Part shown: positions 1-44,574 of the stretch, one piece after another
Numbering within the stretch: the first letter of the stretch is position 1
Layout of the letters: every line of letters begins with the position of its first letter
Sequence record: PX063913.1
Length of the DNA: 44,574 nucleotides
Origin: a phage
Strand: one strand, 5' to 3'
Made by a program: the position numbers and the translations under genes
The notes under the pieces: model-generated
Database searches by the model: none
What the model was told of the DNA's origin: nothing
Seen by the model: the letters and a program-made list of their open reading frames with translations, nothing else

Positions 1-1707
1 ATGGCAGCGGGTACACTATCCGTAACGAATAACAGCAAGGCGGTTGTCGGGGTAGGCACGACGTTTACCGCGTTTAAAGCAGGCGACTTCTTATCGCTGG
101 TAGTGGGGCAAGTTCCTTACACTGTTGCGATCTCGTCCGTAGAAAGCGACACCGCGCTTACGCTTGTGCTGCCGTTCGACGGACCAACGGCAACTGGCCT
201 CGCGTGGGATGGCGTTAAGCGCGATACCATGTCGCTGGCAACGATGGGCGTAACCGTCCAGGCCCAGAAAGCGTTGCGCTTGATGCTCGCGGACGAAAAT
301 AACTGGCGCGCAATCTTCGGAGACGAGGAAGAAATCGCGGTAACGCTGCCGAACGGGCAAGTTATGCAGGGTATGTCATGGGGCTATCTGTCGCAATTGC
401 TGAAGGAAGTTGACCCTGTTGAGATGCGCAACCTGCAACAACAAGCCGCCGCATCTGAAGCCGCCGCGCTGGTATCGCGTAATGAAGCAGAAGGCTTCAA
501 GAACGACGCCAATACCATCAAGACGCAGACCGACCAAATCAAGGCCGATACGCAGGCGATCCACGACGCCACCAACACCATCAAGACGCAGACGGATCAG
601 ATTAAGGCGGATACGCAGGCCATCAAGGACCAGACGAACCAGATTAAGACTGAAACCGGCGTTATTCGCGACGAAGCTAATACGGCGAAGACTGACGCGC
701 AGGCCGCCAGCGCTGCCGCGCAGGGATTTCGCGATCAGGCCGAAGAATGGGCACAAAGCGTAAACGCCGATAATCTGCTAACCAAATCCAGCAACCTGGC
801 GGGGCTAACTGATAAATCGGAGGCGCGCTCTAATCTTGATTTGGGGTCTGTTGCCACTGAAAACACCGTCCCTATCGAAAAAGGCGGCACTGCGGCAACA
901 ACGGCAGCGGAGGCGCGCTCTAATTTCGGGTTGGGGTCTGTTGCCACGGAAAACACCGTTCCGATCGAGAAAGGGGGAACCGCCGCGACGACGGTAGCCG
1001 CTGCGCGCACTAATTTCGGGTTGGGCGATAACAATAACGTAAAACTTGGCACGTTGCGCCTAAACGGTGGTGAATCGCTAGTCTTCAATGATGTCGAGCG
1101 TAACGGTTTGATTATATCCAACGCGTCTTTCGGGATTGATAGCTGGGTTGGGCAGACGATGCATAAGTGGTACACGGATTGGACGCGCGCGGGCCTAGTA
1201 AGGGCCGGGGATACCCACTTATCAGACTACCGCGTCCATGTGTGGAAGGACGGCTTTACTGAGTCGCTATTCCGATTCCTACCGGACGGCAGGCTTATTA
1301 GTGGTAACAGCGTCAACCCGTCGGTTAACGAGTTCCAGAAAGCGCCGCTATCAGACCGCGACCTTAAAAAAGAAATCAAATACACGGACGGCGAGGAAAG
1401 TTACAACCGAGTTCGACAATGGCTTCCGGCGATGTTCAAGTATAAGGAGTCGGACGTACAGCGATACGGCCTTATCGCGCAGGACCTGGCACGGATTGAC
1501 CCGGAATACGTGCATTTGCTGCCGGGTTACGCCATTTATGAGGACGTCAAGGGGGTGGACGAGGAAGGGAACGAGGTTGTAGTAGATCGGAAGGAGATCG
1601 GGTATACCGACGATGTGCTGTCTTTGGATAGTAACGTGCTGTTGATGGATCTGTGTGCCGCCTTCGTCCACCTGTTGCATAAAGTGGAGAAGCTGGAAGG
1701 TAAATAA
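1..1707 (+). CDS. Tail fibre protein with C-terminal intramolecular chaperone (peptidase S74-like) domain
   Basis: ATG at nt 1, 568 aa. Two in-frame tandem repeat blocks: nt 511-690 (20-aa units NTIKTQTDQIKADTQAI) and nt 820-1027 (28-aa units RSNxxLGSVATENTVPIEKGGTAATT). C-terminal SDRDLKKEIKYTDG...YGLIAQDL resembles the autoproteolytic chaperone motif of phage fibres and endosialidases. Terminator follows. Confidence 0.7.
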   Translation: MAAGTLSVTNNSKAVVGVGTTFTAFKAGDFLSLVVGQVPYTVAISSVESDTALTLVLPFDGPTATGLAWDGVKRDTMSLATMGVTVQAQKALRLMLADENNWRAIFGDEEEIAVTLPNGQVMQGMSWGYLSQLLKEVDPVEMRNLQQQAAASEAAALVSRNEAEGFKNDANTIKTQTDQIKADTQAIHDATNTIKTQTDQIKADTQAIKDQTNQIKTETGVIRDEANTAKTDAQAASAAAQGFRDQAEEWAQSVNADNLLTKSSNLAGLTDKSEARSNLDLGSVATENTVPIEKGGTAATTAAEARSNFGLGSVATENTVPIEKGGTAATTVAAARTNFGLGDNNNVKLGTLRLNGGESLVFNDVERNGLIISNASFGIDSWVGQTMHKWYTDWTRAGLVRAGDTHLSDYRVHVWKDGFTESLFRFLPDGRLISGNSVNPSVNEFQKAPLSDRDLKKEIKYTDGEESYNRVRQWLPAMFKYKESDVQRYGLIAQDLARIDPEYVHLLPGYAIYEDVKGVDEEGNEVVVDRKEIGYTDDVLSLDSNVLLMDLCAAFVHLLHKVEKLEGK

Positions 1708-1713
1708 GGAGAA

Positions 1714-1735
1714 GGGGCCGCACGGCCCCTTTTTT
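1714..1735. terminator. Rho-independent terminator between convergent genes
   Basis: GGGGCC-gcac-GGCCCC hairpin followed by T6; lies between the fibre stop (1707) and the stop of the minus-strand gene (1734). Confidence 0.7.
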
Positions 1736-2309
1736 AGTTTGAGTTCTCCCAGTCCATTTTGCGCCGCACCAGCGGGCTTTCGTAGTATTCCTTACCATCC
1801 ACTTCCACCAGGGGCCAGTCGTTCACTATCACGTATGGCTCCGCAATATCTTCAATAACGCCGTGCGCGCTATGTTGTCCGAACGATACGCCCACCAGGA
1901 TAACACCGGCAACGCGACGGGTAAGGTATTCGCGAGCGCAACGTGCCTCAACCAGTCCGCGACGGATGCCGCTGGTAGCTTTGACCTCGTATGTCCATAC
2001 GGCATCGATCGTATGTTCGCGGAAGTCGGGGCCGGACTTAACCTTGCGCTTGCCGACCATGATAATATCGCCGCGGTCGATAGTGTTAGCGCTAAACAGG
2101 CCGGTGCGCATTAGCAAACCTTGCGGGATACAGCTACGCCCACCCGCCTGCCCTTCGAGGTACATTCCTGCAAACATTTCGCCCAGCACACCGACGAGTC
2201 TGCTTTGCTTGCACGCGTCAGACTTGTATCGCCACTGTTCAAACTCGATGCTTGCAATCATTGCCGCCAGGTGGAATTGTTTACCGGTTATTTCGTATTC
2301 GCCGTACAT
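1734..2309 (-). CDS. Hypothetical protein
   Basis: 191-aa ORF, ATG at 2309 preceded by GGAGG at 8 nt spacing. A weak D...EVK pattern could be a PD-(D/E)xK nuclease core but is not convincing. Confidence 0.5.
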   Translation of the reverse strand: MYGEYEITGKQFHLAAMIASIEFEQWRYKSDACKQSRLVGVLGEMFAGMYLEGQAGGRSCIPQGLLMRTGLFSANTIDRGDIIMVGKRKVKSGPDFREHTIDAVWTYEVKATSGIRRGLVEARCAREYLTRRVAGVILVGVSFGQHSAHGVIEDIAEPYVIVNDWPLVEVDGKEYYESPLVRRKMDWENSN

Positions 2310-2351
2310 CGTGTGGCCCTCCTTGATGCGGGCCGAAGCCCGCGATTAGAA

Positions 2352-2906
2352 TTATTTAAGTGCACCAGTCACTAGTGTTTTTTCCATGTTGCGGAAATCT
2401 TCCGGCGTCATGAGGATTTTAGATCCGTCTTCACCAGTGAGCACGACCATAGGCTGGACGTCCTGGGCTTCAACTCCAAAATCGCGGGCCTTAACCGTCT
2501 TGCCGAACGAGGCTACCGTGTCCTCTGCAACGCGAATTGCGCTGTTATACGCATTAATCTCGCCGTCCAGGAGCACGGACAGACCTTTGAGGCTGTCGAA
2601 TTGTGCTGCCGTTGTATCGATCTGAATCTCGTCATGCACGGTCATGTAAGACTCGCCCAGCAGGGCGGCATACGCCACCAGGTCCACGATGTTATCTTCC
2701 TGGTGCTTACGGTGCTGGCGCACCAGCTTCAGGCAGATCAGGAAGGTCCAGGCTTCTTGCTCGGTAAGGTCGCGACCGGTAAGCGCGTTAAACACGGCAG
2801 CAATTTGTTTAGCGCTGCGTTCTTCTTTCGCGTTGTCATAGCCGTTTTCTTTCCCGCGCTGTTCCATAGTGGTGGCGGCGTTTTTGCAGTATTCGAATGC
2901 TTTCAC
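2352..2906 (-). CDS. Conserved phage protein, possible all-alpha NTP pyrophosphohydrolase-like
   Basis: 184-aa ORF with GTG start at 2906 after AAGGG. Motif IAAVFNALTGRDLTEQEAWTFLICLKLVRQ...DNIVDLVAYAAL resembles conserved phage MazG-like or DUF-type proteins; assignment from memory of family motifs only. Confidence 0.4.
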   Translation of the reverse strand: MKAFEYCKNAATTMEQRGKENGYDNAKEERSAKQIAAVFNALTGRDLTEQEAWTFLICLKLVRQHRKHQEDNIVDLVAYAALLGESYMTVHDEIQIDTTAAQFDSLKGLSVLLDGEINAYNSAIRVAEDTVASFGKTVKARDFGVEAQDVQPMVVLTGEDGSKILMTPEDFRNMEKTLVTGALK

Positions 2907-2969
2907 AGTATTACCCTTTTAGTGAGGGGGCGGTATTGCCCCCGACACGTGTACTATAGTGCAACCAAC

Positions 2970-3440
2970 CTATTGGTTGCAAGTGAATTTTGCGACGTTT
3001 ATTGCGTAAATTTTCGGGACCAAATCACCACACGCCCGACGAATTGCCGCGATGTTCTTCTCGCAATCTTCAATGATGACCAGTTCAGACACGTCCGCGT
3101 AGCAGACCATTTTGAACACGGCGCACGCCTTAAACTCTGGCGGCGGGGTGTCGTCCAGCATGTGGCGCATAAACAACCTGCCTACCGGGAAGACCTCCAA
3201 TTGCTCGGCGGTGGTTTCCCAGCATTCTCGCTGCCGGTTTGTCAGATACGCGATCTCGAAGCCTTGCTCTTTATACATGCGCAGTAGCGGCAGCATATCC
3301 ATGTTAATGTCTTCGCGGACGTGCGCCTTGTGCCACTTCGCCCAGAAGGTGGATTTAGTTTTTATTCCCGGCACCAGGTCGGCACGCGCATCACTTGAAC
3401 CGTTAATAACGCCATCCAGATCACAAATCAGTAGTTTCAT
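2970..3440 (-). CDS. HAD-superfamily phosphatase
   Basis: N-terminal LICDLDGV is the canonical HAD motif I (DxDG[TV]); 156 aa, ATG at 3440. Confidence 0.65.
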   Translation of the reverse strand: MKLLICDLDGVINGSSDARADLVPGIKTKSTFWAKWHKAHVREDINMDMLPLLRMYKEQGFEIAYLTNRQRECWETTAEQLEVFPVGRLFMRHMLDDTPPPEFKACAVFKMVCYADVSELVIIEDCEKNIAAIRRACGDLVPKIYAINVAKFTCNQ

Positions 3441-3661
3441 TTTAAGCTCTCAATAAGGGTGTAACGGGCGCTTCGCGCGGTAAAGGAGTTGCACACGAAA
3501 TGGCAACGCTGAGTCATGACAAGCCAACCGGTGAGGTCAAGGCCCAAGATGTATTCGGGACGAGACGCGCGCACCACACGATTGCGTCGCGGGTCTATGC
3601 AGTAGTCTTTTTGCATTTGGTCTACGACCGCAGGGTCGCGATCAACGATTAAGATATTCAC
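3437..3661 (-). CDS. Hypothetical small protein
   Basis: 74-aa ORF, GTG start at 3661 preceded by AGGAG; overlaps the Dam gene 3' end by 20 nt. Confidence 0.4.
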   Translation of the reverse strand: MNILIVDRDPAVVDQMQKDYCIDPRRNRVVRASRPEYILGLDLTGWLVMTQRCHFVCNSFTARSARYTLIESLK

Positions 3662-4127
3662 GTAGTTCTCCTTCGCTCATTATTTCAATTTGTGCGCTGC
3701 CGCTGGGCGGCGCTTCGTCAAAGATTATCAACTGCTGGCACTTGTTATTGCTCGGCCCGACTTCACCGGTTACAGCGTGTATAAATCGGATACGCCAGTC
3801 CAGAAGAATTATCAGGTTTGCAGTCTTCCGGGCCAACCGCGCCCACTTCGTCGACGTGTCCTGATTCAGTAGCATGACGGTCCGACGTCCATGCGCCGCA
3901 CACTCGACCCACGGCAGCGGATCGGAATACGGCGGGTTGCACCACTTCCACCCTTTCAACTCTGACCAGTCCACATCGAGCGCGCTGTGCTCCGCCGTGA
4001 AGTAACGCGGTAGCAGATGGTTGGCGTCGCTTGCCGCCATGTCATAACGGAATCGGTACTTCCGGCGCAGCGGTTTAAATAAAGCTGGCGGCGTGCGCCA
4101 GCTATCTTTTTGCTCACTCTTCTGCAT
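3642..4127 (-). CDS. DNA N6-adenine methyltransferase (phage Dam-like)
   Basis: WRTPPALF...FRYDMAASDANH...WCNPPYSD matches the phage N6-MTase family including the catalytic NPPY motif. Confidence 0.8.
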   Translation of the reverse strand: MQKSEQKDSWRTPPALFKPLRRKYRFRYDMAASDANHLLPRYFTAEHSALDVDWSELKGWKWCNPPYSDPLPWVECAAHGRRTVMLLNQDTSTKWARLARKTANLIILLDWRIRFIHAVTGEVGPSNNKCQQLIIFDEAPPSGSAQIEIMSEGELREYLNR

Positions 4128-4572
4128 GATCTGGATCTATCGCGTACAGGGCAATTTTCTTATTACTGTTTAGAACGCGTTGCACGCGCTTTGATTCCTC
4201 GGTGCCGAGCGGTCGGCAGTCGGAGTAGTAAGACCCGTTCCCTCGCCACGCAACCAGCACCAGGTCTTTCCGGCCAATCTTAGACGTGCGGCCCTTCGGA
4301 CGCACGTACTCCTCGGCCCGTTTGCAATGCTCACGCAGCCCGTCGGCAGTGATGCGGTTTAGTGCAACGCTGGTGGTGTATCCGGTGCGCTGCATAATCC
4401 CCATCAATTCGAATAGCAGTTCGAAGCGCTCCTCTAACTCCATGCGACGCTTTTCTTCCGTTTCATAGCTTGACAGGTAGGTATCTGCCAGCGCGCTGAC
4501 GCGTTCTGCCTGCTCGCGGGCTTCGAGGCATTGCGCGGCCCAGTAGTTTTTCTCTTCTTGTAAAATTTTCAT
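4114..4572 (-). CDS. Hypothetical protein
   Basis: 152-aa ORF, ATG at 4572 with GGAGA upstream; no recognisable motifs. Confidence 0.5.
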   Translation of the reverse strand: MKILQEEKNYWAAQCLEAREQAERVSALADTYLSSYETEEKRRMELEERFELLFELMGIMQRTGYTTSVALNRITADGLREHCKRAEEYVRPKGRTSKIGRKDLVLVAWRGNGSYYSDCRPLGTEESKRVQRVLNSNKKIALYAIDPDHAEE

Positions 4573-4815
4573 TTATTTAATCTCCGTTGTGCGAATCTCA
4601 TTGCGTGGGATAAATTTGCCGTCCATCTCCACCCAGCAGACTCCGTATCGCCATTGGGTGTTACGGCCTGTTTGCTCGGCATACACGGTCTTGCATTCGT
4701 AGCGTTCCGTGTAGTAAATAGCCGTCGAAGGTATGCCAATACAACCGGCAATCATGAGGGTGAGTAGCACCCAAAATCGAAGGTCGCCGTCGTAGTCGAA
4801 AAATAATGATTTCAT
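4573..4815 (-). CDS. Small membrane protein
   Basis: Start moved to the internal ATG at 4815 (MKSLFF...), preceded by GGAGACAGTGAG; one hydrophobic helix WVLLTLMIAGCIGI. Confidence 0.5.
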   Translation of the reverse strand: MKSLFFDYDGDLRFWVLLTLMIAGCIGIPSTAIYYTERYECKTVYAEQTGRNTQWRYGVCWVEMDGKFIPRNEIRTTEIK

Positions 4816-4834
4816 CTCACTGTCTCCAGGTATT

Positions 4835-4859
4835 AAAAAGGGCGTCCAACCGGACACCC
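4835..4859 (-). terminator. Rho-independent terminator-like hairpin (minus strand)
   Basis: On the minus strand GGGTGTCC-ggtt-GGACGCCC followed by T5, between the HNH gene and the small membrane gene. Confidence 0.5.
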
Positions 4860-4895
4860 TCAATATAATGCAACCAATATGCTTATGCAACCAAT

Positions 4896-5219
4896 TTACG
4901 CATAAAAATTTGGGTCGCGCGCTACGTCTACCAGATACAGGTTACTAATGCGGTTGCCGTAATGGCCTGGCGTGCGCTGGCGGCACACAACGGCATAGCC
5001 TGGAGGGATTGTATTGCCAGTCTCAATAATCCACGCCACGCGTGCGCCAGACAGCGTCTTGCCGTTGCATTCGATACGAGTACCGCCATCGGCAGTATTG
5101 AGGTTGCCAATCTTGCAGCCGGTGGACTTTAGGCGGATAACGCCTGTTTTGCTGTCGTAGGAAAAAAGCTGATTGGTCATTGCCACTGAAAAATCGATGG
5201 CTTCGAATGTAGTGTTCAT
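4896..5219 (-). CDS. HNH homing-endonuclease-like protein
   Basis: LFSYDSKTGVIRLK...CNGKTLSGARVAWIIETG...NRISNLYLV resembles HNH_3 family endonucleases; active-site residues may be degenerate. Confidence 0.55.
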   Translation of the reverse strand: MNTTFEAIDFSVAMTNQLFSYDSKTGVIRLKSTGCKIGNLNTADGGTRIECNGKTLSGARVAWIIETGNTIPPGYAVVCRQRTPGHYGNRISNLYLVDVARDPNFYA

Positions 5220-5911
5220 TCTAAATTTTCCTCATTGACTGCGATTGCGAAGCCGCGCGGGGTGAGCGACCTGATTAATTTGGTGCGGGCGGATTTGCCT
5301 CCGAGGCGACTATACTGCTTCGAGTACCCTTTTTCAACGAAAACAGGTTTCTTCTCTGGCATACGGAAGCCGTTGCCCGTCCATAAGCAGGTCAGCTTCG
5401 GATATGAATCGCGGGCGTTGATGTATTCCGGGAATAACGGGTGCACGTCATCCTCCGGCAAATAGCCGCCATACTCCCACGGGTCAAACGAGTGGTCCGG
5501 CTTACGCCATTGAGTGGAGAGCACGCTGCGCGGATTCTCAATCATATACGGCACTTCAAAGAAATCACCCAGATAAGCGGCGATCTTCGCGGTGCGTACC
5601 GCCTTAAGCTGGAAGGCAGGGTCGCGGGCGCGTTTGCGCGGGAAAGCTGGCGCACCGCTAACCGCCAGATCCGTACACGGCGGGAATGCATAAATGATAT
5701 CCGGCGTGCCGAAATCACCATTCATCGCGCGGTCCACGAAGTCCAGATCGATAAACTCATTACGATATCGGATACCGCGCCCATAAATCCGGTAGTCCAG
5801 GTACGACCCGTGATCTGCTTCGGAGTAGTTGAAGCAGTAACACTTATGCCCCATCTCGGCAGCACGTTCAATCATCAAGCCGCTGCCGTCAAATAATGAC
5901 CAGATAATCAT
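5216..5911 (-). CDS. Short DNA cytosine-5 methyltransferase-like protein
   Basis: SLFDGSG (motif I-like), FPPCTDLAVSG (PC motif IV-like) and MIENP (ENV motif VI-like); only 231 aa with no obvious target-recognition domain. ATGA overlap with the HNH gene. Confidence 0.5.
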   Translation of the reverse strand: MIIWSLFDGSGLMIERAAEMGHKCYCFNYSEADHGSYLDYRIYGRGIRYRNEFIDLDFVDRAMNGDFGTPDIIYAFPPCTDLAVSGAPAFPRKRARDPAFQLKAVRTAKIAAYLGDFFEVPYMIENPRSVLSTQWRKPDHSFDPWEYGGYLPEDDVHPLFPEYINARDSYPKLTCLWTGNGFRMPEKKPVFVEKGYSKQYSRLGGKSARTKLIRSLTPRGFAIAVNEENLE

Positions 5912-7332
5912 TTGCGCGCCTTTTTAGCTTTCATGTATTCCATTAAATCGTCCTGAATGTCTCGCTTACTGTCGCGACGCTCCGCGACCAGTTCGTCCAG
6001 TGTGCCGCGCGCCTGGATAATGTAGACGAATACGGGACGAGGGTGTCCGGCTTGCATCTGGCGAACTGGCCCTATACGCTCCACGATCTGCGCAAAGTGC
6101 TCATAGTTCCAGGTGTCTGAGAAGATAGCAAGGTGGTGTCCGCCATCCTGCAAGTTAAGGCCGTGACCCGCCGATGCCGGGTGTGCGAACATGATGGGGA
6201 TCTCGCCCCTGTTCCATGCTTCCATATCCTTATTTCCTTGCTTACCCTTACCCATCGCGACGCCGTGCGGGAATTTCTTCTTAAGACGTGCCAGATCATG
6301 CTTATATTGGTACGCGACGAGCAACGGTGCGCCGTTCAACTCCTCCACTATACTTTCCAGCGCGTCCAGTTTAGCGTCGTGAATTTTCACCCATTCATCG
6401 GTGCGCTCGCCGTCTTCGTCGACCTTATATACGGCCCCCGAAGCAAGCTGAAGGCACTTAATGGTCTTCGACGCGGCGTTTGCCGCCTCTACAGTTCCGC
6501 TTTCCAGTTCCGCAAATAGCTCCGCTTCGAACTGGTCATAAATCTTGCGGGCTTTCTTCGGCAGGTCCACAACAACCGGCGTATAGATCGGCTTGTCACA
6601 CCCGAAGTATTCAGCCGCGTCAACTGTTAGTGACACGTCGGACAGGCGTTGTTGGATTTCTTTCTCGGAGTTCTTAAGCGGGGCGTGCTGCATAGTGAAG
6701 CTGCTAGGCTTAACAGGCTTGCTAATAAACCAGCGATCAGTGAATGCCTTATAACTACTGCCGAGGCGTTCGCCACCGTCGACAAACCACGTCTGACCCC
6801 ATAGGTCTTTCAGCCCGTTTGGTGCGGGTGTGCCTGTCAGGTTAATCCAGCGCTTGACGTGCTTATGTGCGATCGCTGCCAGCGCACGGGCGCGCTTACT
6901 TCCCTGCTTGCTTCGATAGCCTTTCAGCTTAGTCGATTCATCGGCAACCACGACCGTAAAGGGCCACTCGTCGCCGCAATACTCGACGAGCCACTCAACT
7001 ACATCATAGTTAATACAAACCACGTTGGCGTCGCTCTCAAGCGCAGCGATGCGGTCCTTCTCCGAGCCAGTACCATCTACTACCAGCAAGGCGGGGAAGC
7101 GCCATTTTTCCTGTTCCGGGGGCCATGTGCCGGATGCAACGCGCAGAGGGGCCAGCACCAGTACGCGGTCCTCCTGGTTGGACAGGATGCCGGTCTGGAA
7201 CATTTTATTCAGCGCCCACATGGTCGCGCCAGTTTTACCCGACCCCATTGTCGCCCATATATTGCATCGCTTATGCTTGAGGATGAACGCGGTTATCAAC
7301 TTCTGATATTCGCGGCGTCGGAATCGTGCCAT
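5908..7332 (-). CDS. SNF2-family DNA helicase/ATPase
   Basis: Walker A ATMGSGKTG, motif II VVVADESTK, SNF2-type LTGTPAPNG, C-terminal helicase motifs. Start placed at ATG 7332 (MARFRR...), which abuts the upstream gene; the longest ORF would start at 7422. Confidence 0.8.
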   Translation of the reverse strand: MARFRRREYQKLITAFILKHKRCNIWATMGSGKTGATMWALNKMFQTGILSNQEDRVLVLAPLRVASGTWPPEQEKWRFPALLVVDGTGSEKDRIAALESDANVVCINYDVVEWLVEYCGDEWPFTVVVADESTKLKGYRSKQGSKRARALAAIAHKHVKRWINLTGTPAPNGLKDLWGQTWFVDGGERLGSSYKAFTDRWFISKPVKPSSFTMQHAPLKNSEKEIQQRLSDVSLTVDAAEYFGCDKPIYTPVVVDLPKKARKIYDQFEAELFAELESGTVEAANAASKTIKCLQLASGAVYKVDEDGERTDEWVKIHDAKLDALESIVEELNGAPLLVAYQYKHDLARLKKKFPHGVAMGKGKQGNKDMEAWNRGEIPIMFAHPASAGHGLNLQDGGHHLAIFSDTWNYEHFAQIVERIGPVRQMQAGHPRPVFVYIIQARGTLDELVAERRDSKRDIQDDLMEYMKAKKARK

Positions 7333-7336
7333 ATCT

Positions 7337-7555
7337 TTATTCCGCCTTTTTCCAGACTTCTGTCTCACTGTTCCAGTTCCTTTTTGTGGCGTCATAGTTG
7401 GTGCTGTGCCCGATGTGTACACCCGTCGCCCGAAAGCTCTTAAATTTTTGCCAGCACACCGTCAACGGCAGCGGGTAATTCATGCCCGCGATAAACCATA
7501 CGCGATCGCCTGGTTTGCATTCGCCCAGTGTTGTGAGTCGGTAGCGTTCTTTCAT
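7337..7555 (-). CDS. Hypothetical protein
   Basis: ORF with GGGAGAC upstream of ATG at 7555; track start at 7570 is a TTG. Confidence 0.45.
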   Translation of the reverse strand: MKERYRLTTLGECKPGDRVWFIAGMNYPLPLTVCWQKFKSFRATGVHIGHSTNYDATKRNWNSETEVWKKAE

Positions 7556-7598
7556 CGTCATGTCTCCCAAAAATGGCGGGACAAGCCCGCCGTATTAA

Positions 7599-7772
7599 TT
7601 ATGCTTGCGCGGCACGGTAGCGGCGCTGCCGTTCACGCTCTTTTTTATTTCGGCACGATTTGCACTCGGCCCGATACCCGTCTGGGCTGCGCGCCGTCTT
7701 TCCGGTGTATTTGTGGAACTGGGATAGCGGCTTAACGCAACCGCAATTACTACAACGTTTTTCTTCAATCAT
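7599..7772 (-). CDS. Small zinc-ribbon-like protein
   Basis: MIEEKRCSNCGC...AECKSCRNKK has two CxxC pairs; ATG at 7772 preceded by GAGGA. Confidence 0.45.
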   Translation of the reverse strand: MIEEKRCSNCGCVKPLSQFHKYTGKTARSPDGYRAECKSCRNKKERERQRRYRAAQA

Positions 7773-7812
7773 TTCTAAAATCCTCGATAGGGCTAACCTG
7801 CTCACTATACTG

Positions 7813-8094
7813 TTAAGCGACCAATTCAGCAACCAATAAATCACAGTCGGCTATGTTGTCGATGATGCGAACGTCCGCACCGCGGCGGGCCATTCGCTCA
7901 TGTTCTCGTACCTGGTGCGGCTTCGGTTTGCCTCCGGGGCGCTTCACTTCGACGAAAACTATCTTGCCGTTGATGATTATTATCAGGTCGGGCGCTCCTG
8001 CGCGCCCCTCCCATGCCAGTTTTCGGCAGAATCCGCCGACGGCTTTCGCCAGCTTCATAAGGTGACTTTGAATCTTGCCTTCTGGTGTCATCAT
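7813..8094 (-). CDS. VRR-NUC domain nuclease
   Basis: GAPDLIIIINGKIVFVEVKRPGG carries a PD...(E)VK core typical of VRR-NUC; ATG at 8094 overlaps the polymerase stop (ATGA). Confidence 0.7.
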   Translation of the reverse strand: MMTPEGKIQSHLMKLAKAVGGFCRKLAWEGRAGAPDLIIIINGKIVFVEVKRPGGKPKPHQVREHERMARRGADVRIIDNIADCDLLVAELVA

Positions 8095-10382
8095 TTTCTG
8101 TACCTGTACATAATGTCGCCTTCCGCGGCAAGCGGGAAGCCTTTCGCCCAAACAGGCAGGTCGCACATCAGCGCGCACAACTCCTCGGTTGTGTAGTCGT
8201 CGGTATCCGGCACTTCGGTGATCAGTTCATCGTGTACGGACAGTACGATCTCATACCCCGCAGCTTCAACGCCCGGCATGGACCATGCGAGGATATCGCG
8301 GCACAGCGCCTGCACGATGTTTTCCGTCAGTTTGCCGCCGTAGGTGTACTGGAATCCCCACTGGCGCGTCGTCTGATTCTCACCCTGATATTTAATGCGG
8401 GTGCTGGTGCGCTTCTTGCCGGTGTCTTCGTCGATCTCGGTCGTCACTGACAGCGCAATGCCTGGGTAACTCATAATACGCCCCGACGGCAACTCAATTT
8501 TCAACCACCACCCCGCGGCGTTCGGGTCGTCGCGCTCCTCGTCGAAGGTTGGGTCATGCTTCGCCTTCGTGCGGACTATCTTGAGCGCTTTCTTACCATC
8601 CGGGCGAACGTTCGCGCCAGCCCAGTACGCTTTGCCCGGATTGCGGATTGCACACAACACCGCGTCCTCAAGCTCGGCCCAAAAAGCTACCGTCTTCGGG
8701 TGAGCCTCGCGCCACATGCGTTTAATCGCATCACACGTAAGCCATACGTTTTTCGGCAGTATGTAAGTCGGACGCTCGTCCTTCTTGCCCGGCTTCGGCG
8801 GTCGCTTCGCTTCGTTAATGCGGGCGTATTCATAACCACGTTTCGCCGCCGCCCAAATGTGATCGGGGAATGTGCCCTTCATCACTTCCGCCATCGCGTA
8901 AAGGTCGAGGCCCAGATTTTTAGCGAACTGCAAGAACGCCGCCACGCCACCACCATAGCCCAGGCCCAATTCGCACGCCTTACCGATCTGGCGTAAGTCT
9001 TTGCGGTTGGCTTTAATGTATTCTGGGTCAAGGCCGAACATCTTGCCGGCAGTCTCACAATAGATATCGCGACCGGCCCTAAACACCATTAGCGCGGTTT
9101 TCTCGCCAGCGATCCAGGCAAGTCCACGCCCTTCCACGTTGGAGTAGTCCGCTACGACAAACTTCTTACCCTTCGCCGGAATAATGCACCCGCGGACAGT
9201 CGAGGCCGTTAGCTTCGATATGTCATACGCCCAGTGCGCTGTCCCACGTAACAGGGAGTTGATGCCGTTGGTGAGCATGTGCGACCGCACCCAAAAAGCG
9301 ACGTCGCTCTCGCCTTCACGGCGTTTAATCTTCCCTTCGTGGTCGTCGCTATATTCGCCGCGTGCCAGGTTTTGCGGCTGGAAGCCTTTACCGGCCCAGC
9401 GTAGCGTGCGCTTTGCGCCGCCATACTGAAGACACCCACGGCGGCGACCATCGGCGGATAGGCCATTAACGAGCGGATTGTACTTAGTCGACGCCGTGGA
9501 TGACGCACCGAGGCGCATCTCGATAAGCGCTTTGCCTTCGTCCGGGAAGTCTGGATCTTCCAGCAGGTCGTTAAGCGTGGATTTCTGCGCGTTGTGGATT
9601 GTGAACGCAGGCGCGAGGTCGCGCAGCGCGGGCAGGAAGTCATTGCCGGTTAGCTTACCGCCGAAGCGCTCCCAGGCTTCTTCCTTTAATTCTTCCTTAT
9701 GCGCCTGTACCGCTTTGATCGCAGCGCGTGCCAGGTCAACGTCCACATAGAAGCCGCGGTCGTTAATCAACTGGTCAATAAGCAGGATTTCGTCTTCCTT
9801 CGGCGTATTACCCCAGTCCGGTATGCGCCAATAGACTTCCCTCATCGCGATGATATCCAGCGCGGCATAGCGCAGGAATTTAGCCCATTCTTCAGGGTGA
9901 GTCTCGCGGGTGTAGCGGCGGATTTTGTAGGTCTTAGGGGTTGGCTTACAGAAGCGTTTGATCAGCGCCTTGCCAGCCTTATCCTTCGCGTGTTCTGCGT
10001 CAACGCCCAGCACCTGGCATTGCATGTCGAGACTACCCGGCAGCGCGTGTCGGAAGGCCATAATCATGGTGTCTTCGATCTGGCCTACCGGCAGGTCAAT
10101 GCCCCACTTCTCGCGAATAACCAGGCGGTCAAACAGGAGGCCGTTAGCCATCACGATTTTTGCTTTCTTGCGAGATACCCGGCGGAGCGCCTTGCGCAGT
10201 TCACGCGGCATTGTGGGGGACTCGGTGCAATCCCATGTCTGCACGCGGCCCTCGTCGATGGCGTAGGTGCAAATCATAATCTCGGTGGTTGGGTGCTCTG
10301 CGTAGGCGTATGCGCCAACTTTCTTCAGGTCTACCCCGCTAAATGTCTCGGTATCGAGAAACAGGCGTTCGAAGTCTTTCAT
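8091..10382 (-). CDS. DNA polymerase, family A, with 3'-5' exonuclease domain
   Basis: Exo I LFLDTETFSG, Exo III YAALDIIAM, Pol motif A VVADYSNVEGRGLA, motif B RQIGKACELGLGYGGG, motif C VLSVHDELI. Confidence 0.95.
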   Translation of the reverse strand: MKDFERLFLDTETFSGVDLKKVGAYAYAEHPTTEIMICTYAIDEGRVQTWDCTESPTMPRELRKALRRVSRKKAKIVMANGLLFDRLVIREKWGIDLPVGQIEDTMIMAFRHALPGSLDMQCQVLGVDAEHAKDKAGKALIKRFCKPTPKTYKIRRYTRETHPEEWAKFLRYAALDIIAMREVYWRIPDWGNTPKEDEILLIDQLINDRGFYVDVDLARAAIKAVQAHKEELKEEAWERFGGKLTGNDFLPALRDLAPAFTIHNAQKSTLNDLLEDPDFPDEGKALIEMRLGASSTASTKYNPLVNGLSADGRRRGCLQYGGAKRTLRWAGKGFQPQNLARGEYSDDHEGKIKRREGESDVAFWVRSHMLTNGINSLLRGTAHWAYDISKLTASTVRGCIIPAKGKKFVVADYSNVEGRGLAWIAGEKTALMVFRAGRDIYCETAGKMFGLDPEYIKANRKDLRQIGKACELGLGYGGGVAAFLQFAKNLGLDLYAMAEVMKGTFPDHIWAAAKRGYEYARINEAKRPPKPGKKDERPTYILPKNVWLTCDAIKRMWREAHPKTVAFWAELEDAVLCAIRNPGKAYWAGANVRPDGKKALKIVRTKAKHDPTFDEERDDPNAAGWWLKIELPSGRIMSYPGIALSVTTEIDEDTGKKRTSTRIKYQGENQTTRQWGFQYTYGGKLTENIVQALCRDILAWSMPGVEAAGYEIVLSVHDELITEVPDTDDYTTEELCALMCDLPVWAKGFPLAAEGDIMYRYRK

Positions 10383-10549
10383 TGCTTAATCCTCACCACG
10401 GCGTCAGCACTGCCGATCACGGAGAAGATGCCGTCGGAAAGGGTAATCTCCTCGCCGTTGTTGCGAATCTCGGCAACTGTGAAATATTCGCCCAGCATTT
10501 TGGACCATACTTGCATTCCGACTTTTACTTCGCTGGCTTTAATACGCAT
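10379..10549 (-). CDS. Small hypothetical protein (not in ORF track)
   Basis: 56-aa ORF MRIKASEVKVGMQVWSKMLGEYFTVAEIRNNGEEITLSDGIFSVIGSADAVVRIKQ; AGGA 9 nt upstream; stop overlaps the polymerase ATG (ATGA). Confidence 0.45.
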   Translation of the reverse strand: MRIKASEVKVGMQVWSKMLGEYFTVAEIRNNGEEITLSDGIFSVIGSADAVVRIKQ

Positions 10550-10565
10550 TTTTCATTGTCCTATT

Positions 10566-10589
10566 AAAAAGCCCGCATTAAGCGGGCTT
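10566..10589 (-). terminator. Rho-independent terminator (minus strand)
   Basis: On the minus strand AAGCCCGC-ttaat-GCGGGCTT followed by T5, just downstream of the SSB gene stop. Confidence 0.6.
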
Positions 10590-10607
10590 GAATAGTGGGC
10601 TTTGCCC

Positions 10608-11330
10608 TTAACGGCGGCGACGTTTACGTGGCGCTTCGTCTTCGTCATCATCGTCGTCATCGCGGCGCTTGGACTTTTTGGACTTGCGCGGCTTGTCCTC
10701 TTCGTCATCGTCATCACGACGTTTTGACTTTTTGGACTTGCGCGGGCTTTCATCTTCGTCATCGTTGTCCAGGTCTTCGTCGGAGCAAGAAGAACCGCCA
10801 CCGCCGAAGGATTCACCATCATCGCGGAAGCGCAGACCCAAAAGACCAGCACCGAGTCCCTTGCCGTTGGTATTGTTCCACGCCCAGATATCGAGTGACA
10901 CGTTGCAATAACAACCGGAGTAGATCTCCTGGCCTTCGATCTCGTCGCCTTCTACGGTCAGACCTTGTTCCGTCTGCTTCTCGCCGAGTGACGTTTGAAT
11001 GATCGGCTGTTTGAACGATTTGGCGTTGATGTACAACATGCCTTCGAATTCTTCGGTTACTTCGTCGCGCTCGTCACCGTCGCGAACTGCGCATTCCTTA
11101 GAATCCTGGGCGTAGTGGCGGTCCATCCACTTATCAGCATTCTTCTCGGATTTCAGCTTGTCGGTGAGCACTGCGCGCGCTGCCGCTTCCACTTTGTCCA
11201 CCTGCGGATCTTCTTTATCCAGAAGAATCACTGCACGGTATGCCGGTTTTTGACCATCCTGTTTAGGGGTATCGCGTTCCCAAATTTTAAGGAAACATAC
11301 GCGCACATTTTTCAGGTTGACTTTAGCCAT
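10608..11330 (-). CDS. Single-stranded DNA-binding protein (DUF2815 / T7 gp2.5-like)
   Basis: Start at MAKVNLKNVRVCFLKIWE (ATG 11330); YSGCYCNVSLDIWAWNNTNGKGLGAGLLGLRFRDDGESFGGG matches the DUF2815 SSB family. C-terminus is a tandem-duplicated acidic/basic tail ending RKRRRR. Confidence 0.6.
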   Translation of the reverse strand: MAKVNLKNVRVCFLKIWERDTPKQDGQKPAYRAVILLDKEDPQVDKVEAAARAVLTDKLKSEKNADKWMDRHYAQDSKECAVRDGDERDEVTEEFEGMLYINAKSFKQPIIQTSLGEKQTEQGLTVEGDEIEGQEIYSGCYCNVSLDIWAWNNTNGKGLGAGLLGLRFRDDGESFGGGGSSCSDEDLDNDDEDESPRKSKKSKRRDDDDEEDKPRKSKKSKRRDDDDDDEDEAPRKRRRR

Positions 11331-11420
11331 TTTCCAATTCCTCATTTTCACATGTATCGGGGTTATTGTGAGCCACCCCGTTCGGCTTGGTTGTTAATCT
11401 ACTTGGTTGCACCTAAGCGG

Positions 11421-11663
11421 TCAAGCATTTTCGTTAAAAAGATTTCGGGTCACGTAGTTAGTGGCGTTCTCGATCCAGCTTAACGGCGGTCGGTCGATGT
11501 TCTTCTCCACCCAGTCGACGGCAGCGTCACTATACCCGTCATCCAGCCAGCGGGTCGGATGACGAATCATCCACGCCACCATTAACACGCCTTGCACGCA
11601 ATGCAGGATAAAGCCCAGCGCACCGAGCAAAAACATCAATAAGATTGCAAATACTTTATTCAT
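11421..11663 (-). CDS. Small membrane protein
   Basis: N-terminal hydrophobic helix VFAILLMFLLGALGFIL; GAGGA upstream of ATG 11663. Confidence 0.5.
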   Translation of the reverse strand: MNKVFAILLMFLLGALGFILHCVQGVLMVAWMIRHPTRWLDDGYSDAAVDWVEKNIDRPPLSWIENATNYVTRNLFNENA

Positions 11664-13086
11664 TGCTTAAGTCCTCGTCAGTAGCTTCTGACCACGCAGG
11701 ACGCGGGTCGTCGATCGGTGCTAACACCGGTTTAGCTGGCGCGCGTGTGATTTTATCACACAGCTTAGCCCACACTTTCGGTTTTTCGTCCTTCAGTACC
11801 TTCTCGGCATCCGTAGGGCTGAGCAATGTTTCTTTGTACATCACATCGCGCTTGATCCGGGCCTTCGTGAAGATTTCAATCGCTTCGCTCTCGTCCGCCC
11901 ACTTGCGGATCCCTTCCTTACCGGCGACCATCTTGAGGCCCAGCGATTCGCCGTCGCCCGCCATTACCGCCTTGAATACCGCGGACTCGATAGCCTTGAT
12001 GTGCTGGCGCATTGCGCCCAGGCCTTCATAAGCCTTGCGCAGTTCCGCCGCGCTCATAGCGCCTGGTGTGGATTCATTCTTGCCTCGTTTAGCACGTCGG
12101 GCAGCCTTCCGGGCTTCACGGGCCATGTTGCGATCGTGGTTGGCGCATTCTTCCTCGGTAGCCACGCTCACGTCGTCGCCCAGGTCTTCGTCGGTTGCCG
12201 TTGGTGGTGTCATAGTGTCGATTGCGGCCTTCGCCCGGACGCTGCACTGGTCCGCAAATCTGCACCACTGGCACGCATCAACGCTGGGCCGGAAGTCGGC
12301 GCGGGTGAGTCCTTTTTTACCACGGGCGTACGCTTCCAGTGCGGCGATAGCACGCTTGGACGCAAACTTCGCGAATATCTCCAGCGCTTCCACTGAGATA
12401 TCCCACTCTGACGCCCCGCCGCAATACGGCTGGAAGATAACCAGGCGCACGGTCGTAATGTCGTACATGGTTTGCAGCTTGCGCAGCAGGCCGAGCGCGT
12501 ACAACATAAGCTGTTTGTTTTCTTTTGCCTCGACCTTATGTCGCCCGGTCTTCAGGTCGCCAACAATCAGCATGTACGTGCCGTCGGTCTTTTTCATGAC
12601 CATGACCATATCGGCAGTTCCGAACGTCTTAACCTTGTTGCCGTCGATCTCGAAGCCTGAGTGAAGGACGCGGGTAAGATCGGCGCGCATCTCAAGCTGG
12701 ACAAACTCCGCCACTTCAAGGAGCGGACGCCAGTGGTCGATGTATGCATCGCACTGCTTCACCATGTCGTCGTTGACCAGTACGCCGCCTTTCGGTGCTT
12801 TCGGGTGGGCCTTTACTGGCCCCTTGCCTTCGTTCTCGACGTAGCACCCTTTATACGTCTTTGCTGTTATCAGCTTTTCACCGGCGATAATGCGGTTTAG
12901 CACCACTTCAGATACGGTGTGCATACTCGTACCGTTAATCGCGGCTTGCCCGGATTCGTTCGGGATATCTTTTTCCACCACCAGGGCGGCGGGACACCCC
13001 ATCCATTTTTTAGCACCGGATGGGCCAAGTAATGAGTGTTCCGTATTACTACCGGATTGCGTTTTACGTTTTGGTTTAATCGCCAT
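11656..13086 (-). CDS. PD-(D/E)xK nuclease, DUF2800-like (RecB/Cas4-type)
   Basis: N-terminal HSLLGPSGAKKWMGCP and C-terminal Cys cluster CQWCRFADQC are typical of the DUF2800 family that accompanies DUF2815 SSB in phage replication modules. Confidence 0.65.
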   Translation of the reverse strand: MAIKPKRKTQSGSNTEHSLLGPSGAKKWMGCPAALVVEKDIPNESGQAAINGTSMHTVSEVVLNRIIAGEKLITAKTYKGCYVENEGKGPVKAHPKAPKGGVLVNDDMVKQCDAYIDHWRPLLEVAEFVQLEMRADLTRVLHSGFEIDGNKVKTFGTADMVMVMKKTDGTYMLIVGDLKTGRHKVEAKENKQLMLYALGLLRKLQTMYDITTVRLVIFQPYCGGASEWDISVEALEIFAKFASKRAIAALEAYARGKKGLTRADFRPSVDACQWCRFADQCSVRAKAAIDTMTPPTATDEDLGDDVSVATEEECANHDRNMAREARKAARRAKRGKNESTPGAMSAAELRKAYEGLGAMRQHIKAIESAVFKAVMAGDGESLGLKMVAGKEGIRKWADESEAIEIFTKARIKRDVMYKETLLSPTDAEKVLKDEKPKVWAKLCDKITRAPAKPVLAPIDDPRPAWSEATDEDLSNE

Positions 13087-13274
13087 TATTCCACCCTTGA
13101 AAACTGAGCAATGTAATATTCATGTTTAACACCGGCTCGCTTCGCGGCTTCGTTCATGGTAGCCGCCAAACCTCGGGCTTGAGTCCAGCAGCAATTCCAG
13201 TTCTGATTCATAACAATTTCTGGTTGCTCATCGCCGGTAATACGGCAACGAAATAAAACAAAGAATATAGCCAT
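13086..13274 (-). CDS. Hypothetical small protein
   Basis: 62-aa ORF, GGGAGA at 9 nt spacing upstream of ATG 13274. Confidence 0.45.
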   Translation of the reverse strand: MAIFFVLFRCRITGDEQPEIVMNQNWNCCWTQARGLAATMNEAAKRAGVKHEYYIAQFSRVE

Positions 13275-13526
13275 TTATTTTGTCTCCCAGCGGTCAATTG
13301 TTTTTGCTTCGGATGCAACTGCGAAGCGAACATATTCCAGATTGGAATCCGCCCAAATATAAAAGTCGGGGTTAATAAAAGTGGTGCGCTTAATTTGCGC
13401 GGGGGTGTTGCGGCGTTTATCAATTACAGCAACGCGCGATTGAAAGCTGCCGATGCGTTCGAATAACCAATAGTACGGGCGCTGGTCGCGGGAATCCACC
13501 GCCTCGATTAGCGTGAAGCGTGCCAT
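13275..13526 (-). CDS. Hypothetical protein
   Basis: 83-aa ORF, AGGA upstream of ATG 13526. Confidence 0.5.
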   Translation of the reverse strand: MARFTLIEAVDSRDQRPYYWLFERIGSFQSRVAVIDKRRNTPAQIKRTTFINPDFYIWADSNLEYVRFAVASEAKTIDRWETK

Positions 13527-13539
13527 TGTCTCGTCCTCT

Positions 13540-13566
13540 AAAAAGAGGCCCGCAGATTAGCGGGCC
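13540..13566 (-). terminator. Rho-independent terminator (minus strand)
   Basis: On the minus strand GGCCCGC-taatct-GCGGGCC followed by TCTTTTT, after the stop of the acidic protein gene. Confidence 0.55.
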
Positions 13567-13574
13567 GGATAATA

Positions 13575-14117
13575 TTAGTCTTCCAGTTCGAAATAAGTTT
13601 CGACGATTTCTTTTAGCTCGGTGTGGAAGTCTTCGACGTCGTCGTCTTCCAGTTTAGCGATTGATTTGATCTCGAACGATTCCAGCAGGTCGTCGAATTC
13701 GTCGTTCGCATCATCATCATCGCCGCCTGCAATAATAGCGGCATACTGTTTGATTTCGTCGCGCATCTCTGCCAGCGGGTCGGCTTCTTTCTTACCTTTC
13801 CCTTTCGCTGGTGCTTTTTTACCCTTCGCCGGTTTTTCGTCTTCGGCTTCATCATCATCGTCGTCATCCTCTACGACTTCTTTTTTGGCCTTTCCTTTAG
13901 ACTTGGTTTCTTTTGCCGCGCCTTTTTTCGCCTTGGGCGTATCTTCGACTTCGTCCTGATCGTCGTCTTCGACTTCAGTCTCCGGCTTGGCCTTGCCTTT
14001 CTTAGCGGTGCCGTTTGCTTTTGGGTCTACGGCAGCGCCCACAGTTTCATAATGTTTAGCGATGGTTTCCAGTGCTACTACGCCGCGAGTGATCAGGTTT
14101 ACGATTTGCTCAAACAT
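13575..14117 (-). CDS. Highly charged acidic/lysine-rich early protein
   Basis: Start at MFEQIV (ATG 14117, GGAG 8 nt upstream). The upstream part of the long track ORF runs through the promoter. Alternating poly-D/E runs and K-rich runs (KKGKAKP, KGKKAPAKGKGKK). First gene downstream of the leftward promoter. Confidence 0.6.
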   Translation of the reverse strand: MFEQIVNLITRGVVALETIAKHYETVGAAVDPKANGTAKKGKAKPETEVEDDDQDEVEDTPKAKKGAAKETKSKGKAKKEVVEDDDDDDEAEDEKPAKGKKAPAKGKGKKEADPLAEMRDEIKQYAAIIAGGDDDDANDEFDDLLESFEIKSIAKLEDDDVEDFHTELKEIVETYFELED

Positions 14118-14313
14118 GGTATATCTCCGATTGGTTAAGTTTAGGTGTCGACCATTAACTTCGTCGGTGGCCTTAACATAGAGCCAGGTTACGCGTTCTC
14201 CCTTTCGGGTAGTGGACCTGGTTATATAATCACGGTTGGGAATCCTGACACTTCGATCCGGCCCCTGCGTTGCCCCTCTCCAGTTTGCGTCCTGCATCCT
14301 GTCGACGAGGTGA

Positions 14314-14342
14314 ATATTAGATTGGTTGCAGAAGGGAGTCAA
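14314..14342 (-). promoter_or_regulatory. Leftward sigma70-like promoter
   Basis: Minus strand reads TTGACT, 17-nt spacer, TAATAT; the spacer contains the ATTGGTTGCA motif. Confidence 0.5.
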
Positions 14343-14457
14343 CAACTAATTTAAAAAAAAAGCGCCGAAGCAAAATGCGACGGCGCTAACCAATAAGAGA
14401 CAATGAGACGGGAGTATTATTACACGCGTGCGCGCCCGTTTCAATATTCCAAAGGAG

Positions 14458-14486
14458 TTGACACCCTGCGGTTTTATGTGTAGTTT
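14458..14486 (+). promoter_or_regulatory. Rightward sigma70-like promoter
   Basis: TTGACA, 17-nt spacer, TAGTTT, 30 nt upstream of the HTH gene RBS; the -10 is weak. Confidence 0.4.
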
Positions 14487-14517
14487 CGTTGGTCATTAAC
14501 CAACCGGAGACAGATTA

Positions 14518-14847
14518 ATGAATATCAACGACGCAATCGAAATGTTAACTAAGACTGTTTGCAGTGAGACTAGCCGGTCATGGGCGTATACCGATGCCGT
14601 GGGGCGGGTGCTATTTGAAATCGAACGTCTGCGCAGTGTCGAAAAAGAATTGCGCGCCAGGCTGGAATTACTCAACGGTACGGCGGCGAGCAAGCTGCAA
14701 AAGCACAATGAAGAAATGGAAGAATATAAAAAACAGGTTATCCGTTTGCGCGATGAGGGAAAGTCATGGGCGATGATCGCGGAGTTGACAGGAATTAATC
14801 AGAGCACCGTGCGCTCCTGGGTACGCAATAACAAAACTTCGAAGTAA
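14518..14847 (+). CDS. Helix-turn-helix DNA-binding regulator
   Basis: C-terminal GKSWAMIAELTGINQSTVRSWVRN is a classic HTH; first gene of the rightward arm; GGAGA RBS. Confidence 0.65.
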   Translation: MNINDAIEMLTKTVCSETSRSWAYTDAVGRVLFEIERLRSVEKELRARLELLNGTAASKLQKHNEEMEEYKKQVIRLRDEGKSWAMIAELTGINQSTVRSWVRNNKTSK

Positions 14848-14857
14848 GGCAACGGCA

Positions 14858-17122
14858 ATGAGCTTAATTAAATTCGCTGTAACACGACCCGCTAAAAAAG
14901 GCGAAAAAGCCAGGGCGGAAAACTTCCAGATGACCACCGATGAATTTTTCGAATTTATCAATGACGCGAAAGAAATCTCATCGGTGCACATCAACAAGAC
15001 CGAGGATAAAGCCGAGTATGCGCGCCGCAAGCGTAAGGCCGACGGCATCGTGGCATATACCAGTGACGGCCTCCGCCGTAAGACCAGTGCGGTTGACCGC
15101 TCGATCCTGTTCTTTGATATTGACCGCACCGACACTCGCACCTTACGCCGCTGCCGCAAAGCGTTCATTGACGCGGGTCTGGAACACGTATTCCACACCA
15201 CTACCGGCGACCGTCACCCGCTTAAAGGCGGCACGCGTTGCGCCCGTTTCCTGGTGCTCACAGACAAACCCGTACCGGCGGAAGACCTGGGCCGCGTGCA
15301 GTACGCGCTGTTAGACCAACTGGGCCTGTCTGATGTGGACTTCGACGACTGCACGAAAGATACAAACCGCCTGATGTACCTACCACACCAGCAGTCTGTC
15401 ATTAAGTGCCACTACGGAAAGCGCGCCAGTGTGCGTCGTCTGCTTCGCCGGGCTGACAAGCTGGGAGTGGAGAAAGAGGAAGTACGCCGCGAGCTTACCC
15501 AGGGCGACGACGCAGTGGCGGACGGGATTCTGGACTGGTGCTTCCAGGCAGGATTCGAGGAGTTATCTTCTGGTCGCGGTTATGAAGTGCCGTGCCCGAA
15601 CGAACATCTGCACAGCGGCGAAGGGTCGACGGCTATCATGGTCAAGGATGGCGAGATCCGTTTCAAGTGTATGCACACCGGCAACGAGTGTTGCTCTGAG
15701 CTAAATAGACACCAGCACCTGGCGCTACGTCTTATCGGGATACCGGACCACCTGAACGTCGAGCCGCACAACATGTCACGCAAGCAAATCGCCGCCATCC
15801 TCCCCGGACTGGACGACGAGGAAGTCGAATCCTTATATGATCACATTGTTGATGCGGTTGGCGACGGCGAAGAATATGGCGTGTGCACCGATGCGGATCT
15901 GGATAACGAGCCGGTCGCACTGTTCAGCAAGCACGACCCGATCATCGAGGGGTTGATTAACTTTAAATCGACCTGGTATATGGCGGGTGAGTCGAATATC
16001 GGTAAGTCTTTCTATGTGCTGGGGCAGATGGGTGCGGTTGCCGCGGGTATTCCGTTTGGCGGTGCGAAGGTCGTCCAGTCTCATTGCTTCTATTTCGACG
16101 CGGAAGGCGGCGAAGCCTCCAACCAGCGCAAAGAAGCATTGCAGATTAAATATGAGCACGACCTCGACAAGCTGCACATTATCGATCTGCAGTCACGCGG
16201 CTGGGATATCACCAGCAAATCAGGCTTGCGCGAAGTTATCAGCTTTATCAACCGCACCGCTAACGGCGAACCGGTTGGCCTGGTGGCGTTCGACTCACTC
16301 AACCAAACTGTTGCGCTGCGGTCCGCCGATGCCAAACCGTTTGACGAGAACAACGCCAGCGATATGGGTGAAGTGGTCAAAGCGCTGAAGACCATTGCGG
16401 AAAATACAGGTGGCAGTGCGGGCGTCATACACCACCCGGCGAAGGGTGCAAACGGCAGCAGATCCCCGCGTGGGTCCGGTGCGCTTCATGGCGCTGTCGA
16501 TTCCGCTTTCTTCCTGGAACAGCCGGACGACAACCAGCCGGGACAACTTAACCTGTACCACGAAAAATCACGTAACGGCATCAAGCAAGCGCCGCGTGGC
16601 TTCGTCCTGCTCAAGTGCAAGGTGGCGGTAGATCTCCGCAAGTCAGAAGCGTTCGCGTCGCACCAGTCCACCAGCACCGGGCCAGACTTCGGCGACGTAG
16701 TTGCCGGTTGGGACGTCAAACCAATTGCATCCACGCCTCGCGACGAGACTCTGTACCTCGTACCGGTCGCCCTGGCACCGTTCGCTATAGAACAGGCGAA
16801 GGCCGCGGGCAAAGCCGCAGTTAAGGAAGAAAACGCCGCTGGTCCGCGCAACGAAAAAGAGAAAGTGCTTTATGCGGCCCTGGAAAAACTGATGGAAGAT
16901 AACCCGAACCATACTGGTTTCAGTAAATCGGCAATCGTCCGCCAGGCGGGACTCGCTAAGGGTGGCACTTCGACGAAGGCAATCGACGATATGGTCGAGC
17001 GCGGCGTGATTGGTTTCTATACAGATCCGCACACCGGGGCCATCTATGGGTCGTCGAATTTAGTCATCAAATCGGATATCCCCATCACGCTTTCGGCGAC
17101 CGATGATGACCTGAAAGATTAA
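14858..17122 (+). CDS. Primase-helicase (AEP-type primase domain fused to P-loop ATPase)
   Basis: N-terminal ILFFDIDRTD and HVFHTTTGDRHP resemble archaeo-eukaryotic primase motifs; central Cys/His cluster; Walker A GESNIGKSF and Walker B LVAFDSLN in the C-terminal half. Confidence 0.75.
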   Translation: MSLIKFAVTRPAKKGEKARAENFQMTTDEFFEFINDAKEISSVHINKTEDKAEYARRKRKADGIVAYTSDGLRRKTSAVDRSILFFDIDRTDTRTLRRCRKAFIDAGLEHVFHTTTGDRHPLKGGTRCARFLVLTDKPVPAEDLGRVQYALLDQLGLSDVDFDDCTKDTNRLMYLPHQQSVIKCHYGKRASVRRLLRRADKLGVEKEEVRRELTQGDDAVADGILDWCFQAGFEELSSGRGYEVPCPNEHLHSGEGSTAIMVKDGEIRFKCMHTGNECCSELNRHQHLALRLIGIPDHLNVEPHNMSRKQIAAILPGLDDEEVESLYDHIVDAVGDGEEYGVCTDADLDNEPVALFSKHDPIIEGLINFKSTWYMAGESNIGKSFYVLGQMGAVAAGIPFGGAKVVQSHCFYFDAEGGEASNQRKEALQIKYEHDLDKLHIIDLQSRGWDITSKSGLREVISFINRTANGEPVGLVAFDSLNQTVALRSADAKPFDENNASDMGEVVKALKTIAENTGGSAGVIHHPAKGANGSRSPRGSGALHGAVDSAFFLEQPDDNQPGQLNLYHEKSRNGIKQAPRGFVLLKCKVAVDLRKSEAFASHQSTSTGPDFGDVVAGWDVKPIASTPRDETLYLVPVALAPFAIEQAKAAGKAAVKEENAAGPRNEKEKVLYAALEKLMEDNPNHTGFSKSAIVRQAGLAKGGTSTKAIDDMVERGVIGFYTDPHTGAIYGSSNLVIKSDIPITLSATDDDLKD

Positions 17123-17216
17123 TTTTTGCGCGCATTGGTTGCCATCTTGAGTGTTTTTAGCTGGTCGCATTGGTTGCCGCGTAGTGTCAATATAATGCAT
17201 AGTTATGCAATAAAAC

Positions 17217-17395
17217 TGCATAAAGTAAGCGGGACAAAAAGCGGGACAAACCGGGGGCGGGACAAAGCGGGACAGCACCCCTGTCCCGCCCCGGATGACG
17301 CGGCCTGGCGAGGAGCGGGACAGGCGGGACAACTCCCAGTCTTTCAGACTAGACGGGGGTCAGCGGCCCCCCTCGTCTGAGACTGCATAAAATCC
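17217..17395. repeat. Iteron-rich non-coding element, copy A
   Basis: TGCATAAA followed by at least six GCGGGACA units (both orientations) and a long imperfect hairpin CAGTCTTTCAGACTAGACGGGGG...CCCCCCTCGTCTGAGACTG; homologous to 34186-34355. Confidence 0.8.
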
Positions 17396-17537
17396 GGGAT
17401 TGCAAAATACACGGCAGCATGTTGCGGATTGCGGTCGTCGCTGAACTAGGCAACCAATGCGAGATGCAGAAAGTGGTGTGGAAAATGCAGTTTGCAGTTA
17501 CAGCAGATAGCGATCAACTTTTTCATGCGCGTGATTA

Positions 17538-17580
17538 ATATTGGTTGCATCCAGCCTGGCACCCTGCTATATTGGTTGCA
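17538..17580 (+). promoter_or_regulatory. Promoter-like region with two direct ATTGGTTGCA motifs
   Basis: ATATTGGTTGCAT ... TATATTGGTTGCA; TTGCAT, 17-nt spacer, TATATT fits a sigma70 promoter 20-50 nt upstream of the gene at 17601. Confidence 0.45.
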
Positions 17581-17600
17581 CACCAACAGGAGGGCGGAAC

Positions 17601-17780
17601 ATGAAAACCGAAATGGTTAATAAGCGCGAAATCAAGATCGGCGATACGGTAGTCCACAACGGGGAGCTTCGCACTGTGTGCAAGCGAGCGTTTAGCATAG
17701 ATGAATTTATGGGCCTGCTACTTTGGGGCGACAGCTATCGTTTAGGGCATAAACTGGTTGAGAGGGTTACGGAACTATGA
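17601..17780 (+). CDS. Hypothetical small protein
   Basis: ATG at 17601 preceded by AGGAGG; 59 aa; the track ORF extends upstream into the promoter. Confidence 0.55.
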   Translation: MKTEMVNKREIKIGDTVVHNGELRTVCKRAFSIDEFMGLLLWGDSYRLGHKLVERVTEL

Positions 17781-18103
17781 AAGCGATTATCTGGAATTAC
17801 GCAATGGCTATGGCGGCGGCACAAGAAGCGGCGGAGTTCGCCGGTGAAGGAGCGGAAGCGGTCGAAAGACTAGCGGCAGCGTGGTCCGTTGTTCGCGTCA
17901 CGCAGCAGGCCATCGCCTGTATGCTTGAGCGCCGCTTCGACACGATGGCGGAGATCCAGCCGTTGGCGAACGCTATCCAGGACTACGCGCTTGCATTTGC
18001 CCGTGAACGCCTGGCGTATCGCTTCGGGATCGGCGAGACGGCAGTGACAAACGTTGCCAGGATTAAAGCCCAGCGGGAGCTATTCGCCAAGCTTGCGAAA
18101 TAA
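17777..18103 (+). CDS. Hypothetical protein
   Basis: 108-aa ORF coupled by ATGA overlap to the upstream gene. Confidence 0.5.
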   Translation: MKAIIWNYAMAMAAAQEAAEFAGEGAEAVERLAAAWSVVRVTQQAIACMLERRFDTMAEIQPLANAIQDYALAFARERLAYRFGIGETAVTNVARIKAQRELFAKLAK

Positions 18104-18112
18104 GAGGCCAAA

Positions 18113-18382
18113 ATGACCCGTAGACGCGCAAAACAGCTTTCGTGGCATATCCCCCTGCATTGCATACGAATATGGGCTAAGAATGCGAATGCGGGGGACT
18201 CTGTGTACTGGTGCTATCGCGACGACGTTAAGCCGTTGACGCAGACTCGCTACTTGCACCAGTTCGCCGCGCAACACGATTTCAGGGTGCGGACTTCCTT
18301 GCAACCAATGGGGATTCGTATTACATTACGCCGGAAGCCCGCCGTTGAGCGGGCAGGCAAACACTGGAGACTGAGAAAATGA
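18113..18382 (+). CDS. Hypothetical protein
   Basis: 89-aa ORF, AAGAGG upstream; C-terminus HWRLRK. Confidence 0.5.
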   Translation: MTRRRAKQLSWHIPLHCIRIWAKNANAGDSVYWCYRDDVKPLTQTRYLHQFAAQHDFRVRTSLQPMGIRITLRRKPAVERAGKHWRLRK

Positions 18383-18723
18383 TTCGAGTAACCGCACGCC
18401 ACGAGCAGTCGGGGTCCACTTATGACCTTATCGACGTTCGCGGTGCGTTCATCATATTCGGACGGGGCGACGACCGCATGGCGCTGCCGATCGGCATGCT
18501 GAGCGCATACGACTATTTCAAGCATAACGTTCGGTGTGGCGACGTGCTGCGCGACAAGCACACTGGCGAACTATGGACCGTGGCGAGTATTTGGGTGAAA
18601 GACAAACGGCAGCACACGCTACTGCTTGCCCGCCCGGATGGCAAACAGCAAACTATTAACACGATTGGCCTGGTGGACTACACCCGCGTAGGCCGTAACG
18701 CAACCTGGAGACTGAGCAAATGA
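18379..18723 (+). CDS. Hypothetical protein (paralog family)
   Basis: 114 aa; shares GDVLRD...W.V...GLV.Y.RVGR with the gene at 18860; ATGA coupling. Confidence 0.5.
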   Translation: MIRVTARHEQSGSTYDLIDVRGAFIIFGRGDDRMALPIGMLSAYDYFKHNVRCGDVLRDKHTGELWTVASIWVKDKRQHTLLLARPDGKQQTINTIGLVDYTRVGRNATWRLSK

Positions 18724-18863
18724 CACCAGCACTAATGGAGGGATTCTCGCAGAAGTTTATTTCTGTTGATGCCTGCCTAGCAGATTATGAGATGGACGGC
18801 ATCGCTACTGTGTGCGATGGCGACACGAAAACTGCCGATGAGATTGAGGAGACAGAACAATGA
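18720..18863 (+). CDS. Small hypothetical protein (not in ORF track)
   Basis: 47-aa ORF with ATGA overlaps at both ends; GGAGA upstream. Confidence 0.4.
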   Translation: MTPALMEGFSQKFISVDACLADYEMDGIATVCDGDTKTADEIEETEQ

Positions 18864-19390
18864 AATTACTATTCCGCCGCAAATCAGACGGCAAAATCCT
18901 TAGACCAATACAGACCCTTGCGGCACACGTCCGCTTACACCACGCCGCGAGTGATCGGGTTTGGTGGGCGAGTAAGGCAAAGCTGTCGGAGAATTACGAT
19001 ATAGTCACGCATGATATCGAGCGCGGCGATGTGCTGCGTGATATTCGCGACGGCAGTATGTGGATCGTCGAGTATGTCGGGCTTCATGGCCTGCGTATGC
19101 AATCCCGCAAGGATGGCGTCGCCGGTATGACTTACTTCGGCCTTGTCAACTACGAACGAGTGGGCCGCAAATACAGCCTTCGTGACCGCCAGCCGCATGA
19201 GCGCGGTGCAGCCTACGACGCAAGCCAGGTGCAAGCGAAGATGGGCAACGCAGTACGCCAAATCGTCAATCGCTTTGATGCCGTGACGAAAGCACAGCGC
19301 CAGGCTGAGGAGTATGGCGTTGGATTCATCCGCGTCGAACCAGACGGCAGCATGAACGCCATCGACCCGCGCTCGGTGATTCTGAAATGA
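18860..19390 (+). CDS. Hypothetical protein (paralog family)
   Basis: 176 aa; GGAGACAGAACA upstream of the ATG; shares a domain with 18379-18723. Confidence 0.5.
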   Translation: MKLLFRRKSDGKILRPIQTLAAHVRLHHAASDRVWWASKAKLSENYDIVTHDIERGDVLRDIRDGSMWIVEYVGLHGLRMQSRKDGVAGMTYFGLVNYERVGRKYSLRDRQPHERGAAYDASQVQAKMGNAVRQIVNRFDAVTKAQRQAEEYGVGFIRVEPDGSMNAIDPRSVILK

Positions 19391-19533
19391 GTGCGGCGAT
19401 CCGTGATATGCTTCAGCACAACCGCTTCGAGATAGGCGGTCGGGTATTTCGCAATTACTTCGTGGCGCGTGCATGGGCGCGCCATATTGGCAAACCGGAA
19501 GGGGCAATTCGATGCTATACGTCTTCGCGGTAG
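19387..19533 (+). CDS. Small hypothetical protein (not in ORF track)
   Basis: 48-aa ORF starting in an ATGA overlap with the upstream stop. Confidence 0.3.
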   Translation: MSAAIRDMLQHNRFEIGGRVFRNYFVARAWARHIGKPEGAIRCYTSSR

Positions 19534-19613
19534 TATGTGGTGGCAGTCTGGCGGCCCTGGTGCTGTTGGCGTCGGTTATTAGTCTGGTTAAATACCTATG
19601 GGGCAGATTATGA
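19512..19613 (+). CDS. Small hydrophobic peptide (not in ORF track)
   Basis: 33-aa ORF MLYVFAVVCGGSLAALVLLASVISLVKYLWGRL with GGAAGGGG upstream; stop overlaps the next start. Confidence 0.3.
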   Translation: MLYVFAVVCGGSLAALVLLASVISLVKYLWGRL

Positions 19614-19897
19614 TTCATGATGTGATTTATTGGTTTGGTATGGCCAGCATGTTATGCCTGGTTACGGGAGTGCTGGGCGCAATATGGGTATTCCTGGTAT
19701 GGCCCGCCGTGGAAGCCGCCAGCATTACCCGCATGACGTTCGAAATATACAAGCGCCGTGGAATCACGGAGCACCCGACCAGGTTGCGCATGTGGTGGCT
19801 GTGGTATCGGGATATGATAGGCGGTCGAACATTCGAAGCCGTCCGATCATCCAGGTGGGAGTGGAAAGGCGTCGGCAAGTGGTCCATTTTCGATTAA
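19610..19897 (+). CDS. Membrane protein
   Basis: Hydrophobic segments; start taken at ATG 19610 (track ORF begins 19598). Confidence 0.45.
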   Translation: MIHDVIYWFGMASMLCLVTGVLGAIWVFLVWPAVEAASITRMTFEIYKRRGITEHPTRLRMWWLWYRDMIGGRTFEAVRSSRWEWKGVGKWSIFD

Positions 19898-19914
19898 TTA
19901 TGCAAGCGTGATAT

Positions 19915-19949
19915 AGTCCCAGTGAGCTAAAACTTACTGGGACTTTTTT
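19915..19949 (+). terminator. Rho-independent terminator
   Basis: Perfect 9-bp stem AGTCCCAGT/ACTGGGACT with 11-nt loop, followed by T6 directly abutting the holin ATG. Confidence 0.6.
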
Positions 19950-20240
19950 ATGGATAAGCTAAACGAGTGGCTATTCGCCCTAGCATGTCTGGCGGGTGGC
20001 TTCGTAGGCGCACGCATTCATGGTGAGGCTACGAAGGGGCCGCTAAACTTCGTTTTGTATGTGGTAGTCGGCTTCCTGTGTGCCATATTTGGCGCACCGG
20101 CTATTGCCGAGTGGGCTGGTTTGTCGGGTGAGCGCACTGTCGCCGGTTTGGGCTTCGTAACCGCAATCTTCTGGATGCCAATCGCCGACCGGATCAGGGA
20201 GACTATTGCGTCGTTCCGACTTCCGGGGGGTGCAAAATGA
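19950..20240 (+). CDS. Holin-like membrane protein
   Basis: 96 aa with three predicted hydrophobic helices, immediately upstream of the endolysin. Confidence 0.55.
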   Translation: MDKLNEWLFALACLAGGFVGARIHGEATKGPLNFVLYVVVGFLCAIFGAPAIAEWAGLSGERTVAGLGFVTAIFWMPIADRIRETIASFRLPGGAK

Positions 20241-20482
20241 TTATCTCCGTCCTGTTGTTTGTTATCATCGGGGCTTCGTCCCTGTTTAACGTGTATGCGC
20301 CGTCCGTCCAGGATGGCATTTTCGGTCGGGTGCTGTATCTGCTAACGGCAATGATCTGTATTATTGGACTGTTGCAAACCGGAGACGTATCTGATACCAC
20401 CTGGACCGCGTTAATCTGGCTGTTTGCATTGCGCACCCTGCGTAATGCTGTTTTGAATGGGGTAAAACATGCGATTCAGTGA
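20237..20482 (+). CDS. Second small membrane protein (holin or antiholin candidate)
   Basis: 81 aa with multiple hydrophobic helices; GGGGGG RBS; overlaps the endolysin start. Confidence 0.45.
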   Translation: MIISVLLFVIIGASSLFNVYAPSVQDGIFGRVLYLLTAMICIIGLLQTGDVSDTTWTALIWLFALRTLRNAVLNGVKHAIQ

Positions 20483-20960
20483 CAACGGTCTAAGATTCAC
20501 GGCAGCATGGGAGGCTTTCAGCCCGGTGCCGTATTTCGCGACCAAGAAAGAGCAGGCCCGCGGCCTGTACACCTGGGGTTATGGTCATACCGGCACTAAT
20601 CCGCCTCGAAGCATTACCCGCGAGGAAGCGCTGGCACTGCTCAAGCGCGATGTGGCGTATGCCGAGGATTGGGTGAACAAATACGCTCATAAGAGCATTA
20701 ACCAGGCGCAATTTGACGCGCTGGTGGACCTGGTAATCAACGCCGGTCCTGGTCCGATCGTACCGGATGACGTCGCGAATGATTTCGATGATGCGGTACG
20801 GTTGGGCGACTGGGCGAAGGTCCGTGCTACGCTGCCGCTGTTCCGCAAGCAAGGCGGGGAAGTGCTCAAGGGTCTGGTGCGCCGTGCGATCGGCAGACAG
20901 GCGTTGTTTGATGGCAAGCAGTGGGACGTTGCCGAGCGAATCGGTCGTAACGCTGCATAA
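20469..20960 (+). CDS. Endolysin, GH24 lysozyme-like
   Basis: FTAAWEAFSPVPYF...GLYTWGYGHTGT matches the phage lysozyme (T4-type muramidase) catalytic region. Confidence 0.75.
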   Translation: MRFSDNGLRFTAAWEAFSPVPYFATKKEQARGLYTWGYGHTGTNPPRSITREEALALLKRDVAYAEDWVNKYAHKSINQAQFDALVDLVINAGPGPIVPDDVANDFDDAVRLGDWAKVRATLPLFRKQGGEVLKGLVRRAIGRQALFDGKQWDVAERIGRNAA

Positions 20961-20976
20961 TACGAGGTGACACAAT

Positions 20977-21144
20977 ATGTTGAAAAGTATTCTTGATCAT
21001 AATGCGGACGCGCTTGCCGCACTGGCTAAAACCGAAGATCCGGGCGCACGCGCTATCATCGCGGACACTATCAGCCACGCTGGGGTCTTTGACGCGAAGC
21101 TGCCAAGCCCGCCACCGCCGGAAGAACCAGGCCCAGCGGCCTAA
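20977..21144 (+). CDS. Small hypothetical protein (not in ORF track)
   Basis: 55-aa ORF with GAGGTGA RBS, proline-rich C-terminus, followed by a terminator. Confidence 0.4.
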   Translation: MLKSILDHNADALAALAKTEDPGARAIIADTISHAGVFDAKLPSPPPPEEPGPAA

Positions 21145-21150
21145 ACACGA

Positions 21151-21176
21151 AGCCCGGTTAATTCCGGGCTTTTTAT
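21151..21176 (+). terminator. Rho-independent terminator
   Basis: AGCCCGG-ttaatt-CCGGGCT followed by TTTT. Confidence 0.65.
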
Positions 21177-21177
21177 T

Positions 21178-21218
21178 GCTTGACTCGCAACCAACATAGG
21201 GGCCATACTGCAACCAAT
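21178..21218 (+). promoter_or_regulatory. Promoter-like region with two TGCAACCAA motifs
   Basis: TTGACT then CGCAACCAAC and TGCAACCAAT upstream of the small ORF at 21239. Confidence 0.4.
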
Positions 21219-21238
21219 CAACGAGAGGAGTAATCAAG

Positions 21239-21319
21239 ATGGCACGTAAAGATATTTGGGTATTAGCGATCTGGACCACCGCGGCTTTTATCGGCATGGT
21301 TATTTGCGAATTGATATAG
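21239..21319 (+). CDS. Small hydrophobic peptide (not in ORF track)
   Basis: 26-aa ORF MARKDIWVLAIWTTAAFIGMVICELI with strong GAGAGGAG RBS. Confidence 0.4.
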   Translation: MARKDIWVLAIWTTAAFIGMVICELI

Positions 21320-21380
21320 CCCGCCGCCATATGGACCGTGGTATATTGTCCACGGTCCACTAATCAGGGATTAATTAAAT

Positions 21381-22523
21381 ATGCACCCGCAAACTAAAAT
21401 TACCGATGAGCAATTGATCGCAGAAATTCAGGCAGGGACTACGGTTAAAGAGATTGCGAAGAAATACGGCATTGCACTTCGAAATGTCTACATGCGAAAA
21501 GCCCGCCTGTCGAAGAAAGGGATTGGTCACGGTAACGATGCCGTAATCCGTAAGCGCGTTGCCGATGGCTTTGGCGTTAAGCGCGTATCCGCCCTGGTGC
21601 GCGGCAATGGCGAAGAGGTCATGTCGTGGGTTATCACTGAGCAGGACAAGGAGCGACAGCTTGAAGCAATGCGCGCCGTTGTCGATGGCATGAACAGCGA
21701 AATCACACCGGCAGCACCAGTAAGCGCCACGCCTATCCCGATCCAGGCACTTGACCTACTCAACCTGTACACCGTGTCCGACTTCCACCTGGGCATGTTG
21801 GCATGGGGTGAGGAGACTGGCGAGGACTGGGATATGGCAATCGCTGAAGACTTGTTTTACCGCTGGTTTGTCGAAGCCTTCGCCCGCGCACCCGACGCGG
21901 GAACTGCCGTTATCAATATCCTCGGAGATATGGCCCACTTTGATAGCCTCGACGCCGTCACACCAGCAAGCGGTCACGTACTGGACGCCGACACCAGATA
22001 CCAGAAGTTGGTCCGCTATATGATCCGCATGGTGCGCAACGTGGTAGACCTGGCGCTGCAAAAACACCACAAAGTCAAACTGCTAATCGTCCAGGGTAAT
22101 CATGACGAATCGGGTATGATTTGGCTTGCTGAGATGTTCAACACGCTGTACGAGAACGAGCCGCGCGTCGATGTGGACACGTCCCCGGACGTCTACAAAA
22201 TGGTGCAGCACGGTAAGACCACGCTATTTTTCCACCACGGGCACAAAGCGCGATTCGATGCTATCGAGCAGGTTATGATCGCTAAATTCAGACAGGCTTT
22301 CGGATCCAGTGAGTACAGCTACGCGCACGTAGGCCATTTGCACCACCAGAAGATTGTCGAGTCCCGCAACATGATTGTTGAGCAGCACAGGACGCTCGCA
22401 GCGAAAGACGCCTACGCCAGCCGTGGTGGTTGGATGAGCGGTCGCAGCGCAAACGTCATCACCTACAGCGCCAACTACGGCGAAGTAGCGCGCTTAACCA
22501 TTAGCCCGGAAATGTTGAAGTAA
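21381..22523 (+). CDS. HTH domain fused to calcineurin-like metallophosphoesterase
   Basis: N-terminal TVKEIAKKYGIALRNVYMRKARL (HTH-like); phosphoesterase motifs LGDMAHFD, VQGNHDES, FHHGH. Confidence 0.6.
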   Translation: MHPQTKITDEQLIAEIQAGTTVKEIAKKYGIALRNVYMRKARLSKKGIGHGNDAVIRKRVADGFGVKRVSALVRGNGEEVMSWVITEQDKERQLEAMRAVVDGMNSEITPAAPVSATPIPIQALDLLNLYTVSDFHLGMLAWGEETGEDWDMAIAEDLFYRWFVEAFARAPDAGTAVINILGDMAHFDSLDAVTPASGHVLDADTRYQKLVRYMIRMVRNVVDLALQKHHKVKLLIVQGNHDESGMIWLAEMFNTLYENEPRVDVDTSPDVYKMVQHGKTTLFFHHGHKARFDAIEQVMIAKFRQAFGSSEYSYAHVGHLHHQKIVESRNMIVEQHRTLAAKDAYASRGGWMSGRSANVITYSANYGEVARLTISPEMLK

Positions 22524-22544
22524 CGGCAACCCATAAGCCTCCAA

Positions 22545-22569
22545 GCCCGCCGATTTGGTGGGCTTTTTT
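22545..22569 (+). terminator. Rho-independent terminator
   Basis: GCCCGCC-gattt-GGTGGGC (one G-U pair) followed by T6. Confidence 0.55.
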
Positions 22570-22653
22570 GTGCCTGTTATAATCCACCTTAGATGGCAGG
22601 GCCGTCTCCTATGTTGCCGATGGTCGGCGCATATGAACAAAAGGGCTTATATC

Positions 22654-23205
22654 ATGGCAGAAATCAAAGTTAAGGGCCGACGCGCCAAACTGGACGGACG
22701 AGTAGCAGTAACCCCGCGCCGTAAACCAGGCGAGCAAACCGAGCATACCAATCTCGGACCTGAAATCGAGTACGGAAAGCGCCGTAAAGGCGGCAAATGT
22801 GGACGCCCTACTGACTACCGATCCGTTTACTGCGACCAGCTTCGCCGCTATTTTGCCGACGCCGACGCCTGGCAGGTCAACTACTCCGATAAAGGCGCTG
22901 CGCAAGTAATCCCACGCAACAAAATGCCAACCTTCGGGCGATTTGCCGCGGAAATCGGCGTGGGCGTCGCTTGCCTGTATCGCTGGGCGCGTGCGCATGA
23001 GGAGTTTGCCGAGGCGATGGCGGACGCAATGGAACTGCAGAAAACCTTCCTGATGGAAGCTGGCGGGGTGACCATCGCGGCGGGCTTCGCTACATTCCTG
23101 CTTAAAGCAAACCACGGCGTCCGCGACGATGTCCCGCTGGATGACGACGAAGATGATAACGGCGACGTCGTTGTCGAACCTACCGGCAAAGGCCAGGGCG
23201 AATAA
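22654..23205 (+). CDS. terS: Terminase small subunit
   Basis: Start taken at MAEIKV (ATG 22654), downstream of the terminator; FGRFAAEIGVGVACLYRWARAHEEFAEAMADAMELQK resembles TerS; directly precedes TerL. Confidence 0.7.
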   Translation: MAEIKVKGRRAKLDGRVAVTPRRKPGEQTEHTNLGPEIEYGKRRKGGKCGRPTDYRSVYCDQLRRYFADADAWQVNYSDKGAAQVIPRNKMPTFGRFAAEIGVGVACLYRWARAHEEFAEAMADAMELQKTFLMEAGGVTIAAGFATFLLKANHGVRDDVPLDDDEDDNGDVVVEPTGKGQGE

Positions 23206-24590
23206 TGCGTAACTATGCGGCAGAACACCGCGCACTGGAACGCGCGATCGCAAAGCGCAACAGACCACCACGCCCGACACGCGTTGCGCAGGCGGTGCGT
23301 CTTTACCAGCCTGATTGCTTGCCGCACCAGGTTGAACTATTGCGCGACACAAAGACTAAAATCCTCGGCCTGTGCTCTGGCTTCGGCGGCGGCAAGTCAT
23401 GGGTCGCAGCCCGTAAGGTAATCCAGCTTTTAACCCTGAACCCTGGTCATGATGGCATCGTTACAGAGCCGACTATTCCACTCCTGGTTAAGATCATGTA
23501 CCCGGAATTGGAAAAGGCTTTCGACGAGGCTGGCTTCCGGTGGAAGTTCAACAAGCAGGACAAGATCTATAGCGTTCTGGTGAAAGGCAAATGGACTCGC
23601 GTTATCTGTGAGTCGATGGAGAACTATACCCGCCTGATCGGGGTTAACGCCGCGTGGATTGTTGCCGATGAGTTCGACACCACGAAGCAAGACGTCGCAA
23701 TGGCGGCGTATCACAAATTGCTCGGTCGTCTGCGTGCGGGCGTGGTCCGTCAGTTTGTCATCGTGTCCACGCCGGAAGGCTTCCGGGCGATGTATCAAAT
23801 TTTCGAGGTGGAGAAGGATAGCCAGAAACGTTTGATCCGGGCGAAGACCACGGACAACCACCATTTACCGGCAGACTTTATCGACACGCTGCGCAGTCAG
23901 TACCCGGCTAACCTGATCGACGCGTACCTGAACGGCCTATTTGTTAACCTTACGTCGGGCGCGGTGTACAAGATGTTTAATCGCGAGGAGAACGCCAGCA
24001 CCGAAGAAGTACAACCGGAAGACACGCTGATTATCGGTATGGACTTTAACGTCACGAAAATGGCGGCGGTCGTGTACGTCAGACGGCAGCGTACCACCGA
24101 GAACAAGGAGTTCCGCGACGAGATTCACGCCGTGGATGAATTCGTGGACCTGTTTGATACCCCGGCTATGATTGAAGCGATCGAGGAGCGCTACCCCGAT
24201 CATTGCGCTGCCGGTCGTGTTGTCGTGTATCCGGATAGCAGCGGCAAATCCCGCAAAACGGTTAACGCTTCGTCGTCCGATATCGCGCAACTGGAAGATG
24301 CGGGCTTCGAGGTGGAATACGACAGCGTTAACCCGCCTGTGAAAGACCGATTGATCGCGATGAATACGATGATGTGCAACTCGAAGGGCGTGCGCCAGTA
24401 TTTTGTCAACCTGGATAAATGCCCTACACTAGCGAAATGTCTGGAACAGCAGGTGTACGACCTGAAGAAAGGCGAGCCGGATAAAACCGCCGGGGTGGAC
24501 CACATGAACGATGCCGCGGGCTACCCTATTGCGCACTTGTTCCCTGTGATTCGTCCGATCGCCGTTGTTCCAACTGTAGACTTCTACTAA
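23205..24590 (+). CDS. terL: Terminase large subunit
   Basis: Walker A-like LCSGFGGGKSW, Walker B WIVADEFD, C-terminal nuclease-like region; 461 aa. Confidence 0.9.
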   Translation: MRNYAAEHRALERAIAKRNRPPRPTRVAQAVRLYQPDCLPHQVELLRDTKTKILGLCSGFGGGKSWVAARKVIQLLTLNPGHDGIVTEPTIPLLVKIMYPELEKAFDEAGFRWKFNKQDKIYSVLVKGKWTRVICESMENYTRLIGVNAAWIVADEFDTTKQDVAMAAYHKLLGRLRAGVVRQFVIVSTPEGFRAMYQIFEVEKDSQKRLIRAKTTDNHHLPADFIDTLRSQYPANLIDAYLNGLFVNLTSGAVYKMFNREENASTEEVQPEDTLIIGMDFNVTKMAAVVYVRRQRTTENKEFRDEIHAVDEFVDLFDTPAMIEAIEERYPDHCAAGRVVVYPDSSGKSRKTVNASSSDIAQLEDAGFEVEYDSVNPPVKDRLIAMNTMMCNSKGVRQYFVNLDKCPTLAKCLEQQVYDLKKGEPDKTAGVDHMNDAAGYPIAHLFPVIRPIAVVPTVDFY

Positions 24591-24601
24591 GGAAACCGAC
24601 C

Positions 24602-26122
24602 ATGACCGTTAACGTTGACAACCAGCACCCGCTCTATGCTCGCATCGCGCCAGAGTGGAAAATGATCCGTGACTGCGTAGCAGGGGAGCGCGCCGTGAAG
24701 GCGTGCGGGCCATTGTACCTGCCACACCCAGCCAGCGGCGACACTACCGACCCGAAATCGCGTGCGCGCTATAAGGCGTATAAGCAACGTGCAGTCTTCC
24801 TTAACGCCACTGCCCGCACACTGAATGCACTGTTAGGCGTCGCCTTCGCCAAACCGGTGAGTATGGACCTTTCCGGGGCAATGGCTGACCTGATCGAAGA
24901 CGTAGACGGCAGCGGGATGCCCCTGGCGCAACTCCTGCGCGGCGCTATGTCGGAAGTGCTGCAATCAGGCCGTGCCGGGTTTATGGTCGACTACGACCGC
25001 CAGGCGCATTTTGACGAACTGGGTAACGTAGTACCGCAGACCGCCGCTGAAATGGCAGCACACCGCCCGCTTATCCGCCTGTATACGGCTGAACAGATCA
25101 TCAACTGGCGGCAGACCCACGGCGTCGATACGCTAATAGTGCTGAAGGAGACGGACGAAATCAGCACCGAAGACCCGGACGACTTCGCAAACCACGAAGT
25201 AACGATCTGGACCGAGCTTCGCATGATTGCAGGTAAGGCCCACGCCCGCCGCTGGTTTTACAATGCGGACACGTCAGAAGTGCAAATGGACTTGCCGCGA
25301 GGATTCACCCGCACCGATCTCGTACCGCTGGTGGATGCTGCCGGTAATGCGCTTACTCAACTGCCATTTTGCTGGTGTGGTGCTGTGGACAACAACGCGA
25401 CGCCGGACGCCGCACCGCTGGCGGATATTGCGTCCATCAACATTAAGCACTACAACGCCGAAGCAGACGTCGCCGAGATTGCGCACATTGTGGGCCAACC
25501 TACACTCATTGCGACCGGTCTGACCCAATCATGGGCGGATAAAAACCTGAAGGGTGGCATCGCGCTCGGGGCAACTAAGGGCGTTATCCTGGGCCAGAAC
25601 ATGGACGCTAAACTGCTTCAGGCGGAGGAGAGAAACCTGTCAGTTGCGCTGTGTGAGCGACGCGAGTTGCAAATGGCTAAACTGGGCGCGGCCCTGGTCG
25701 AGAAGGGGACCGCACCTAAGACGGCAACTGAAGCGGCCTACGATGCGCAGACTGATAACAGTATCCTGTCACTGATTGCCGGTAACGTTGAGAAGGCTTT
25801 CAACCGTGCGCTGCAGATCGTCAAGCTGTTCACGGGAGACACCGCAGATCAACGTGTAACGCTGAATAAGTTCTACACCGAAATCACGGTTGACGCGCAG
25901 CTTATGACCGCAATGATGGCTGGTGTGCAGACCGGTACGGTCCGTCTGGCGGACTTTATCAAGTGGATGATGGCCCAGGGCGTTATTGACGACTCGCAAA
26001 CCGTCGAGCAGGTGGAAGACGAACTGCGAAATCAGAATCCATTGCCTCAAATGTCCCCGGATGCGGTAGAATCGACCGAAGAAGCCCCGGACAAGGTAGC
26101 GGACAATGGCGAAGACAATTAA
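24602..26122 (+). CDS. Portal protein
   Basis: 506 aa immediately after TerL; N-terminal YARIAPEWKMIRDCVAGERAVKACGPLYLPHP resembles DUF4055-type portals. Confidence 0.75.
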   Translation: MTVNVDNQHPLYARIAPEWKMIRDCVAGERAVKACGPLYLPHPASGDTTDPKSRARYKAYKQRAVFLNATARTLNALLGVAFAKPVSMDLSGAMADLIEDVDGSGMPLAQLLRGAMSEVLQSGRAGFMVDYDRQAHFDELGNVVPQTAAEMAAHRPLIRLYTAEQIINWRQTHGVDTLIVLKETDEISTEDPDDFANHEVTIWTELRMIAGKAHARRWFYNADTSEVQMDLPRGFTRTDLVPLVDAAGNALTQLPFCWCGAVDNNATPDAAPLADIASINIKHYNAEADVAEIAHIVGQPTLIATGLTQSWADKNLKGGIALGATKGVILGQNMDAKLLQAEERNLSVALCERRELQMAKLGAALVEKGTAPKTATEAAYDAQTDNSILSLIAGNVEKAFNRALQIVKLFTGDTADQRVTLNKFYTEITVDAQLMTAMMAGVQTGTVRLADFIKWMMAQGVIDDSQTVEQVEDELRNQNPLPQMSPDAVESTEEAPDKVADNGEDN

Positions 26123-27209
26123 TCAATATATGGCGGATCGCATGATTCGCCGTCACATCTTCACCCAGCGCCTGAGCAATGACCAGGCGCGGAGGGTGTT
26201 GGCTATGTGGGAGAAGTTCCGGCCCACGTTACTGGGTAAGCTGACCGAGTTACTTGATGGTAAAAAGTCCATGAGCAACAAGGCGCTTACCACCCTGTTA
26301 ACGCAACTCGACAAGACCGTAAAAACGGAACTGCGCACCGAGTTTAAGGTGCTGGCTGAAAGCCTCCAGGAGTTTGCCGATACCGAGGCTGATTATCTTG
26401 CCGACACGCTAACGGCAGCGATCCAGCCGGTGGTCGCCGTACCGGCTGTCGAGGTGGTTGGCGTAGTTACCGGTGCGCAGATCGCAGCGACTGCGATGAA
26501 AAACCCGTTCCAGGGTAATACGATGATGCAATGGCCCGATTCATTGTCTGAGTGGACCAGGACGCAGATCGGCAATCAGGTGCGCGCCGGATTCATCCAG
26601 GGCAAGCCGACTATGGAAATTATCGCTGACGTGAGGCGCGCGCTAGGCGGTCGTAGTGCGCAAGCTATCTCGAGCGTTGTTAAATCCGCAGTAAACCACT
26701 ATGCGGCGACCGCCCGCGAACTAATGGTAAAAGCAAATGACGATATTCTCGAAGGTCGCCAATGGTTATCTACATTGGACACGCATACTTCTCCCATGTG
26801 CCAGCTACGCGATCGCCTGTTTTATCCGGTTGATGTTACTCCCGACACCAAAGGAAAGCGCGGCGGGAAAGTGGTGGCTGGATCACAATATGGCGCTGGT
26901 CCAGGCAAGCTACATTATTGCTGCCGCTCGACGGAGACGTGGAAAGTCAAAGGTATGGAAGATTGGCCCAGTGGTAAGCGTCCGGCACTGAAGGCCGACG
27001 CAGGCAGATTGCTGAGTGAGCAGGTCGACGCGCAGACGGATTTCTTCTCATGGGTACAGCGCCAGCCGCGCCATATCCTGGAAGAATTATACGGAGTGCA
27101 ACGCGCCGACCAGATTATGCGCGGCGTGAAAGTGCCGAAGATGTTCACCGATTCCGGCGAACTAATGACTATCGCACAGCTTAAAAACCGGGGGTTATGG
27201 CGTGATTAA
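26106..27209 (+). CDS. Head morphogenesis protein (Mu F / SPP1 gp7-like)
   Basis: Position after the portal; region around TSPMCQLRDR...CCRSTE resembles the Phage_Mu_F family. Confidence 0.6.
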   Translation: MAKTINQYMADRMIRRHIFTQRLSNDQARRVLAMWEKFRPTLLGKLTELLDGKKSMSNKALTTLLTQLDKTVKTELRTEFKVLAESLQEFADTEADYLADTLTAAIQPVVAVPAVEVVGVVTGAQIAATAMKNPFQGNTMMQWPDSLSEWTRTQIGNQVRAGFIQGKPTMEIIADVRRALGGRSAQAISSVVKSAVNHYAATARELMVKANDDILEGRQWLSTLDTHTSPMCQLRDRLFYPVDVTPDTKGKRGGKVVAGSQYGAGPGKLHYCCRSTETWKVKGMEDWPSGKRPALKADAGRLLSEQVDAQTDFFSWVQRQPRHILEELYGVQRADQIMRGVKVPKMFTDSGELMTIAQLKNRGLWRD

Positions 27210-27531
27210 ATATGCAGCGATTGGACTGGTTATCGGTCTGGCGATAGGATTCTGGCTAGGCGACTCCTATCGCGCTGGCGTAGTGGCGGAGGCGGCGCAA
27301 GAAGCGCAAGCCCAAGCCCAACGGCAGCAAACTAAAGTAATCGAGCGCTCCGTGCAGGCAGAACAAGCCCGCGACGTGGAATACCGGACTATCACAAAAG
27401 AGGTTGTTAAATATGTTACGCGTCCTAACCGCCCTGATTGTAGTTTTGACGCTGAGCGCGTGCGGATCAAGCAGCGTGCCGTTGACGCCGCTAACGGAGT
27501 CGGCACTGCGACCGCCGTGCAAGTTCGATAA
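27202..27531 (+). CDS. i-spanin (Rz-like)
   Basis: GTG start; N-terminal transmembrane helix AAIGLVIGLAIGFWLG followed by a Q/A-rich coiled-coil-like region; the o-spanin is embedded in the +1 frame. Confidence 0.6.
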   Translation: MIKYAAIGLVIGLAIGFWLGDSYRAGVVAEAAQEAQAQAQRQQTKVIERSVQAEQARDVEYRTITKEVVKYVTRPNRPDCSFDAERVRIKQRAVDAANGVGTATAVQVR

Positions 27532-27643
27532 CCCGTCTGCGGACCCCGACGAAGATTTGATGATTGACGTGAAAAATATGGAATGCGGGGCGAAGCTGAG
27601 GGCGCAGGTGTTGGAGTTGCAGCAGATAATTAAGGGGCCGTAA
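27413..27643 (+). CDS. o-spanin (Rz1-like outer-membrane lipoprotein)
   Basis: ATG 27413 with AAGAGG at 9 nt; lipoprotein signal MLRVLTALIVVLTLSAC with lipobox LSAC; proline-rich mature part; overlaps and extends past the i-spanin. Confidence 0.6.
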   Translation: MLRVLTALIVVLTLSACGSSSVPLTPLTESALRPPCKFDNPSADPDEDLMIDVKNMECGAKLRAQVLELQQIIKGP

Positions 27644-27654
27644 TGGCCCCTTTT
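27634..27654. terminator. Bidirectional rho-independent terminator
   Basis: GGGGCC-gtaat-GGCCCC then TTTT; sits between the convergent o-spanin and the minus-strand gene. Confidence 0.65.
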
Positions 27655-27657
27655 CCG

Positions 27658-28422
27658 TTAGCGAGGAATGCCGCAAATCTCGTTGAGTGTTTTCACATCC
27701 AGCGCCACCGCCGTGGATTTTGGCTTGTCCGGGTAAGGGATGAATTGCTCAACTTCAGGCCATGCCTTGATCAGCTTCTTATCGGTATTGTGCATATCCA
27801 GCACGCCGGTAACAGTTAGTTTGAACGCGTCATACTTAGCCCGCAACTCGCGGCGGGCCTTGTCGTTACGGTCCAGGCGCTTGCAGAAATCATGGTCCGC
27901 CGGGTAGTCTATACGGCCGCGTGGCTTATATATCGGCAGCGCTTTCCCATCCTCGTCCAACTCGCACACTGACGCTAACATAATTTCCTCATACCCAGGT
28001 ACGATATCGCCGAGATCAGGAGACAGCTTATTCATGTATTTATACTCCCAGTATCCGCGATGTACGCGGTATTGGCGACCGTCACCGCTCAAGGACAAGG
28101 TGCGAACATTTCCGCCTGCGTTGATTTCGAAAGTGGCGTCGTAAACGCTGCCGATACCTTTCGGGCGGTCGGTGTTATAACTATACGTCGCCTTGTTGGT
28201 GTATACACAGACGCCGTACATCTGCGACGGGTCATCGCCGATTGCTTCAATGCGCGCGAGTAGCTCGGCGAACGTGCGAATGCCTTCTGGCATACAGTCC
28301 AGCGTAATGGCGTACGCCAGGTCGCGCGAGTCCATCATTATTGATTTGGCTTCTGTCGCGATTTCGTGGTCGCGCAGGATGTTAGCCAGGATCTGATTTT
28401 TAATGTCTTTCGTCAGTCTCAT
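27658..28422 (-). CDS. Hypothetical protein, reverse-oriented gene inside the structural module
   Basis: 254 aa from ATG 28422 (MRLTKDIKN..., GAGGA upstream); own promoter region with ATTGGTTGCA motifs and a bidirectional terminator; no recognisable motifs. Confidence 0.55.
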   Translation of the reverse strand: MRLTKDIKNQILANILRDHEIATEAKSIMMDSRDLAYAITLDCMPEGIRTFAELLARIEAIGDDPSQMYGVCVYTNKATYSYNTDRPKGIGSVYDATFEINAGGNVRTLSLSGDGRQYRVHRGYWEYKYMNKLSPDLGDIVPGYEEIMLASVCELDEDGKALPIYKPRGRIDYPADHDFCKRLDRNDKARRELRAKYDAFKLTVTGVLDMHNTDKKLIKAWPEVEQFIPYPDKPKSTAVALDVKTLNEICGIPR

Positions 28423-28444
28423 TTTTGTGTCCTCGTTGTTGGTG

Positions 28445-28469
28445 TGCAACCAATATATTGCAACCAAGA
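28445..28469. promoter_or_regulatory. Divergent promoter region with two TGCAACCAA motifs
   Basis: TGCAACCAAT-atat-TGCAACCAAG between the minus-strand gene (start 28422) and the scaffold gene (start 28572). Confidence 0.4.
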
Positions 28470-28571
28470 CAAGGATGGCAAGCTAATTTTGCGATTATTT
28501 TTATCGCTGATAATATTAGAAGCGTGAAGTCGAGCGGGTGGCCTGCTCTGCCACAATCCCAGGGGGATAGC

Positions 28572-29273
28572 ATGAAACTTACTAAAGCAGAATATGACGC
28601 GTTGCCGGAAGGTATGAAGGCGCTTTTTGTTGCCGATGGTGACGGGTATAAATCAACGTTCATGACCGCCGAAGAAGTACAGGCGGAGATCAAGGGTCTG
28701 AAAGACAACAACGCGAAGCTGGTTAGCGAGAAGAAAGCAGAAGCCGAACGCCGCGCCGAAGCCGAGCGCCTTGCGAAAGAGAAAGAGGAAGCCGCCGCGC
28801 GCAAAAATGGCGACCTCGAAGCGATCGACAAGTCCTGGAAAGATAAGTTTGCAAAACACGAAGCAGACACATCGGGAAAAATCGAAGCCTACCGCAAGCA
28901 GATCCACGATCTAACCATCGGCAGCGCTGCCAAAGACCTGGCGTCGAAGCTGTTCGGTAAGAATGCGGGCATCATGCAACGCCACGTAATGGACCGCCTG
29001 ACGCTGGAAGACGGCGAAGACGGCAGCTTGAAAGTGCGTGTCTTGCAGGATGGCAAACCGTCCGCGCTGACTATGGAAGAGCTTGAAAAAGAGTTCCGTA
29101 ATAACGCCGATTTTGCATCCGTCCTGGCTGGCACGCCAGCCGGTGGTGCGCCGAGCAAACCGACGCATGTTGTCGAAGATGTGAAGTCGAAAATCTCTAT
29201 GGGCCACAGCTTCGGCATCACCGATCTGACGAAACAGGCTGGTGAAATCATCGCTAAAATGGGCGACGAGTAA
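28572..29273 (+). CDS. Scaffolding protein (putative)
   Basis: Start at MKLTKAEYD (ATG 28572, GGGGGA upstream); charged, E/K/A-rich; sits between the morphogenesis gene and the capsid gene. Confidence 0.55.
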   Translation: MKLTKAEYDALPEGMKALFVADGDGYKSTFMTAEEVQAEIKGLKDNNAKLVSEKKAEAERRAEAERLAKEKEEAAARKNGDLEAIDKSWKDKFAKHEADTSGKIEAYRKQIHDLTIGSAAKDLASKLFGKNAGIMQRHVMDRLTLEDGEDGSLKVRVLQDGKPSALTMEELEKEFRNNADFASVLAGTPAGGAPSKPTHVVEDVKSKISMGHSFGITDLTKQAGEIIAKMGDE

Positions 29274-29278
29274 GCAAA

Positions 29279-29302
29279 TTGCCCGCGAAAGCGGGCAATT
29301 TT
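29279..29302 (+). terminator. Rho-independent terminator (weak U-tract)
   Basis: TTGCCCGC-gaaa-GCGGGCAA followed by TTTT. Confidence 0.5.
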
Positions 29303-29370
29303 GCGAGCGCGTAAATCTAAGGTAACATTAACGGTACTGGGCGAATGCTCACAACTCAAAGGATTTCGAT

Positions 29371-30471
29371 ATGTCTTTAACAGTGTTCCAGCGTAAACTC
29401 GTCACCGCGGTTACGCAAATGATCCCCGACAACCTGAACGTGTTCAACGCTGCCGCTAACGGTGCTGTTGTTCTCGGTACGGGTGAAGTGCTGAAGGACG
29501 TTGTAGAAAAAATGTCCGTAGGCTTGATCGCCAACCTTGTTACCGACCGTAACGCCTACGCCCCTGTAGGTACTCCGGCGACCGCAAAAGTGCTGGCGCG
29601 TATGCTGACCAACTCAGTTAACCTTTCCGCGAAAGTGGGTCCGGTAGCAATCACTAAGGCTATGATGGCTAAGATCGAAACCAACGTTAACAGCGTTGCG
29701 GCTGAGATCGCGGCCCAGGCTACTCAAGCGATTATGCTGCACTACCTGAAAGCGGGTATCGGTGCGGGCAAAGCGGCTATCGAAAGCAACGCAGAGGCAA
29801 ACTACACCCAACCGGCGCGCGTTGACGGCGTTGGCGGTCGTACCTTCCCGACCCTGGCAGACTTCCCGCTGGCAGCTTCCAAGTTCGGCGATCAGGCGTC
29901 TTTGATTAAATCCTGGTTTATGGACGGCGTTACCTGGGCAAACTTCATCGCATACCAGGCGCTCCCATCTGCCGAGCAGGTATTCGCGATCGGCGATCTG
30001 CAGGTAATGGGCGACGGCCTGGGTCGCCGTTTCATTATCTCCGATGCCGCGGCTGACGCGATGGGCGCGGGTAAAATGCTGGGCCTGGTCCCTGGCGCGG
30101 TTGCAGTTACCACCAACGGCCTTGATATGCTGGCGCAGGAAAAAGGCGGTAACGAGAACATTGAGCGCTGGTGGCAGGGCGAGTTCGACTTCAACGTGGC
30201 TGTTAAAGGCTATCGACTGAAGGCGTCCGCTCGCACCCCGATCGAAGGTGTACGCTCGTTCAAACTGGACGATATCACCACTAAGGATAACTGGGAACTG
30301 GACCAGGGCCAGGTAGACAACGCACCGGCAACCGTTCAAGATGTTGGCGCGGTTGGTGACGGCGATACTAAAGGCCGTCGTAAAACCCAGGCTGCGCAGG
30401 CAGTGCCTACCCGTCACATCAAGGAAACGGCGGGCGTACTGGTTACGCTGACTGCGACTACCGCGTCTTAA
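29371..30471 (+). CDS. Major capsid protein
   Basis: 366 aa with AAAGGA RBS, follows the scaffold and is followed by a strong terminator; assignment by position and size. Confidence 0.7.
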   Translation: MSLTVFQRKLVTAVTQMIPDNLNVFNAAANGAVVLGTGEVLKDVVEKMSVGLIANLVTDRNAYAPVGTPATAKVLARMLTNSVNLSAKVGPVAITKAMMAKIETNVNSVAAEIAAQATQAIMLHYLKAGIGAGKAAIESNAEANYTQPARVDGVGGRTFPTLADFPLAASKFGDQASLIKSWFMDGVTWANFIAYQALPSAEQVFAIGDLQVMGDGLGRRFIISDAAADAMGAGKMLGLVPGAVAVTTNGLDMLAQEKGGNENIERWWQGEFDFNVAVKGYRLKASARTPIEGVRSFKLDDITTKDNWELDQGQVDNAPATVQDVGAVGDGDTKGRRKTQAAQAVPTRHIKETAGVLVTLTATTAS

Positions 30472-30489
30472 CGGGCGCACATCCCAAAT

Positions 30490-30514
30490 GGGCGGGCTTA
30501 TGCCCGCCTTTTTT
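30490..30514 (+). terminator. Rho-independent terminator
   Basis: GGGCGGGC-ttat-GCCCGCC followed by T6. Confidence 0.75.
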
Positions 30515-30529
30515 ATAGGAGTGAATGAA

Positions 30530-31030
30530 ATGTATGGCGACCCGCAAACATTTGTCGATTATGCCGCGGCGCGAGGCGTTGAAGTCACGCTGAGCGATGC
30601 AACGCGACACCTTACCGTAGTTAATGACTTCCTTAACGGCATCAACTGGATCGGAGAACCCGCAGACCAGACCGGAATCGACGCATGGCCCCGCATAAAT
30701 TACCCATCGGACGGTAAGCCGGTGCGCGACACGCTCACTGAAGTTGTGGCAGTAGTGCCTGCAGGGCAGATCGTAGATTTTGCATCAATCCCCATTGCCG
30801 TCGAGCAAGCCGTTTACAGGTTGGCGATGTTGGTGGCGGACGAGGTCGATATTTCTCCTGTTGGCAGTGGTAAGGAGACTATCCGCGAAACTGTTGGCCC
30901 GATCACGATGGAATATGACCCTGCGACGATTGGTAGCGGTGTCTCGTTCCCGTGGTGGGATGGCTTGCTGGGCCACTGGATTGACTCCAACGGCAACGCA
31001 GCGGGTAATTTTGACGTATTCCGGGGGTGA
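30530..31030 (+). CDS. Head-tail connector / head completion protein (putative)
   Basis: ATG 30530 preceded by AGGAG; first gene after the capsid terminator; assignment by position only. Confidence 0.4.
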   Translation: MYGDPQTFVDYAAARGVEVTLSDATRHLTVVNDFLNGINWIGEPADQTGIDAWPRINYPSDGKPVRDTLTEVVAVVPAGQIVDFASIPIAVEQAVYRLAMLVADEVDISPVGSGKETIRETVGPITMEYDPATIGSGVSFPWWDGLLGHWIDSNGNAAGNFDVFRG

Positions 31031-31031
31031 T

Positions 31032-31148
31032 ATGAATCCTGCATTACTGGCGGCTATTATCGCCGCAAATACTAAACGCCAACCAGAACCGGAGCCAGCA
31101 CCAGAACCAGAACCACCGGTACCGGAGGATGATAATGGCGGGATTTAA
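31032..31148 (+). CDS. Small proline/glutamate-repeat protein (not in ORF track as a separate gene)
   Basis: 38-aa ORF MNPALLAAIIAANTKRQPEPEPAPEPEPPVPEDDNGGI with GGGGGTGA RBS; overlaps the next gene by 14 nt. Confidence 0.3.
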   Translation: MNPALLAAIIAANTKRQPEPEPAPEPEPPVPEDDNGGI

Positions 31149-31488
31149 TTACGCAGGATTAAAGCGGAAAGTGAATCCGCTGATTAAAAAATTCGGCATG
31201 ACCGTTACGGTTACGCGTCCGGGGTCGGTTGACCGCGTAGACGGCGACGAAGTGGTAATCCCGCCAACGTCGTTCGACGTCATAGGTCTTCGCGAGGAGT
31301 ACAAGCCTAGCGAGATCGACGGAACGCGTATCGTTGCTGGTGATGTGAAGTTTTTATGTCGGGCGGTTGAGCAATTGCGGGTGGGCGACATTGTTAGCCT
31401 GAACGGCACTGACTACCGGGTCGTCAACCCTAACCCACTGCAACCGGCTGGGACGACCATGCTGTTTCAACTACAGCTAAGGGGCTAA
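31135..31488 (+). CDS. Head-tail joining protein (putative)
   Basis: ATG 31135 preceded by GGAGG; 117 aa; by position. Confidence 0.4.
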   Translation: MAGFNYAGLKRKVNPLIKKFGMTVTVTRPGSVDRVDGDEVVIPPTSFDVIGLREEYKPSEIDGTRIVAGDVKFLCRAVEQLRVGDIVSLNGTDYRVVNPNPLQPAGTTMLFQLQLRG

Positions 31489-31489
31489 C

Positions 31490-32083
31490 GTGGCTGAAGT
31501 CTACTCATTCGCCGCCACTATTGCTACGTGGGTGGATAAGACGAAGGAGAACAACGATAAGGCGGTGCGGGCGTACGGAATGCAAATACTCGGACGCCTT
31601 ATTGAGATCTCCCCGGTGGGCGACCCTCGCCGGTGGAAAATTAACAGGGCTTACGCGCTGGCCCGCCAGCACGCGAACAAGGTGAACGCCGCGCAGCGTC
31701 GCAAGAATGGCGGCAAACTGAAGCGCGGGCAGAAAAAGCACGCCAGCGTGCTGGTATCATTCAAGACTAAAAACGGCAACGTCACGTTCCGCCAGCGTGG
31801 CTGGGCTGCGAAGAATTACACCGGCGGACGCTTCCGGGGAAACTGGCAGGTTACGTTCGACCGACCGGCGGTTGGCGCTATCGACCGCGTGGACAAGGCC
31901 GGAACGGCAACATTAGCCGCTGGGCGTGAAGTGCTGGCGCATTACGATTCCGGTGAATACGGGTCGATCTGGTTTACTAACAACGTGCCATACGCGCAGC
32001 GACTTGAGTATGGCTGGAGTAAACAAGCGCCCGCGGGGATTGTTCGCGTCGTAGCGGCAGAAATTAATTCGAAGGTGAAATAA
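31490..32083 (+). CDS. Tail component, HK97 gp10-like (putative)
   Basis: GTG start after AGGGG; TGGRFRGNWQV and YAQRLEYGW resemble the HK97 gp10 family. Confidence 0.45.
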   Translation: MAEVYSFAATIATWVDKTKENNDKAVRAYGMQILGRLIEISPVGDPRRWKINRAYALARQHANKVNAAQRRKNGGKLKRGQKKHASVLVSFKTKNGNVTFRQRGWAAKNYTGGRFRGNWQVTFDRPAVGAIDRVDKAGTATLAAGREVLAHYDSGEYGSIWFTNNVPYAQRLEYGWSKQAPAGIVRVVAAEINSKVK

Positions 32084-32505
32084 TGAGCAATACCGCAATC
32101 CGCAAAGCGCTTAACAGCGTGGTTGAAGAGTTATCGGCAAGCCTGAGCACAAGCCAGCGTCCGATTAGGGTTAACTGGGAGAACGTGAGCGGCGACCACG
32201 CAAACGGCAGCGGTGTCTACCTGGAGCCGTACCTGCTACCGGCCCCGACCCAGTTTGTGGGCTTACAGCAGAAGGGTCGGATCTATGCTGGCGTATATCA
32301 GGTTGCCGTGGTGTTTCCAGCAGGAACTGGAACACAGTACGCGAGCGAACTGGCGGACGCCATCACTACGTCTGATAAGTGGCTGGCGGTGAAGATTTCC
32401 GGTGCGTCATTTCAGCTTCAGGACGCGCCATACACCAGTTCAGTGATTGAAGACGTTGATCGCGCCCGCATCGTGGTTACAGTACCCTACACCTGTTGCG
32501 CCTGA
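32083..32505 (+). CDS. Tail completion / terminator protein (putative)
   Basis: 140-aa ORF in a TAATG overlap with the upstream gene, directly before the major tail gene. Confidence 0.4.
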   Translation: MSNTAIRKALNSVVEELSASLSTSQRPIRVNWENVSGDHANGSGVYLEPYLLPAPTQFVGLQQKGRIYAGVYQVAVVFPAGTGTQYASELADAITTSDKWLAVKISGASFQLQDAPYTSSVIEDVDRARIVVTVPYTCCA

Positions 32506-32566
32506 TTTGGCGCTATTCTGCGCGTGCTGTATCATTAAACCGTATATCTAAACAGGAGTGTTCATT

Positions 32567-33292
32567 ATGGGTTATCAACTTCCTAACGGGTCTAGCGTCC
32601 AGATTGGGTCCGTACTGGGCAGCGGCATCGCTGTTACGGCAGCTACCAACGCCGCCGCGTCGATCTCTGATCTTACGAAAGGTTGCGTTATCACCTGCGC
32701 GGCTTCTCATGGCCTGCAAGTTGGTGACGTGGTTATGTTCACTAAAACCCCGTGGGTACGTGCGCTGAACCGCGCGTTTATCGTGGGTAAAGTGGCGACT
32801 AACGACGTTACACTGGCGCGCTTCGACACCTCGGACGTTACCAAATATCCTACCGGTGCTTTCGGCGTAGGCACACCAGGCGAGGTGGTGAAGGTGTCGA
32901 GCTTTATCGACTTCCCGTTTATCACTAACGTCGCCGTGTCTGGTGGCGACCAGCAGACTACTACCTTCCAGCCGTTGCAGGTGAATACCGCGATTAGTCT
33001 GAACACCACGAAAAACCCGTTGGTCCAGACTTACACCTTCACCCATGACGAAGAAGACCCGATCCGCCCGATTCTGGAAGACCTGGACGACACACAGAAA
33101 ACCACTGTGATTAAGTTCACTAACCCGGCAGCGGCAAGCGGAAAAGGTGAGATCCGCATTTACCCGGCTAAGGTGTCTTTCCAGAAGATTCCATCGGCTG
33201 AAGTAAACAACGTGGAGACGGTGGAGTCCACTCTGACCATGCAATCCGATATGGTTATTTACCGTAAGGACCTGGTTGAAGCGCTGTCGTAA
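32567..33292 (+). CDS. Major tail protein
   Basis: ATG 32567 (MGYQLPNG) with AGGAG at 8 nt; 241 aa; directly upstream of the G/GT chaperone pair and followed by a terminator. Confidence 0.6.
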   Translation: MGYQLPNGSSVQIGSVLGSGIAVTAATNAAASISDLTKGCVITCAASHGLQVGDVVMFTKTPWVRALNRAFIVGKVATNDVTLARFDTSDVTKYPTGAFGVGTPGEVVKVSSFIDFPFITNVAVSGGDQQTTTFQPLQVNTAISLNTTKNPLVQTYTFTHDEEDPIRPILEDLDDTQKTTVIKFTNPAAASGKGEIRIYPAKVSFQKIPSAEVNNVETVESTLTMQSDMVIYRKDLVEALS

Positions 33293-33322
33293 TTTGGTCG
33301 CTTAAATAGCGGGTGTTAATAT

Positions 33323-33345
33323 GGGGCCAGTACGGCCCCTTTTTT
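33323..33345 (+). terminator. Rho-independent terminator
   Basis: GGGGCC-agtac-GGCCCC followed by T6. Confidence 0.7.
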
Positions 33346-33361
33346 ATTGGAGAATACTACA

Positions 33362-33724
33362 ATGGCAAAAGCACCACTCTTCACACTTGACCCTAAGCCG
33401 ACCTTTAAGCTGCCGATTGAAATCCCGCGCCCCGGCGAAAACGAACCAGGCAAAATGACGTTTACCGTGCGCCACCGCCCTATAGATGAATTTTCGCAGA
33501 CCATGCAGGATACTGAGCGCAAGTTGTCAGAATATGACGACAATGATCCTGACGGCTTTAACGTTATGGTCGAGGCCATAATGCACGTCGCAGAAGGCTG
33601 GAATCTGCCGGACGAATTTAACGCAGAGAACGTCCGCCGCCTGGTGGTCAACTATCCGCGTGCGTTCGGCGTGTTCCACACTTCGTACTATCTCGAACTG
33701 ATGGGATTGCGTGAAAAAAACTAA
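33362..33724 (+). CDS. Tail assembly chaperone (gpG-like)
   Basis: ATG 33362 (MAKAPLF) with GGAGA at 9 nt; acidic C-terminus; ends at a slippery A_AAA_AAC before the stop. Confidence 0.65.
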   Translation: MAKAPLFTLDPKPTFKLPIEIPRPGENEPGKMTFTVRHRPIDEFSQTMQDTERKLSEYDDNDPDGFNVMVEAIMHVAEGWNLPDEFNAENVRRLVVNYPRAFGVFHTSYYLELMGLREKN

Positions 33725-34038
33725 TTGAGGCGGCGCGACGCTTTTATGGCCCGCCGCCACCATCCGAAGATTTAGCCGCGAGTTTATGGGGCGCGACCCC
33801 TGAAGACGTTTGCCCTCCGGTTGCACTGTGGCCTGACAATGCGAAGGTAGTCGCAGTCTTCACGGATTGCGCCACGCAATGGCGCACCGGATTCGGTGGC
33901 GCATACGGCATCGACTATGGTGTGCTGGAGTGGCTATTTAAGATGCACGGCATCGAAAACGCGAAACGTGCGTTTAAAGATATCAAGCTAATGGAACGCG
34001 TTGCGCTGGATGAAATGGCGCGACAGAACACCGCATAA
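33362..34038 (+). CDS. Tail assembly chaperone GT fusion via programmed -1 frameshift
   Basis: Slippery heptamer A_AAA_AAC at 33715-33721; the -1 frame stays open to TAA at 34036-34038 and encodes ...GIDYGVLEWLFKMHGIENAKRAFKDIK. Confidence 0.55.
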
Positions 34039-34041
34039 CGG

Positions 34042-34152
34042 AGCGGGACAGGCGGGACGTCCCGTTTTGTCCCGCTCCGCTAAAACTGCATATTTACGCA
34101 CCACAATTGCATAAACTAAAAGCGGGACAGGCGGGACGTCCCGTTTTGTCCC
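34042..34152. repeat. Tandem palindromic GCGGGACA elements
   Basis: Two copies of AGCGGGACAGGCGGGACGTCCCGTTTTGTCCC (34042-34073 and 34121-34152), each with the perfect palindrome GGGACGTCCC, separated by an AT-rich spacer with TGCATA motifs. Confidence 0.8.
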
Positions 34153-34185
34153 ACCCCCAAAATGTGAATGTCTATTCAGTTTTAG

Positions 34186-34355
34186 TGCATAAACTAAGCG
34201 GGACAAAAAGCGGGACAGAATGAGGCGGGACAAAGCGGGACAGCACCCCGTCCCCGCCAGTGCTGCCGCGGGTTTTAGCCGATCGGGACAGGCGGGACAA
34301 AGCCCAGTCTTTCAGACTAGACGGGGGTCAATGGCCCCCCTCGTCTGAGACTGAA
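34186..34355. repeat. Iteron-rich non-coding element, copy B
   Basis: About 85 percent identical to 17217-17395: TGCATAAAC, GCGGGACA units, then the same imperfect hairpin with a different loop. Confidence 0.8.
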
Positions 34356-34421
34356 TAAGGTTTGTTTTAAATTCGCTGATACAATGACCGACGGCAACTG
34401 CATAAAAAGGGGGACTGCATA

Positions 34422-37064
34422 ATGGCAGATCAGGCAGCGGGCATCACGCTCAAGGCGGACGTCGCGCAAATTAAAACGGCGAATACTGTGCTGGACACAT
34501 TTGCGCAGAAATCCGAGAACACAGAACAGAAAGTCAAAAAATTAAACGACACCCTCGGCAAGTCGAAAAAGGTCACGGGTGACGCCGCTGGCGGAATGGA
34601 AAAGTTAGCGACTGAATCTCAGCGTGCCGCCGACGGCATGACGAAACAGGAGCGACTCGCCAGCCGATTAGGCATGTCGACCAAAAACCTGGGATTCGCA
34701 TCGCGGAACGCCGCATTCCAGTTACAGGATATCGCGGTTACGCTTGAGATGGGTATGCCGGTGCACCGCGTCATGCTTCAGCAGCTACCACAGCTAACCG
34801 GCGCATTTGGCGGACTAGGTAACACGCTGCGTTATGTTGCCGGCTTCCTCGGCCCCGTAGGGATCGGCCTTGCCGCCGTAACGGCGACGTTAGGCGTGGG
34901 TGTTGCAATTACGTCCCGAGCAGAGAACCAGGTAGCGGCGCTTAATAAGACGCTGGCACTTTCCGGTAACATTTCCGGCCTGACGGCAAACCAGATCCTG
35001 GTGCTATCCGAGAATGCCGAGCGCATGGGTGGGTCGTTCCGCAAGACGCGTGACACAATCCAGGCGCTGGCGGCGGCGGGTGTGAAAGCGGGTGGTGACT
35101 TCGGCGCACTGGCGAAGGTAGTGAATGACTTCGCGAAGGTGTCCAGCCAGCCGATCGAGGATGTGGTAGCGGCGGTGGCGAAGCTGTCAACCGACCCCGT
35201 TGGCGGACTGCGTGCGCTGGCGGATAAGTATCACGTCGTAAACGAAGCGCAGATCCAGCAGGTACAGTCGCTCGTTGATGCGGGTCGTGAGACAGACGCA
35301 GTTGCGTTGGCTAACAAAACAGCCGCTGCGTCGTTCACCAGCATGACCAATGAGATCAAGGCGAACATGGGTACGCTTGAGCGATCTATGAACGTCGTCA
35401 CATCGGCAGCCAAATCGATGTGGGACGCTATCCTGGATGTGGGCCGCGCGCAGTCCTCCAATGAGTCCGAGATGAAAGCGCGCGAATCACTCCAGCGCAT
35501 GACAACGGCTTACTATGCCGAGATGAAAGCGGTAAACGCTGCCGGTGGAGTGATGACCGAAGCGCAGAAAGCGCGTATTAACATGCTTTATAGCGAACTG
35601 GTCGCCCAGGAGAAAGTAGTGGCGTCGCTCACCCTGCGTAACCGTGCGGAGCGTGACAACGCCCGTGCCGCGGACGAATCCGCAAAGGCGAACGAGGAGG
35701 CCAACCGCACCGCCCGCGACCGCGCTGCGTTCGAGAAGGAGTACGCGACCAACGCGAAGAAGCGCGCCGACGAGATCGCCCGCCTCAATTTGCTGAATAA
35801 ACGCGGCGTAATTGATGAGAAAGAACTAGCCGAGGCGGTGAAGCAGGTAAACGAGCGCTACAAAGACCCGGCCCCGAAAAAGGCCGCGGCTGTTCGCGTG
35901 GATGCCGGTATGAAAATGTTGGAGGTTGCACGGAGCGAACTGGCCCAGCTTCGAGAATCCGGCAAGCAGATCGAAGCCAACGCGTCTACGCAGACCCGCA
36001 CGCAACGCGCTCAAGCGGCCCTAAACAAGCTGATCGCCGACAATGAGCAGTTAATCGCCGCGAGCAAAGAAAGGGCGCTAACGGCAGCAGAGAAGCAGCA
36101 GATGGTCGAATTCGGACGCGTGAAGGAAGTGCGCGAGCAGATCGTCGAAGAAGCCAAACTACTGGACGCGAAAGAGAAGCAGGTTAAGGCGCACGCGCAG
36201 ATCGACGCCTTCGTTAAGAACCAGAATGCCGAGCTAAAAGCCACCGCGGCTGGCTATGCGCTTTCCACTCGAGAAGCGGCAAACCTGCGTGAAGAATTGC
36301 AGCTAATCGACCGCCTGAAGCGTGTAGGCGCTAACGATACCGATATTGACAAGGCGGTGTCTAAGCTGCGGGAAGTGCAGGAGGCGCAGACCGGCGCTAA
36401 CGCCTCGCTATGGGATGGATTCAGTCGCGGGCTTAAGGATAGCGTGGATGAAATGGGTAACGGATATACGCAGATGGCGTCGCTCACTAAATTCACGTTC
36501 AGCGCTATGCAAGACACGATGAACGAGTTTTTCGAGACGGGCAAGATTAACGCGAAGGATATGGTCAAATCCATCCTGAGCGAATTAATCAAGCTGGCTA
36601 CATCGCAGGCATTCAAGTCCATCGTTAGCGCATTCGGTGGTGACGGCGGCAAAAACGGATTGTTCGGCGCTATCTTCTCTGGCCTGACTAAGAATGCGGA
36701 CGGCGGAGCGTACGCAGGAGGCAATCTAGCAGCCTATTCGGGGAAAGTGGTAAGCCAGCCTACCTTTTTCAGTTATGGCGTCCAGGCGTTCGCTAAGGGC
36801 GCAGGGTTGATGGGTGAGGCTGGACCCGAGGCCATCATGCCACTGAAGCGCGGGCCGGACGGTAAACTGGGCGTTGCCGCGTCTGGCGCAGGCGGTGGTA
36901 TGGTCGTGACGACTAACGTTTACACTGGGACCGGTAAAACGGATACCAGTGTCAGCGGGCCGGACCCCCGTACCGCGCAGGCGTTCGGCAAGCAAATCAC
37001 CGAGGCGGTGAAGGCTGAGATCGTGAAAGCGACGAAACCGGGTGGTGTACTTTACAAACGATGA
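34422..37064 (+). CDS. Tail tape measure protein
   Basis: 880 aa, long helical/coiled-coil regions and glycine-rich C-terminal part, downstream of G/GT; AAGGGGGA RBS. Confidence 0.9.
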   Translation: MADQAAGITLKADVAQIKTANTVLDTFAQKSENTEQKVKKLNDTLGKSKKVTGDAAGGMEKLATESQRAADGMTKQERLASRLGMSTKNLGFASRNAAFQLQDIAVTLEMGMPVHRVMLQQLPQLTGAFGGLGNTLRYVAGFLGPVGIGLAAVTATLGVGVAITSRAENQVAALNKTLALSGNISGLTANQILVLSENAERMGGSFRKTRDTIQALAAAGVKAGGDFGALAKVVNDFAKVSSQPIEDVVAAVAKLSTDPVGGLRALADKYHVVNEAQIQQVQSLVDAGRETDAVALANKTAAASFTSMTNEIKANMGTLERSMNVVTSAAKSMWDAILDVGRAQSSNESEMKARESLQRMTTAYYAEMKAVNAAGGVMTEAQKARINMLYSELVAQEKVVASLTLRNRAERDNARAADESAKANEEANRTARDRAAFEKEYATNAKKRADEIARLNLLNKRGVIDEKELAEAVKQVNERYKDPAPKKAAAVRVDAGMKMLEVARSELAQLRESGKQIEANASTQTRTQRAQAALNKLIADNEQLIAASKERALTAAEKQQMVEFGRVKEVREQIVEEAKLLDAKEKQVKAHAQIDAFVKNQNAELKATAAGYALSTREAANLREELQLIDRLKRVGANDTDIDKAVSKLREVQEAQTGANASLWDGFSRGLKDSVDEMGNGYTQMASLTKFTFSAMQDTMNEFFETGKINAKDMVKSILSELIKLATSQAFKSIVSAFGGDGGKNGLFGAIFSGLTKNADGGAYAGGNLAAYSGKVVSQPTFFSYGVQAFAKGAGLMGEAGPEAIMPLKRGPDGKLGVAASGAGGGMVVTTNVYTGTGKTDTSVSGPDPRTAQAFGKQITEAVKAEIVKATKPGGVLYKR

Positions 37065-37071
37065 TAAAATG

Positions 37072-37099
37072 GCCCTCACATCCATCGTGGGGGCTTTTT
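37072..37099 (+). terminator. Rho-independent terminator/attenuator
   Basis: GCCCTCAC-atccatc-GTGGGGGC followed by T5 directly abutting the next ATG. Confidence 0.5.
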
Positions 37100-37699
37100 A
37101 TGTCACAAGGTACGATCACATTAACTAAGGGTAGTAAGACCGTTACAGGCGCGGGGACGGCGTTCCTTAGCGAGATCGGGAAGGTACTCGTATTCGCCCG
37201 CATCGACGGCAACGACTACACCGGCAAAATTGCGGCGTTCAACTCGAACACGGTCATTACACTGAAAGATAACTGGGCCGGTCCAACGAAATCCGGTGCG
37301 GTATATGAGCTAATCGAAGCACACGACCCCCGATCAAACGAATGGCCCTATTACTGGCACATGCAATTGCAGGGCGGCGGCGACGTGCAGTTAGCTTTCC
37401 GGTCGGAGGAATTGCAATTCGGTAACGGTTACGGTCAGAACATCGCGGACGGCCCGAACGCCGAAACGAAACAATTTCCCGTGCAATTCGTCGGACTGAC
37501 TACCGACAAGTGGTGTAACCCTAAGCTGGTTTACAACTTCCTTCGCGGGCACTTTGTAAAACCGTTCATCGTCACCGCGCCGGATGGCGAGACAGGTTTA
37601 TTCGTGGTCGAGCGTTCGAGCTTGTCATACACTGACAACGGGCACTACACGGCAACGGTATCCGCCACCCTTAAAACAGCTATTGGATTCGTAAGATGA
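37100..37699 (+). CDS. Minor tail protein (gpM-position)
   Basis: ATG 37100; N-terminus GTITLTKGSKTVTGAGTAF resembles the N-terminus of the tail fibre at nt 1; first gene after the tape measure. Confidence 0.5.
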   Translation: MSQGTITLTKGSKTVTGAGTAFLSEIGKVLVFARIDGNDYTGKIAAFNSNTVITLKDNWAGPTKSGAVYELIEAHDPRSNEWPYYWHMQLQGGGDVQLAFRSEELQFGNGYGQNIADGPNAETKQFPVQFVGLTTDKWCNPKLVYNFLRGHFVKPFIVTAPDGETGLFVVERSSLSYTDNGHYTATVSATLKTAIGFVR

Positions 37700-38484
37700 A
37701 TAAACTCTATCGTGAAGCGACGCGCTTTGACCCATCGGGCCGCGTTCGCCTGATTCACATTGACGCGCAGGACGTGGAACCCGGCGACGGCGCGATCGGC
37801 GCGGGGCACCACTATTTTCACTACTGCTTTATTCCGCACACTGCCGAGGATATTGCTGCCGCTGGGGGTGACGAGGATAAGCTAAAACCTAAATCAATCT
37901 TCTTCGGCGGGCAGGAGTTCGAATTTTGGCCCTTTGATTTGTCCGGCCTCAACTTCTCCACGACAACGGCAGCGGAACCGCAGCTGACCATTGTCGATAT
38001 CGGCGGCATAATCACCCGGCTGTCGCTGAATCACGACCAGCTACTGGGCGCGAAGGTTGAGATCATTGATACGTTCGCGAAGTTCCTGGACAACGGGACA
38101 GATCCAGACCCGACGCAGAAACGAGTTCAGGAGTATTACATCGACTCGCAGGTCGGGCGCAATCCTGGCAAGCAAATCACCTTCGCACTATCCTCACCCG
38201 CGGATATGGAGGGGCAAGTAGTCCCCCGTCGCCAAATCATGAATATGTGCGAATGGGCGCTCAACGGGAAGTACGCCAGCGGTGACGGGTGCACATGGAA
38301 CCTTGCGAAGCCCGGGATCAAGTATTACGACGAGCGAGGTAATGAAGTCATTGCAATGAATATGGACCGATGCGGCGGCTGTTTGTCCGACTGCTATCTT
38401 CGTTTTGGGCAAGGGCTTGCGGATCCTAAAGCTGCGGTGCTGGACTTCGGTGGTTTTCCTGGGTCCAAATTAATCAAGGGGTAG
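37696..38484 (+). CDS. Minor tail protein, lambda gpL-like
   Basis: 262 aa; C-terminal cysteine cluster CEWALNGKYASGDGCTWN...CGGCLSDC, as in Fe-S-binding lambda gpL. Confidence 0.65.
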   Translation: MNKLYREATRFDPSGRVRLIHIDAQDVEPGDGAIGAGHHYFHYCFIPHTAEDIAAAGGDEDKLKPKSIFFGGQEFEFWPFDLSGLNFSTTTAAEPQLTIVDIGGIITRLSLNHDQLLGAKVEIIDTFAKFLDNGTDPDPTQKRVQEYYIDSQVGRNPGKQITFALSSPADMEGQVVPRRQIMNMCEWALNGKYASGDGCTWNLAKPGIKYYDERGNEVIAMNMDRCGGCLSDCYLRFGQGLADPKAAVLDFGGFPGSKLIKG

Positions 38485-38486
38485 CC

Positions 38487-39227
38487 ATGTTAACGAAAAA
38501 GGTTAAAAGCGATATCGCCGCGCACGTTGCGGCATGTCTGCCTGAAGAAGCCTGTGGCCTGGTCGTCATGGTGGGCCGCAAACAAGTATTTGTCCCGTGC
38601 ATGAACGTATTCGAAGACCCGACCGGCGTGCGTTCACGTAAAGACGCATTCACGATTAGTGATATGGCCTGGATGGATGCCGAGGATATGGGCGACGTCG
38701 TGCGCGTAGTCCACTCGCATCCGGGCCAGCGAGAGCTTACCCCATCACTGGGCGACGTTAACGGATGCAACGGCAGCGGCGTAGTCTGGACCATCACTAA
38801 CGAATATGGCGACTTTATCGAGATCGACCCGGAAGACCCTCCGCTGGTGGGGCGTCGATTTGTTCTCGGAATTACGGATTGTTACGGCCTCGTCATGGAC
38901 TGGCACAAAAAGCAGGGTGTAAACCTGCCAGACTTCCGCGTGCCGTATAACTGGTGGGAGACAGGCGAAAATCTGTATATGGATAATTGGTACGGTGCTG
39001 GCTTCAGGGAATGCGAGGAGAATACGCCGGGGGCAATGGTCATCATGCAGATTAGCGCGCCTGTGCCTAACCACGCTGGGATATTCCTTCCGGGCAACCA
39101 ACTACTACACCATATCTACGGCAGCCTGTCGAGCGTGATTCCCTTCCGGGCAGGATTTTTCCGCGACAATGTGGTTAAATGGGTACGTCATAAAGACCTA
39201 CCGGGGAATATCACAGAATGGCAATGA
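38487..39227 (+). CDS. Tail assembly protein, lambda gpK-like (MPN/JAMM plus NlpC/P60)
   Basis: HSHPGQRELTPSLGD fits the JAMM metalloprotease motif; C-terminal Cys/His region (GITDCYG...HHIYG) resembles NlpC/P60. Confidence 0.75.
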   Translation: MLTKKVKSDIAAHVAACLPEEACGLVVMVGRKQVFVPCMNVFEDPTGVRSRKDAFTISDMAWMDAEDMGDVVRVVHSHPGQRELTPSLGDVNGCNGSGVVWTITNEYGDFIEIDPEDPPLVGRRFVLGITDCYGLVMDWHKKQGVNLPDFRVPYNWWETGENLYMDNWYGAGFRECEENTPGAMVIMQISAPVPNHAGIFLPGNQLLHHIYGSLSSVIPFRAGFFRDNVVKWVRHKDLPGNITEWQ

Positions 39228-39835
39228 CCACGTTTAAATTGTACGGCGTCTTAGGGCGTCGTTTTGGTAAAGTGCATAAGCTGGACTGCTTCACACCGGG
39301 AGAAGGCATCACCGGCCTGTGTGTGAAGTTACCCGGCTTACAGGACTTTCTAATGTCTGCCCACCTGGACAATATGATGTTCAAGGTGCGCAAAGGCAAC
39401 CACACGATGTCCGGCTATGATGAACTGGGCGAGTTCCACGGCAACCGCGTCGTTACCATCGCGCCGGTTATGACTGGCGCAAAAAGCGGATTGGGCCAAT
39501 TGCTGGCGGGTGTCGCGATCGTAGTGGCGTCGTTCTATACGGGCGGACTTGCTACTGCCGCTTTCGGGGCTTCGGCGGCAACCGCTGCCGCTATCGGTAC
39601 AGCGACGTTTTCGTTTGGCATGTCGCTTGCGCTTGGCGGTGCTATGCAATTGCTCTCGCCACAGCCGAAAGGATTGCAGACACGGCAGGACGTGGATAAC
39701 AAAGCGTCGTATGCGTTCGGCGGACCGGTAAACACGACCGCACAAGGTACGGCACTTGGTGTATTATGGGGCGAGCGTGAGATCGGCGGCGCTATTATTT
39801 CAGCCGGAATCGTAACCGAGGACTTGAACGAATGA
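39218..39835 (+). CDS. Tail assembly protein, lambda gpI-like
   Basis: N-terminus MAMTTFKLYGVLGRRFGK and a glycine/alanine-rich hydrophobic C-terminal region; sits between K-like and J-like genes. Confidence 0.7.
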   Translation: MAMTTFKLYGVLGRRFGKVHKLDCFTPGEGITGLCVKLPGLQDFLMSAHLDNMMFKVRKGNHTMSGYDELGEFHGNRVVTIAPVMTGAKSGLGQLLAGVAIVVASFYTGGLATAAFGASAATAAAIGTATFSFGMSLALGGAMQLLSPQPKGLQTRQDVDNKASYAFGGPVNTTAQGTALGVLWGEREIGGAIISAGIVTEDLNE

Positions 39836-42800
39836 CGATTGTCTATGACGTCACAGGCCATAAAGGCGGCGGTGGAAAACAGCACACCCCACAGGAGACA
39901 CCCGATAGCCTGCATTCTCTGGCTAAAATCCGCATCTTGCTTGCGCTGGGAGAAGGTGAGTTCGAAGGTATTCCAGACCCTAACGAATTACGGCGGCGCG
40001 TATATCTGGACGGAACACCGATCCAGAATGCAGACCTGTCTGAAAACTTCCCCGGCGCGCGTGTGGAGTTCCGCCCCGGAACACAGCACCAGGATGTGAT
40101 CCACGGATTTTCAGCGGTGGAAAGTGAGCAATCTGTCGGCGTAAAGCTGGAAAACGGCACGCCGTGGGTGCGCCAGATTAACGACACCAGTTTGGACGCC
40201 GTGCGCATTCGCATCGGCATTCCTGCCCTGTACACAAACGAAGATAATGGCGACCTGGTGGGCGGGCGCATCGACTATAAGATCGTTGTGTATACGGATA
40301 ACGCGGACCCGCGTGAGTTCAGATTCGCCGCCGTTGGTAAAACAATGTCGCTATATGAGCGCGACCACCGCATCGAATTACCGCCGAACGTTAACACCGG
40401 CTGGCGCGTGGAGATGCACCGCATAACGGCAGACTCCACATCGGCGAAAGTGGTTAATGATATCCAGGTGCAATCCATCACTGAGATTATTGACGCCCGC
40501 CTGCGTTATCCGCTAACCGCGCTGTTGTTCGTGGAGTTCGACGCTAAAGCGTTCCAGAACATCCCGCGCGTGTCCATTAAGTGCAAAGGTCGCAAAGTTC
40601 TAATACCGAACAACTACGACCCGATTAATCATACTTATTCCGGGGACTGGGACGGCACGTTTAAACGCGCATGGACGGATAACCCTGCGTGGCACTGGTA
40701 CGATATTTGTATTACTGAGCGCTTCGGACTCGGTCGGCGTATCAAACCGCAAATGTTAAACCGGTACGCGCTCTACCAGATTGCGCAGCGCTGCGATCAG
40801 TTGGTCAGCGACGGCAACGGTGGTCGAGAAATCCGCTTTAAGAATGATATGTACATTCAGTCACAGACGGATGCCTGGACCGTGCTTAAGGATTTGGCTG
40901 CCATCTTCGCCGGAATGACCTGGTGGGGCAACCAGATGTTGAATATCGTCAGTGACCAACCGGTCGCAGCAGTGTCGCATACTATCACCAACGCATCTGT
41001 TATTGATGGGCGATTCGACTACGCATCTGGCAGCCAGAAAACTCGCTATTCCACATTCGCGGTAGCATACGGCAATCCGAAAAACCACTATGATGACGCT
41101 ATCGCAACGGGCCAGCGCGTCGAACTGGTGCGCCGCCATAAGATTAACCGTCTTGATATTACGGCGATCGGCTGTACGCGCGAGTCAGAAGCGCAACGCC
41201 GCGGGCACTGGGCGCTAATATCCAACCAGCTTGACCAGCAAGTTAGTTTTAAGGTTGGCATGGAGGGGTTATTCTTTATCCCAGGTAGCGTAGTCGCGAT
41301 CGCGGATACAAACATTTCTGGCGGATTCGAGACTCGCGGAGGTCGCCTGTTGTCGGACCCCGGAACGCGTACCGTGCTGAACACGGACAGCGAAATCACA
41401 TTCCGCCCTGGTGATAAGTTCCTGGTGCGCACCGATAGCGGTAATGTGGAGGCCCGCGAGATCGCCAGCGTCAACGGCAACAAGGTCACGCTAAAAACCG
41501 CACTGGATGCCGACCCGATCCCAGATCAGCCGTTTTGTGTTGATGGAGATGATATCCAGTTGCAGAAATTCCGCATCACCGATCTGGAATATGACGACTC
41601 TACCAGCACTTTCTCGGTGCGCGGGATTGAATACAACGATAGCAAGTATGATGCCGTTGATAATGGCGCTCGCCTTGACCCAGGCATCTTTACGCAAGTG
41701 CCGGACGGTGTAATGAAGGGGCCAGAATCCGTGACCATCACCCCGTCGCAGATTTCATCGCAAGGCCAGCTAATCACCAACGTGGATATTGTTTTCCCGC
41801 CGGTGAAAGATGCCGTGGTGTATGAAATACAGTGGAGGCGTACTAGCCTGCAGAATATGGAGATCCAGTGGGGTAACGACTGGGTGAATATCCCGCGCAC
41901 GGCGTCGAATGGGGCGCACATCCCTAACGTGTTCTCCGGTAACTATCAGGCACGCGTCCGCGCAATTGGTATGGGCGAAATCTCGTCCCCGTGGGTGTCT
42001 TCCGCGATCACGCCGGTGGAAGGTCGCCTCGGTGGGCTTAACGCCCCAATCATCACCAACGCGATTTCGGGTCTGCACCAGATTCTATGGAAGTGGAACC
42101 ACAACAACGCTGCGACTGATATCTCATACACCGAGCTTGAAGTGCGCAAGACGGGTGAAACGGAATGGAAATTCTTAACAAACGTCCCCTATCCTGGCGC
42201 GGAGTACGCGCAAACGTCGCTGGAGTTCGGCATATACCAGCAGTTGCGCGCCCGTGTAGCGGATAAAATCGGCAACCTGTCGGACTGGTCCGCCCCGTTC
42301 GAAGGCCAGGTGAGTGACAAAGTTGACGAGTACATGAAGGGGCTTGATGACGAGTTCTTGACTTCTGAGGATGGTAAACACTTCCAGGAAGCTATTAACA
42401 CGATCCCGCAAGGCATTTATGAGTCAATGCTCACCGACGCCCAGCAGCTATTCAACGCCCGCGCCGAGTACAAAGGGATTTACGCAGAAATCAAGGTCGC
42501 ATATAACGTGGCGGCAGACGCCCACAAGGCCGTCGCGCAACTGGAAACGTTGATCGGCACTCGCCTTGACGATGCGGAAGCGGCAATCCACACGTTGCAG
42601 ACAGCGCAAAGCACGCACGAGCAAGCATTCGCCCAGTATCAGCAAACTGTTGCCGCTAAGTTTGGGGAACAGGACGCCGCCATACAGCAGGTACAAACGG
42701 CAACGGCGGACGTGGCTGGCGCACTGGCGGAGTACAAGACCCAGGTGGCGGCACAGTTCGGTCAGCAGTCTGCAGCTATCGAGCAGAAGATGACGTCTTC

Positions 42801-43278
42801 GTTTAACCATGCTGGTGGCAGCGCAACATATAGCCTTAAGGCGGGCGTGACGTATAACGGGGCTTACTACGACGCCGGTATGCAGCTTTCCGTCGTTGCG
42901 GAAGGCGGCGCGGTTAAATCACGCATCGCGTTCAAGGCGGACCAGTTCTACATCATGCACCCGTCGAATGGGTCGCTTTCGTCCGCGTTTATTGTTGACG
43001 GCGGACAGGTGTACATTGACACCGCACGCATCAAGAATGCGTCCATCAACTTCGCACAGATCACGGACACGCTGCAATCAAATAACTTCGTTACAGGGTC
43101 GCGCGGCTGGCGTATCTGGAAGGATGGCGGTGCGGAGTTTAACCAGGTAACGGTACGCGGCAACCTGTACGCCACATCCGGTAACTTCGGATTCTCAGGT
43201 GGGACCGTGACTATCGACGCAACTGGCGTCAACGTGCCATTACCTGGCGGGGGCAGGGTGAAAGTCGGGACGTGGTGA
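39832..43278 (+). CDS. Central tail fibre / host specificity protein, lambda gpJ-like
   Basis: 1148 aa, last gene of the tail operon, ATGA-coupled to the I-like gene. Confidence 0.85.
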   Translation: MTIVYDVTGHKGGGGKQHTPQETPDSLHSLAKIRILLALGEGEFEGIPDPNELRRRVYLDGTPIQNADLSENFPGARVEFRPGTQHQDVIHGFSAVESEQSVGVKLENGTPWVRQINDTSLDAVRIRIGIPALYTNEDNGDLVGGRIDYKIVVYTDNADPREFRFAAVGKTMSLYERDHRIELPPNVNTGWRVEMHRITADSTSAKVVNDIQVQSITEIIDARLRYPLTALLFVEFDAKAFQNIPRVSIKCKGRKVLIPNNYDPINHTYSGDWDGTFKRAWTDNPAWHWYDICITERFGLGRRIKPQMLNRYALYQIAQRCDQLVSDGNGGREIRFKNDMYIQSQTDAWTVLKDLAAIFAGMTWWGNQMLNIVSDQPVAAVSHTITNASVIDGRFDYASGSQKTRYSTFAVAYGNPKNHYDDAIATGQRVELVRRHKINRLDITAIGCTRESEAQRRGHWALISNQLDQQVSFKVGMEGLFFIPGSVVAIADTNISGGFETRGGRLLSDPGTRTVLNTDSEITFRPGDKFLVRTDSGNVEAREIASVNGNKVTLKTALDADPIPDQPFCVDGDDIQLQKFRITDLEYDDSTSTFSVRGIEYNDSKYDAVDNGARLDPGIFTQVPDGVMKGPESVTITPSQISSQGQLITNVDIVFPPVKDAVVYEIQWRRTSLQNMEIQWGNDWVNIPRTASNGAHIPNVFSGNYQARVRAIGMGEISSPWVSSAITPVEGRLGGLNAPIITNAISGLHQILWKWNHNNAATDISYTELEVRKTGETEWKFLTNVPYPGAEYAQTSLEFGIYQQLRARVADKIGNLSDWSAPFEGQVSDKVDEYMKGLDDEFLTSEDGKHFQEAINTIPQGIYESMLTDAQQLFNARAEYKGIYAEIKVAYNVAADAHKAVAQLETLIGTRLDDAEAAIHTLQTAQSTHEQAFAQYQQTVAAKFGEQDAAIQQVQTATADVAGALAEYKTQVAAQFGQQSAAIEQKMTSSFNHAGGSATYSLKAGVTYNGAYYDAGMQLSVVAEGGAVKSRIAFKADQFYIMHPSNGSLSSAFIVDGGQVYIDTARIKNASINFAQITDTLQSNNFVTGSRGWRIWKDGGAEFNQVTVRGNLYATSGNFGFSGGTVTIDATGVNVPLPGGGRVKVGTW

Positions 43279-43285
43279 ATGCGAA

Positions 43286-43306
43286 GGGGCCAGATGGCCC
43301 CTTTCT
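43286..43306. terminator. Bidirectional rho-independent terminator
   Basis: GGGGCC-agat-GGCCCC followed by TTTCT, between the convergent J gene and the minus-strand gene. Confidence 0.6.
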
Positions 43307-44270
43307 AATACATGTTAGGGATGACTAGTAAAGGTGTGGGTACGGTCACATTACGATTAGGCATCTGGAATTGCTGCCGTGAGTAGTTACCGATCACGCG
43401 ATTTCGTGCCGCGCTAACCACGTTGCCAGCCATGCGTATCCCGTTCATTCGCACGTGGTTGTATCCGCTGTTGTTCTCAATGAGCGCGCCGGTATATGAG
43501 AGCTGTACGAGGCTGTTGCCAATATTCTGACCACCAGTGCTGATATTAATTACGGAATTGAGGACAAACGGCTTATTCACCGTGGAGAACGTGACCTGGC
43601 CCTGGTTGTTAGTCATGGTAATGCCGGTCCCCGGTGCTGGCGGCGTATTGTTGAAGATCACCAGGTCCATATCCACCGAAGCCGCCACATCGTCAATACC
43701 ACCATAGGACGCGTTGCGGACGATAATACTACCGCCGTCGAATCCTACCGACACGTTGCCGTCATCCCAGCGCGCGAACGGGATGCCACCCACCGGCAGC
43801 GGCATACTGCCGTTTACACGCACGCGCTGCGCGTATCGGCAGGTCATTAGCCGGGATACGTTCGATATCGCGGTGAAGTCAGTCGAGTTCGCCACCAGTA
43901 AGCCAGCATTGCGCGACCCAACCGGCAGCACTTCCATAATTATCCCAGCCCATTGCGGAAGACCACTGTATGCGTTATACGCGTCCGCACCTCGTAGAAT
44001 AATGCCGTTATCCCCGTTACGTTGTACAGACGTAACGTAGAATGGGTCCGGGAGCACCAGCGTTTGGTCGAAGACCTCAATCACTTCTACCGGACGCGTG
44101 AGCGCAACGACAAGATCCGACCCTGGGGTTAGCGGAGTATTAATGGTCAGCGTCTTATCGGACTGGCAGCGCTGATCAAACGTAGTGCAGTATGACGGAG
44201 CGCGAAGTCCGGCGGTTATCTCCATCACCGGCCTTCCGTCGTTGTAGTCTATAAGTATTCCAGCGCCCAT
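43305..44270 (-). CDS. Candidate receptor-binding protein
   Basis: 321 aa from ATG 44270 with GGGAG at 8 nt spacing; Gly/Asn/Ser/Thr-rich; sits 2 nt downstream of the lipoprotein gene on the opposite strand to gpJ, as in T5-type RBP-Llp loci. Confidence 0.45.
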   Translation of the reverse strand: MGAGILIDYNDGRPVMEITAGLRAPSYCTTFDQRCQSDKTLTINTPLTPGSDLVVALTRPVEVIEVFDQTLVLPDPFYVTSVQRNGDNGIILRGADAYNAYSGLPQWAGIIMEVLPVGSRNAGLLVANSTDFTAISNVSRLMTCRYAQRVRVNGSMPLPVGGIPFARWDDGNVSVGFDGGSIIVRNASYGGIDDVAASVDMDLVIFNNTPPAPGTGITMTNNQGQVTFSTVNKPFVLNSVINISTGGQNIGNSLVQLSYTGALIENNSGYNHVRMNGIRMAGNVVSAARNRVIGNYSRQQFQMPNRNVTVPTPLLVIPNMY

Positions 44271-44272
44271 AA

Positions 44273-44494
44273 TTACCACTCCCGAGATTTAACTGATACC
44301 GTACCAGAGAAGTTGCCGTCACTATCCGCGGACAGGCCGGTGAAGCGCATGTCAACATCCCCGGCAGGGGCTTTTTGCCCGTCAACGTAGCGCAACATGC
44401 AGCTACCGTAAGCGACCGTAATGCAATCGCCGTTGTTACGTTCTACCGCACAGCCGGACAGAAGAACCGCACAAATCACAATTAATGTTTTCAT
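44273..44494 (-). CDS. Small lipoprotein, candidate superinfection-exclusion protein (Llp/Cor-like)
   Basis: ATG 44494 with AGGGGA RBS; signal peptide MKTLIVICAVLLSGC with lipobox LSGC; mature part about 54 aa with two further cysteines. Confidence 0.55.
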   Translation of the reverse strand: MKTLIVICAVLLSGCAVERNNGDCITVAYGSCMLRYVDGQKAPAGDVDMRFTGLSADSDGNFSGTVSVKSREW

Positions 44495-44547
44495 GGTATC
44501 ATCCCCTATATTTGGTTGAGTTTTAGTATTGCACCGCTCGACCAGGA

Positions 44548-44558
44548 TTGCAACCAAT
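44548..44558. promoter_or_regulatory. ATTGGTTGCA motif in the promoter region upstream of the lipoprotein gene
   Basis: TTGCAACCAAT at the window end, upstream of the minus-strand lipoprotein gene; would also lie upstream of the fibre gene at nt 1 if the genome is contiguous. Confidence 0.4.
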
Positions 44559-44574
44559 TTAAGAGGATTCAGCT

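Follow-up and report, generated by a model that had tools for sequence, protein, structure and literature searches.

The open reading frame at the start of the analysed phage DNA is very probably the gene of a modular Dhillonvirus side fibre that ends in a Peptidase S74 chaperone, and this reading explains the evidence as a whole best. The window, the full stretch of 44,574 nucleotides (record PX063913.1), is an entire, circularly permuted Dhillonvirus genome whose nearest phage is JL1. The fibre gene is an ordinary side fibre gene of a small E. coli phage of this genus and represents a mosaic allele that is new but of a known type. The following features were assigned in and around it.

1–1707, plus strand: lateral tail fibre gene; the frame is complete, starts with ATG at base 1 and encodes a precursor of 568 residues (61.5 kDa).
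44561–44567, plus strand: Shine-Dalgarno sequence AAGAGGA, read from the sequence, 7 nt before the fibre ATG once the permuted genome is closed.
1–225, plus strand: N-terminal beta-rich domain, residues 1–75, a putative tail anchor paralogous to the N-domain of the distal tail protein Dit (BLASTP, PHROG, AF2).
226–414, plus strand: conserved linker or neck, residues 76–138, poorly modelled and 83–100% identical among relatives.
415–759, plus strand: alpha-helical coiled-coil shaft, residues 139–253, about 16 heptads (AF2 and heptad register).
505–693, plus strand: 63-nt (21-residue, three-heptad) repeat family with units at 505–567 and 568–630 and a degenerate third at 631–693.
823–1029, plus strand: 90-nt (30-residue) repeat family, ARSN(L/F)xLGSVATENTVPIEKGGTAATT, with units at 823–912 and 913–1002 and a partial one at 1003–1029.
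1030–1350, plus strand: distal beta-rich domain, residues 344–450, a putative tip for receptor binding, with the predicted cleavage site at its end (AF2).
1351–1704, plus strand: Peptidase S74 intramolecular chaperone, residues 451–568, 13.7 kDa (PF13884, conserved residues, profile and fold matches).
1351–1353, plus strand: predicted cut site before Ser451, whose partner Lys456 is encoded at 1366–1368.
1708–1735, both strands: two-way intrinsic terminator, a GC-rich hairpin flanked by T and A runs, from a terminator scan of both strands.

The encoded protein matches the tail-fibre family phrog_1980 over its full length (residues 1–566, profile E 1.2e-130). It is 89% identical to its homologue in JL1 and 85% to that in SSL-2009a, and in both the start methionine lies at the same residue. 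A total of 148 phage records match the fibre, almost all of Escherichia or Dhillonvirus and labelled tail fibre or tail tip; across all phage-collection records, no section of the gene is matched at more than about 92% nucleotide identity. The gene lies downstream of the gpJ/RBP module in the order gpJ, DUF6453 gene (minus strand), lipoprotein gene (minus strand), fibre gene and convergent early genes. This order recurs in JL1, and gene order around the fibre gene is likewise the same in SSL-2009a. It forms a plus-strand unit with its own ribosome-binding site and terminator, the latter separating it from the convergent gene on the minus strand at 1734–2309. A promoter scan upstream of the fibre gene returned one weak site that was not above shuffle expectation, and we claim no promoter here. 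Alternative-frame ORFs over the repeats (e.g. 410–763 on the plus and 376–756 on the minus strand) were dismissed as Arg/Pro-rich by-products of the repeats.

In Dhillonvirus, this locus has been described as the lateral tail fibre, conserved at its 5′ end only; micrographs and models support the placement of the homologue as a side fibre, and the lateral fibre crosses the O-antigen before the central fibre binds a porin (BASEL papers, 10.1101/2021.03.08.434280; PMC11990801). In phage EE09, the homologous fibre was detected together with Dit by MS in a cell-free lysate (PMC10673088). Several GenBank records instead carry the name ‘putative tail tip protein’, and the homologues of SSL-2009a, JL1 and UAE_MI-01 are annotated ‘tail tip protein’. 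A role of the protein as central tail tip or host-specificity protein is nevertheless hardly credible, as this name is inherited from an ES18 similarity note and the true tip protein is the 1148-residue gpJ homologue encoded at 39832–43278. The latter contains FNIII-A_GpJ, Phage-tail_3 and Phage_Tail_Tip domains and matches the ‘J-like tail tip protein gp24’ (PDB 23gd_D) end to end, whereas a Pfam search of the fibre found none of these three domains.

The domain layout draws in part on an AF2 model of the fibre. This model covers a single chain and is of modest quality (mean pLDDT 63.9, pTM 0.27), with pLDDT below 50 in the repeat region and in the neck (residues 76–139). The N-terminal beta-rich domain of about 75 residues would fasten the fibre to the tail tip. 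Past the conserved neck, a three-stranded coiled coil of heptads with a length of about 115 residues, including a duplicated 21-residue block, would form the first part of the shaft, which would then continue with two-and-a-bit copies of the 30-residue repeat. The coiled coil (residues 139–253) is modelled as a single helix with pLDDT up to 92, and its heptad register runs uninterrupted through residues 160–250, with I, F, L, W or A at the seventh position and T or A at the fourth. In a search of solved structures it weakly matches the shaft of T7 gp17, and the shaft is presumably trimeric. The distal domain, with beta-strands at 358–446 and a length of about 105 residues, probably binds a surface glycan, e.g. 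the O-antigen, as primary and reversible receptor. The fibre gene is the likely determinant of the O-antigen types that this phage can cross, and its practical value is modest. Its modular layout of anchor, heptad ruler, 30-residue ruler, tip and self-removing chaperone may offer a handy scaffold for host-range engineering. A Pfam search returned no family for the N-terminal domain, the 30-residue repeat or the distal domain, and an NCBIfam search returned only a spurious SMC coiled-coil match.

We also considered whether the protein, instead of being a passive fibre, might act enzymatically as a tailspike (depolymerase), which we judge to be very improbable. Spikes of the endosialidase type often carry S74 domains, and a mixed profile of fibre N-termini matches the N-termini of the Klebsiella phage depolymerases 7vyv and 7lzj. 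However, this match is driven by T1-like sequences in the profile, and the N-terminus of the present fibre is only marginally related: single-sequence phmmer gave no link between its N-domain and the T1-like/Depo32-type N-domains, and hhalign gave a probability of 26%, for which reasons we treat a tie between them as unproven. Furthermore, Pfam, PHROG and NCBIfam searches found no glycosidase, lyase or beta-helix domain in the fibre, and the stretch from the shaft repeats to the cleavage site has only roughly 105 residues, too few for known depolymerase folds.

The preliminary description of this DNA had regarded the C-terminal region as typical of intramolecular chaperone autoproteases, and a domain search bears this out. 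All the computational checks proposed with that description turned out in its favour. Pfam PF13884 (Peptidase_S74) matches residues 451–504 with E 9.1e-9 and a score of 35.9 bits, above the cut-off of 22. The match opens, at position 1 of the model, with the motif SDRDLKKEIKYTDG (residues 451–464, nt 1351–1392), and precomputed Pfam matches to the same family exist for nearly all fibre homologues. A profile built from the C-termini matches the solved chaperone domains 8hqz_d (E 4.9e-22, L-shaped fibre of DT57C), 6f45_A, 7dc3_A (MyRF ICA), 8jov and 3gud_A (GA-1). This profile was needed to reach the chaperone domains, as the full-length fibre sequence gave no S74 match among solved structures. 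The fold of the AF2 model, which ends in a terminal helix at 546–567, matches 7dc3 (E 8.6e-4) and 3gud in Foldseek.

In the endosialidase, T5 pb1 and MyRF domains, a Ser-Lys pair of the form S-x4-K provides the nucleophile and the general base. The corresponding pair in the present fibre is S451-D-R-D-L-K456 at the N-terminal edge of the domain. S451, D452, K456, G490 and D543 are invariant in an alignment of 11 diverse C-termini, and a scan of 121 sequences, made up of this fibre and 120 homologues, found the motif S-D-x-x-x-K in 95 of them. The chaperone would nucleate trimerisation of the fibre from the C-terminal end and would then cleave itself off before Ser451 by means of Ser451 and Lys456; both the trimer state and the cleavage are expected, the predicted products being a mature chain of 47.9 kDa and the 13.7 kDa domain. 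It is very improbable that the domain is instead kept in the mature fibre as an inactive, uncleaved relic. The literature examined reported no cleavage data for any Dhillonvirus fibre, which counts in favour of such a relic, but the invariance of Ser451 and Lys456, and also of G490 and D543, across divergent homologues, the location of the motif exactly at the start of the Pfam model and the nature of the nearest solved relatives all argue against it. Among these relatives, 8hqz and 6f45 are tail-fibre chaperone domains, whereas 7dc3 and 3gud are domains that process themselves.

Both repeat families of the shaft are real. They had been placed at nt 511–690 and 820–1027, ranges that proved correct, and both lie in frame since their periods are multiples of three. 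TRF reports 2.3 copies of a 63-nt period at 509–650 (78% matches) and 2.3 copies of a 90-nt period at 818–1025 (83% matches), and a second repeat search returned pairs at 503–628 and 818–997, each 83% identical. The best 60-nt self-match windows reach 53/60 at offset 90 and 50/60 at offset 63; in codon-shuffled controls the mean was 31.7 and the maximum 40, and none of 300 reached the observed self-match. The 63-nt family corresponds to three heptads of the coiled coil, with I at one core position and T or A at the other. Its two full units are 82.5% identical at the nucleotide level, the codon differences being 7 synonymous and 3 non-synonymous, and the third unit (631–693) shows 48% identity over the 42 nt compared. 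The 90-nt family encodes the 30-residue shaft unit “ARSNLGLGSVATENTVPIEKGGTAATT”, and its two full units, compared codon by codon, have 80% nucleotide identity; 11 of the codon differences are synonymous and 4 are non-synonymous. Since the copies are only 80–83% identical, with a longest exact run between copies of 17 nt in this genome and mostly synonymous differences, the array is old and selected rather than a hot tract.

Repeat copy number does vary among relatives. The count of 30-residue units ranges from 0 to 3, the present fibre having two full units, JL1 three and SSL-2009a one, and the coiled-coil lengths differ only by whole heptads, i.e. by exact multiples of 7 residues. That the number does change follows from JL1, which carries 99–100% identical duplicates in the form of an adjacent pair of 30-residue units with 99% identity and a perfect 21-nt repeat of 2.3 copies. 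The suggestion that repeat number in such fibres is prone to slippage holds as far as changing copy number is concerned, but slippage is no more than a candidate mechanism, given the divergence of the copies, the unit order and the mosaic structure of the gene. Unit 1 of the present fibre corresponds to units 2 and 3 of JL1 (92–93%) and unit 2 to JL1 unit 1 (91%). The coiled-coil allele is 99% identical to that of the uncultured relative P0002 and 83% to that of JL1, whereas for the distal domain the identity is 96% with JL1 and 72–74% with P0002 (72%), P0003 and P0012. The distal domain is the most exchangeable module, repeat-copy number aside; the N-terminal domain and neck are 79–100% identical across 12 relatives, and the S74 tail does not differ from that of JL1 or SSL-2009a.

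The differing unit order relative to JL1 and the module mosaic suggest recombination no less than slippage. A stricter version of this explanation holds that the copy-number differences stem from homologous recombination of diverged alleles and unequal crossing-over instead of replication slippage, and that they are neutral rather than a tuning of fibre length; we consider its chances to be even. The mosaicism and unit order described above, the low identity and short exact runs of the copies and the 73-residue coiled-coil spacing common to 60 of 74 relatives are consistent with it. Against it, the 99% unit pair and the perfect 21-nt repeat of JL1 look like recent local duplications, and the restriction of coiled-coil length changes to exact multiples of 7 residues suggests that structure-preserving changes were retained. 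Judged from geometry, repeat number would alter fibre length by about 1 nm per heptad. Relatives with 0, 1, 2 or 3 units and steps of 7 residues constitute a natural experiment on the role of fibre length in adsorption.

The N-terminus of the fibre had been noted to resemble that of a protein encoded at 37100, taken to be a minor tail protein. The latter is indeed a tail protein and more exactly the distal tail protein.

37100–37699, plus strand: distal tail protein (Dit, gpM-like, 199 residues), with PF05939 at residues 99–200 of the longer ORF.
37100–37354, plus strand: Dit add-on domain, the first ~85 residues, homologous to the fibre N-terminus.

Dit matches the ‘Distal tail protein gp20’ of PDB 23gd_B with E 1e-130. 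Residues 1–71 of the fibre share 34% identity with Dit (BLASTP, E 2e-6), and profile searches agree in both directions: the Dit N-domain finds phrog_1980, the family of tail fibres (E 7.5e-14), and the N-domain of the fibre finds the Dit family phrog_9922 (E 3.8e-7). In a search of solved structures, the fibre N-domain also matches 23gd_B (E 3.6e-4). On these sequence comparisons, the resemblance is true homology. In the AF2 model, residues 2–72 of the fibre form six beta-strands with pLDDT of about 70–80, for which Foldseek returns weak matches (E 0.01–0.1) to small beta-barrel domains of lambda gpJ, the Chi tail tip and an ATPase N-domain. The near-identical Dhillonvirus tail tip of PDB 23gd includes chains for Dit, the hub and J, and a sequence comparison found none for the fibre.

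In F-pyocin structures, a related N-terminal domain (residues 2–76) fastens the side fibres to the tail (PMC13455828; 10.64898/2026.02.24.707460). By analogy with these structures, the domain shared by fibre and Dit may serve as an attachment module. The Dit N-domain matches the F-pyocin side fibre 25ve_A with E 2.8e-5 and the fibre-family profile matches it weakly (E 0.066), so that the link of the fibre to F-pyocin is mainly transitive through Dit. Of the other tail-tip proteins, gpJ (E 3.5e-223) and gpL (E 1.9e-29) are homologous to those of F-pyocin. As in the present fibre, a beta domain of about 75 residues starts the trimeric side fibre of the F-type pyocin PyoF13/PA0646 (25ve, OB-like). 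The pyocin domain acts as a clamp on the central fibre's helical shaft, and the pyocin Dit has no such domain (PMC13455828), whereas Dit in the present phage carries a copy of it. The T1 Dit (9l9p_H, 117 residues) aligns to residues 84–176 of Dit only and lacks the add-on domain. If the marginal relation of the fibre N-domain to those of the T1-like fibres held, the Dit copy would not be a general requirement for attachment.

The shared domain provides a modest lead, open to testing, on the way in which side fibres attach to lambda-like tips that have no dedicated collar protein. One could imagine a docking collar made from the two paralogous beta domains, six copies from Dit and one from each fibre chain, with the fibres plugging into the Dit ring by co-oligomerisation of the domains and the heptads and 30-residue modules acting as a ruler set to the thickness of the host O-antigen or capsule. 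We put this forward as a speculative and rather unlikely arrangement; if true, it would be a third solution beside the Stf-only collar of Ur-lambda and the separate collar protein of T5.

When compared to known systems, the fibre is closest to the lateral fibres of JL1 and SSL-2009a (phrog_1980), with which it shares gene position and domain order. It differs from them in the number of 30-residue units, and its coiled-coil allele is P0002-like rather than JL1-like. The L-shaped fibre of T5/DT57C (pb1/LtfA, 8hqz_d) is likewise a siphophage side fibre with an S74-type C-terminal chaperone and a small receptor-binding tip just ahead of the cleavage site, and a facultative O-antigen-binding role is common to both fibre types (BASEL papers, 10.1101/2021.03.08.434280; PMC11990801). 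However, it comprises 1076 or more residues compared to 568 here, and the match reported is confined to the C-terminal S74-type domain. It is also anchored by separate collar proteins, p132 in T5 and LtfC in DT57C (PMC12617516), in contrast to the putative N-terminal beta-domain anchor of the present fibre. With the endosialidase, the GA-1 neck appendage and MyRF (PF13884; 3gud, 7dc3) the fibre has in common the S-x4-K pair at the domain start, the fold found by Foldseek and the C-terminal helix; its passenger is a coiled-coil-plus-repeat fibre instead of a beta-helical spike or a transcription factor.

The 30-residue repeat recurs in the long tail fibre gp12 of SU10 (Kuravirus), a podophage with another fibre context. 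In the structure of SU10 gp12, 90 N-terminal residues were built and the repeat region is unresolved, so this entry gives the repeat no three-dimensional form (PMC9509320). At the sequence level (7z47 chain D), residues 270–352 of the present fibre align to residues 466–549 of gp12 with E 1.5e-11, and both share the repeat ‘GGT.A...A..ARSNLGLGSV.T...VPI’.

The window is the complete, circularly permuted genome of a small E. coli siphophage belonging to Dhillonvirus; its tail region (36000–44574) is 95.7% identical to phage JL1, and its gene order is that of JL1 and SSL-2009a, two related Dhillonvirus phages. The fibre ATG coincides with the first base of the window, and since a Shine-Dalgarno sequence (AAGAGGA, 44561–44567) is found at the other window end, 7 nt 5′ of this ATG after circle closure, the ORF is complete. 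The gene and its neighbors are:

1–1707, plus strand: fibre ORF, 568 aa
1708–1735, both strands: GC-rich hairpin, an intrinsic terminator predicted from its terminator score
43305–44279, minus strand: DUF6453 gene, 323 aa (E 4e-120)
44273–44494, minus strand: phage lipoprotein gene, 73 aa, lipobox LLSGC

The hairpin separates the fibre gene from a convergent minus-strand ORF (1734–2309, 190 aa), for which a Pfam search returned no match.

A search of the phage collection matched the fibre gene in 148 records, nearly all Escherichia or Dhillonvirus. The BASEL studies identified this locus as the Dhillonvirus lateral tail fibre, conserved only at its 5′ end, which is ‘likely attached to the tail’, and highly variable in the remainder; the lateral fibre serves passage through the O-antigen, after which the central fibre binds a porin (10.1101/2021.03.08.434280; PMC11990801). 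Pfam, PHROG and NCBIfam searches of the fibre gave no indication of an enzymatic tailspike. The label ‘tail tip protein’ carried by several homologues in GenBank is a misnomer, the true tip being the gpJ homologue (39832–43278). To delineate the domains, we combined an AF2 monomer model with sequence evidence, reading the model domain by domain only because its mean pLDDT is just 63.9:

aa 1–75: beta domain of six strands
aa 76–138: neck, conserved but modelled poorly
aa 139–253: single unbroken helix with clean heptad register
aa 275–343: two full and one partial 30-aa units, ARSN(L/F)xLGSVATENTVPIEKGGTAATT
aa 344–450: small, beta-rich distal domain
aa 451–568: S74 domain and terminal helix

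One core position of the helix holds Ile, Phe or Leu and the other Thr or Ala, a pattern that, under general coiled-coil rules, would be expected for a trimeric coiled coil. A sequence search of solved structures placed the 30-aa unit in two other fibres, the SU10 podophage long tail fibre, gp12 (E 1.5e-11), and ‘short tail fiber gp92’ (9zd7). Since the repeat-bearing part of SU10 gp12 is not resolved in the structure (PMC9509320), no solved three-dimensional form of the unit was found in the SU10 entry, to which this check was confined.

The observation made on this ORF in the preliminary description is confirmed and its interpretation supported, with caveats on mechanism. The two in-frame repeat families described there are recovered by TRF as a 63-nt family (509–650) and a 90-nt family (818–1025), each of 2.3 copies and in frame because both periods are multiples of three. 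A separate repeat search gave 83% identity for the repeat pairs of both families, and the best 60-nt self-match windows (53/60 for the 90-nt and 50/60 for the 63-nt family) were reached in none of 300 codon-shuffled controls (mean 31.7, maximum 40). The 63-nt repeat is a duplicated three-heptad block of the coiled-coil shaft. Within the window, the copies are 80–83% identical with a longest exact run of 17 nt, and their codon differences are mostly synonymous (synonymous/non-synonymous 11/4 in the 90-nt and 7/3 in the 63-nt family); these copies are old and retained by selection on the protein, and there is no hot slippage tract.

An identical repeat number in all relatives, which would have argued against variation, is refuted. 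Close homologues of 598, 568, 538 and 508 aa contain 3, 2, 1 and 0 full 30-aa units, and other variants have a coiled coil differing in length by 7, 14 or 21 aa. Coiled-coil spacing, measured in the 74 sequences that carry both anchor motifs, takes the values 31, 52, 59, 66 and 73 aa (73 in 60 of them), which differ by exact multiples of 7 throughout. As each of two flanking-sequence lineages holds more than one copy number, the change happened more than once. In JL1, units 2 and 3 share 99% DNA identity, and a perfect 21-nt x2.3 tandem repeat (1970–2017 of the JL1 record, L002), absent from the window, duplicates one heptad (GFRNEAE); both are recent events, the heptad duplication being very recent and in frame.

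Slippage, to which repeat number was proposed to be prone, is a candidate mechanism of the variation: the JL1 duplications are recent, but the window copies are old, and recombination explains the variation at least as well as slippage, since the unit order differs from JL1 and the gene is a mosaic. Unit 1 of the window resembles JL1 units 2 and 3, whereas unit 2 resembles JL1 unit 1. The coiled coil shares 99% identity with that of P0002, an uncultured relative, and the distal domain 96% with JL1 but 72% with P0002. The whole fibre is 89% identical to JL1 and 92% to its top match, from an uncultured relative. The gene is a new allele composed of modules from different relatives, of a kind already known. 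From geometry, repeat number would tune fibre length by about 1 nm per heptad.

The C-terminal self-cleaving chaperone domain claimed for the fibre is matched by Pfam Peptidase_S74 (E 9.1e-9, 35.9 bits, cut-off 22), with cleavage itself a prediction. The SDRDLKKEIKYTDG motif (aa 451–464) forms the opening residues of this match. Four further lines agree with it. S-D-x-x-x-K occurs in 95 of 121 sequences scanned (120 homologues and the fibre); Ser451, Asp452, Lys456, Gly490 and Asp543 are invariant in 11 divergent C-termini; a profile of these C-termini matches solved chaperone domains, namely those of the DT57C L-shaped fibre (8hqz_d, E 4.9e-22), 6f45, MyRF (ICA domain, 7dc3) and the GA-1 neck appendage (3gud); and Foldseek likens the C-terminus of the fibre model to 7dc3 and 3gud. 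S74 chaperones are textbook components of siphophage side fibres, e.g. T5 pb1 and DT57C, and in solved systems the domain drives trimer folding and then cleaves itself. By analogy, the fibre domain would drive trimer folding and self-cleave before Ser451, with predicted products of 47.9 kDa (mature chain) and 13.7 kDa (computed masses).

The reported N-terminal resemblance to the protein at 37100 is genuine, with 71 aligned aa at 34% identity (E 2e-6). This protein (37100–37699, plus strand) is the distal tail protein Dit; it shares ~95% identity with PDB 23gd_B (‘Distal tail protein gp20’), and its C-terminal half carries the gpM-type minor-tail domain. Its longest ORF begins at ATG 37061, 13 codons before 37100; in the 23gd_B chain and in the annotation of SSL-2009a, the first residue is the Met at 37100. 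The first ~85 residues are an add-on missing in T1 Dit (117 aa). The add-on matches the tail-fibre family phrog_1980 (E 7.5e-14), the fibre N-terminus matches the Dit family phrog_9922 (E 3.8e-7), and both match the N-termini of ~10 further fibre families; on these sequence matches, the homology of the two domains is solid.

F-pyocin side fibres are fastened by an N-terminal domain (residues 2–76) that is OB-like and resembles the T5 Dit decoration domain (PMC13455828; 10.64898/2026.02.24.707460). The Dit add-on matches this domain at E 2.8e-5 and the fibre-family profile weakly (E 0.066), and the rest of the tail tip is strongly homologous to that of the F-pyocin. Because the related domain fastens side fibres and the tail tips are homologous, the ‘shared attachment module’ proposed for Dit and fibre is a reasonable reading, its homology standing and its docking role drawn by analogy. 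Residues ~860–990 of gpJ (~130 aa) are Ala/Gln-rich, look helical by composition and precede the Phage_Tail_Tip domain; they are a candidate counterpart of the F-pyocin shaft bearing side fibres. Candidate docking sites are the Dit add-on ring, the gpJ shaft, or both. PDB 23gd comes from a Dhillonvirus that is nearly identical and contains its Dit (gp20), hub (gp21) and J-like (gp24) chains, the J-like chain matching gpJ at 2557 bits and equalling it in length (1148 aa); a sequence search found no fibre chain in this entry. The paralogous beta domain on Dit and fibre, which could point to a putative Dit-assisted docking collar, is the least ordinary element and merits a structural look.

The minus-strand DUF6453 and lipoprotein genes sit between gpJ and the fibre gene, and JL1 carries the same pair; in SSL-2009a their place is taken by two genes on the plus strand and then a cor gene on the minus strand. 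The pair probably represents the module for terminal receptor binding and superinfection exclusion that the BASEL papers describe as exchangeable. In the phage collection, records labelled ‘Acinetobacter phage NJ01’ and as a phage of ‘Campylobacter’ share ~94–95% identity with 36000–44574, which suggests mislabelled hosts or contamination in these deposits.

Follow-up and report, generated by a model that had tools for sequence, protein, structure and literature searches.

A short asymmetric motif repeated in the promoters of a Dhillonvirus coliphage and a candidate phage-encoded regulator

Among the regulatory systems that most resemble the repeated motif described here, lambda Cro binds as a dimer to pseudo-palindromic 17-bp operators located at two loci only, and CytR recognises the octamer GTTGCATT, arranged as direct or inverted repeats, with tolerance of orientation and of variable spacing. 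CytR operators are flanked by cAMP-CRP sites, and CytR needs CRP. In Cluster A mycobacteriophages (L5, TipsytheTRex), the phage-encoded HTH protein gp71 reads 13-bp asymmetric operators or "stoperators" dispersed in about 20 or more copies, and the L5 sites follow the direction of transcription and lose their function on reversal (PMC9283540). In T4, the MotA box is found at activated promoters that retain the sigma70 -10, 12+/-1 bp upstream of that element and over the -35 region (PMC2988021).

The DNA analysed here (the window) is a stretch of 44,574 nucleotides, PX063913.1, from a Dhillonvirus, an HK578/SSL-2009a-like E. coli siphophage whose virulence is read from its gene content. A motif of 9-10 bases, ATTGGTTGC(A), is found in almost all the early and middle promoters that this phage and its relatives have. 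An earlier note had reported its recurrence upstream of genes, and all the coordinates that it gave hold on rescan. The exact 10-mer ATTGGTTGCA occurs 10 times in the window against 0.11 copies expected, a number reached in 0 of 100 shuffles, and with up to one mismatch it occurs 17 times against 2.99 expected; the statistical scan of copy number that the note had set as a test thus supports the enrichment. The additional claim that all copies are intergenic was correct for most of them, as 15 of the 19 exact TTGGTTGC cores lie in noncoding DNA, which makes up 6.3% of the genome (binomial P = 3e-15), but not for the sites at 2972, 7828 and 18300, which occupy the last codons of the upstream gene, each being nonetheless part of the promoter for the next gene. 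The rescan also added an exact copy at 18300, the pair at 7828 and 7816, and the site at 11402 with a degenerate partner at 11386. A total of 20 sites in 11 regions of the genome was obtained (Table 1).

The 10-mer lacks dyad symmetry, and its best-conserved part is ATTGG. The sites at 14321, 18300 and 44549 are single and partnerless, and where sites come in pairs, direct in some cases and inverted in others, their centres are 12, 14, 17, 23, 31 or 35 bp apart, an arrangement different from that of dyad-symmetric operators with fixed half-site spacing of the lambda CI/Cro type. The inverted pair at 2960-2981 can be read either as 9-bp arms, TGCAACCAA and TTGGTTGCA, around a 4-bp spacer, or as two 10-mers, GTTGGTTGCA on the minus strand and ATTGGTTGCA on the plus strand, with 2 bp between them. 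The sites of P_gp36 form a minus-strand direct pair whose 17-bp period is retained in the relative L008, and those of P_gp54 form a direct pair in which the length of the spacer differs among genomes and the sites remain constant. At both 17134 and 17169 the sequence ATTGGTTGCC is preceded by GC.

Table 1. Motif sites, late promoters and the candidate regulator gene in the window. Positions such as -23..-14 are relative to the predicted transcription start.
Feature	Coordinates	Strand	Remarks
P_gp30 site GTTGGTTGCA	2960..2969	-	-23..-14; ends 1 nt before -10 TATAGT (2958-2953)
P_gp30 site ATTGGTTGCA	2972..2981	+	reversed relative to transcription, -35..-26; supplies TTGCAA as -35 hexamer
P_gp36 site	4869..4878	-	-23..-14; abuts -10 TATATT
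P_gp36 site	4886..4895	-	-40..-31; its TTGCAT is the -35
P_gp41 (Lar-like gene) degenerate site ATTGGTCGCT	7816..7825	-	-28..-19
P_gp41 site ATTGGTTGCT	7828..7837	-	-40..-31; TTGCTG is the -35; last codons of gp42
P_gp46 degenerate site CTTGGTTGTT	11386..11395	+	directly downstream of -10; CTTGGTTGCC in relatives
P_gp46 (SSB-like gene) site CTTGGTTGCA	11402..11411	+	reversed, -22..-13; abuts -10 TAGATT
P_gp51 site	14321..14330	+	reversed, -23..-14; leftward early promoter (TTGACT-17-TAATAT)
P_gp52 (TTGACA-17-TAGTTT)	14458..14504	+	weak or partial site; leader palindrome GTTGGTcattaACCAAC (14488-14504)
gp52, candidate motif-binding regulator	14518..14847	+	109 aa; first gene of the rightward early operon
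Site ATTGGTTGCC	17134..17143	+	directly after helicase-primase stop codon, upstream of P_oriB
Site ATTGGTTGCC	17169..17178	+	-34..-25 of promoter with -10 TATAAT (17191-17196)
Site ATTGGTTGCC, conserved	17449..17458	-	noncoding region after helicase-primase gene; without clear promoter
P_gp54 site	17540..17549	+	-40..-31; TTGCAT is the -35
P_gp54 site	17571..17580	+	-9..+1; overlaps -10 TATATT and predicted start
Site within gp56 coding sequence	18300..18309	-	reversed, -34..-25 of internal promoter
P_gp65 degenerate site GTTGGTTGCG (2 mismatches)	21186..21195	-	reversed, -30..-21; immediately after -35 TTGACT
P_gp65 site	21209..21218	-	reversed, -7..+3
terS upstream promoter, extended -10 type TGTTATAAT	22575..22583	+	right after terminator; no motif
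P_gp07 (Nmad5/moron promoter) site	28445..28454	-	-9..+1
P_gp07 site CTTGGTTGCA	28459..28468	-	-23..-14
Scaffold extended -10 promoter	28508-28516		no motif
Tape measure extended -10 promoter	34377-34385		no motif
Cor-like lipoprotein gene promoter, site	44549..44558	-	-40..-31; TTGCAA is the -35

Promoter positions are consensus predictions throughout, and a generic promoter scan of the window was not enriched over shuffles. A sigma70-like promoter, with a -35/-10 arrangement, is predicted around every motif copy except that at 17449. The motif recurs in registers -40..-31, -35..-25, -30..-19, -23..-13 and -9..+3, with 12 sites oriented forward and 8 reversed with respect to transcription. 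Overlap with the hexamers is limited to registers -40..-31, where TTGCA supplies the -35, -35..-25, and -9..+1, where ATT is the end of TATATT, so that some copies double as promoter sequence, as the earlier note had observed; in register -23..-14 the motif abuts the -10. A plain sigma70 element would have a fixed position, with 16-18 bp between a hexamer and its partner, and a fixed orientation, and the motif has neither. The promoter at 17169-17196 reads into GCGGGACA iterons, and the internal promoter TTGCAA-17-TACATT (18299-18327) serves the gene after gp56. The motif was also looked for at the extended -10 promoters of three late genes (terS, scaffold and tape measure), and none was present.

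A search in related genomes, which had been proposed as a check, revealed that in five further genomes of Dhillonvirus no 9/10-mer ranks above the motif. Roughly 150-190 records of related phages were found. In the metagenomic relatives L008, L010 and L134 it is the top 9-mer at syntenic promoters, and in L012, a half-length locus, it is the joint top 9-mer; these four share only ~71% nucleotide identity with the window. Across six Dhillonvirus genomes, 91% of the motif columns are invariant, compared to 69% of those in other intergenic DNA (P = 6e-11). Paired sites are constant across relatives, and the intervening spacers drift. The site at 18300 is invariant in the six genomes, the degenerate site at 7816 is conserved in all six and also in L008, L010 and L134, and these three metagenomic relatives share the arrangement seen at 21186. 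The site at 14321 is tandem-doubled in L008, L010 and L012, and the P_gp07 promoter is retained between phages despite differing downstream genes. Moreover, the P_gp30 site at 2960 is inverted in phage slur05 with its position unchanged, and site orientation also flips in L008, in agreement with the previous claim that orientation is not fixed.

The lineage that carries the motif includes a Sodalis phage, and in the Guernseyvirinae outgroups Tsm2 and phiEap-2 there is no repeated form of it and no comparably widespread motif. When viral contigs were scanned for paired sites, most of the matches were due to chance or to tandem repeats of 27 bp in coding sequence; one unrelated contig, L024, has a cluster with the same 10-mer, in which ~10 copies of CTAATTGGTTGCATC show iteron-like packing, and no binder for this cluster was identifiable on that contig. 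The motif of the Dhillonviruses is real, enriched, promoter-located, orientation-free and conserved far above background. Its presence in several registers and in both orientations, the slur05 flip, and its invariance at ~71% identity amid changing spacers argue for an operator-like site rather than a single RNA polymerase element, as the earlier note had suggested when it set it apart from a plain -35/-10.

Like the sites of gp71 in L5, the motif is a short asymmetric sequence with many dispersed copies in promoter or intergenic DNA, for which a single phage HTH protein is proposed here (gp52, see below). However, L5 is temperate and gp71 is its immunity repressor, whereas the present phage is virulent by gene content; the L5 sites act mostly as elongation blocks outside promoters, whereas all but one of the sites described here lie in core promoters; and orientation, fixed in L5, is free in this phage. 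Also, gp71 is a two-domain monomer with an HTH and a stoperator domain, whereas gp52 consists of a long helix and one HTH, and no relationship in sequence or fold between both proteins was found by PDB sequence search or Foldseek. With Cro, the proposed logic shares a small HTH protein encoded by the first gene of an early operon and operators over early promoters, including its own, but here 11 or more promoters carry the motif, which is asymmetric and occurs in both orientations and at variable spacings.

A protein very probably binds the motif, and we give slightly better than even chances to this protein being gp52. A Pfam scan covered 38 window proteins, nearly all the non-structural ones included, and among them only gp52 scored above threshold for a sequence-specific DNA-binding domain, with matches to HTH_23, HTH_28 and Sigma70_r4_2. 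A phylogenetic-profile test was also carried out on 35 proteins, counting motif genomes where the fetched DNA covers the position and using two outgroups. Only gp52, gp38 and gp60 were present in every covered motif genome and in neither outgroup. As binders, the gp38 methyltransferase was rejected for being missing from L134, and gp60 for being read as a membrane protein, as it has a hydrophobic N-terminal segment and adjoins the holins. A weak GerE-like match was seen at the N-terminus of the Metallophos protein (21381-22523), but L008, L010 and L134 lack this protein, and the small DNA-binding proteins encoded upstream of the helicase-primase in the outgroups are not homologues of gp52. Thus, the HTH protein at 14518-14847, to which the earlier note had pointed, was the sole candidate that passed the profile test. 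What ties gp52 to the motif as its putative binder is their co-occurrence and the domain content of the protein, and the real binder could instead be a small protein without recognisable domains.

The N-terminus of gp52 is variable, having diverged or been exchanged from one lineage to another. It is followed by a long helix, perhaps a coiled coil (residues 21-79), and by a three-helix HTH at the C-terminus, which is invariant: its segment G.S..I...TGIN.ST(V/I)(R/K).W persists down to an overall identity of 43%. This is the identity of the most diverged homologue, P0025 of L134, a locus in which the motif is unchanged; a covariation test was thus consistent with gp52 as the binder but did not discriminate. 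In the model of gp52, the final ~35-45 residues superimpose with ~1 Å rmsd on the HTHs of serine recombinases, LuxR/GerE proteins and sigma region 4, the whole-chain matches to those proteins being not significant (E > 0.6). In contrast to these families, gp52 lacks a catalytic domain of recombinases, a receiver domain and sigma region 2. Searches of the PDB by sequence and with Foldseek detected only generic small-HTH or coiled-coil matches, and in a profile search against 1.8 billion representative proteins the full-length family comprised 3 representatives, the other matches being to the HTH only. The labels "transposase", "resolvase" and "Gam inhibitor" given to gp52 homologues find no support in domain content. 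KpAvs2 senses a Dhillonvirus protein, Ksap1, but identity of gp52 with it was rejected, Ksap1 being receiver-like and unrelated. As gp52 has one HTH per chain, an asymmetric site of 10 bp is long for it, unless a flanking arm or a second subunit contributes.

The regulatory effect of the bound protein is probably repression, and we hold it an even bet that ATTGGTTGC(A) is a multi-promoter operator through which a gp52 repressor tunes or shuts off early transcription. The motif would then be an asymmetric operator of 9-10 bp, present in one or two copies inside each of at least 11 sigma70-type promoters, which would drive early and middle genes (DNA metabolism, replication, small genes, lysis) and moron genes. 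As each site lies over the -35 hexamer, over the spacer by the -10, or over the -10/+1 of promoters that appear competent alone, a bound protein would be expected to exclude the host RNA polymerase. These promoters would be turned down as gp52 accumulates, in a Cro-like manner but genome-wide. The promoter of gp52 itself would be among the targets: at ~+3..+12, L008 and L010 carry a full site, (T/C)GCAACCAAT, and L012 a form with one mismatch, CGCAACCAAC, the site being weak in the window. The late extended -10 promoters (terS, scaffold, tape measure), which need no -35 contact and have no site, would be spared. Overlap with promoters, conservation above background and co-occurrence with a predicted DNA-binding protein, as found here, are what the generic class of operators of phage-encoded HTH regulators presents.

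A bolder and rather doubtful version of this proposal is that gp52 behaves as a free-standing module like sigma region 4, competing with the region 4 and spacer contacts of sigma70 at the TTGCA operators, in such a way that -35-dependent promoters would be progressively occluded and the extended -10 late promoters would stay on. If true, the developmental switch would be a contest, played at one orientation-indifferent 10-bp operator common to early, middle and moron promoters, and gp52 would have in its hypervariable N-terminus a surface that evolves on its own, for example towards a partner or host target or for evasion of immune sensing.

The motif could also be a positive element, at which a phage factor (gp52 or other) recruits or re-targets the host RNA polymerase to switch promoters on, in the way of the MotA box, with which it shares a size of 9-10 bp, asymmetry, phage specificity and a location over the -35 region at many promoters. 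Four promoters share the forward register -40..-31, which would also suit a substitute for the -35, and two more promoters carry the site at -35/-34..-26/-25, overlapping the -35 position. Moreover, the -35s supplied by the motif (TTGCAT, TTGCAA, TTGCTG) match TTGACA at only 3-4 of 6 positions, and the Sigma70_r4_2 score of gp52 corresponds to the domain that reads the -35 element. Nevertheless, we consider this activator unlikely. A protein bound to the spacer by the -10 or over the -10/+1, as at least 10 sites would have it, should collide with the polymerase, both orientations are in use, with one site flipped in place, and several motif promoters already have a near-consensus -35 (TTGACT, TTGACC). 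Unlike the MotA box, with its single register set by the distance to the -10 (PMC2988021), the motif occupies several, including -10/+1, and only 3 of the 20 sites are at about -35..-25. No MotA- or AsiA-like family appeared in the Pfam matches of the 38 scanned proteins or in the PHROG matches of 20, a comparison made at the level of sequence.

Still less likely, in our opinion, is that the phage exploits a protein of its host, the motif being bound by a transcription factor or nucleoid protein such as a CytR-like repressor. The resemblance to CytR operators resides in the GTTGCA core, in the free orientation and in the variable spacing; the site at 4869 even matches the octamer at 8/8 positions, and the motif is unchanged where the HTH of gp52 has diverged. 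However, ATTGG lies outside the CytR octamer, the 3' TT of the octamer is not conserved (4-8 of 8 matches), and of the 11 CRP-like sites in the window only 1 lies within 70 bp of a motif site. In addition, the motif follows the phage lineage, Sodalis phage included, and is absent from the outgroups in Guernseyvirinae, whose hosts are other Enterobacteriaceae (Serratia, Enterobacter).

We regard as very unlikely that no additional factor is involved and that the 10-mer is the shared -35/-10 of duplicated promoters under selection for promoter strength. The dual use of TTGCA and ATT in registers -40..-31 and -9..+1 would fit this explanation, and the ~90% identity within the genus yields some conservation for free. 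But the sites at -23..-14 and -30..-19, and all the reversed ones, match no element recognised by the polymerase, ATTGG has no known role at -40..-36, the flip in slur05 preserves the 10-mer and not the strand, and the motif is kept at ~71% identity though the surrounding promoter spacers are rewritten, its columns being conserved above the remaining intergenic DNA.

It is more improbable yet that the copies serve replication, as iterons or as origin sites bound by the helicase-primase or gp52, the origin being marked by the cluster at 17134-17580. Five copies do lie in the 480-bp noncoding region directly downstream of the helicase-primase gene, which the annotators of phage SO-1 flagged as a repeat region, and the CTAATTGGTTGCATC cluster of L024 offers an iteron-like precedent. 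However, the other fifteen copies are dispersed over 10 more promoter regions, and a separate, classic family, GCGGGACA, is present in the putative origin regions, with 7 copies in the same noncoding region and 8 copies at 34043-34300. In L010 and L134 this family is swapped for GGTGCCA-type repeats, with ATTGGTTGC unchanged, so the motif neither clusters at a single locus nor changes together with the replication module. Finally, action as RNA, through hairpins or leader elements such as UUGGUugcacACCAA at two transcript 5' ends or the 2960-2981 palindrome as a terminator, hardly deserves consideration: ATTGGTTGCACACCAAC (17571, 28445) and 2960-2981 can form stems and ACCAA(T/C) precedes the Shine-Dalgarno in six promoter-proximal genes, but most sites are upstream of the predicted start and hence untranscribed from their own promoter, sites that stand alone lack a complementary sequence to pair with, the motif occurs on both strands, and no Rfam family was detected when the whole window was scanned.

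Literature searches on the motif string, on Dhillonvirus promoters and on the named phages returned only primer matches or genome reports without promoter analysis, and no description of the Dhillonvirus transcription programme was found in the literature searched. The regulatory circuit with gp52 as candidate repressor is apparently new to description but of a familiar kind. The analysis points to transposase, resolvase and Gam inhibitor as wrong database names for gp52 homologues, and the candidate repressor/operator pair, a 109-aa protein and a 10-bp site, could serve as an orthogonal switch or find use in the engineering of phages. Coliphages of the genus Dhillonvirus are frequent in therapy panels and in research on defence systems (the BASEL phage collection, including KarlBarth and GeorgBuechner, and the SECphi phages), and for them a regulatory map is gained, with 11 or more predicted operator-bearing promoters, three operator-free late extended -10 promoters and one candidate regulator.

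The recurrent 10-mer is real, highly non-random and embedded in promoters. Exact ATTGGTTGCA occurs ten times in the window against 0.11 copies expected, and none of 100 dinucleotide-preserving shuffles reached ten; allowing up to one mismatch, a statistical scan found 17 copies against 2.99 expected. The earlier note was thus right that such a word should hardly arise by chance, and every site coordinate it listed was correct, with the sites marked in the table to be added. Its statement that all copies are intergenic and upstream of genes applied to 15 of the 19 exact TTGGTTGC cores, which lie in the noncoding DNA that makes up 6.3% of the window (binomial P = 3e-15), but not to the four coding ones, three of which (2972, 7828 and 18300) fall within the last codons of a gene, directly 5' of the next gene. 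As the flanking bases vary from copy to copy, the motif unit is an asymmetric 9-10-mer, (A/G/C)TTGGTTGC(A/C/G/T). The window was assigned by megablast to the genus Dhillonvirus, with 90-95% identity to Escherichia phages SSL-2009a, JL1 and EP23, and its genes were mapped by tblastn with annotated SSL-2009a proteins.

Genes, motif registers and associated elements in the window (P_, predicted promoter of the gene named)
Feature	Window position	Position relative to +1	Remarks
DNA-metabolism genes gp51 to gp29	14117 down to 1734		leftward block
Divergent control region	14118-14517
gp52	14518-14847		rightward block
Helicase-primase	14858-17122		rightward block
Small genes and lysis cassette	17601-21319		rightward block
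Metallophosphoesterase	21381-22523		rightward block
Structural operon	from 22633		first gene terS
Nmad5-domain protein	27658-28422		minus strand, embedded
DUF6453 protein and Cor-like lipoprotein	43305-44494		minus strand, embedded
Motif, forward		-40 to -31	P_gp36, P_gp41, P_gp54, P_cor; TTGCA(T/A/G) is the -35 hexamer
Motif, reversed		-35/-34	P_gp30, promoter internal to gp56
Motif, either orientation		-23 to -14 (or -22 to -13)	P_gp30, P_gp36, P_gp07, P_gp51, P_gp46; 0-1 bases from -10
Motif across -10/+1		-9 to +1	P_gp54, P_gp07
Motif across -10/+1		-7 to +3	P_gp65
Three more motif sites		-34 to -25, -30 to -21, -28 to -19
Exact motif copy	18300-18309		added to earlier list
Motif pair	7816-7837		added to earlier list
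Motif site and degenerate partner	11402-11411, 11386-11395		added to earlier list
Motif copy between iteron cluster and P_gp54	17449-17458		no recognisable promoter around
Two-site P_gp07	28423-28470
gp52 promoter	14458-14486		near-consensus, TTGACA-17-TAGTTT
AACCAA(T/C) leader, gp51	14130-14139
AACCAA(T/C) leader, gp52	14488-14504		partial palindrome GTTGGTcattaACCAAC
AACCAA(T/C) leaders, gp54b, gp65, gp07
AACCAA(T/C) leader, Cor-like gene	44510-44518
Extended -10 (TGnTAnAAT)	22575-22583, 28508-28516, 34377-34385		directly after terminator or in late-operon gap
GCGGGACA family, noncoding	17229-17331, 34043-34300		repeat regions A and B in SO-1 annotation

With the exception of 17449, each copy belongs to a -35/-10 arrangement of sigma70 type that precedes a gene and often directly follows an intrinsic terminator. 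Registers were counted with +1 placed seven bases past the predicted -10. All of the promoters are placed by prediction, and the generic scan for them was not itself enriched over shuffles. A single recognition element for RNA polymerase would fit the forward copies that supply the -35 hexamer, an overlap with TTGCA-type -35 sequences already noticed in the earlier note. The motif takes several other registers, however, and its reversed form can supply the -35 as TTGCAA reads alike on both strands. Twelve sites run forward and eight reversed relative to transcription, so that orientation to the downstream gene is indeed not fixed, and in phage slur05 the promoter-proximal site of P_gp30 is inverted in place, TGCAACCAAC replacing GTTGGTTGCA at an unchanged position. 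This variety of registers, the use of either orientation and the flip in slur05 rule out a single polymerase element and bear out the proposal of an operator-like site. The registers also explain the spacings of 12, 14, 17, 23 and 31 bp between assigned sites; across the 35-bp gap from 17134 to 17169, one of the two sites has no assigned register. The copy at 17449 is conserved, being kept in the metagenomic relative L010 and, in opposite orientation, in L134.

The leaders of gp51, gp52 and the Cor-like gene have weak half-sites, AACCAA(T/C), placed after the predicted start and before the Shine-Dalgarno sequence. Exactly six of 48 genes examined carry this word 3-10 nt 5' of the Shine-Dalgarno sequence, all six being the first behind a motif promoter; the word could act there as a weak downstream half-site of the operator, or as an RNA element of the leader. 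As for the motif itself, most sites lie 5' of their own predicted start, and none of the known RNA families matched.

Conservation was followed within the genus and beyond it. The 10-mer ranks top or joint-top in all six Dhillonvirus genomes compared (the window, SSL-2009a, slur05, CHD5UKE2, Sodalis phage SO-1 and HK578), each with 9-10 exact copies and 16-18 with up to one mismatch, in syntenic places. Across nine aligned control regions, 148 of 162 motif columns (91%) are invariant against 942 of 1371 other intergenic columns (69%; Fisher P = 6e-11), and at P_gp07 and P_gp54 the sites are constant across genomes whereas the spacers between them vary. Four metagenomic relatives (L008, L010, L012 and L134) keep the gene order of the window at only ~71% nucleotide identity, and their motif copies occupy matching promoters and registers, with local reshuffling of site number, spacing and orientation; for instance, the two sites that follow the helicase-primase gene are forward in the window but reversed in L008. 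No other 9-mer equals ATTGGTTGC in L008, L010 and L134; in the half-length locus L012 several others tie with it, and the 8-mer core GCAACCAA is clearly top. Neither the motif nor any comparably widespread one was found in the Guernseyvirinae outgroups Tsm2 and phiEap-2, whose helicase-primases are 43-46% identical to that of the window. The motif is under strong purifying selection in a phage lineage that reaches far past the genus.

P_gp07 is kept while the genes downstream of it vary among phages. Behind the conserved two-site promoter, as compared through the loci L001, L003, L004 and L007, phages carry either the Nmad5 gene by itself, an extra gene of 110 aa, a RusA/beta-clamp-like gene or a longer unrelated insert, and the place looks like a hotspot of moron insertion behind a fixed regulated promoter. 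One copy in L134 (9256-9264) overlaps with a start codon (AGGAGTGCAACCAATGG), perhaps because a site is occasionally recruited to a translation start, perhaps by mere chance.

An origin iteron was ruled out, as the separate GCGGGACA family fills two noncoding regions of its own; in L010 and L134 that family is replaced by GGTGCCA-type repeats, with ATTGGTTGC unchanged. Seven GCGGGACA copies follow the helicase-primase gene, eight lie in a ~380-bp noncoding stretch from the tail-chaperone frameshift-extension ORF to the tape-measure gene, and both regions share a ~50-bp hairpin (CAGTCTTTCAGACTAGACGGGGGTCA..CCCCCCTCGTCTGAGACTG); they look like duplicated origin-like elements, one oddly inside the tail operon. 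The operator of CytR is defined by the octamer GTTGCATT; in the motif the conserved ATTGG falls outside that octamer, the 3' end of the octamer is unconserved and CRP-like sites are not near, which rules this reading out. An unrelated 19-kb viral contig of 56% GC (IMGVR_UViG_3300038463_000167) holds ~10 copies of CTAATTGGTTGCATC, which are packed, together with GGTTGCATC half-repeats and on both strands, into the 430 bp of 2750-3180. The cluster resembles an origin or partition site, and Pfam recognised no HTH protein near it. That the motif is a protein-binding operator is well supported computationally.

The best-supported guess for its binder is gp52, a 109-aa HTH protein. Among 38 window proteins searched against Pfam, including nearly all non-structural ones, it alone exceeded the threshold for a sequence-specific DNA-binding domain, with HTH_23, HTH_28 and Sigma70_r4_2 matching residues ~65-105. 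In its AlphaFold model (mean pLDDT 86) a short helix precedes one of 59 residues (21-79), and two helices at the C-terminus complete a three-helix HTH; a weak match to vimentin coiled-coil segments among PDB sequences hints at a coiled coil in the long helix. Foldseek gave no significant whole-chain match, and only the last 35-45 residues superpose (~1 Å rmsd) on DNA-binding domains, those of serine recombinases, DeoR, LuxR/GerE proteins and sigma region 4. Homologues come only from Dhillonvirus-like genomes and form a very narrow family, of 24 clusters at 90% identity and three full-length representatives at 50%. Its central and HTH segments are nearly invariant, and its N-terminal ~45 residues (14518-14650) are replaced or strongly diverged between lineages, even in phages that are otherwise nearly the same. 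The unrelated N-termini number three or more, among them that of HK578 and CHD5UKE2, which is longer by 40 residues. Annotations of the homologues vary: transposase, resolvase or Gam nuclease inhibitor.

In a phylogenetic profile of 35 proteins, with presence scored where the fetched DNA of a genome covers the gene position, only gp52, gp38 and gp60 occurred in all motif-bearing genomes so covered and in neither outgroup. gp38 was rejected as binder since it is missing from L134, and gp60 since we take it, from its hydrophobic N-terminal segment and its place beside the holins, to be membrane-bound; the profile thus singles out gp52. Another candidate, the metallophosphoesterase, whose N-terminus weakly resembles GerE, was rejected as missing from L008, L010 and L134. 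This 380-aa protein is annotated 'DNA repair exonuclease', its GerE/LuxR-type HTH (residues 14-46) is sub-threshold, and its SO-1 homologue is annotated as a putative transcriptional regulator; the relatives at 71% identity lack this gene, which lies immediately 5' of the late operon. A covariation search for a lineage with both HTH and motif changed did not discriminate. The most diverged gp52 homologue (P0025, 43% identity) differs at several residues of helix 2 and the recognition helix, retains G.S..I...TGIN.ST(V/I)(R/K).W and is accompanied by ATTGGTTGC, which is consistent with gp52 as binder but is no proof.

Motif promoters such as TTGACT-17-TAATAT, TTGACC-17-TAGATT and TTGCAT-17-TATATT look competent for sigma70 holoenzyme unaided. 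A protein bound between -30 and +3 would exclude polymerase, and as nearly all motif promoters have at least one site in that interval, we infer repression as the likelier sign of regulation. gp52 heads the rightward early operon; its promoter carries, at about +3 to +12, a full site in L008 and L010 and a one-mismatch site in L012, and only the partial palindrome in the window, and the sites in the relatives suggest that it may be autoregulated. The free orientation and spacing of paired sites would be accounted for by a dimer that is joined along the long helix and holds its HTH domains on loose tethers.

Upstream of the terS, scaffold and tape-measure genes, the sole promoter-like feature is an extended -10 (TGTTATAAT, TGATAATAT and TGATACAAT), with no -35 and no motif. 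The terS upstream sequence is TGATATACT in L008, L010 and L012, at 71% identity, and TGTTATACT in L134, there followed by a two-mismatch motif copy overlapping the -10, so late promoters are not site-free in every relative. The extended -10 late promoters are a class apart from the motif-bearing early ones. An early-made repressor would block the -35-dependent promoters while the -35-independent late ones went on, giving a simple temporal switch.

Closest in layout is the repressor of cluster A mycobacteriophages with its dispersed asymmetric operators and stoperators; those sites are orientation-dependent, lie mostly outside promoters and serve lysogenic immunity (PMC9283540), and the repressor and gp52 are unrelated proteins. 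Lambda Cro is closest in logic, and T4 MotA boxes likewise place a phage-specific box at -35 (PMC2988021), but in a fixed register that the motif does not keep. From these comparisons, we file the system under the general class of phage HTH regulators with promoter-embedded operators rather than under a named family. The motif appears undescribed, no earlier description having been found in the searched literature; the finding is unsurprising in kind, useful and testable.

Follow-up and report, generated by a model that had tools for sequence, protein, structure and literature searches.

The window analysed here, the whole 44,574-nt stretch of record PX063913.1, comes from an ordinary coliphage of the genus Dhillonvirus, and is 94% identical to Escherichia phage SSL-2009a at the nucleotide level. 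We focused on a portion of the leftward early/replication operon of this genus, in which genes for a Dam-family adenine methyltransferase (Dam), an HNH-like protein and a short C5-cytosine methyltransferase (Dcm) lie on the minus strand together with a helicase, a phosphatase and two small ORFs (Table 1). The three ORFs were recovered at exactly the coordinates given in a preliminary description of the sequence, which had presented the HNH-like gene as flanked by two methyltransferases; it does lie between them, but the two small ORFs separate it from Dam. The helicase stop overlaps the Dcm start and the Dcm stop overlaps the HNH-like start, in both cases as ATGA, and helicase and Dcm belong to the same operon. 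In a nucleotide comparison, positions 3000-8000 were covered to at least 80% by 148 phage records. All three genes are already known and carry the same annotation in more than 100 deposited Dhillonvirus genomes; Oekolampad has an identical gene order and labels them 'Dcm-like C5 cytosine methyltransferase', 'putative homing endonuclease' and 'Dam-like N6-adenine methyltransferase'. An Rfam scan of positions 1500-8500 returned no RNA family match.

Table 1. Genes of the examined region, with positions in the window, strand and profile matches
Feature	Position	Strand	Profile matches
HAD-family phosphatase	2970..3440	-	PHROG 415 E 3.4e-36; weak Pfam HAD matches
Dam-family N6-adenine DNA methyltransferase (orphan), 161 aa	3642..4127	-	PF05869, PHROG 111
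152-aa ORF between HNH-like gene and Dam	4114..4572	-	PHROG 10530 E 3.1e-94
80-aa ORF between HNH-like gene and Dam	4573..4815	-	PHROG 18961
HNH_3-related protein without catalytic Asp-His, 107 aa	4896..5219	-	PHROG 99, custom HMM
Short Dcm-like C5-cytosine DNA methyltransferase with minimal DNMT3-like target-recognition region, 231 aa	5216..5911	-	
SNF2-family helicase, directly upstream of Dcm	5908..7422	-	SNF2-rel_dom E 2.1e-11; PHROG 62 E 1.9e-157

The Dam protein was matched over its full length by Pfam PF05869 (E 2.8e-35; 121.9 bits against a gathering cut-off of 28.1) and by PHROG 111 'DNA methyltransferase' (E 1e-55), and it carries the catalytic motif NPPY at N64-P65-P66-Y67. The earlier call of a Dam-like N6-adenine methyltransferase therefore stands. 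PADLOC models for orphan methyltransferases also matched it, and no match was found among PDB sequences. In its small single-domain size, NPPY motif and full-length Pfam match, the protein resembles the phage Dam family PF05869/TIGR01712 (HP1/HP2, Stx-phage and T1 Dam), but it is only 35-37% identical to Dam of the HP2 and Stx phages and, with 86.4 bits, falls under the cut-off of the NCBIfam equivalog TIGR01712 (97.05). The dN/dS of the gene was 0.024-0.069. Characterised PF05869/TIGR01712 members are GATC-specific. By analogy with these, the phage enzyme would move a methyl group from SAM onto adenine N6, probably at GATC.

For the 231-aa Dcm protein, the profile searches suggested in the preliminary description returned PHROG 757 (E 2e-82) but no match to PF00145 at E <= 0.1 and none in NCBIfam, with precomputed PF00145 matches for a few close homologues. 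We found 2880 homologues and 1512 phage records with the family, and at least 80% of the query was covered in 1376 phage records. Because the Pfam and NCBIfam models miss this family of more than 1500 phage records, its members are often annotated automatically as 'hypothetical'. Alignment of 35 homologues confirmed the reported C5 motifs and the methyltransferase call: motif I (FDGSG, 7-11), motif IV (PPC, 77-79) and motif VI (ENP, 125-127) are invariant, the invariant residues being F7, G9, S10, G11, P77, P78, C79, E125, N126, P127, R136 and K172. The predicted structure (pLDDT 90.6) has the C5 DNA methyltransferase fold. A search of PDB sequences with the protein itself gave nothing useful, and the family profile reached M.HaeIII only (motifs I-IV, E 0.55). 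With M.HhaI, M.HaeIII and E. coli Dcm/M.EcoRII (PF00145), the protein shares the Rossmann-type fold and motifs I (FxGxG), IV (PC) and VI (ENV-like) in the same order, but it is about 100 residues shorter and unmatched by the PF00145 model, and a short conserved segment stands where the classical enzymes have their large variable recognition domain (between motifs VIII and IX). This interval (139-215, between W135-R136 and LTPRG) holds only about 75 conserved residues and is similar to the small DNMT3 region. The phage enzyme lacks the regulatory domains of DNMT3A/DNMT3B, and its identity to their catalytic domain (PDB 6u8p, 8tdr) is only 13-16%, a likeness that is no evidence of a shared specificity. 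The short Dcm is probably a complete, self-sufficient C5-cytosine methyltransferase. SAM would be bound by its FDGSG loop, and catalysis would proceed through attack of Cys79 on C6 of the flipped-out cytosine, with Glu125 protonating N3. The roughly 75-residue segment and the basic C-terminal segment LGGKS.RTK.IRSLTPRG are predicted to contact DNA, much as in DNMT3A/3B, whose recognition region is small.

An experimentally studied member of the same family, which triggers retron Ec86 (Eco1), is the Dcm of the Drexlerviridae phage KarlJaspers (Bas06; strain K42); the Dcm of aaroes is 97.5% identical to the KarlJaspers enzyme. The aaroes enzyme aligned end to end with the 231-aa protein (231 versus 236 aa; 54% identity, E 4e-86). 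Its residues C82, E128 and K175 align with C79, E125 and K172, so that the catalytic Cys, the motif VI Glu and Lys175 are kept, and K176 of the K42 enzyme corresponds to Leu173. In KarlJaspers/K42 as in Dhillonvirus, the gene has an SNF2-type helicase close by within the early region, but 46% of residues differ, the gene order differs and there is no HNH-like neighbour in Drexlerviridae. MG1655, in which the experiments described below were run, is dcm+. That the enzyme forms 5mC alone is taken from the literature on this 54%-identical homologue. When expressed alone from pBAD, K42 Dcm increased 5mC on retron Ec86 msDNA, its product was identified as 5mC by LC-MS, and it was toxic only with the retron present, whereas the mutant C82A/E128A/K175A/K176A gave neither a 5mC increase nor toxicity (bioRxiv 10.1101/2023.08.16.553469). 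CCWGG specificity was assumed in that study from the name 'Dcm' and three msDNA-site mutants (bioRxiv 10.1101/2023.08.16.553469). The host Dcm of MG1655 did not fire the retron. The site or substrate preference of the phage enzyme may therefore differ from that of host Dcm, and the family is a known trigger of retron defence with a putative recognition site only. In this genome we counted 157 CCWGG sites (161 expected) and 184 GATC sites (171-211 expected), and neither these nor other palindromes showed avoidance or enrichment hinting at specificity; a literature search found no methylome or restriction-digest data for Dhillonvirus. The product of the short Dcm would be 5mC, probably at CCWGG-type sites. 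It is unlikely, in our view, that the degenerate HNH-fold protein is an exapted non-nuclease accessory of an SNF2 helicase/Dcm module and that, separately, the enzyme is a DNMT3-like dimer with a non-CCWGG site; if the latter were true, such a site could explain why retron Eco1 is fired by the phage enzyme and not by host Dcm.

The HNH-like gene had been described as an endonuclease, and here homology and function have to be separated. Homology is real: the 107-aa protein matched PHROG 99 (E 1.3e-16) and a custom HMM built from canonical HNH_3 relatives (E 3e-16), and its N-terminal 'YD..TG' hairpin, 'RVAW..TG' helix and 'NR..NL' core align with HNH_3 (PF13392) homing endonucleases of the I-HmuI type. 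A word-indexed homologue search gave five clusters, and an exhaustive representative search reached the canonical relatives. This homology, the retained NR..NL segment and a conserved His86 seven residues past the lost catalytic position would be compatible with the enzyme annotated in many records, a minimal HNH homing endonuclease that is still active. Such activity is nevertheless distinctly improbable on other grounds. In the alignment and the custom HMM, the canonical 'iDH' stands opposite V77-V78-C79, so that the general base Asp-His has become Val-Cys; the Pfam HNH_3 match (13.7 bits, under the cut-off of 24.8) spans profile positions 5-21 only and ends just before the Asp-His. The C-terminal metal-binding Asn is absent, as the alignment to the canonical profile stops at 94/111 and the protein ends 13 residues past NL. 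Pfam detected no AP2 or NUMOD DNA-binding domain, so that the protein lacks the DNA-binding tail of I-HmuI-type enzymes; the canonical relative P0137 has an AP2 match under the Pfam cut-off. Homing elements are sporadic, whereas this gene is fixed in the genus and helicase-linked, coming after the SNF2 helicase in relatives even where neither methyltransferase is present: it occurs in 158 Dhillonvirus records (>80% identity) and otherwise in the eiAU group only, and its dN/dS of 0.025-0.087 indicates strong purifying selection, with values <= 0.09 for the Dcm, HNH-like and Dam genes alike. PDB sequences gave no match, and the AlphaFold model, built on an alignment of five near-identical sequences, reached a pLDDT of 42.6. 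The 107-aa protein probably stands outside the methylation chemistry: it is a catalytically degenerate HNH_3-fold protein that selection retains alongside the SNF2 helicase, with a conjectured role in DNA or protein binding during replication or recombination. In the unlikely case of an exapted accessory, it might direct or control methylation or the restart of replication, or serve as a decoy. With the catalytic residues gone from a conserved, helicase-linked core gene, the label 'HNH (homing) endonuclease' in Dhillonvirus deserves caution.

Based on gene identities, motifs, fold, homology, synteny and selection, the locus most probably comprises two independent orphan DNA methyltransferases and a helicase-linked degenerate HNH_3-fold protein in the Dhillonvirus replication operon. 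The preliminary description had instead proposed a single DNA-modification or anti-restriction unit that also included the HAD phosphatase and a possible NTP pyrophosphohydrolase. A co-evolved island of this kind, running from DUF6378 through HAD, Dam and HNH-like to Dcm, would accord with a close-packed, contiguous run of genes in one orientation, whose stops and starts overlap and whose order is conserved across the genus. This conservation says little, however, because Dhillonvirus genomes are at least 90% identical, and outside the genus the parts separate. We examined the synteny of the HNH-like gene in three related contigs (L002, L005 and L006). In the metagenomic phage contig L006, the genes for helicase, HNH-like protein and HAD phosphatase are retained but both methyltransferases are missing, and in L005 the HNH-like gene directly follows the helicase and Dcm is absent. 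In aaroes (Drexlerviridae), Dcm stands alone near the helicase: within 3 kb there is no HNH-like gene, and Dam is not annotated. Even within Dhillonvirus, Opt212 has lost Dcm and retained the rest, including the HNH-like gene. Beyond the orphan-methyltransferase models for Dam, there was no PADLOC or anti-defence family match, PADLOC returning nothing for Dcm, HNH-like, HAD or the small ORFs. Such an island is accordingly quite unlikely. The genes do not form a single modification unit; the replication operon is conserved, and the methyltransferases are insertions that vary within it. A hypermodification pathway of Dcm, HAD and DUF6378 was likewise rejected, because Pfam and PHROG revealed no further modification enzyme among the ten neighbouring ORFs and the components separate in relatives.

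With the methyltransferases taken as independent, the preliminary description had left three options for the short C5-like protein, namely a minimal methyltransferase, a partner-dependent one or a repurposed fold. The first fits best, since the 54%-identical homologue makes 5mC when expressed alone. Partner dependence would mean that the 107-aa protein supplies DNA recognition as a subunit of its own, in the way of split C5 methyltransferases. It draws on the ATGA overlap that couples the Dcm stop to the HNH-like start, on the missing large recognition domain, on the purifying selection acting on a protein that has lost its catalytic residues, and on eiAU-183, where a C5 methyltransferase gene is immediately preceded by the HNH-like homologue. 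The eiAU methyltransferase, though, is itself a PF00145 enzyme of full length (330 aa), an HNH-like homologue is missing from most of the 1512 phage records with the Dcm family, and the HNH-like gene persists without Dcm in L005, L006 and Opt212. Given, in addition, the reported activity of the homologous K42 Dcm alone in E. coli (bioRxiv 10.1101/2023.08.16.553469), we judge partner dependence to be very unlikely; the ATGA coupling and the eiAU-183 position still allow, to some degree, for the Dcm and HNH-like genes to be functionally linked. A repurposed fold that makes another cytosine adduct (e.g., carboxymethyl), acts on RNA or nucleotides or binds DNA non-catalytically is hardly credible, as the homologue's product is 5mC by LC-MS and depends on the catalytic Cys and Glu (bioRxiv 10.1101/2023.08.16.553469), all catalytic motifs are invariant in the aligned homologues of the 231-aa protein, and Pfam and PHROG revealed no CmoA-like carboxy-SAM synthase or other hypermodification gene among the ten neighbouring ORFs.

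For the two methyltransferases we infer the site specificities and an anti-restriction role, as we do the role of the HNH-like protein. Together, Dam and Dcm may keep the fast-replicating phage DNA fully methylated, and full methylation would shield the progeny, once in new hosts, from restriction of the GATC and CCWGG types. The probable price is that the phage methyltransferases become detectable by defences that sense methylation, such as retron Eco1/Ec86. The significance of these findings is modest, as experiments have already characterised a near relative from the family of the short Dcm.

Among the neighbouring genes, the HAD phosphatase has no link to the methyltransferases, because it is kept in the methyltransferase-free relative L006; its protein gave only chance-level matches to PDB sequences. 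The possible NTP pyrophosphohydrolase was not borne out, as this protein matched DUF6378 only (Pfam), and no PDB sequence matched it. PHROG 10530, matched by the 152-aa ORF, bears the label 'DNA ligase', which some records also give to this ORF; the label is unsupported, with no Pfam, NCBIfam or PADLOC match, and the Envy record remarks of the counterpart 'Possible DNA ligase but no evidence'. The start of the 80-aa ORF is probably Met26 of a 105-aa ORF (4573-4890): PHROG 18961 matches only residues 26-105 of the longer frame, and Oekolampad annotates a 243-nt gene at the position of the shorter one.

The three ORFs of interest lay on the minus strand where the preliminary description had placed them, in a densely packed leftward operon bounded by promoter-like sites near 14.4 kb and a terminator-like hairpin. 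ATGA overlaps joined the helicase gene to Dcm and Dcm to the HNH-like gene, stop to start in each case, and two further small ORFs separated the HNH-like and Dam genes. Window 3000-8000 shared 94% nucleotide identity with Escherichia phage SSL-2009a and 90-94% with ~150 further Dhillonvirus genomes. Annotation comparison revealed the same stretch and gene order in BASEL phage Oekolampad (DNA helicase, Dcm-like C5 cytosine methyltransferase, putative homing endonuclease, two hypothetical proteins, Dam-like N6-adenine methyltransferase, hypothetical protein, putative phosphatase). These genes have therefore been deposited and named many times, and the Dam, HNH-like and Dcm genes of the window are already known.

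Features of the leftward operon and its flanks (window coordinates)
Feature	Coordinates	Strand	Length	Remark
Hairpin	1708-1735		12 bp	GC-rich; T-runs flanking on both strands
DUF6378 ORF	2352-2906	-	184 aa	
HAD	2970-3440	-		
Dam	3642-4127	-	161 aa	NPPY at residues 64-67
'DNA ligase' ORF	4114-4572	-	152 aa	
Small ORF	4573-4890	-	105 aa	mechanical ORF, TTG start; 4573-4815 from ATG
HNH-like	4896-5219	-	107 aa	
Dcm (short C5-like)	5216-5911	-	231 aa	
Helicase	5908-7422	-		SNF2 family
VRR-NUC-like, longest ORF	7813-8178	-	121 aa	GTG start
DNA polymerase	8091-10382	-		

The short C5-like protein had no match in Pfam, NCBIfam or PADLOC, and PDB sequence searches with the protein or its family returned nothing useful. 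The profile searches proposed earlier did place it in PHROG 757 'DNA methyltransferase' (E 2e-82), and that curated Pfam and NCBIfam models miss this family is a mildly new point. The family comprises 2880 homologues in the protein collection and 1512 phage records, spanning Dhillonvirus, Drexlerviridae, Vequintavirinae and phage genomes of ~146 and ~164 kb (Salmonella phage PVPSE1, Escherichia phage Phi1). Across an alignment of 35 homologues, motif I (F7, G9, S10, G11), motif IV (P77-P78-C79), motif VI (E125-N126-P127), W135-R136 and a basic C-terminal block (LGGK..TK.IRSLTPRG) were invariant. The AlphaFold model was confident (pLDDT 90.6, pTM 0.89), with DNMT3A/3B catalytic domains as the top Foldseek matches in the PDB (E 4e-7, probability 1.00). 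The motifs, model and structural match therefore identify both fold and catalytic apparatus as those of a C5 DNA methyltransferase. The short putative recognition region is closer to the DNMT3 type than to the large region of bacterial C5 methyltransferases.

Experimental support came from a study of retron Ec86, in which all escape mutants of phage K42 (KarlJaspers strain, Drexlerviridae) carried a disrupted 711-bp dcm gene (bioRxiv 10.1101/2023.08.16.553469). K42 Dcm expressed alone was toxic only with the retron present and raised msDNA 5mC by LC-MS; the C82A/E128A/K175A/K176A mutant did neither, and mutating the CCTGG site of the msDNA abolished defence (bioRxiv 10.1101/2023.08.16.553469). 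A later paper cites this result as established. We linked the window protein to KarlJaspers Dcm through the 236-aa Dcm of phage aaroes, which shares 97.5% identity with KarlJaspers Dcm and aligns along its full length with the window protein at 54% identity (E 4e-86). C79, E125 and K172 of the window protein align with C82, E128 and K175 of aaroes Dcm, whereas K176 of the K42-type enzyme is replaced by Leu173. Of the readings offered earlier, a repurposed fold or a partner-dependent enzyme fares worse than a minimal, self-sufficient methyltransferase, because K42 Dcm is active alone and the identity is 54%; the C5 motifs reported earlier also stand. The host strain of the K42 work, MG1655, is dcm+, yet host Dcm did not fire the retron; the short family may therefore prefer a site or substrate other than CCWGG.

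The N6-adenine methyltransferase call was borne out for the Dam gene by PHROG 111 (E 1e-55) and its NPPY catalytic motif, and PADLOC orphan-methyltransferase models also matched. The NCBIfam TIGR01712 score (86.4 bits) fell below the equivalog cut-off of 97.05. Relatives occurred in 1749 phage records and, outside Dhillonvirus, included Haemophilus phage HP2 Dam (35% identity) and Dam genes of Stx-converting phages (~37%). Characterised phage Dam-family members are specific for GATC.

The HNH-like protein matched PHROG 99 'HNH endonuclease' (E 1.3e-16), and exhaustively searching 1.8 billion representatives yielded 15 proteins. Pfam HNH_3 exceeded its threshold in 7 of the 10 that were scanned, and a custom profile from seven canonical relatives recovered the window protein (E 3e-16); the HNH_3 homology is thus real. 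The protein itself scored 13.7 bits against a threshold of 24.8, the match ending right before the catalytic dyad. Multiple and profile alignments agreed that the canonical 'iDH...dNRieNLR....seN' corresponds to 'VVCRQRTPGHYGNRISNLYLVD', with Asp-His replaced by Val-Cys, and the protein terminates 13 residues past NL, ahead of the metal-binding Asn position. The window protein is shorter than canonical relatives and shows no counterpart of the sub-threshold AP2 match in one of them (P0137). Homologues from Edwardsiella phage eiAU-183 (40% identity) share this Cys substitution, as does the relative P0126. The active site is therefore not conserved: the homology behind the proposed endonuclease holds, its catalytic residues do not. 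No usable structure model was obtained (pLDDT 42.6). Compared with four Dhillonvirus genomes, dN/dS was 0.025-0.087 (dS 0.5-1.4), close to the values for Dcm (0.013-0.063) and Dam (0.024-0.069), and the gene was fixed in 158 Dhillonvirus records, each at >80% identity, without a sporadic pattern. The gene is under constraint rather than in decay. Also mildly new, the genus-wide 'HNH/homing endonuclease' label rests on a domain without its catalytic residues.

The preliminary description had joined these genes with HAD into one modification or anti-restriction unit, a reading that synteny outside the genus speaks against. eiAU-183 carries helicase, HNH-like gene, a 330-aa full-length PF00145 methyltransferase and Dam in order, and in L005, a metagenomic phage contig, the HNH-like gene directly follows the helicase. 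A related siphovirus on a metagenomic contig (SRR30726810_2046, 1513-4682) has helicase, DUF7167, HNH-like gene, two small ORFs and HAD in order, without a single methyltransferase, Dam or Dcm. Drexlerviridae phage aaroes has Dcm near the helicase, with neither HNH-like gene nor annotated Dam within 3 kb. In Dhillonvirus Escherichia phage vB_EcoD_Opt212, a natural internal deletion left a 66-aa C-terminal Dcm remnant (3507-3707) while HNH-like, Dam, HAD and all genes around it are intact, which fits a dispensable Dcm, possibly counter-selected by methylation-sensing defences. Across these arrangements the HNH-like gene thus accompanies the SNF2 helicase and behaves as a core gene linked to it, again mildly new, and the methyltransferases are accessory inserts in a conserved replication module. 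HAD (PHROG 415, E 3.4e-36) is independent of the methyltransferases. The original observation was confirmed, and its interpretation was supported in part, for both methyltransferases but not for HNH function or the single unit. The HNH-like homologue on the SRR30726810_2046 contig (P0128) has neither Asp-His nor Cys, and its C-terminal extension looked helix-turn-helix-like by eye.

The Dam-family enzyme and short Dcm would each act alone, SAM-dependently, on phage DNA, methylating host DNA incidentally. They may finish methylation of fast-replicating DNA, so that progeny would resist GATC- or CCWGG-type restriction in differently methylated hosts; the cost would be that methylation-sensing defences such as retron Eco1/Ec86 can detect the phage. 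In the BASEL study, methyltransferase genes did not simply go together with restriction resistance among small siphoviruses, and Dhillonvirus proved comparatively restriction-sensitive; any protection is therefore narrow. Across the window, GCGC was over-represented (459 vs 250 expected, ~1.8-fold over mononucleotide expectation), and GGCC (175 vs 250), GGWCC (71 vs 113) and GANTC (120 vs 171) were under-represented; these biases mostly vanish against a Markov model.

Among neighbouring ORFs, the possible NTP pyrophosphohydrolase proposed earlier was not upheld: DUF6378 (E 5e-10) was the sole Pfam match of the 184-aa protein, PHROGs 474 and 1167 matched with the odd label 'phosphofructokinase', and neither Pfam nor PHROG returned a MazG-type match. 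The 'DNA ligase' label, from PHROG 10530 and some RefSeq records, found no support in Pfam, NCBIfam or PADLOC; the Envy record reads 'Possible DNA ligase but no evidence', and the label is probably a propagated mis-annotation. For the neighbouring small ORF, PHROG 18961 covers residues 26-105 only and the Oekolampad counterpart is a 243-nt gene; translation probably begins from the ATG at 4815, which would leave ~80 nt non-coding after the HNH-like gene. No Rfam families were found in window 1500-8500. The hairpin, with the tail-fibre gene ending at 1707 (+) and the operon's last gene at 1734, resembles a terminator that serves convergent transcription units in both directions. The longest VRR-NUC-like ORF and the DNA polymerase gene share 88 nt at the 3' end of the latter; because the VRR-NUC-like gene is annotated with 279 nt in related records, its true start probably lies downstream of the GTG.

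Follow-up and report, generated by a model that had tools for sequence, protein, structure and literature searches.

The Dhillonvirus single-stranded DNA-binding protein carries an alternating acidic/basic tail that ends in oligo-arginine

The replicative and recombination SSB (single-stranded DNA-binding protein) of Dhillonvirus, a genus of E. coli phages to which the phage analysed here belongs, consists of a gp2.5/Enc34-type OB-fold core followed by a disordered tail, and in this tail acidic and basic blocks alternate up to an arginine-rich end. Textbooks describe bacterial and phage SSBs as an OB fold with an acidic tail, the tip of which brings in partners. Dhillonvirus and Guernseyvirinae, which are easily cultured coliphages and Salmonella phages, break this rule at the extreme C-terminus and apparently keep an internal acidic docking motif. 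We favour, with a probability of roughly one half, a reading in which the C-terminal region is a disordered regulatory tail made up of a conserved acidic docking motif, a block-polyampholyte spacer of variable length and an oligo-arginine end that does not vary. The features on which this reading is based are collected in Table 1; the window is the whole stretch of 44,574 nt that was analysed (PX063913.1).

The proposal of a first-pass annotation of this DNA that the gene encodes an SSB of the DUF2815/Enc34 type is borne out by sequence and by fold. The protein matches Pfam family PF10991 (Enc34_ssDNA-bd, formerly DUF2815) with E=4.6e-31, scoring 108.3 bits where the curated cut-off is 26 and aligning its residues 10-200 to positions 2-173 of the 176 in the profile, and it matches phrog_112 ('Gp2.5-like ssDNA binding and annealing protein') with E 4.5e-54; in the PDB, its sequence matches are 4klk, 4jg2 and 5odj. 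Strands and helices in the core of the AF2 model are arranged as in Enc34 ORF6, and the best Foldseek matches of the model are 5odl_A (E 2.3e-11, TM 0.74), 4klk, 4jg2 and 1je5 (E 3.6e-6). E. coli SSB structures appear in the fold search only with an E of about 1, the Pfam search gave no match to PF00436, and there is no IPF tip. Residues 1-176 are 98.9-99.4% identical to those of sister Dhillonviruses (SECphi4/6/18, HK578, JL1). The listed open reading frame runs from 10608 to 11351 (-), where an in-frame upstream GTG (11351) would make a protein of 247 residues. Translation probably starts instead at ATG 11330, giving 240 residues, because GAGGA lies 8 nt upstream of this codon and all relatives begin with MAKVNLKN.

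Table 1. Positions of the SSB gene, its protein segments and associated features in the window
Feature	Position	Strand	Basis
SSB gene, Enc34 ORF6 / T7 gp2.5 type, 240 aa + stop	10608..11330	(-)	ORF list, PF10991, phrog_112, fold
OB-fold core, SSB residues 1-170	10821..11330	(-)	AF2 pLDDT 89-98; Foldseek
Gly/Ser-rich linker (DDGESFGGGGSSCS), residues 171-183	10782..10820	(-)	pLDDT <50 (173-184); F175 and G178 conserved in family alignment
Acidic block 1, DEDLDNDDEDE, residues 184-194; putative canonical acidic tail element	10749..10781	(-)	Homolog alignment, Pfam extent
Basic block 1, SPRKSKKSKRR, residues 195-205	10716..10748	(-)	Sequence
Acidic block 2, DDDDEED, residues 206-212	10695..10715	(-)	Sequence
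Basic block 2, KPRKSKKSKRR, residues 213-223	10662..10694	(-)	Paralog of basic block 1, 27/33 nt identical
Acidic block 3, DDDDDDEDE, residues 224-232	10635..10661	(-)	Sequence
Terminal basic block, APRKRRRR, residues 233-240	10611..10634	(-)	Same in 18/18 complete Dhillonvirus alleles
Terminator-like hairpin, AAGCCCGC-UUAAU-GCGGGCUU then UUU	10566..10589	(-)	Between SSB stop and next gene (ATG 10549)
Promoter-like site, TTGACC-17-TAGATT, upstream of SSB gene	11396..11424	(-)	Consensus scan: 1 found vs 1.2 expected
C-terminus DDDLKD of replicative helicase-primase (CDS 14858-17122)	17102..17119	(+)	Acidic motif as in SSB
C-terminus DEDLSNE of DUF2800 PD-(D/E)XK exonuclease (CDS 11656-13086)	11659..11679	(-)	Same motif

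From ...FGGGGSSCSDEDLDNDDEDE the C-terminus runs through the successive blocks of Table 1 to a TAA stop at 10608-10610, its last ~57 residues forming three units that each consist of an acidic run and a basic run of the form xPRK. The basic end previously described is read directly in the sequence. A repeated acidic/basic tail, also part of the earlier description, is present as well, but neither the proposed unit of ~57 nt nor the proposed duplication holds. Tandem Repeats Finder gives a period of 54 nt in 2.1 copies at 10654-10765 (88% matches, score 173) and a repeat search gives three in-register copies spaced by 60 and 54 nt, which together indicate a unit of 54 nt (18 residues) present three times, the last one shortened, and no simple duplication. 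The 64-residue tail contains 25 acidic and 21 basic residues, with a fraction of charged residues of 0.72 and a net charge per residue of -0.06. These charges are segregated: kappa is 0.54 compared with 0.105±0.048 in 5000 shuffles, none of which reaches 0.54, and the sign of the charge changes 5 times compared with 22.9±3.3 in 20,000 shuffles, none of which is as low. The tail falls within the block-polyampholyte disordered regions, which are a descriptive class and not a homology family. It is predicted to be intrinsically disordered, residues 171-240 of the AF2 model lacking secondary structure and having a pLDDT of 40-58. The last 53 residues include none that is aromatic or hydrophobic, and a sequence search of the tail against the PDB returned a chance match alone, to a legumin-like protein (E 0.84).

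The first-pass annotation had itself named a true stop lying further upstream, hidden by a sequencing error, as the observation that would undo its claim. Such an artefact, in which a frameshift or sequencing error yields a false C-terminus, might be suspected because a neighbouring frame is open across the entire tail (10553-10852) and two database proteins (P0005 and P0008) read into this alternative frame; we regard it as vanishingly improbable. An open alternative frame is expected from the GAN/AAR/CGN codon composition of the tail, and the frame of the window is that of a 537-member protein cluster and of 18 of the 19 extracted Dhillonvirus alleles, which continue in frame to ...APRKRRRR (the 19th, L014, is interrupted by the end of its contig). 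Every complete allele stops at the same codon with the terminator next, and this agreement between alleles shows that the stop is genuine. Among 16 compared alleles, 15 end with ...DEDEAPRKRRRR and one (L012) has DEDK; their terminal eight codons show synonymous differences only (GCG/GCA, CCA/CCG/CCT, CGT/CGC). The hairpin that follows the stop has a folding energy of -24.6 kcal/mol (z -4.23), a stability reached by 0 of 200 shuffles, and is labelled 'terminator' in some related records; it was missed by a simple scan for terminators and confirmed by RNA folding. An overlapping gene or programmed frameshift within the tail is also unlikely, P0005 and P0008 being single-member clusters as against the cluster of 537.

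The suggestion that the repeat is a recent expansion is contradicted by the allele comparison. Compared with each other, the window's units 1 and 2 show 6 differences in 33 nt, but both are identical (33/33) to their respective orthologs in JL1 and L001, so that the duplication must be older than the divergence of these three phages; a recent private duplication is ruled out by this comparison and by the allele census. Four units is the modal state in Dhillonvirus: in 43 of 55 sampled records this region exceeds that of the window by 48-69 nt, a distribution derived from BLAST spans and five individual records (related loci in IMG/VR, n=15), and four units occur in 10 of the 19 extracted alleles. 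The window carries a shorter, minority allele of three units, in the same arrangement as JL1. Isolated phages form a natural series, with one unit in welsh (202 aa), two in EP23, three in the window phage, JL1 and HK578, and four in SECphi18 and most others. The internal units that are missing differ between alleles, KPRKRRKPR being absent from the window and KPRKSKKSKRR from HK578, while the DEDL block and APRKRRRR are kept in every complete Dhillonvirus allele. Internal basic-acidic modules number 0-3 in Dhillonvirus and up to ~7 elsewhere. The viability of the one-unit allele shows that internal units are dispensable, as would be expected under neutral length drift and under a tuning function alike.

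Tails with one to four repeat units are common to hundreds of related phages, and the repeat is present in relatives far more distant than the sister phages. Homologs with 42-57% identical cores all alternate acidic and basic blocks, and most of them end in RRRR; the alternating architecture reaches relatives down to ~40% core identity, Guernseyvirinae and Klebsiella and Hafnia phages among them, and repeat numbers in relatives rise to as many as 8. Across representative PF10991 clusters 110 of 139 have acid-only tails, alternating tails making up ~20% of the sampled clusters. The more distant alternating tails end with acidic or hydrophobic residues in 14 clusters and with basic residues in 15, so a basic end is not needed for the repeat architecture. 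A proline lies within the three residues that follow the acidic run at 73 of 93 acid-to-basic transitions, compared with 2.8% proline later in the basic blocks, and the number of acidic residues tracks that of basic residues (acidic = 1.19 x basic + 4.6, r = 0.92). Median net tail charge is -7 for alternating and -8 for acid-only tails, the former being 2.6 times longer; the extension is therefore nearly charge-neutral and leaves the net charge as in ordinary acidic SSB tails. It is the architecture that is conserved and not the sequence itself. Relatives with the same tail and a known function were a second stated ground for doubting the earlier description: the same tail is indeed found in relatives, but a known function for it is not. 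In the literature that we searched, no SSB is described as having a tail of acid/basic repeats; a mention in the Mol Cell 2025 papers on Eco8 is possible.

The first acidic block is probably the counterpart of the classical acidic tail. In an alignment of 31 homologs D186 never varies and L187 and D193 hardly ever do, and the Pfam model of PF10991 reaches into this block. Its D[DE]DL motif is internal in the SSB and C-terminal in the helicase-primase and in the exonuclease, where a second copy (TATDEDLGDD) is found at 12181-12192. These two proteins are the only 2 of 144 window open reading frames of at least 60 residues with D.DL in their last 9 residues. In relatives the helicase-primase ends with ..SDEDLE, ..SDEDLNS, ..DSDLEN, ..SDSDLED or ..EEEDLEN and the exonuclease with ..TDEDLE, ..SDEDLS, ..KDDLGD, ..NDDDLAD, ..SDSDLA or ..TDNDLAN; DEDL-type ends are conserved in lineages L021-L024 and in Salmonella phage SE1, and in L027 the exonuclease end alone is readable. 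In other phages the tips change in step, with ..DEV on the SSB, exonuclease, primase and ORF3 of Enc34, ..DDDI on the SSB and exonuclease of L025, and ..D-x-DF on gp2.5 and gp4 of T7. This covariation is not universal, as the repeat-tailed SSB P0087 (from a 2.8-kb contig) has the tip ..DDDDY and its neighbouring exonuclease ends with ..MEDEGE. Shared, lineage-specific tips on SSB, helicase-primase and exonuclease carry the principle known from T7 gp2.5 and gp4 over to a far broader range of phages, and they point to a putative common docking site. The comparisons suggest that the canonical acidic element has been kept and not replaced, and that the novelty is the near-neutral extension behind the DEDL motif. 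Given that the motif is internal in the SSB and C-terminal in its presumed co-clients, they may bind the same site unequally. The genes are arranged as exonuclease - SSB - 56-aa protein - PolA, with the helicase-primase operon divergent. A second charge-block protein of this module (phrog_3127) also alternates K-rich and acidic blocks.

The end of the window SSB (...APRKRRRR) is unlike those of characterised T7-type SSBs, as had been noted: T7 gp2.5 ends with ...DEDGDF and Enc34 ORF6 with ...WDEDEV (PMC5686142). Enc34 ORF6, from an Enterobacter/Hafnia phage (5odj/5odk/5odl), shares PF10991 and the fold with the window SSB at a core identity of only ~22%, and its gene has the same neighbourhood (DUF2800 exonuclease - SSB - family A polymerase, primase upstream). 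Its tail is likewise disordered and net-acidic, begins after F-G-x-G and has a tip common to other replication proteins; it is however purely acidic and ~29 residues long, whereas the 64 residues of the window tail include three basic blocks and an internal DEDL motif. T7 gp2.5 (1je5), which is 13-15% identical, is a structural homolog and, like the window SSB type, an SSB and annealing protein. Its terminal aromatic residue is essential (F232 deletion), and its C-terminus is free and acidic, with neither basic blocks nor repeats. The window SSB has no acidic end or terminal aromatic residue, its C-terminus being oligo-arginine, but it does share a tail motif with the helicase-primase; ..DEDGDF on gp2.5 and ..SNDTDF on gp4 parallel the DEDL motifs of the window SSB, helicase-primase and exonuclease. 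E. coli-type SSBs resemble the window protein in having an OB fold, a disordered linker and an acidic docking motif, but belong to PF00436 and have the tip DDDIPF; some PF10991 members end with ..DDDIPF or ..DDIPY. In T4 gp32, a basic N-terminal 'LAST' motif rich in Lys, Arg, Ser and Thr serves cooperative binding and an acidic C-terminal domain binds partners. The PRKSKKSKRR blocks resemble a LAST-type element by analogy only, the fold and family being unrelated (no Pfam match) and the basic and acidic elements of gp32 lying at opposite ends of the protein.

In the regulatory-tail reading, the DEDL block would do the canonical job of a T7-type tail, competing with ssDNA for the OB groove and docking at a replisome site to which the helicase-primase and the exonuclease also bind by their DEDL-ended tails. 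Published work on related proteins is consistent with such a role: Enc34 ORF6 binds ssDNA preferentially and deletion of its tail abolishes discrimination between ssDNA and dsDNA (PMC5686142), in T7 both dimerisation and binding kinetics are governed by the tail (PMC10359462), and Gp2.5-like proteins, which are found in clusters with RecE-like exonucleases, have DNA annealing activity in vivo (PMC2896510). For the basic blocks we infer a role from composition and analogy. They, and above all the terminal oligo-arginine, would add salt-sensitive contacts, either to nucleic acid or to acidic blocks and tails on SSB and partner molecules nearby; that the oligo-arginine end contributes electrostatic contacts is probable. 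In the free protein the basic blocks would be masked by the flanking acidic blocks, and on DNA-bound SSB they would be freed, which could promote cooperativity between SSB molecules and the annealing of strands. The count of internal units would shift easily by recombination or slippage between repeats, tuning length and valency without being essential.

The invariance of the oligo-arginine end under purifying selection could also be read the other way round, with the basic blocks, especially the terminal RKRRRR, as the main protein-interaction element, serving as receptor for the acidic tails with which the helicase-primase and exonuclease end in DEDL, or binding an acidic polymerase patch. 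Such docking would take the place of the T7 arrangement, where basic polymerase patches are met by an acidic tail of the SSB. The acidic C-terminal tails of helicase-primase and exonuclease do need a basic receptor, and several basic blocks could form a multivalent hub. We nonetheless think it unlikely: the shared acidic tips also occur in T7 and in Enc34, the latter with an SSB that lacks basic blocks altogether, so the receptor there is not an SSB basic block; the SSB retains its own copy of the acidic motif; and related repeat SSBs end acidic (..YEDDEE in Salmonella phage SE1, ..DDDI in L025). It is also rather improbable, in our view, that the extension is largely neutral, with internal units as tolerated low-complexity filler, the first acidic block alone functional, and GAY/GAR- and AAR/CGN-rich repeats that slip and recombine. 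Copy number does vary from one to four among isolated phages with ~98-99% identical SSB cores, different alleles lack different internal units, and welsh, with its single unit, was obtained as an isolate that forms plaques. Against this, alternation, junction proline and charge balance persist where the tails can no longer be aligned, every indel preserves the frame, four units is the prevailing state (43/55 records), and the basic end is present in every allele, its terminal block invariant and varying only synonymously.

High charge, strong segregation and near-neutrality in disordered proteins favour intermolecular electrostatic association. The tail, with its charged fraction of 0.72, kappa of 0.54 and near-zero net charge per residue, could on these grounds self-associate by complex coacervation and gather SSB-coated ssDNA into a replication/recombination compartment, and it might act together with the phrog_3127 protein, whose alternating blocks belong to the same module; the occurrence of up to 8 repeats in relatives suggests that valency matters. 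We find such a scaffold very doubtful, as the tail is short, composition alone does not show phase separation, and the one-unit allele is viable. A related and quite improbable proposal has a multivalent 'sticker' tail that, with the DEDL tails and the phrog_3127 protein, brings SSB-coated ssDNA together in an electrostatic condensate or hub for replication and recombination, repeat number setting the valency. If that were so, the terminal oligo-arginine would contact partners or DNA in a way not described for any bacterial or phage SSB.

The phages concerned are tractable (the BASEL collection, HK578, SECphi18), and their SSB is already being investigated because it triggers Retron-Eco8 and other defence systems. 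Combined with the natural series of one to four units, this makes the role of the charged tail directly testable, be it in autoinhibition, cooperativity, annealing or partner exchange. The SSB of SECphi4/6/18 is a documented SSB and trigger of Retron-Eco8, and that of SECphi4 triggers Eco8 when co-expressed; the SECphi4 protein is cited as binding retron msDNA. The sister SSBs, which include HK578 and JL1, have the same tail architecture as the window and differ in unit number (1-4) and a few residues. The published work on SECphi4 SSB shows residues 1-186 only, omitting 'flexible C-terminal residues' and leaving the tail undiscussed; constructs without the flexible C-terminus of these SSBs lose a conserved element. 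Finally, the SSB gene of the window is preceded by a promoter-like site (Table 1), and escape mutations in the SSB promoter have been reported in sister phages (bioRxiv 10.1101/2022.08.27.505566).

The tail under study is the end of the phage's own protein for binding single-stranded DNA (SSB), a member of the gp2.5/Enc34 type. The window comes from a Dhillonvirus, a siphophage of E. coli; over the 5.2 kb around the tail, identity is 97.5% with phage JL1 and 93-95% with many other phages. The first-pass annotation had described the core as DUF2815-like, and this is borne out: the ORF scores 108 bits against PF10991 (Enc34_ssDNA-bd, formerly DUF2815; cut-off 26), matches PHROG 112 ('Gp2.5-like ssDNA binding protein and ssDNA annealing protein') and has 4klk, 4jg2 and Enc34 ORF6 as its sequence matches among solved structures. 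An AlphaFold2 model (31 homologs) has pLDDT above 90 over residues 1-170, and Foldseek places it closest to the Enc34 SSB (5odl_A, E 2e-11, TM 0.74) and more remotely to T7 gp2.5 (1je5, E 4e-6). Translation likely starts at an ATG that gives 240 residues, since GAGGA lies 8 nt before it and all relatives begin with MAKVNLKN. An exonuclease gene lies on one side and a family A polymerase gene on the other, and the next gene starts directly past the hairpin that trails the SSB stop.

Features of the SSB gene and its surroundings in the window
Feature	Position	Strand	Remark
SSB ORF	10608..11351	-	tail is its 3' end
SSB start ATG (likely)	11330	-	
SSB stop TAA	10608-10610	-	
Hairpin and U-run 3' of SSB stop	10566-10589	-	-24.6 kcal/mol, z -4.2
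D[DE]DL in SSB tail	10770-10781	-	opens the tail
Helicase-primase end, DDDLKD of ...SATDDDLKD	17102-17119 (gene 14858-17122)	+	same motif
DUF2800 PD-(D/E)XK exonuclease end, DEDLSNE of ...EATDEDLSNE	11659-11679 (gene 11656-13086)	-	same motif
Internal motif copy in DUF2800 exonuclease	12181-12192	-	once
56-aa protein, phrog_10102	10379-10549	-	between SSB terminator and polymerase
80-aa protein, phrog_11211	11421-11663	-	between exonuclease and promoter-like site of SSB; hydrophobic sequence
phrog_3127 protein	13575-14117	-	start Met77 of 256-aa ORF 13575-14345
Open neighbouring frame, 99-aa ORF	10553-10852	-	across whole tail and beyond SSB stop

The tail is a net-acidic, charge-blocked and, by prediction, disordered segment in which the first acidic and last basic blocks are conserved and the number of internal units varies. 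A Gly-rich linker (FGGGGSSCS) leads from the core into the acidic block DEDLDNDDEDE, after which SPRKSKKSKRR, DDDDEED, KPRKSKKSKRR, DDDDDDEDE and APRKRRRR follow before the stop, so that the mixed acidic/basic tail with a basic end proposed at first pass holds. The duplication proposed with it stands as a repeat and fails in size and count: instead of a duplicated unit of ~57 nt there is a unit of 54 nt (18 aa) in about three copies, the last shortened, as judged from Tandem Repeats Finder (period 54 nt, 2.1 copies, 88% matches) and from a repeat search with three copies in register, spaced 60 and 54 nt apart. The 64 residues include 25 acidic and 21 basic ones in an order far from random, with a kappa of 0.54 versus 0.105±0.048 in shuffles and 5 changes of charge sign versus 22.9±3.3. 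In the AlphaFold2 model the tail has pLDDT 40-58 and no secondary structure.

We compared 19 Dhillonvirus alleles, from 15 IMG/VR loci, four GenBank records and the window. APRKRRRR ends 18 of them, the other (L014) being cut by its contig end. The longer end DEDEAPRKRRRR occurs in 15 of the 16 alleles compared by codon (L012 has DEDK), and in these 16 the terminal eight codons differ only synonymously. Phage welsh has a single unit (202 aa, ...DEDLDNDDEDE-APRKRRRR), EP23 and P-GXEC-L2P5 have two, JL1, HK578 and the window three, and SECphi18, rolling and most others four. Of 55 GenBank records that cover the region, chosen as a spread sample, 43 fall in the four-unit class, 48-69 nt longer than the window, and nine lie within 12 nt of it; one is shorter by 48 nt, one by 114 nt, and one is 106 nt longer owing to a duplicated 3' end. 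The window lacks the KPRKRRKPR unit present in most relatives and HK578 the second KPRKSKKSKRR unit, so it is different internal units that have dropped out of a four-unit architecture. Between the window's units 1 and 2 there are 6 differences in 33 nt, most of them at synonymous positions, and each unit matches the corresponding one of JL1 and L001 at 33/33 nt; the duplication therefore predates these phages, and the recent repeat expansion first proposed is contradicted.

Several records call for comment. In the 88.6-kb record of P-GXEC-L2P5 (PQ843332.1), about two genome lengths, further copies of SSB 3'-end fragments (..DDDEDEAPRKRRRR) and of the terminator lie downstream of the stop at about 850-1100, so that the SSB end is present about three times, probably because of faulty assembly or a tandem duplication of this segment. 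The L014 contig (IMGVR_UViG_3300045988_003101) stops within the tail, translated 'AVSYTHLRAHET', which we take to be sequencing-adaptor read-through and no real allele. Two database SSBs, P0005 (phage vB_EcoS-22664B1) and P0008, are frameshifted into the neighbouring open frame and end in ..GKAHYSSPLNAGFLIGQ, most likely through indel errors plus stop-poor codon composition. SSBs 99.4% identical to those of E. coli Dhillonviruses occur in records named 'Acinetobacter phage NJ01' (OQ221563.1) and 'Campylobacter phage A144' (MG065648.1), the former also ~95% identical across 5.2 kb; both host labels look doubtful.

The alternating architecture is old and widespread. Among 5.8 billion proteins searched, all relatives whose core is at least about 42% identical have alternating acidic and basic blocks, with 2-5 units and usually an RRRR end; cultured examples are Klebsiella phage 37P2, Hafnia phage TS33, Kagunavirus Golestan, which has one unit (...DDEEEDE-APRRERRRR), and Salmonella phage SE1 (Guernseyvirinae), which has two, yet an acidic end (...RPRKKRRSYEDDEE). 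Searched exhaustively with HMMER, 1.84 billion cluster representatives yielded the best 150 family members, 139 with a complete core: 110 of these carry the short acid-only tail of the classical type, and basic blocks occur in the other 29, with a basic end in 15 and an acidic or hydrophobic one in 14. The 110 acid-only tails finish mostly in F, A, I or L, some literally in ..DDDIPF, and some family members reach up to eight units (P0087, 313 aa; P0111, 318 aa; P0143, 329 aa). Proteins of one tail type group together in the core phylogeny, if imperfectly, the nearest neighbour of an alternating-tail protein being of the same type in 20 of 29 cases. Pro lies within three residues past the acidic run at 73 of 93 acid-to-basic junctions and makes up only 2.8% further along the basic blocks. 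Acidic count equals 1.19 times basic count plus 4.6 (r = 0.92); the two rise together, which keeps net charge equal in alternating tails (median -7, median length 66) and acid-only tails (median -8, median length 25). Both rules persist where tails can no longer be aligned. The repeat extension acts like an insert of almost no net charge, and the canonical net negative charge stays as it was.

The tail retains the canonical acidic element: its first acidic block carries D-[DE]-D-L, in which D186 is invariant and L187 nearly so among the 31 homologs, and the PF10991 model extends as far as this block. Of the 144 six-frame ORFs with 60 aa or more, only the helicase-primase and the exonuclease have D.DL within their last nine residues; the motif is terminal in these two and internal in the SSB. 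Divergent relatives conserve this placement.

Motif in three proteins of related phages
Phage or locus	Helicase-primase end	Exonuclease end	SSB
L021	..ASDEDLE	..ATDEDLE	ATDDDL
L022	..ASDEDLNS	..ASDEDLS	ANDDDL
L023	..DDSDLEN	..VKDDLGD	DDNDL
L024	..SDSDLED	..NDDDLAD	ATDDDL
L027	outside short contig	..TSDSDLA	SEDDL
Salmonella SE1	..EEEDLEN	..TDNDLAN	ATDSDL

Across the loci compared (L021-L025, L027, L028, L030 and L031), the shared tip is lineage-specific, and in other lineages it shifts in step among the proteins that carry it: L025 has ..DDDDI in the SSB and ..QWDDDI in the exonuclease, Enc34 has ..DEDEV in SSB and primase, ..DDDEV in the exonuclease and ..EEEEV in ORF3, and T7 has ..DEDGDF in gp2.5 and ..SNDTDF in gp4. 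Covariation was looked for and not seen in L026, a distant repeat-tailed lineage. The T7 gp2.5 and gp4 tails share one target, the same basic patches on the polymerase. A lineage-specific tip shared by SSB, helicase-primase and exonuclease hints at a docking site that several replication and recombination proteins have in common. By inference, DEDL serves the SSB for docking and autoinhibition, with the repeats as an extension downstream of it; the internal place of the motif in the SSB, against a terminal one in its partners, and the exception L026 set limits to this.

The protein family, the genes and even the SSB of this phage group are already known, and the tail sequence is present in hundreds of database entries. 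The tail is an elaboration of a known tail, no new system. It is real, non-random, conserved and contrary to the textbook acidic-tip rule. In the literature searched, which excluded the 2025 Mol Cell Eco8 papers, we found neither an alternating acidic/basic repeat tail nor an oligo-arginine end described for an SSB. Retron-Eco8 is triggered by the SSB of the sister phages SECphi4/6/18, published figures of which omit 'flexible C-terminal residues'. Deleting the tail of Enc34 ORF6 lets it bind dsDNA as well as ssDNA (PMC5686142), the tail of T7 gp2.5 stabilises dimers and slows binding (PMC10359462), and Gp2.5-like proteins, which anneal DNA in vivo, are paired with exonucleases of the RecE-like type (PMC2896510).

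Our preferred reading, to which we give a probability of about 0.5, is a composite one. The DEDL block would carry out the canonical acidic-tail functions, and additional salt-sensitive contacts with nucleic acid or with acidic blocks or tails of neighbouring molecules would come from the basic blocks, chiefly from the invariant oligo-arginine at the end. These contacts would be masked by the flanking acidic blocks in free SSB and freed on DNA, promoting cooperativity and annealing; unit number would set reach and valency and drift easily via repeat recombination. Docking with the charges reversed is an unlikely alternative, and that the repeats are largely neutral filler is somewhat less likely still. 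We would give slightly less credence again to a tail that scaffolds a condensate or hub. We consider an artefact extremely improbable. The natural series of 1-4-unit alleles, the experimental tractability of these phages and the DEDL motif shared among the three proteins, a pointer to a common docking site, add somewhat to the interest of the finding.

Other genes of the module were also noted. The phrog_3127 protein of the replication module also alternates Lys/Ala/Pro-rich with acidic blocks (..TPKAKKGAAKETKSKGKAKK-EVVEDDDDDDEAEDE-KPAKGKKAPAKGKGKK..), after which come 'NDEFDDLLESFE', which resembles the SSB tail, and an acidic C-terminus; homologs occur in L022, L023, L024 and Salmonella SE1 (gp16). 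The phrog_10102 and phrog_11211 genes flanking the SSB, both small and conserved, keep their positions in L021-L024. The adjoining family A polymerase has 763 aa in the window and 1030-1062 aa in some relatives (L027, 1266-4358; L019, the P-GXEC-L2P5 record); that of phage Pubbukkers is annotated 'intein-containing', and the extra length resembles a mobile insertion within this gene.

Follow-up and report, generated by a model that had tools for sequence, protein, structure and literature searches.

The minus-strand open reading frame at 13575..14117 of the phage genome analysed here (44,574 nt, hereafter the window) is a real, protein-coding gene under strong purifying selection. Judged from its features and setting, its product, a 180-aa acidic and Lys-rich protein (hereafter the charged protein), looks like an accessory of the phage DNA-replication machinery and not like an Ocr-like DNA mimic.

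The charged gene and its genomic setting

The window is a Dhillonvirus genome, and the 2 kb around the charged gene is 97.5% identical to Escherichia phage SSL-2009a, in which the equivalent gene is orf51, annotated as 'hypothetical protein'. This 2-kb region is matched by 176 phage records, nearly all of them Dhillonviruses, in which the charged gene is a core gene. The gene runs from an ATG at 14117 to a TAA stop codon at 13575-13577, with a GGAG box 7 nt 5' of the ATG. Its product matched phrog_3127 over the full length (E = 6.6e-51, residues 1-180 versus profile positions 1-178), and 179 homologs were found. Codon differences to relatives were largely synonymous both in the N-terminal part (63 synonymous and 7 nonsynonymous) and in the C-terminal domain (204 synonymous and 35 nonsynonymous). 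Moreover, proteomics of cells infected with phage EE09 detected only four phage proteins at 25 min, among them the homolog (CDS56, EE09_56), which the table for cell-free lysates does not list (PMC10673088). Together, the ribosome-binding site, the phrog_3127 match, the homologs, the codon differences and the proteomic detection of a homolog confirm the gene that a sequence-only reading of this DNA had proposed.

Several GenBank records annotate the charged gene with an in-frame upstream extension, which the same reading had considered probably untranslated. Our results bear this out. All homologs align from Met-1 (MFEQ/MLDK), and substitutions in the 190 nt preceding the ATG fall about equally on the three codon positions, with no third-position bias. 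Four relatives (L016, L022, L023 and L024) lack about 136-149 nt of the extension, in two of three cases the missing length is not divisible by 3, and three of these four relatives have in-frame stops in it. A sigma-70-like promoter of the leftward operon (TTGACT-17-TAATAT) is predicted at 14314..14342 (minus strand) and is conserved even in the divergent L016. There is no credible ORF between this promoter (14342..14314) and the charged gene, which is indeed the first ORF after the leftward promoter, as had been suggested.

The charged gene is followed in the leftward operon by two small ORFs, a DUF2800/PD-(D/E)XK nuclease, a further small ORF, a gp2.5-like SSB/annealing protein and PolA, and past PolA by a Lar-like protein, an SNF2-type helicase and methyltransferases. 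The divergent plus-strand genes encode an HTH protein and a 754-aa primase-helicase. In all five gene maps compared (the window, L005, L010, L011 and SSL-2009a), the charged gene is the first cistron facing the AAA_25 primase-helicase, and the DUF2800 nuclease follows it after 0-2 small ORFs; an Enc34-type SSB and PolA follow the nuclease in the window, L005, L010 and SSL-2009a, while the L011 contig ends too early. On the 2.4-kb contig L009, the charged gene lies directly upstream of the nuclease. Kosakonia phage Kc259 has the counterpart, by profile comparison a true remote homolog (hhalign 95.7%), in second position, with the nuclease homolog downstream of it. Thus, the charged gene stands at or near the head of the nuclease/SSB/PolA operon in every relative examined. 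Four hypothetical proteins are listed in this replication module in the paper on Enc34 (PMC5686142).

The family is narrow. A profile of the C-terminal domain (C-domain) searched against 1.84 billion representative proteins retrieved only 42 clusters and gave no link to any other family; apart from a few fragmentary or spurious ones, the matches are proteins of ~115-212 aa that carry the domain C-terminally, and the domain is duplicated in three family members. The family is found in Dhillonvirus, Jersey-like and Kagunavirus phages as well as in phages of Serratia, Edwardsiella and Klebsiella. Among the members of phrog_3127 are SSL-2009a orf51 and proteins of HK578, TheodorHerzl (gp48) and MB78, the last of which is named '13.88 kDa late protein' in UniProt. 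Among the phage records listed, the annotation is hypothetical except in four, which read 'late protein' or '13.88 kDa late protein'. Two known Dhillonvirus factors were considered as identities of the charged gene and rejected: Ksap1 has 74 aa and its gene lies elsewhere in the genome (PMC11564622), and Anti-Tmn is ORF35 and contains beta-sheet (PMC11846954).

Proteins in the same slot of other phages, including gp67 of Chi-like phages, gp74 of Xylella phage Sano, gp05 of FoX4 and gp50 of Brevibacterium phage LuckyBarnes, each have a charged low-complexity linker between an N-terminal helix and a small helical C-domain. Foldseek gave weak matches of the charged protein to those of FoX4 (E = 0.025) and LuckyBarnes (E = 0.31). 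Homology to the Chi-like, Sano-like and FoX4 proteins was rejected, since profile-profile comparisons were not significant (hhalign probability 11% or less). On these comparisons, the same-slot proteins are treated only as positional and architectural equivalents that are not demonstrably homologous.

Three-part build of the charged protein

As the sequence-only reading had stated, the charged protein is about 180 aa long with acidic and Lys-rich runs; D, E and K are present at 27 residues each (15% each), and the pI is 4.4. The charge-striped region, however, is limited to about residues 31-112, whereas residues 1-30 and 113-180 are ordinary conserved helical elements. The alignment and two AlphaFold models agree on three parts. 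An N-terminal amphipathic helix (residues 1-26; 14040..14117, minus strand), seen in the alignment and in AF2, is formed by residues 2-26 of this part and has a broad hydrophobic face; the whole family shares R11, A15, E17 and A20 without exception. Docking of this helix on the C-domain is not confident in AF2, with a pLDDT of 70 in one model and 45 in the other. It is followed by a disordered linker of alternating acidic and basic blocks (residues 27-113; 13779..14039, minus strand), which is hypervariable in length and sequence. The C-terminal part is an acidic three-helix bundle that ends in ...YFELED (residues 114-180; 13578..13778, minus strand), supported by the alignment and by AF2 with pLDDT above 90. 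Its predicted helices span residues 114-176, its net charge is -21 over 68 aa, and its acidic positions are individually conserved. Such a bundle is a generic fold, and searches of Pfam, NCBIfam and PDB sequences with the charged protein returned low-complexity noise only.

In the linker of the window protein, K makes up 27% and D+E 30%, and the net charge is -3; the charged fraction is 0.55, the net charge per residue -0.05 and kappa 0.47. Its acidic blocks are ETEVEDDDQDEVEDT (-10) and EVVEDDDDDDEAEDE (-12), and the basic blocks are KKGKAKP (+4), KAKKGA with KSKGKAKK (+8 together) and KPAKGKKAP with KGKGKK (+8 together). Compared with shuffles of the same composition, the linker kappa has a z of 7.4 and was reached by 0 of 1000 shuffles, indicating that the blockiness is no composition artefact. 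Significant blockiness was found in 26 of the 29 family linkers tested. Among 115 homologs, the linker is 17-81 aa long with a median net charge of 0, and a unit of about KAKKEVVEDDDxEDEKPAKxKKAPAKG is present zero to two or more times. Thus, charge segregation is conserved across the family although the linker sequence is not. At the nucleotide level, no tandem repeats were found in the charged gene by TRF, and the gene contains diverged direct repeats of 59 nt and 21-28 nt.

The poly-D/E runs are the least conserved part of the charged protein. Natural variants of 115-124 aa (P0092, P0084 and P0096), with linkers of 17-26 aa, have no acidic block and retain the Lys-rich patch adjoining the C-domain, suggesting that the poly-D/E runs are the most dispensable part. 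A Lys/Arg-rich patch next to the C-domain is kept in every homolog. This constancy is a point for an architectural DNA binder akin to HMG proteins or histone H1, in which the Lys-rich patches would have an affinity either for DNA in general or for AT-rich DNA in the neighbouring origin/promoter region, the N-helix would oligomerise, and the acidic domain would modulate binding or recruit factors. The K/A/P/G-rich patches such as KPAKGKKAPAKGKGKK and the pairing of an acidic with a basic region do resemble AT-hook/HMGA proteins and H1 tails. An AT-hook-like KRGRP occurs in the homologs P0109, P0117 and P0148, and Sano gp74-type same-slot proteins have an invariant AT-hook GRGRP together with an acidic block of variable length. 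The charged gene also abuts the lowest-GC stretch of the window (GC 0.475-0.478), at the minimum of the cumulative GC skew, and the abundance of the homolog would fit a stoichiometric DNA binder. However, a canonical RGRP core flanked by basic residues is absent from the window protein, and its basic patches are short and embedded in a protein that is acidic overall. Besides, the best-conserved parts are the N-helix and the acidic bundle rather than the basic patches, and no DNA-binding fold was detected. An HMG- or H1-like role is rather improbable in our estimate, although the alternative that the sequence-only reading had named, a nucleoid-binding factor, keeps some probability.

Acidic tails of the replication module and candidate roles

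Short acidic motifs recur among the enzymes encoded around the charged gene. In the six-frame translation of the window, [ST]D[DE]DL occurs exactly four times versus 0.1 expected by chance: at the C-terminus of the primase-helicase (17099, plus strand), twice in the DUF2800 nuclease (12195 and 11682, minus strand), once internally and once C-terminally, and at the start of the SSB tail (10784, minus strand). This placement suggests that [ST]D[DE]DL is probably a shared docking motif. The core motif is absent from the charged protein itself, and comparison of its ending (...YFELED) with ...TDDDLKD and ...TDEDLSNE shows only a loose match to TD(E/D)DL. In SSL-2009a, a [DE][LV]x0-2[DE] ending is present in 4 of 67 proteins, namely the nuclease, the primase-helicase, the charged protein and one tail protein.

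The SSB of the window (10608-11351, minus strand) has a charge-striped tail where a purely acidic one would be expected, its last ~60 residues being made of alternating acidic and PRKSKKSKRR-type basic blocks (...SDEDLDNDDEDESPRKSKKSKRRDDDDEEDKPRKSKKSKRRDDDDDDEDEAPRKRRRR). Similar SSB tails are found in Jersey-like phages, Sano and Kc259 but not in Chi-like or FoX4 phages. The protein CDS61 of EE09, another of the four detected in infected cells, sits at the SSB position. In the whole genome of the Chi-like Salmonella phage FSL SP-088 (L079 and L074), 9 of 278 ORFs end in [DE][DE][DE]V, for which a rough back-of-envelope estimate of the chance expectation is ~0.03. They encode the primase, the exonuclease, the SSB, the RdgC-like gp15, the PAPS-reductase-like gp31, the small terminase, gp11, gp53 and gp67, a set of sequence endings that looks like a phage-wide acidic C-terminal tag. 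The same-slot protein gp67 thus shares its tail with the primase, the exonuclease and the SSB of that phage.

The acidic tails of T7 gp2.5 and gp4 bind DNA polymerase (PMC5686142). By analogy with these tails, the most economical reading is that the charged protein serves, without enzymatic activity of its own, as an adaptor in an electrostatic replisome network like that of T7, a proposal that we hold tentatively and rate somewhat below an even chance. The module it would serve comprises the primase-helicase, the DUF2800 nuclease, the gp2.5/Enc34-type SSB, PolA and the SNF2 helicase. In this scheme, the N-terminal amphipathic helix may self-associate or dock on a partner, and the near-neutral charge-block linker would be a flexible tether whose always-kept Lys-rich patches may make contact with DNA or with acidic tails. 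With its ...ELED end, the acidic three-helix bundle would engage a basic, DNA-binding surface of a replisome partner, as modelled on the binding of the polymerase by the acidic C-terminal tails of T7 gp2.5 and gp4. Both the partners and the adaptor role are what we infer, whereas the architecture, conservation, synteny, abundance and common tail motifs were observed.

Several observations argue for such an adaptor, including the fixed synteny with the nuclease, SSB, PolA and primase-helicase, the same three-part build of the same-slot proteins of other phages, the site-by-site conservation of the acidic positions in the C-domain, and the conserved terminator right after the charged gene. The abundance of the EE09 homolog and the detection of CDS61 agree with this role as well, as do the acidic tail motifs common to the module enzymes and the charge-block tail of the SSB itself. 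On the other hand, the same-slot proteins of Chi-like, Sano and FoX4 phages lack demonstrable homology to the charged protein, its ...ELED end resembles TD(E/D)DL only loosely, and the bundle is of a generic kind. The module matches that of T7 in kind and includes a gp2.5/Enc34-like SSB, PolA and a primase-helicase; several of its proteins carry acidic C-terminal motifs, and the charged protein has an acidic, aromatic-plus-aliphatic end (...YFELED). In contrast, the acidic element here is a folded 68-aa bundle on a separate, predicted non-enzymatic protein that adds a charge-block tether and an N-terminal helix. If the charged protein organises the replisome by electrostatic tails, the acidic-tail principle of T7 would be extended to a free-standing adaptor, which would also account for the recurring acidic tail motifs in these phages.

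The blocky linker and the second charge-block tail on the SSB are also compatible with a condensate scaffold that overlaps the adaptor, in which linker and tail would drive electrostatic phase separation and concentrate replication proteins. The conservation of charge segregation where sequence is not conserved and the abundance of both the charged protein and the SSB are in line with this, and phage-driven phase separation has a precedent in Gp27 of SPO1 (PMC13401047). However, the natural variants with linkers of 17-26 aa and no acidic blocks are hard to fit with it, and we consider the scaffold quite improbable. The combined form, in which the charged protein and the SSB tail would form an electrostatic hub or condensate that gathers the primase-helicase, nuclease and polymerase via their short acidic tail motifs, is likewise improbable. 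If true, such a hub would give a small siphovirus a membrane-less replication factory, with same-slot equivalents in Chi-like and Sano-like phages.

T7 places its host-directed inhibitors gp2, gp5.5 and gp5.9 among its replication genes, which weighs against reading the charged protein as an adaptor from its position, since synteny alone is no proof of a replisome role. The same arrangement in T7 speaks for the alternative that the charged protein is a host-directed electrostatic decoy, in which the acidic bundle, possibly together with the acidic linker blocks, would mimic nucleic acid and titrate a host DNA-binding protein. Candidate targets are RNA polymerase, H-NS or HU, RecBCD, and a restriction or other defence complex. 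The strongly negative C-domain with its conserved acidic positions, the very high abundance of the homolog in infected cells, and a position as first cistron after a strong promoter with a terminator of its own would all suit a decoy. Small acidic phage proteins offer precedents, among them SPO1 Gp44, which combines a DNA anchor with a disordered acidic mimic (PMC8208478). Against a decoy, the charged protein has no sequence or fold similarity to any known mimic, its acidic linker blocks are dispensable while the basic patches are always retained, and its gene is a strictly syntenic core gene with no homologs on plasmids (tblastn, 72,556 plasmids).

Site counts in the window point in the same direction. 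The EcoKI site (AACN6GTGC) occurs once (2095-2107) versus 7.8 ± 2.8 expected, a depletion that suggests passive avoidance of type I restriction by site loss. In line with this count, the Dhillonviruses of the BASEL collection carry only 0-2 type I sites, and their type I restriction phenotypes are for this reason uninformative on inhibition. The Chi sequence (GCTGGTGG), in contrast, occurs seven times versus 1.36 expected (~5-fold), at 4369, 16668, 20720, 25327, 30167, 38843 and 42811, with six of the seven on the plus strand, and 0 of 100 shuffles reached this count. Such enrichment would be needless under full inhibition of RecBCD and argues for a phage that manages RecBCD through Chi instead of blocking it. 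Weighing both sides, we regard a host-directed decoy as a doubtful reading, although one with an appreciable minority chance; if it holds, the charged protein would be a DNA mimic of new architecture.

The specific form of a decoy put forward by the sequence-only reading, a DNA-mimic anti-restriction protein of the Ocr/ArdA kind, found no support. Like T7 Ocr (gp0.3) and ArdA, the charged protein is small, acidic, helical, abundant and encoded by the first gene of its operon. However, it has no Pfam, NCBIfam or PDB-sequence match above noise to the Ocr family and no Pfam match to ArdA, and tblastn found no match to it in the 72,556 plasmids. The structure prediction that the same reading had proposed as a check revealed no fold similarity to Ocr, ArdA, any other known mimic or any solved structure. 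The elongated helical dimer by which Ocr mimics bent B-DNA was not found in the charged protein; nor does it have a surface almost without basic residues, since it contains 27 Lys (15%) and a linker of net charge about 0. Dispensable acidic runs, a location embedded in the replication operon as a syntenic core gene absent from plasmids, and the single EcoKI site are further differences or counter-evidence. An Ocr/ArdA-like type I anti-restriction function is accordingly very improbable at best, and an anti-restriction label should not be given to the charged protein on present evidence.

Other acidic phage proteins are comparable in part. SPO1 Gp44 is a DNA-anchored flexible DNA mimic that inhibits RNA polymerase; its acidic domain has a D/E content of 57% and lacks basic residues, and a folded Xis-like DNA-binding domain forms its N-terminus (PMC8208478). 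Like Gp44, the charged protein is a three-part, putatively early phage protein with a disordered D/E-rich segment and a part that could contact DNA. Unlike in Gp44, the linker consists of near-neutral mixed blocks and not of a disordered domain with almost only D/E and no basic residues, a single helix makes up the N-terminus, and the conserved acidic part is a folded domain. The RecBCD inhibitors lambda Gam and T7 gp5.9 are likewise small acidic proteins encoded just upstream of phage nuclease and SSB/annealing genes, but no homology to either was found by Pfam, PDB-sequence or fold comparison, and the window is enriched in Chi as described above. Phage therapy and biocontrol often consider Dhillonviruses, Jersey-like and Chi-like phages as candidates, and the replication modules of these phages still hold conserved uncharacterised proteins such as this one.

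Regulatory elements around the charged gene

Between the leftward promoter and the charged gene lies a non-coding 5' leader of ~190 nt (14118..14307, minus strand), which is nearly invariant among Dhillonviruses, being 95-100% identical among those that differ by 6-10% elsewhere. The leader segment absent from L016 and L022-L024, here about 140-150 nt, is flanked by GTCGACA repeats. A hairpin in the leader (CCAGGU...ACCUGG; 14184-14221, minus strand) is otherwise invariant and shows compensatory base changes, one stem pair being A-U in 10 sequences, C-G in two, U-A in one and U-G in one. The predicted folding energy of the leader is unexceptional (z = +0.39), and an Rfam search with it gave no match. 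The leader includes a translation-initiation region, TTAACCAATCGGAGA (14124..14138, minus strand), with the GGAG box at 14128-14125. This 15-mer recurs almost unchanged ahead of the divergent HTH gene (14496-14510, plus strand), so that a 15-nt translation-initiation motif, TTAACCAAYCGGAGA, is common to both divergent first genes.

The divergent gene at 14518-14847 (plus strand) encodes the HTH protein of 109 aa, with matches to Pfam HTH_23 and Sigma70_r4_2. Its GenBank labels include 'transposase', 'resolvase' and 'DNA recombination nuclease inhibitor gamma', and only a generic HTH assignment is supported by its sequence. About five ACCAA/TTGGT half-sites are present in 400 bp, including those at 14309-14327 and 14386-14400, and a TTGGT-N5-ACCAA palindrome spans the ribosome-binding site of the HTH gene. 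These half-sites are candidate operators for the 109-aa HTH protein.

A candidate small-RNA unit was noticed at 14353-14444 (minus strand), with a promoter-like TTGAAA-17-(TG)TAATAAT, a transcript of ~57 nt (14409-14353), a hairpin GCGCCG...CGGCGC and a T9 run. Close relatives share the unit without change, and in the divergent L016 the stem differs by two compensatory changes (TCCCCG...CGGGGA). A segment of the candidate small RNA, UCUCUUAUUGGUUA, is complementary to the ribosome-binding region of the charged gene, with 12 Watson-Crick pairs and one G-U pair out of 14. For this pairing, the divergent L016 shows no compensatory change, and no supporting covariation was found.

Right after the stop codon of the charged gene, an intrinsic-terminator-like hairpin with a T-run (GGCCCGC-TAATCT-GCGGGCC) is located at 13537..13566 (minus strand; hairpin 13547-13566). 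In L012, L016, L024 and L039 the stem is kept and the loop is the reverse complement (TAATCT versus AGATTA). A terminator directly 3' of the charged gene would fit the charged cistron being expressed more highly than the genes that follow it. L018 and L020 carry an additional ORF, inserted immediately behind the stop codon of the charged gene.

Follow-up and report, generated by a model that had tools for sequence, protein, structure and literature searches.

What is the function of a repeat-rich, non-coding stretch that follows the primase-helicase gene of this phage and recurs in front of its tape measure gene? The DNA that we analysed (the window, 44,574 nucleotides of record PX063913.1) is the complete genome of an E. 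coli phage of the genus Dhillonvirus (HK578/SO-1 group). A preliminary description of it had proposed an AT-rich, iteron-type origin beside an initiator-helicase gene. Our analysis, which rests on sequence comparison, puts a probability of roughly 0.7 on the repeated cassette being an origin-type binding site for the replication initiator of the phage. A literature search found no paper mapping or discussing the origin or these regions in any Dhillonvirus. HK578, SECphi4 and other Dhillonviruses are common phages of E. coli, which are candidates for therapy and biocontrol and test phages in studies of defence systems, and the analysis gives precise coordinates for two candidate initiator-binding sites and a candidate reader domain (Table 1).

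Anatomy of the two copies

The duplication was real, and alignment of 17204-17390 with 34173-34358 gave about 84% identity. Copy A starts about 100 bp 3' of the primase-helicase stop codon, copy B lies directly upstream of the tape measure gene, and the two are direct repeats 17 kb apart. In the cassette, a TGCATAA box is followed by four direct GCGGGACA units, an inverted repeat, two more direct units and a 49-nt hairpin, which in copy A lies 215 bp past the stop codon and is conserved across lineages. The window holds 18 copies of GCGGGACA (2.3 expected; none of 100 shuffles reached 18); seven of them, six direct and one inverted, cluster at 17229-17331 and eight at 34043-34299, and the spacing in the two arrays is 9-16 bp.

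Much of the preliminary description agreed with this anatomy. It had seen no credible ORF after the primase-helicase gene, and in this gap (17123-17600, 478 bp) we found none that survives the indels among relatives. It had counted at least six units in both orientations, which was right, at a spacing of 11-15 bp, which was too narrow; a second copy at 34 kb was correctly placed, but the unit of about 175 bp was somewhat too long. The hairpin stems were indeed preserved, being identical between the copies, and the loops differed by GC versus AT as it had stated (TCAGCGG in copy A, TCAATGG in copy B). At the 34-kb locus, where the recurrence stood, it had omitted two 37-nt iteron palindromes, of which the first folded as DNA at -13.6 kcal/mol (z -5.2).

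The approximately 40 bp before the first repeat were 72-74% AT in both copies, compared with a genome mean of 45%. In copy A this stretch is a candidate DNA-unwinding element, and it contains the dyad TTATGCA-N7-TGCATAA (17203-17223), which was kept in 14 distinct A copies. At the other locus, the upstream chaperone gene carries the slippery sequence A AAA AAC at 33715-33721 and its -1 frameshift product ends at 34038, so that copy B lies inside a non-coding gap of 383 bp. The ATTGGTTGC/TATAAT region before copy A is conserved among relatives and, judged by its motifs, possibly is a promoter reading into the cassette, and TGATACAAT behind copy B possibly is the promoter of the tape measure operon. 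A consensus promoter scan of both regions gave no useful site, and none at 17134-17196.

Table 1 Coordinates of the cassettes, their parts and the neighbouring genes in the window
Feature	Position	Strand	Basis or remark
Small HTH protein gene, first of the rightward operon	14518-14847	+	Pfam HTH_23 / Sigma70_r4_2
Primase-helicase gene, 754 aa	14858-17122	+	Pfam AAA_25, residues 357-531; PHROG 3228 'replicative helicase-primase'
C-terminal winged-helix region (about residues 666-737)	16853-17068	+	Predicted fold; candidate iteron reader
Two ATTGGTTGC motifs (17134-17142, 17169-17177), then TATAAT hexamer (17191-17196)	17134-17196	+	Motif enrichment, contexts
AT-rich stretch before copy A iterons	17186-17228	none	Composition, 74% AT
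Cassette copy A, 170 nt	17216-17385	+	TGCATAA box, iterons, spacer, hairpin
Copy A iterons GCGGGACA	direct 17229, 17241, 17257, 17267, 17315, 17324; inverted 17282-17289
Imperfect hairpin, copy A, 49 nt	17337-17385	none	DNA fold -11.4 kcal/mol, z -2.7
ATTGGTTGC pair overlapping TTGCAT-17 nt-TATATT	17540-17579	+	Upstream of the gene starting at 17601; outside the duplicated cassette; putative function
Tail assembly chaperone with -1 frameshift extension	33347-34038	+	Pfam Phage_TAC_4, sequence and ORFs; upstream edge of the copy B gap
Iteron palindrome B1, 37 nt	34042-34078		Two direct and two inverted CGGGAC units
Iteron palindrome B2, 37 nt	34121-34157		95% identical to B1
AT-rich stretch before copy B iterons	34158-34197	none	Composition, 72.5% AT
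Cassette copy B, 169 nt	34185-34353	+	Iterons and hairpin like copy A; locus-specific middle spacer
Hairpin, copy B, 49 nt	34305-34353	none	DNA fold -11.4 kcal/mol, z -3.4
TGATACAAT, extended -10 lookalike	34377-34385	+	Invariant in all B copies
Tape measure protein gene	34422-37064	+	Downstream neighbour of copy B in all lineages examined

Conservation and concerted change of the repeats

The preliminary description had suggested a search of related phages, and every sampled record among 159 Dhillonvirus genomes had two or three matching places. In 11 genomes the cassette length was 170 nt in 21 of 22 copies, the sole exception being copy B of the window, and both positions were fixed across the genus and its sister lineages. 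The iteron cores and hairpin stems of relatives were almost invariant, while spacers and loop varied. The record of Sodalis phage SO-1 (NC_013600.1) already lists the same two loci as repeat regions A and B, and its feature text speaks of 'direct, inverted and palindromic repeat sequences; sequence similarity with region A/B'. The cassette was absent elsewhere from E. coli genomes and from PLSDB plasmids, and no satellite or plasmid carrier was found. Among more distant relatives, Hafnia phage TS33 lacks GGGACA arrays; a gap follows its helicase gene, but its tape measure gene is not preceded by one. In Kagunavirus fBC-Eco01 the genes are ordered differently, and the comparison was uninformative.

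A copies were on average 91% identical to each other and B copies 90%, whereas comparisons of A with B gave means of 82-84%. The A-B identity within genomes (83.6%) was not above that between genomes (82.3%, sd 3.1), which means that there is little ongoing exchange between the copies, and concerted evolution of A and B within genomes was unsupported overall. The loci do share some polymorphisms in a patchy way, for example the loop alleles and the two versions in which the last pair of iterons occurs. Metagenome assemblies broke at the two copies; in practice, the two repeats break short-read assemblies, and they are sites to avoid or exploit in phage engineering.

In sister lineages, whose helicases were 66-70% identical, the layout was kept and the iterons were G(T/C)GTGGCA, GTGTGCCA or GGTGCCA. 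The repeat became GTGTGGCA or GTGTGCCA at both loci together, and A and B carried the same new iteron wherever both loci were readable, which was the case in two lineages (L159/L160, the two ends of one contig, and L163/L166, from one sample). This concerted switching suggests one reader for both loci. The candidate reader is the primase-helicase, our proposed origin-binding initiator, whose residues 666-737 or so are predicted to fold as a winged helix. Helices H2/H3 of this fold differ between the four iteron types, a comparison that covers four or five lineages, with phylogeny as a confounder: any protein specific to a lineage would vary along with the iteron type, as the winged helix does. 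More distant homologues (44-48% identity), as in contig L128 with ACTCGCAA and in TS33, carry quite dissimilar repeats in the corresponding gap and also differ in winged-helix sequence. The homologues were collected with the full-length helicase as query; the C-terminal fragment alone gave one partial protein.

For the helicase core, Pfam gave AAA_25 only (RecA/DnaB-like, RepA type), and PHROG matches were to DnaB-like and primase-helicase families. N-terminal residues 15-177 had weak PHROG 'DNA primase' matches and no Pfam primase domain. A PDB sequence search with the helicase found no relative and no similarity to P4 alpha. None of nine replication-region proteins scanned against PHROGs (five also against Pfam) was an initiator of the O, DnaD or gp38 type.

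Arrays in unrelated viruses and alternative functions

Scanning IMG/VR for three GCGGGACA units 1-8 nt apart gave at least 120 stretches. Among the matches listed, 95 loci had no DNA similarity to the window, and at 61 of these 95 the array lay at a replicative helicase or primase-helicase gene or inside a lambda-O-like initiator gene. At 35 of the 95 it lay at the 3' end of the helicase or primase-helicase gene, mostly within 0.6 kb and on the coding strand; the tested representatives of these helicase-linked arrays had AAA_25 with Toprim, with Prim-Pol or with no recognisable primase domain. At 32 of the 95, likewise among the matches listed, it lay within a gene matching the PHROGs 'replication initiation O-like' or 'DnaD-like helicase loader', with the iterons in the gene's linker, where they encode an SGTAAGQQRD-type peptide, and often with a helicase gene adjacent. 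Comparing the helicase C-terminus by hhalign with the N-terminal DNA-binding domain of an O-like initiator, which goes with the same iteron, gave no significant match (E 0.085). The commonest array spacing in the listed matches was 11 bp. A permuted 8-mer served as control; it matched 46 stretches, of which 86% had a spacing divisible by 3, and none had such an initiator gene or a helicase gene adjoining the array. Of the window's proteins, only the primase-helicase had homologues recurring beside GCGGGACA arrays in unrelated contigs (among the matches listed). The preliminary description had called two copies unusual, which fits the single array seen in about 34 long non-Dhillon contigs among the matches listed, but SPP1 oriL/oriR and P4 ori/crr are precedents for two sites.

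These arrays bear on the possibility that a transcription regulator of the phage, such as the small HTH protein, uses the repeats as operators and would time middle and late expression in the leaders of two operons (the genes from 17601 and the tape measure operon). Both copies lie on the transcribed strand between promoter-like motifs and the next genes, and copy B has kept its place before the tape measure gene in sister lineages even where extra genes are inserted. We nevertheless consider an operator function unlikely. In the unrelated phages (among the matches listed) the arrays were inside initiator genes or at helicase ends, not at promoters, and no other DNA-binding protein of the window recurred beside them. 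The preliminary description had named the HTH protein as a possible binder of the array, and this is disfavoured since its C-terminal HTH (GKSWAMIAExTGINxSTVRSWVRN), including the DNA-binding helix, is invariant across lineages while the iterons switch among four types; the protein is probably a regulator that reads the ATTGGTTGC motif and not the iterons. Initiators bound to iterons often repress transcription too, so a regulatory side-effect of an initiator-binding site is plausible.

A still smaller chance goes to the cassette acting as RNA, in the form of an RNase III or RNase E processing site, an antitermination element or a protein-sponge ncRNA. Both copies are oriented like the surrounding genes and in transcribed contexts, the cassette has CTGCATAA-type boxes on either side, the stems of the hairpin are kept across lineages while its loop is free to vary, and the RNA fold of copy A had a z of -2.85. 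The fold of copy B, however, was no better than shuffled RNA (z -1.3), and covariation was weak, with compensatory changes in only two of 16 hairpin pairs in 11 diverse sequences. An Rfam 15 scan of the whole window gave no family at the gathering threshold, and an intrinsic terminator scan of both regions gave no + strand site, the hairpins being followed by CATAAAAT or AATAAGG. Moreover, iteron switching keeps the identity of the repeats to each other and not base pairing, and elsewhere the same arrays lie inside protein-coding initiator genes.

Very improbable is a role of the copies as a recombination substrate, for loss or exchange of the intervening 17-kb segment, or their origin as a miniature insertion element that landed twice: they are direct repeats, sister lineages have an insertion hot spot at the chaperone/tape measure junction, and the common loop alleles, the last-iteron-pair forms and the assembly breaks at both copies would fit, but the positions are fixed in the genus and sister lineages, E. 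coli genomes and plasmids hold no further copies, each locus keeps its own middle spacer at A-B identities that are alike within and between genomes, and no recombinase is associated. A packaging (pac/cos) site was also considered and rejected; by match-coordinate offset, the end of the linear HK578 record maps at about 22.5 kb in the window, by the probable terminase genes.

Proposed initiation and comparison with known systems

Anatomy, conservation, association of the arrays with replication genes, concerted iteron switching and the predicted winged-helix fold were all obtained by computation, and as sequence-based evidence the array association, the switching and the fold favour the iteron-type origin beside an initiator-helicase that the preliminary description had suggested. 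Both copies would bind the same initiator, and from these patterns we infer that its reader is most likely the C-terminal winged helix of the primase-helicase. Copy A is the probable primary origin, and by analogy with SPP1 oriR and P4 crr, copy B may be a second origin or an auxiliary binding site. The GC skew has its minimum at about 14 kb, at the divergence of transcription; it follows the direction of transcription and singles out neither copy.

In the mechanism that we propose, the 8-bp GCGGGACA repeats would be iterons read by this winged helix, so that recognition of the origin, unwinding and priming would all fall to a single protein, as they do to P4 alpha and pRN1 ORF904. Several initiator molecules would gather on the seven iterons (six direct, one inverted), the neighbouring 74% AT stretch would melt and the ring helicase would load, and the conserved hairpin may extrude or act as a loading or priming signal. 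The T7-like replisome of the phage, with PolA (8091-10382) and a gp2.5-like SSB (10608-11351), would then take over. Copy B with its two extra palindromes would bind the same protein and could serve either as a second origin or in an auxiliary role, like the crr enhancer of P4 or the fork barrier at oriR of SPP1. To our knowledge, self-loading at origins is not established for a helicase of the RecA/DnaB type, unlike for superfamily 3 initiators.

More tentatively, Dhillonviruses and their sisters may have a two-site system in which a single initiator made of primase, RecA-type helicase and winged helix reads a simple, evolvable GNGNGNCA iteron code at both sites and copy B, kept directly before the tape measure gene, is no redundant origin but a programmed barrier or switch to which the initiator binds. 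Such a copy B could stall forks and so lead to concatemer synthesis, as proposed for SPP1 oriR, or it could couple expression of the distal tail operon to the state of replication. The exact 8-mer GCGGGACA goes with fused helicases as well as with O-like initiators, which differ in architecture, and does so in dozens of unrelated phages; it may be the sign of a portable module of origin and reader that passes from one replication system to another. Nature supplies specificity variants for swapping (GCGGGACA, GTGTGGCA, GTGTGCCA and GGTGCCA).

Known systems share parts of this arrangement. The lambda ori in gene O follows the same logic of iterons and initiator, but the iterons of the window are intergenic and an O-like gene is missing among the nine scanned proteins. 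The oriV of RSF1010 (IncQ) has iterons, an AT-rich segment, the ssiA/ssiB hairpins, an AAA_25-type hexameric helicase and a dedicated primase. The window resembles it in having iterons, AT-rich DNA and a conserved hairpin beside an AAA_25-type helicase, an analogy which suggests that the cassette hairpin could be a single-strand initiation signal. RSF1010 differs in its separate iteron binder RepC and in having two hairpins on opposite strands, whereas each cassette has one.

P4 has two separated loci, ori and crr, with 8-bp repeats. Its alpha protein and ORF904 of pRN1 are autonomous initiators in which one polypeptide has primase, helicase and C-terminal winged helix, and the window's protein is like them in its predicted winged helix behind the helicase. 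Their helicases, however, belong to superfamily 3 whereas that of the window is AAA_25 (RecA/DnaB-like), and its primase domain matches no Pfam primase family; if our reading is true, the 'all-in-one initiator' of P4 and pRN1 would have a counterpart in another helicase superfamily, with primase, RecA-type helicase and winged helix fused. The pRN1 origin, with a stem-loop, lies just downstream of the primase-helicase-winged-helix gene, with a small repressor gene upstream (PMC4234260, PMC2777425), and the hairpin of copy A is likewise directly downstream of the candidate initiator's own gene.

SPP1 offers the likeness for two sites. Its oriL and oriR, 12-13 kb apart, are both bound by gp38, and a proposed role of oriR is to halt forks there and so set off the theta-to-sigma switch (PMC6316719, PMC3485210). 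Like the window, SPP1 is a siphovirus genome of about 44 kb, and it too has a pair of origin-like sites that are built alike, of direct repeats and AT-rich DNA, one in or by an early-region initiator gene and the other intergenic, where it interrupts a conserved order of morphogenesis genes. SPP1 differs in having a separate initiator, the loader gp39 and the DnaB-type helicase gp40, whereas the candidate reader in the window is fused to the primase-helicase; its repeats are unrelated in sequence to those of the window, each copy of which has a conserved 49-nt hairpin as a further difference. Should copy B act in the manner of SPP1 oriR, the change from circle-to-circle to concatemer replication would become testable in an easily engineered E. 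coli system.

Cassette structure and conservation in Dhillonvirus

Both regions matched in 159 phage records (80-97% identity), nearly all Escherichia/Shigella Dhillonviruses, including HK578, JL1, SSL-2009a and Sodalis phage SO-1. The length of 44.6 kb agrees with the ~43-46 kb of complete Dhillonvirus genomes, so the window is apparently one entire genome from this genus. Genes run leftward from 1734 to 14345 and rightward from 14518 to 43278, and PHROG matches also picked out a polymerase of family A, a gp2.5-like SSB, and genes for an exonuclease and another helicase. Inside the ORF starting at window base 1 (1-1707), one unit of 63 nt and one of 90 nt are each duplicated in tandem and in frame (83% identity). 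Two gene boundaries of the structural region carry GGGGCC...GGCCCC hairpins that look like bidirectional terminators, with A or T runs on their flanks.

The 8-bp iteron GCGGGACA occurred 18 times in the window against 2.3 expected, and 15 of the 18 lay in two clusters, at the loci of cassette copies A and B. Alignment of 17204-17390 with 34173-34358 gave ~84% identity, close to the 85% of the preliminary description, but the repeat-to-repeat spacing was 9-16 bp and not 11-15 bp. As described there, the gap after the primase-helicase gene (17123-17600) has no credible ORF, only short ones disrupted by indels among relatives. AT-rich DNA (~40 bp, 72-74% AT) lies ahead of each copy, and the 49-nt hairpins, both folding better than shuffled sequence, have identical stems and loops differing by two bases. 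At the other locus, the -1 frame of the tail assembly chaperone is open up to 34038, which places copy B in a 383-bp non-coding gap preceding the tape measure gene; the frameshift would yield a G/GT-type product pair.

Coordinates of features in the window
Feature	Position	Description
Tandem duplication	503-628	inside ORF 1-1707
Tandem duplication	818-997	inside ORF 1-1707
Cassette copy A	17216-17385	after primase-helicase gene
Hairpin, copy A	17337-17385	49 nt
GGGGCC...GGCCCC hairpin	27626-27650	gene boundary
GGGGCC...GGCCCC hairpin	33323-33347	gene boundary
Slippery heptamer	33715-33721	A AAA AAC, canonical -1, end of tail assembly chaperone ORF
Iteron palindrome B1	34042-34078	37 nt, built from cassette repeat, in copy B gap
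Iteron palindrome B2	34121-34157	37 nt, built from cassette repeat, in copy B gap
Cassette copy B	34185-34353	before tape measure gene
Hairpin, copy B	34305-34353	49 nt
ATTGGTTGC site	2961-2980	
ATTGGTTGC site	4870-4895	
ATTGGTTGC site	7817-7837	
ATTGGTTGC site	14321-14329	
ATTGGTTGC site	17134-17177	
ATTGGTTGC site	17450-17458	
ATTGGTTGC site	17540-17579	
ATTGGTTGC site	18301-18309	
ATTGGTTGC site	21187-21218	
ATTGGTTGC site	28446-28468	
ATTGGTTGC site	44550-44558	

Conservation in related phages, named earlier as a check, was found in the 159 records. Across 14 different A copies and 13 different B copies, repeat cores and stems of the hairpin hardly changed, and variation fell in the spacers and the hairpin loop. 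From the TGCATAA box to the hairpin end the cassette measured 170 nt in 21 of 22 copies (11 genomes), the window's copy B having 169 nt. In the copies from these genomes identity was 91% among A copies, 90% among B copies and 82-84% between A and B, and each locus retained its own middle spacer. A-B identity was not elevated within genomes, which argues that the duplication is old and that selection, not frequent conversion, maintains both copies. In the RefSeq record of SO-1 the two loci are already annotated as repeat regions A and B, each noted as similar to the other; our literature search found no paper discussing them.

The same repeat in unrelated phages

An IMG/VR scan for runs of three GCGGGACA units with gaps of 1-8 nt returned at least 120 stretches. 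Among the matches listed, 95 loci had no DNA similarity to the window; the primase-helicase was the only window protein with homologues there, and the array lay just beyond its 3' end in 12 of the 13 loci having one. Clustering of ORFs near these arrays gave two large groups, which together covered 61 of the 95 loci among the matches listed. The first (35 loci) comprised replicative helicases or primase-helicases with the array at the gene end on the coding strand, and the representatives tested carried AAA_25 with Toprim, Prim-Pol or no recognisable primase. The second (32 loci) comprised 250-350-aa proteins with the array within their own gene, encoding an SGTAAGQQRD-type linker; two representatives matched the PHROGs "replication initiation O-like" or "DnaD-like helicase loader", an arrangement shared with lambda, whose origin lies inside gene O. 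At such loci, for example L050, L015, L026 and L118, arrays with 11-bp spacing would impose the conserved linker peptide (e.g. SGTAAGQQRD), a conservation that stems from the DNA and not from the protein.

The commonest array spacing was 11 bp, one helical turn, and many unrelated arrays among the matches listed resembled that of the window in having direct repeats together with an inverted pair centred on a short palindrome. As a control, scanning with a permuted 8-mer gave 46 stretches, mostly spaced in multiples of three like coding repeats, and at none of the 46 arrays was there an initiator gene. Two copies are indeed unusual, as first remarked: among the matches listed, ~34 long non-Dhillon contigs carried a single array each, and only Dhillonviruses carried two.

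Concerted iteron switching and the candidate reader protein

The strongest test is provided by sister lineages, metagenomic phages of the same layout with helicases 66-70% and tape measure proteins 59-64% identical. In lineage 1 both loci retain the hairpin and repeats of the form CGGGAC(A); in lineage 2 all repeats are G(T/C)GTGGCA; lineage 3 has GTGTGCCA at both loci, A and B coming from one sample; and lineage 4 has GGTGCCA at locus A. All four types are consistent with GNGNGNCA. That two loci separated by 17 kb switched in concert points to a single sequence-specific reader for both, whose specificity has drifted.

In the GTGTGCCA lineage copy B (L166 ~1660-1710) keeps the Dhillon-type hairpin and copy A (L163 ~2900-2955) has a different one, GCAGTCTAAGAGACTGAGATCGGGAG...CTCCCTCCCGTCTCTAGTCTGC, so hairpins can diverge within a single phage whose iterons still match. 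The lineage 2 Logan contig ERR11172925_9173 (27,589 bp) runs from within copy B to within copy A and has one and the same 27-mer at its two ends (L159 1-27, L160 4844-4870), which means that the duplicated cassette splits short-read assemblies into 27.6-kb and 17-kb arcs. The junction between the frameshifted chaperone ORF and copy B looks like an insertion hot spot: two reverse-strand genes are inserted there in lineage 1 (L157 1353-2101) and one small reverse ORF in another lineage (L166 1271-1444), and in both copy B remains attached to the tape measure gene.

The HTH protein (14518-14847), earlier proposed to bind the array, has an identical DNA-binding helix across all these lineages while the repeats switch, so it cannot account for the switches and is disfavoured as the iteron reader. 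In the winged helix predicted at the primase-helicase C-terminus, H2 and H3 vary between repeat types, a co-variation seen over few lineages. More distant helicase homologues have a non-coding gap in the corresponding place whose repeats are quite unlike these, and their winged-helix sequence differs in this region. Profile comparison of the helicase C-terminus with O-like initiators sharing GCGGGACA gave no significant link.

A second motif, ATTGGTTGC, had 24 sites at up to one mismatch against 12 expected, mostly paired, intergenic and overlapping -35-like and -10-like hexamers (e.g. TTGCAT-17 nt-TATATT at 17545-17573). The sister lineages conserve both this motif and the HTH helix, so the motif may be a promoter or operator site for the HTH protein.

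Origin reading and known systems

Given the array contexts in unrelated phages and the concerted switching, the cassette most plausibly represents an origin-type site for initiator binding, as first suggested. Copy A has the classic origin position and an AT-rich flank, possibly with a promoter upstream (ATTGGTTGC pair and TATAAT), and copy B is presumably bound by the same protein. GC skew was uninformative on the origin. The invariant HTH protein speaks against a transcription operator, as do the array contexts in other phages, although an initiator bound ahead of the tape measure operon could still influence transcription. The hairpin may act as RNA, but this reading found no positive support: Rfam gave no match, copy B as RNA folded no better than shuffles, and compensatory changes in the hairpin were few. 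Neither a mobile element nor a packaging site fits the fixed positions; the former also disagrees with the absence of copies from E. coli genomes and plasmids, where none were found, and the latter with the HK578 genome end inferred from match coordinates.

For an origin function inferred here from sequence, SPP1 is functionally a close counterpart. Its two origin-like sites, each built of repeats and AT-rich DNA, are both bound by gp38, one in the initiator gene and the other interrupting late genes, where it is a proposed fork barrier triggering the switch to concatemer synthesis (PMC6316719, PMC3485210). P4 alpha and pRN1 ORF904 parallel the combination of primase, helicase and winged helix in one initiator, and pRN1 has its stem-loop origin immediately after the gene for this initiator (PMC4234260, PMC2777425). 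However, SPP1 has a separate gp38-type protein, none of which appeared among the nine replication-region proteins of the window scanned against PHROGs, and P4 alpha and ORF904 carry a superfamily 3 helicase, whereas the helicase core here is AAA_25 (Pfam), so the cassette system would be a member of neither the SPP1 nor the P4/pRN1 family.
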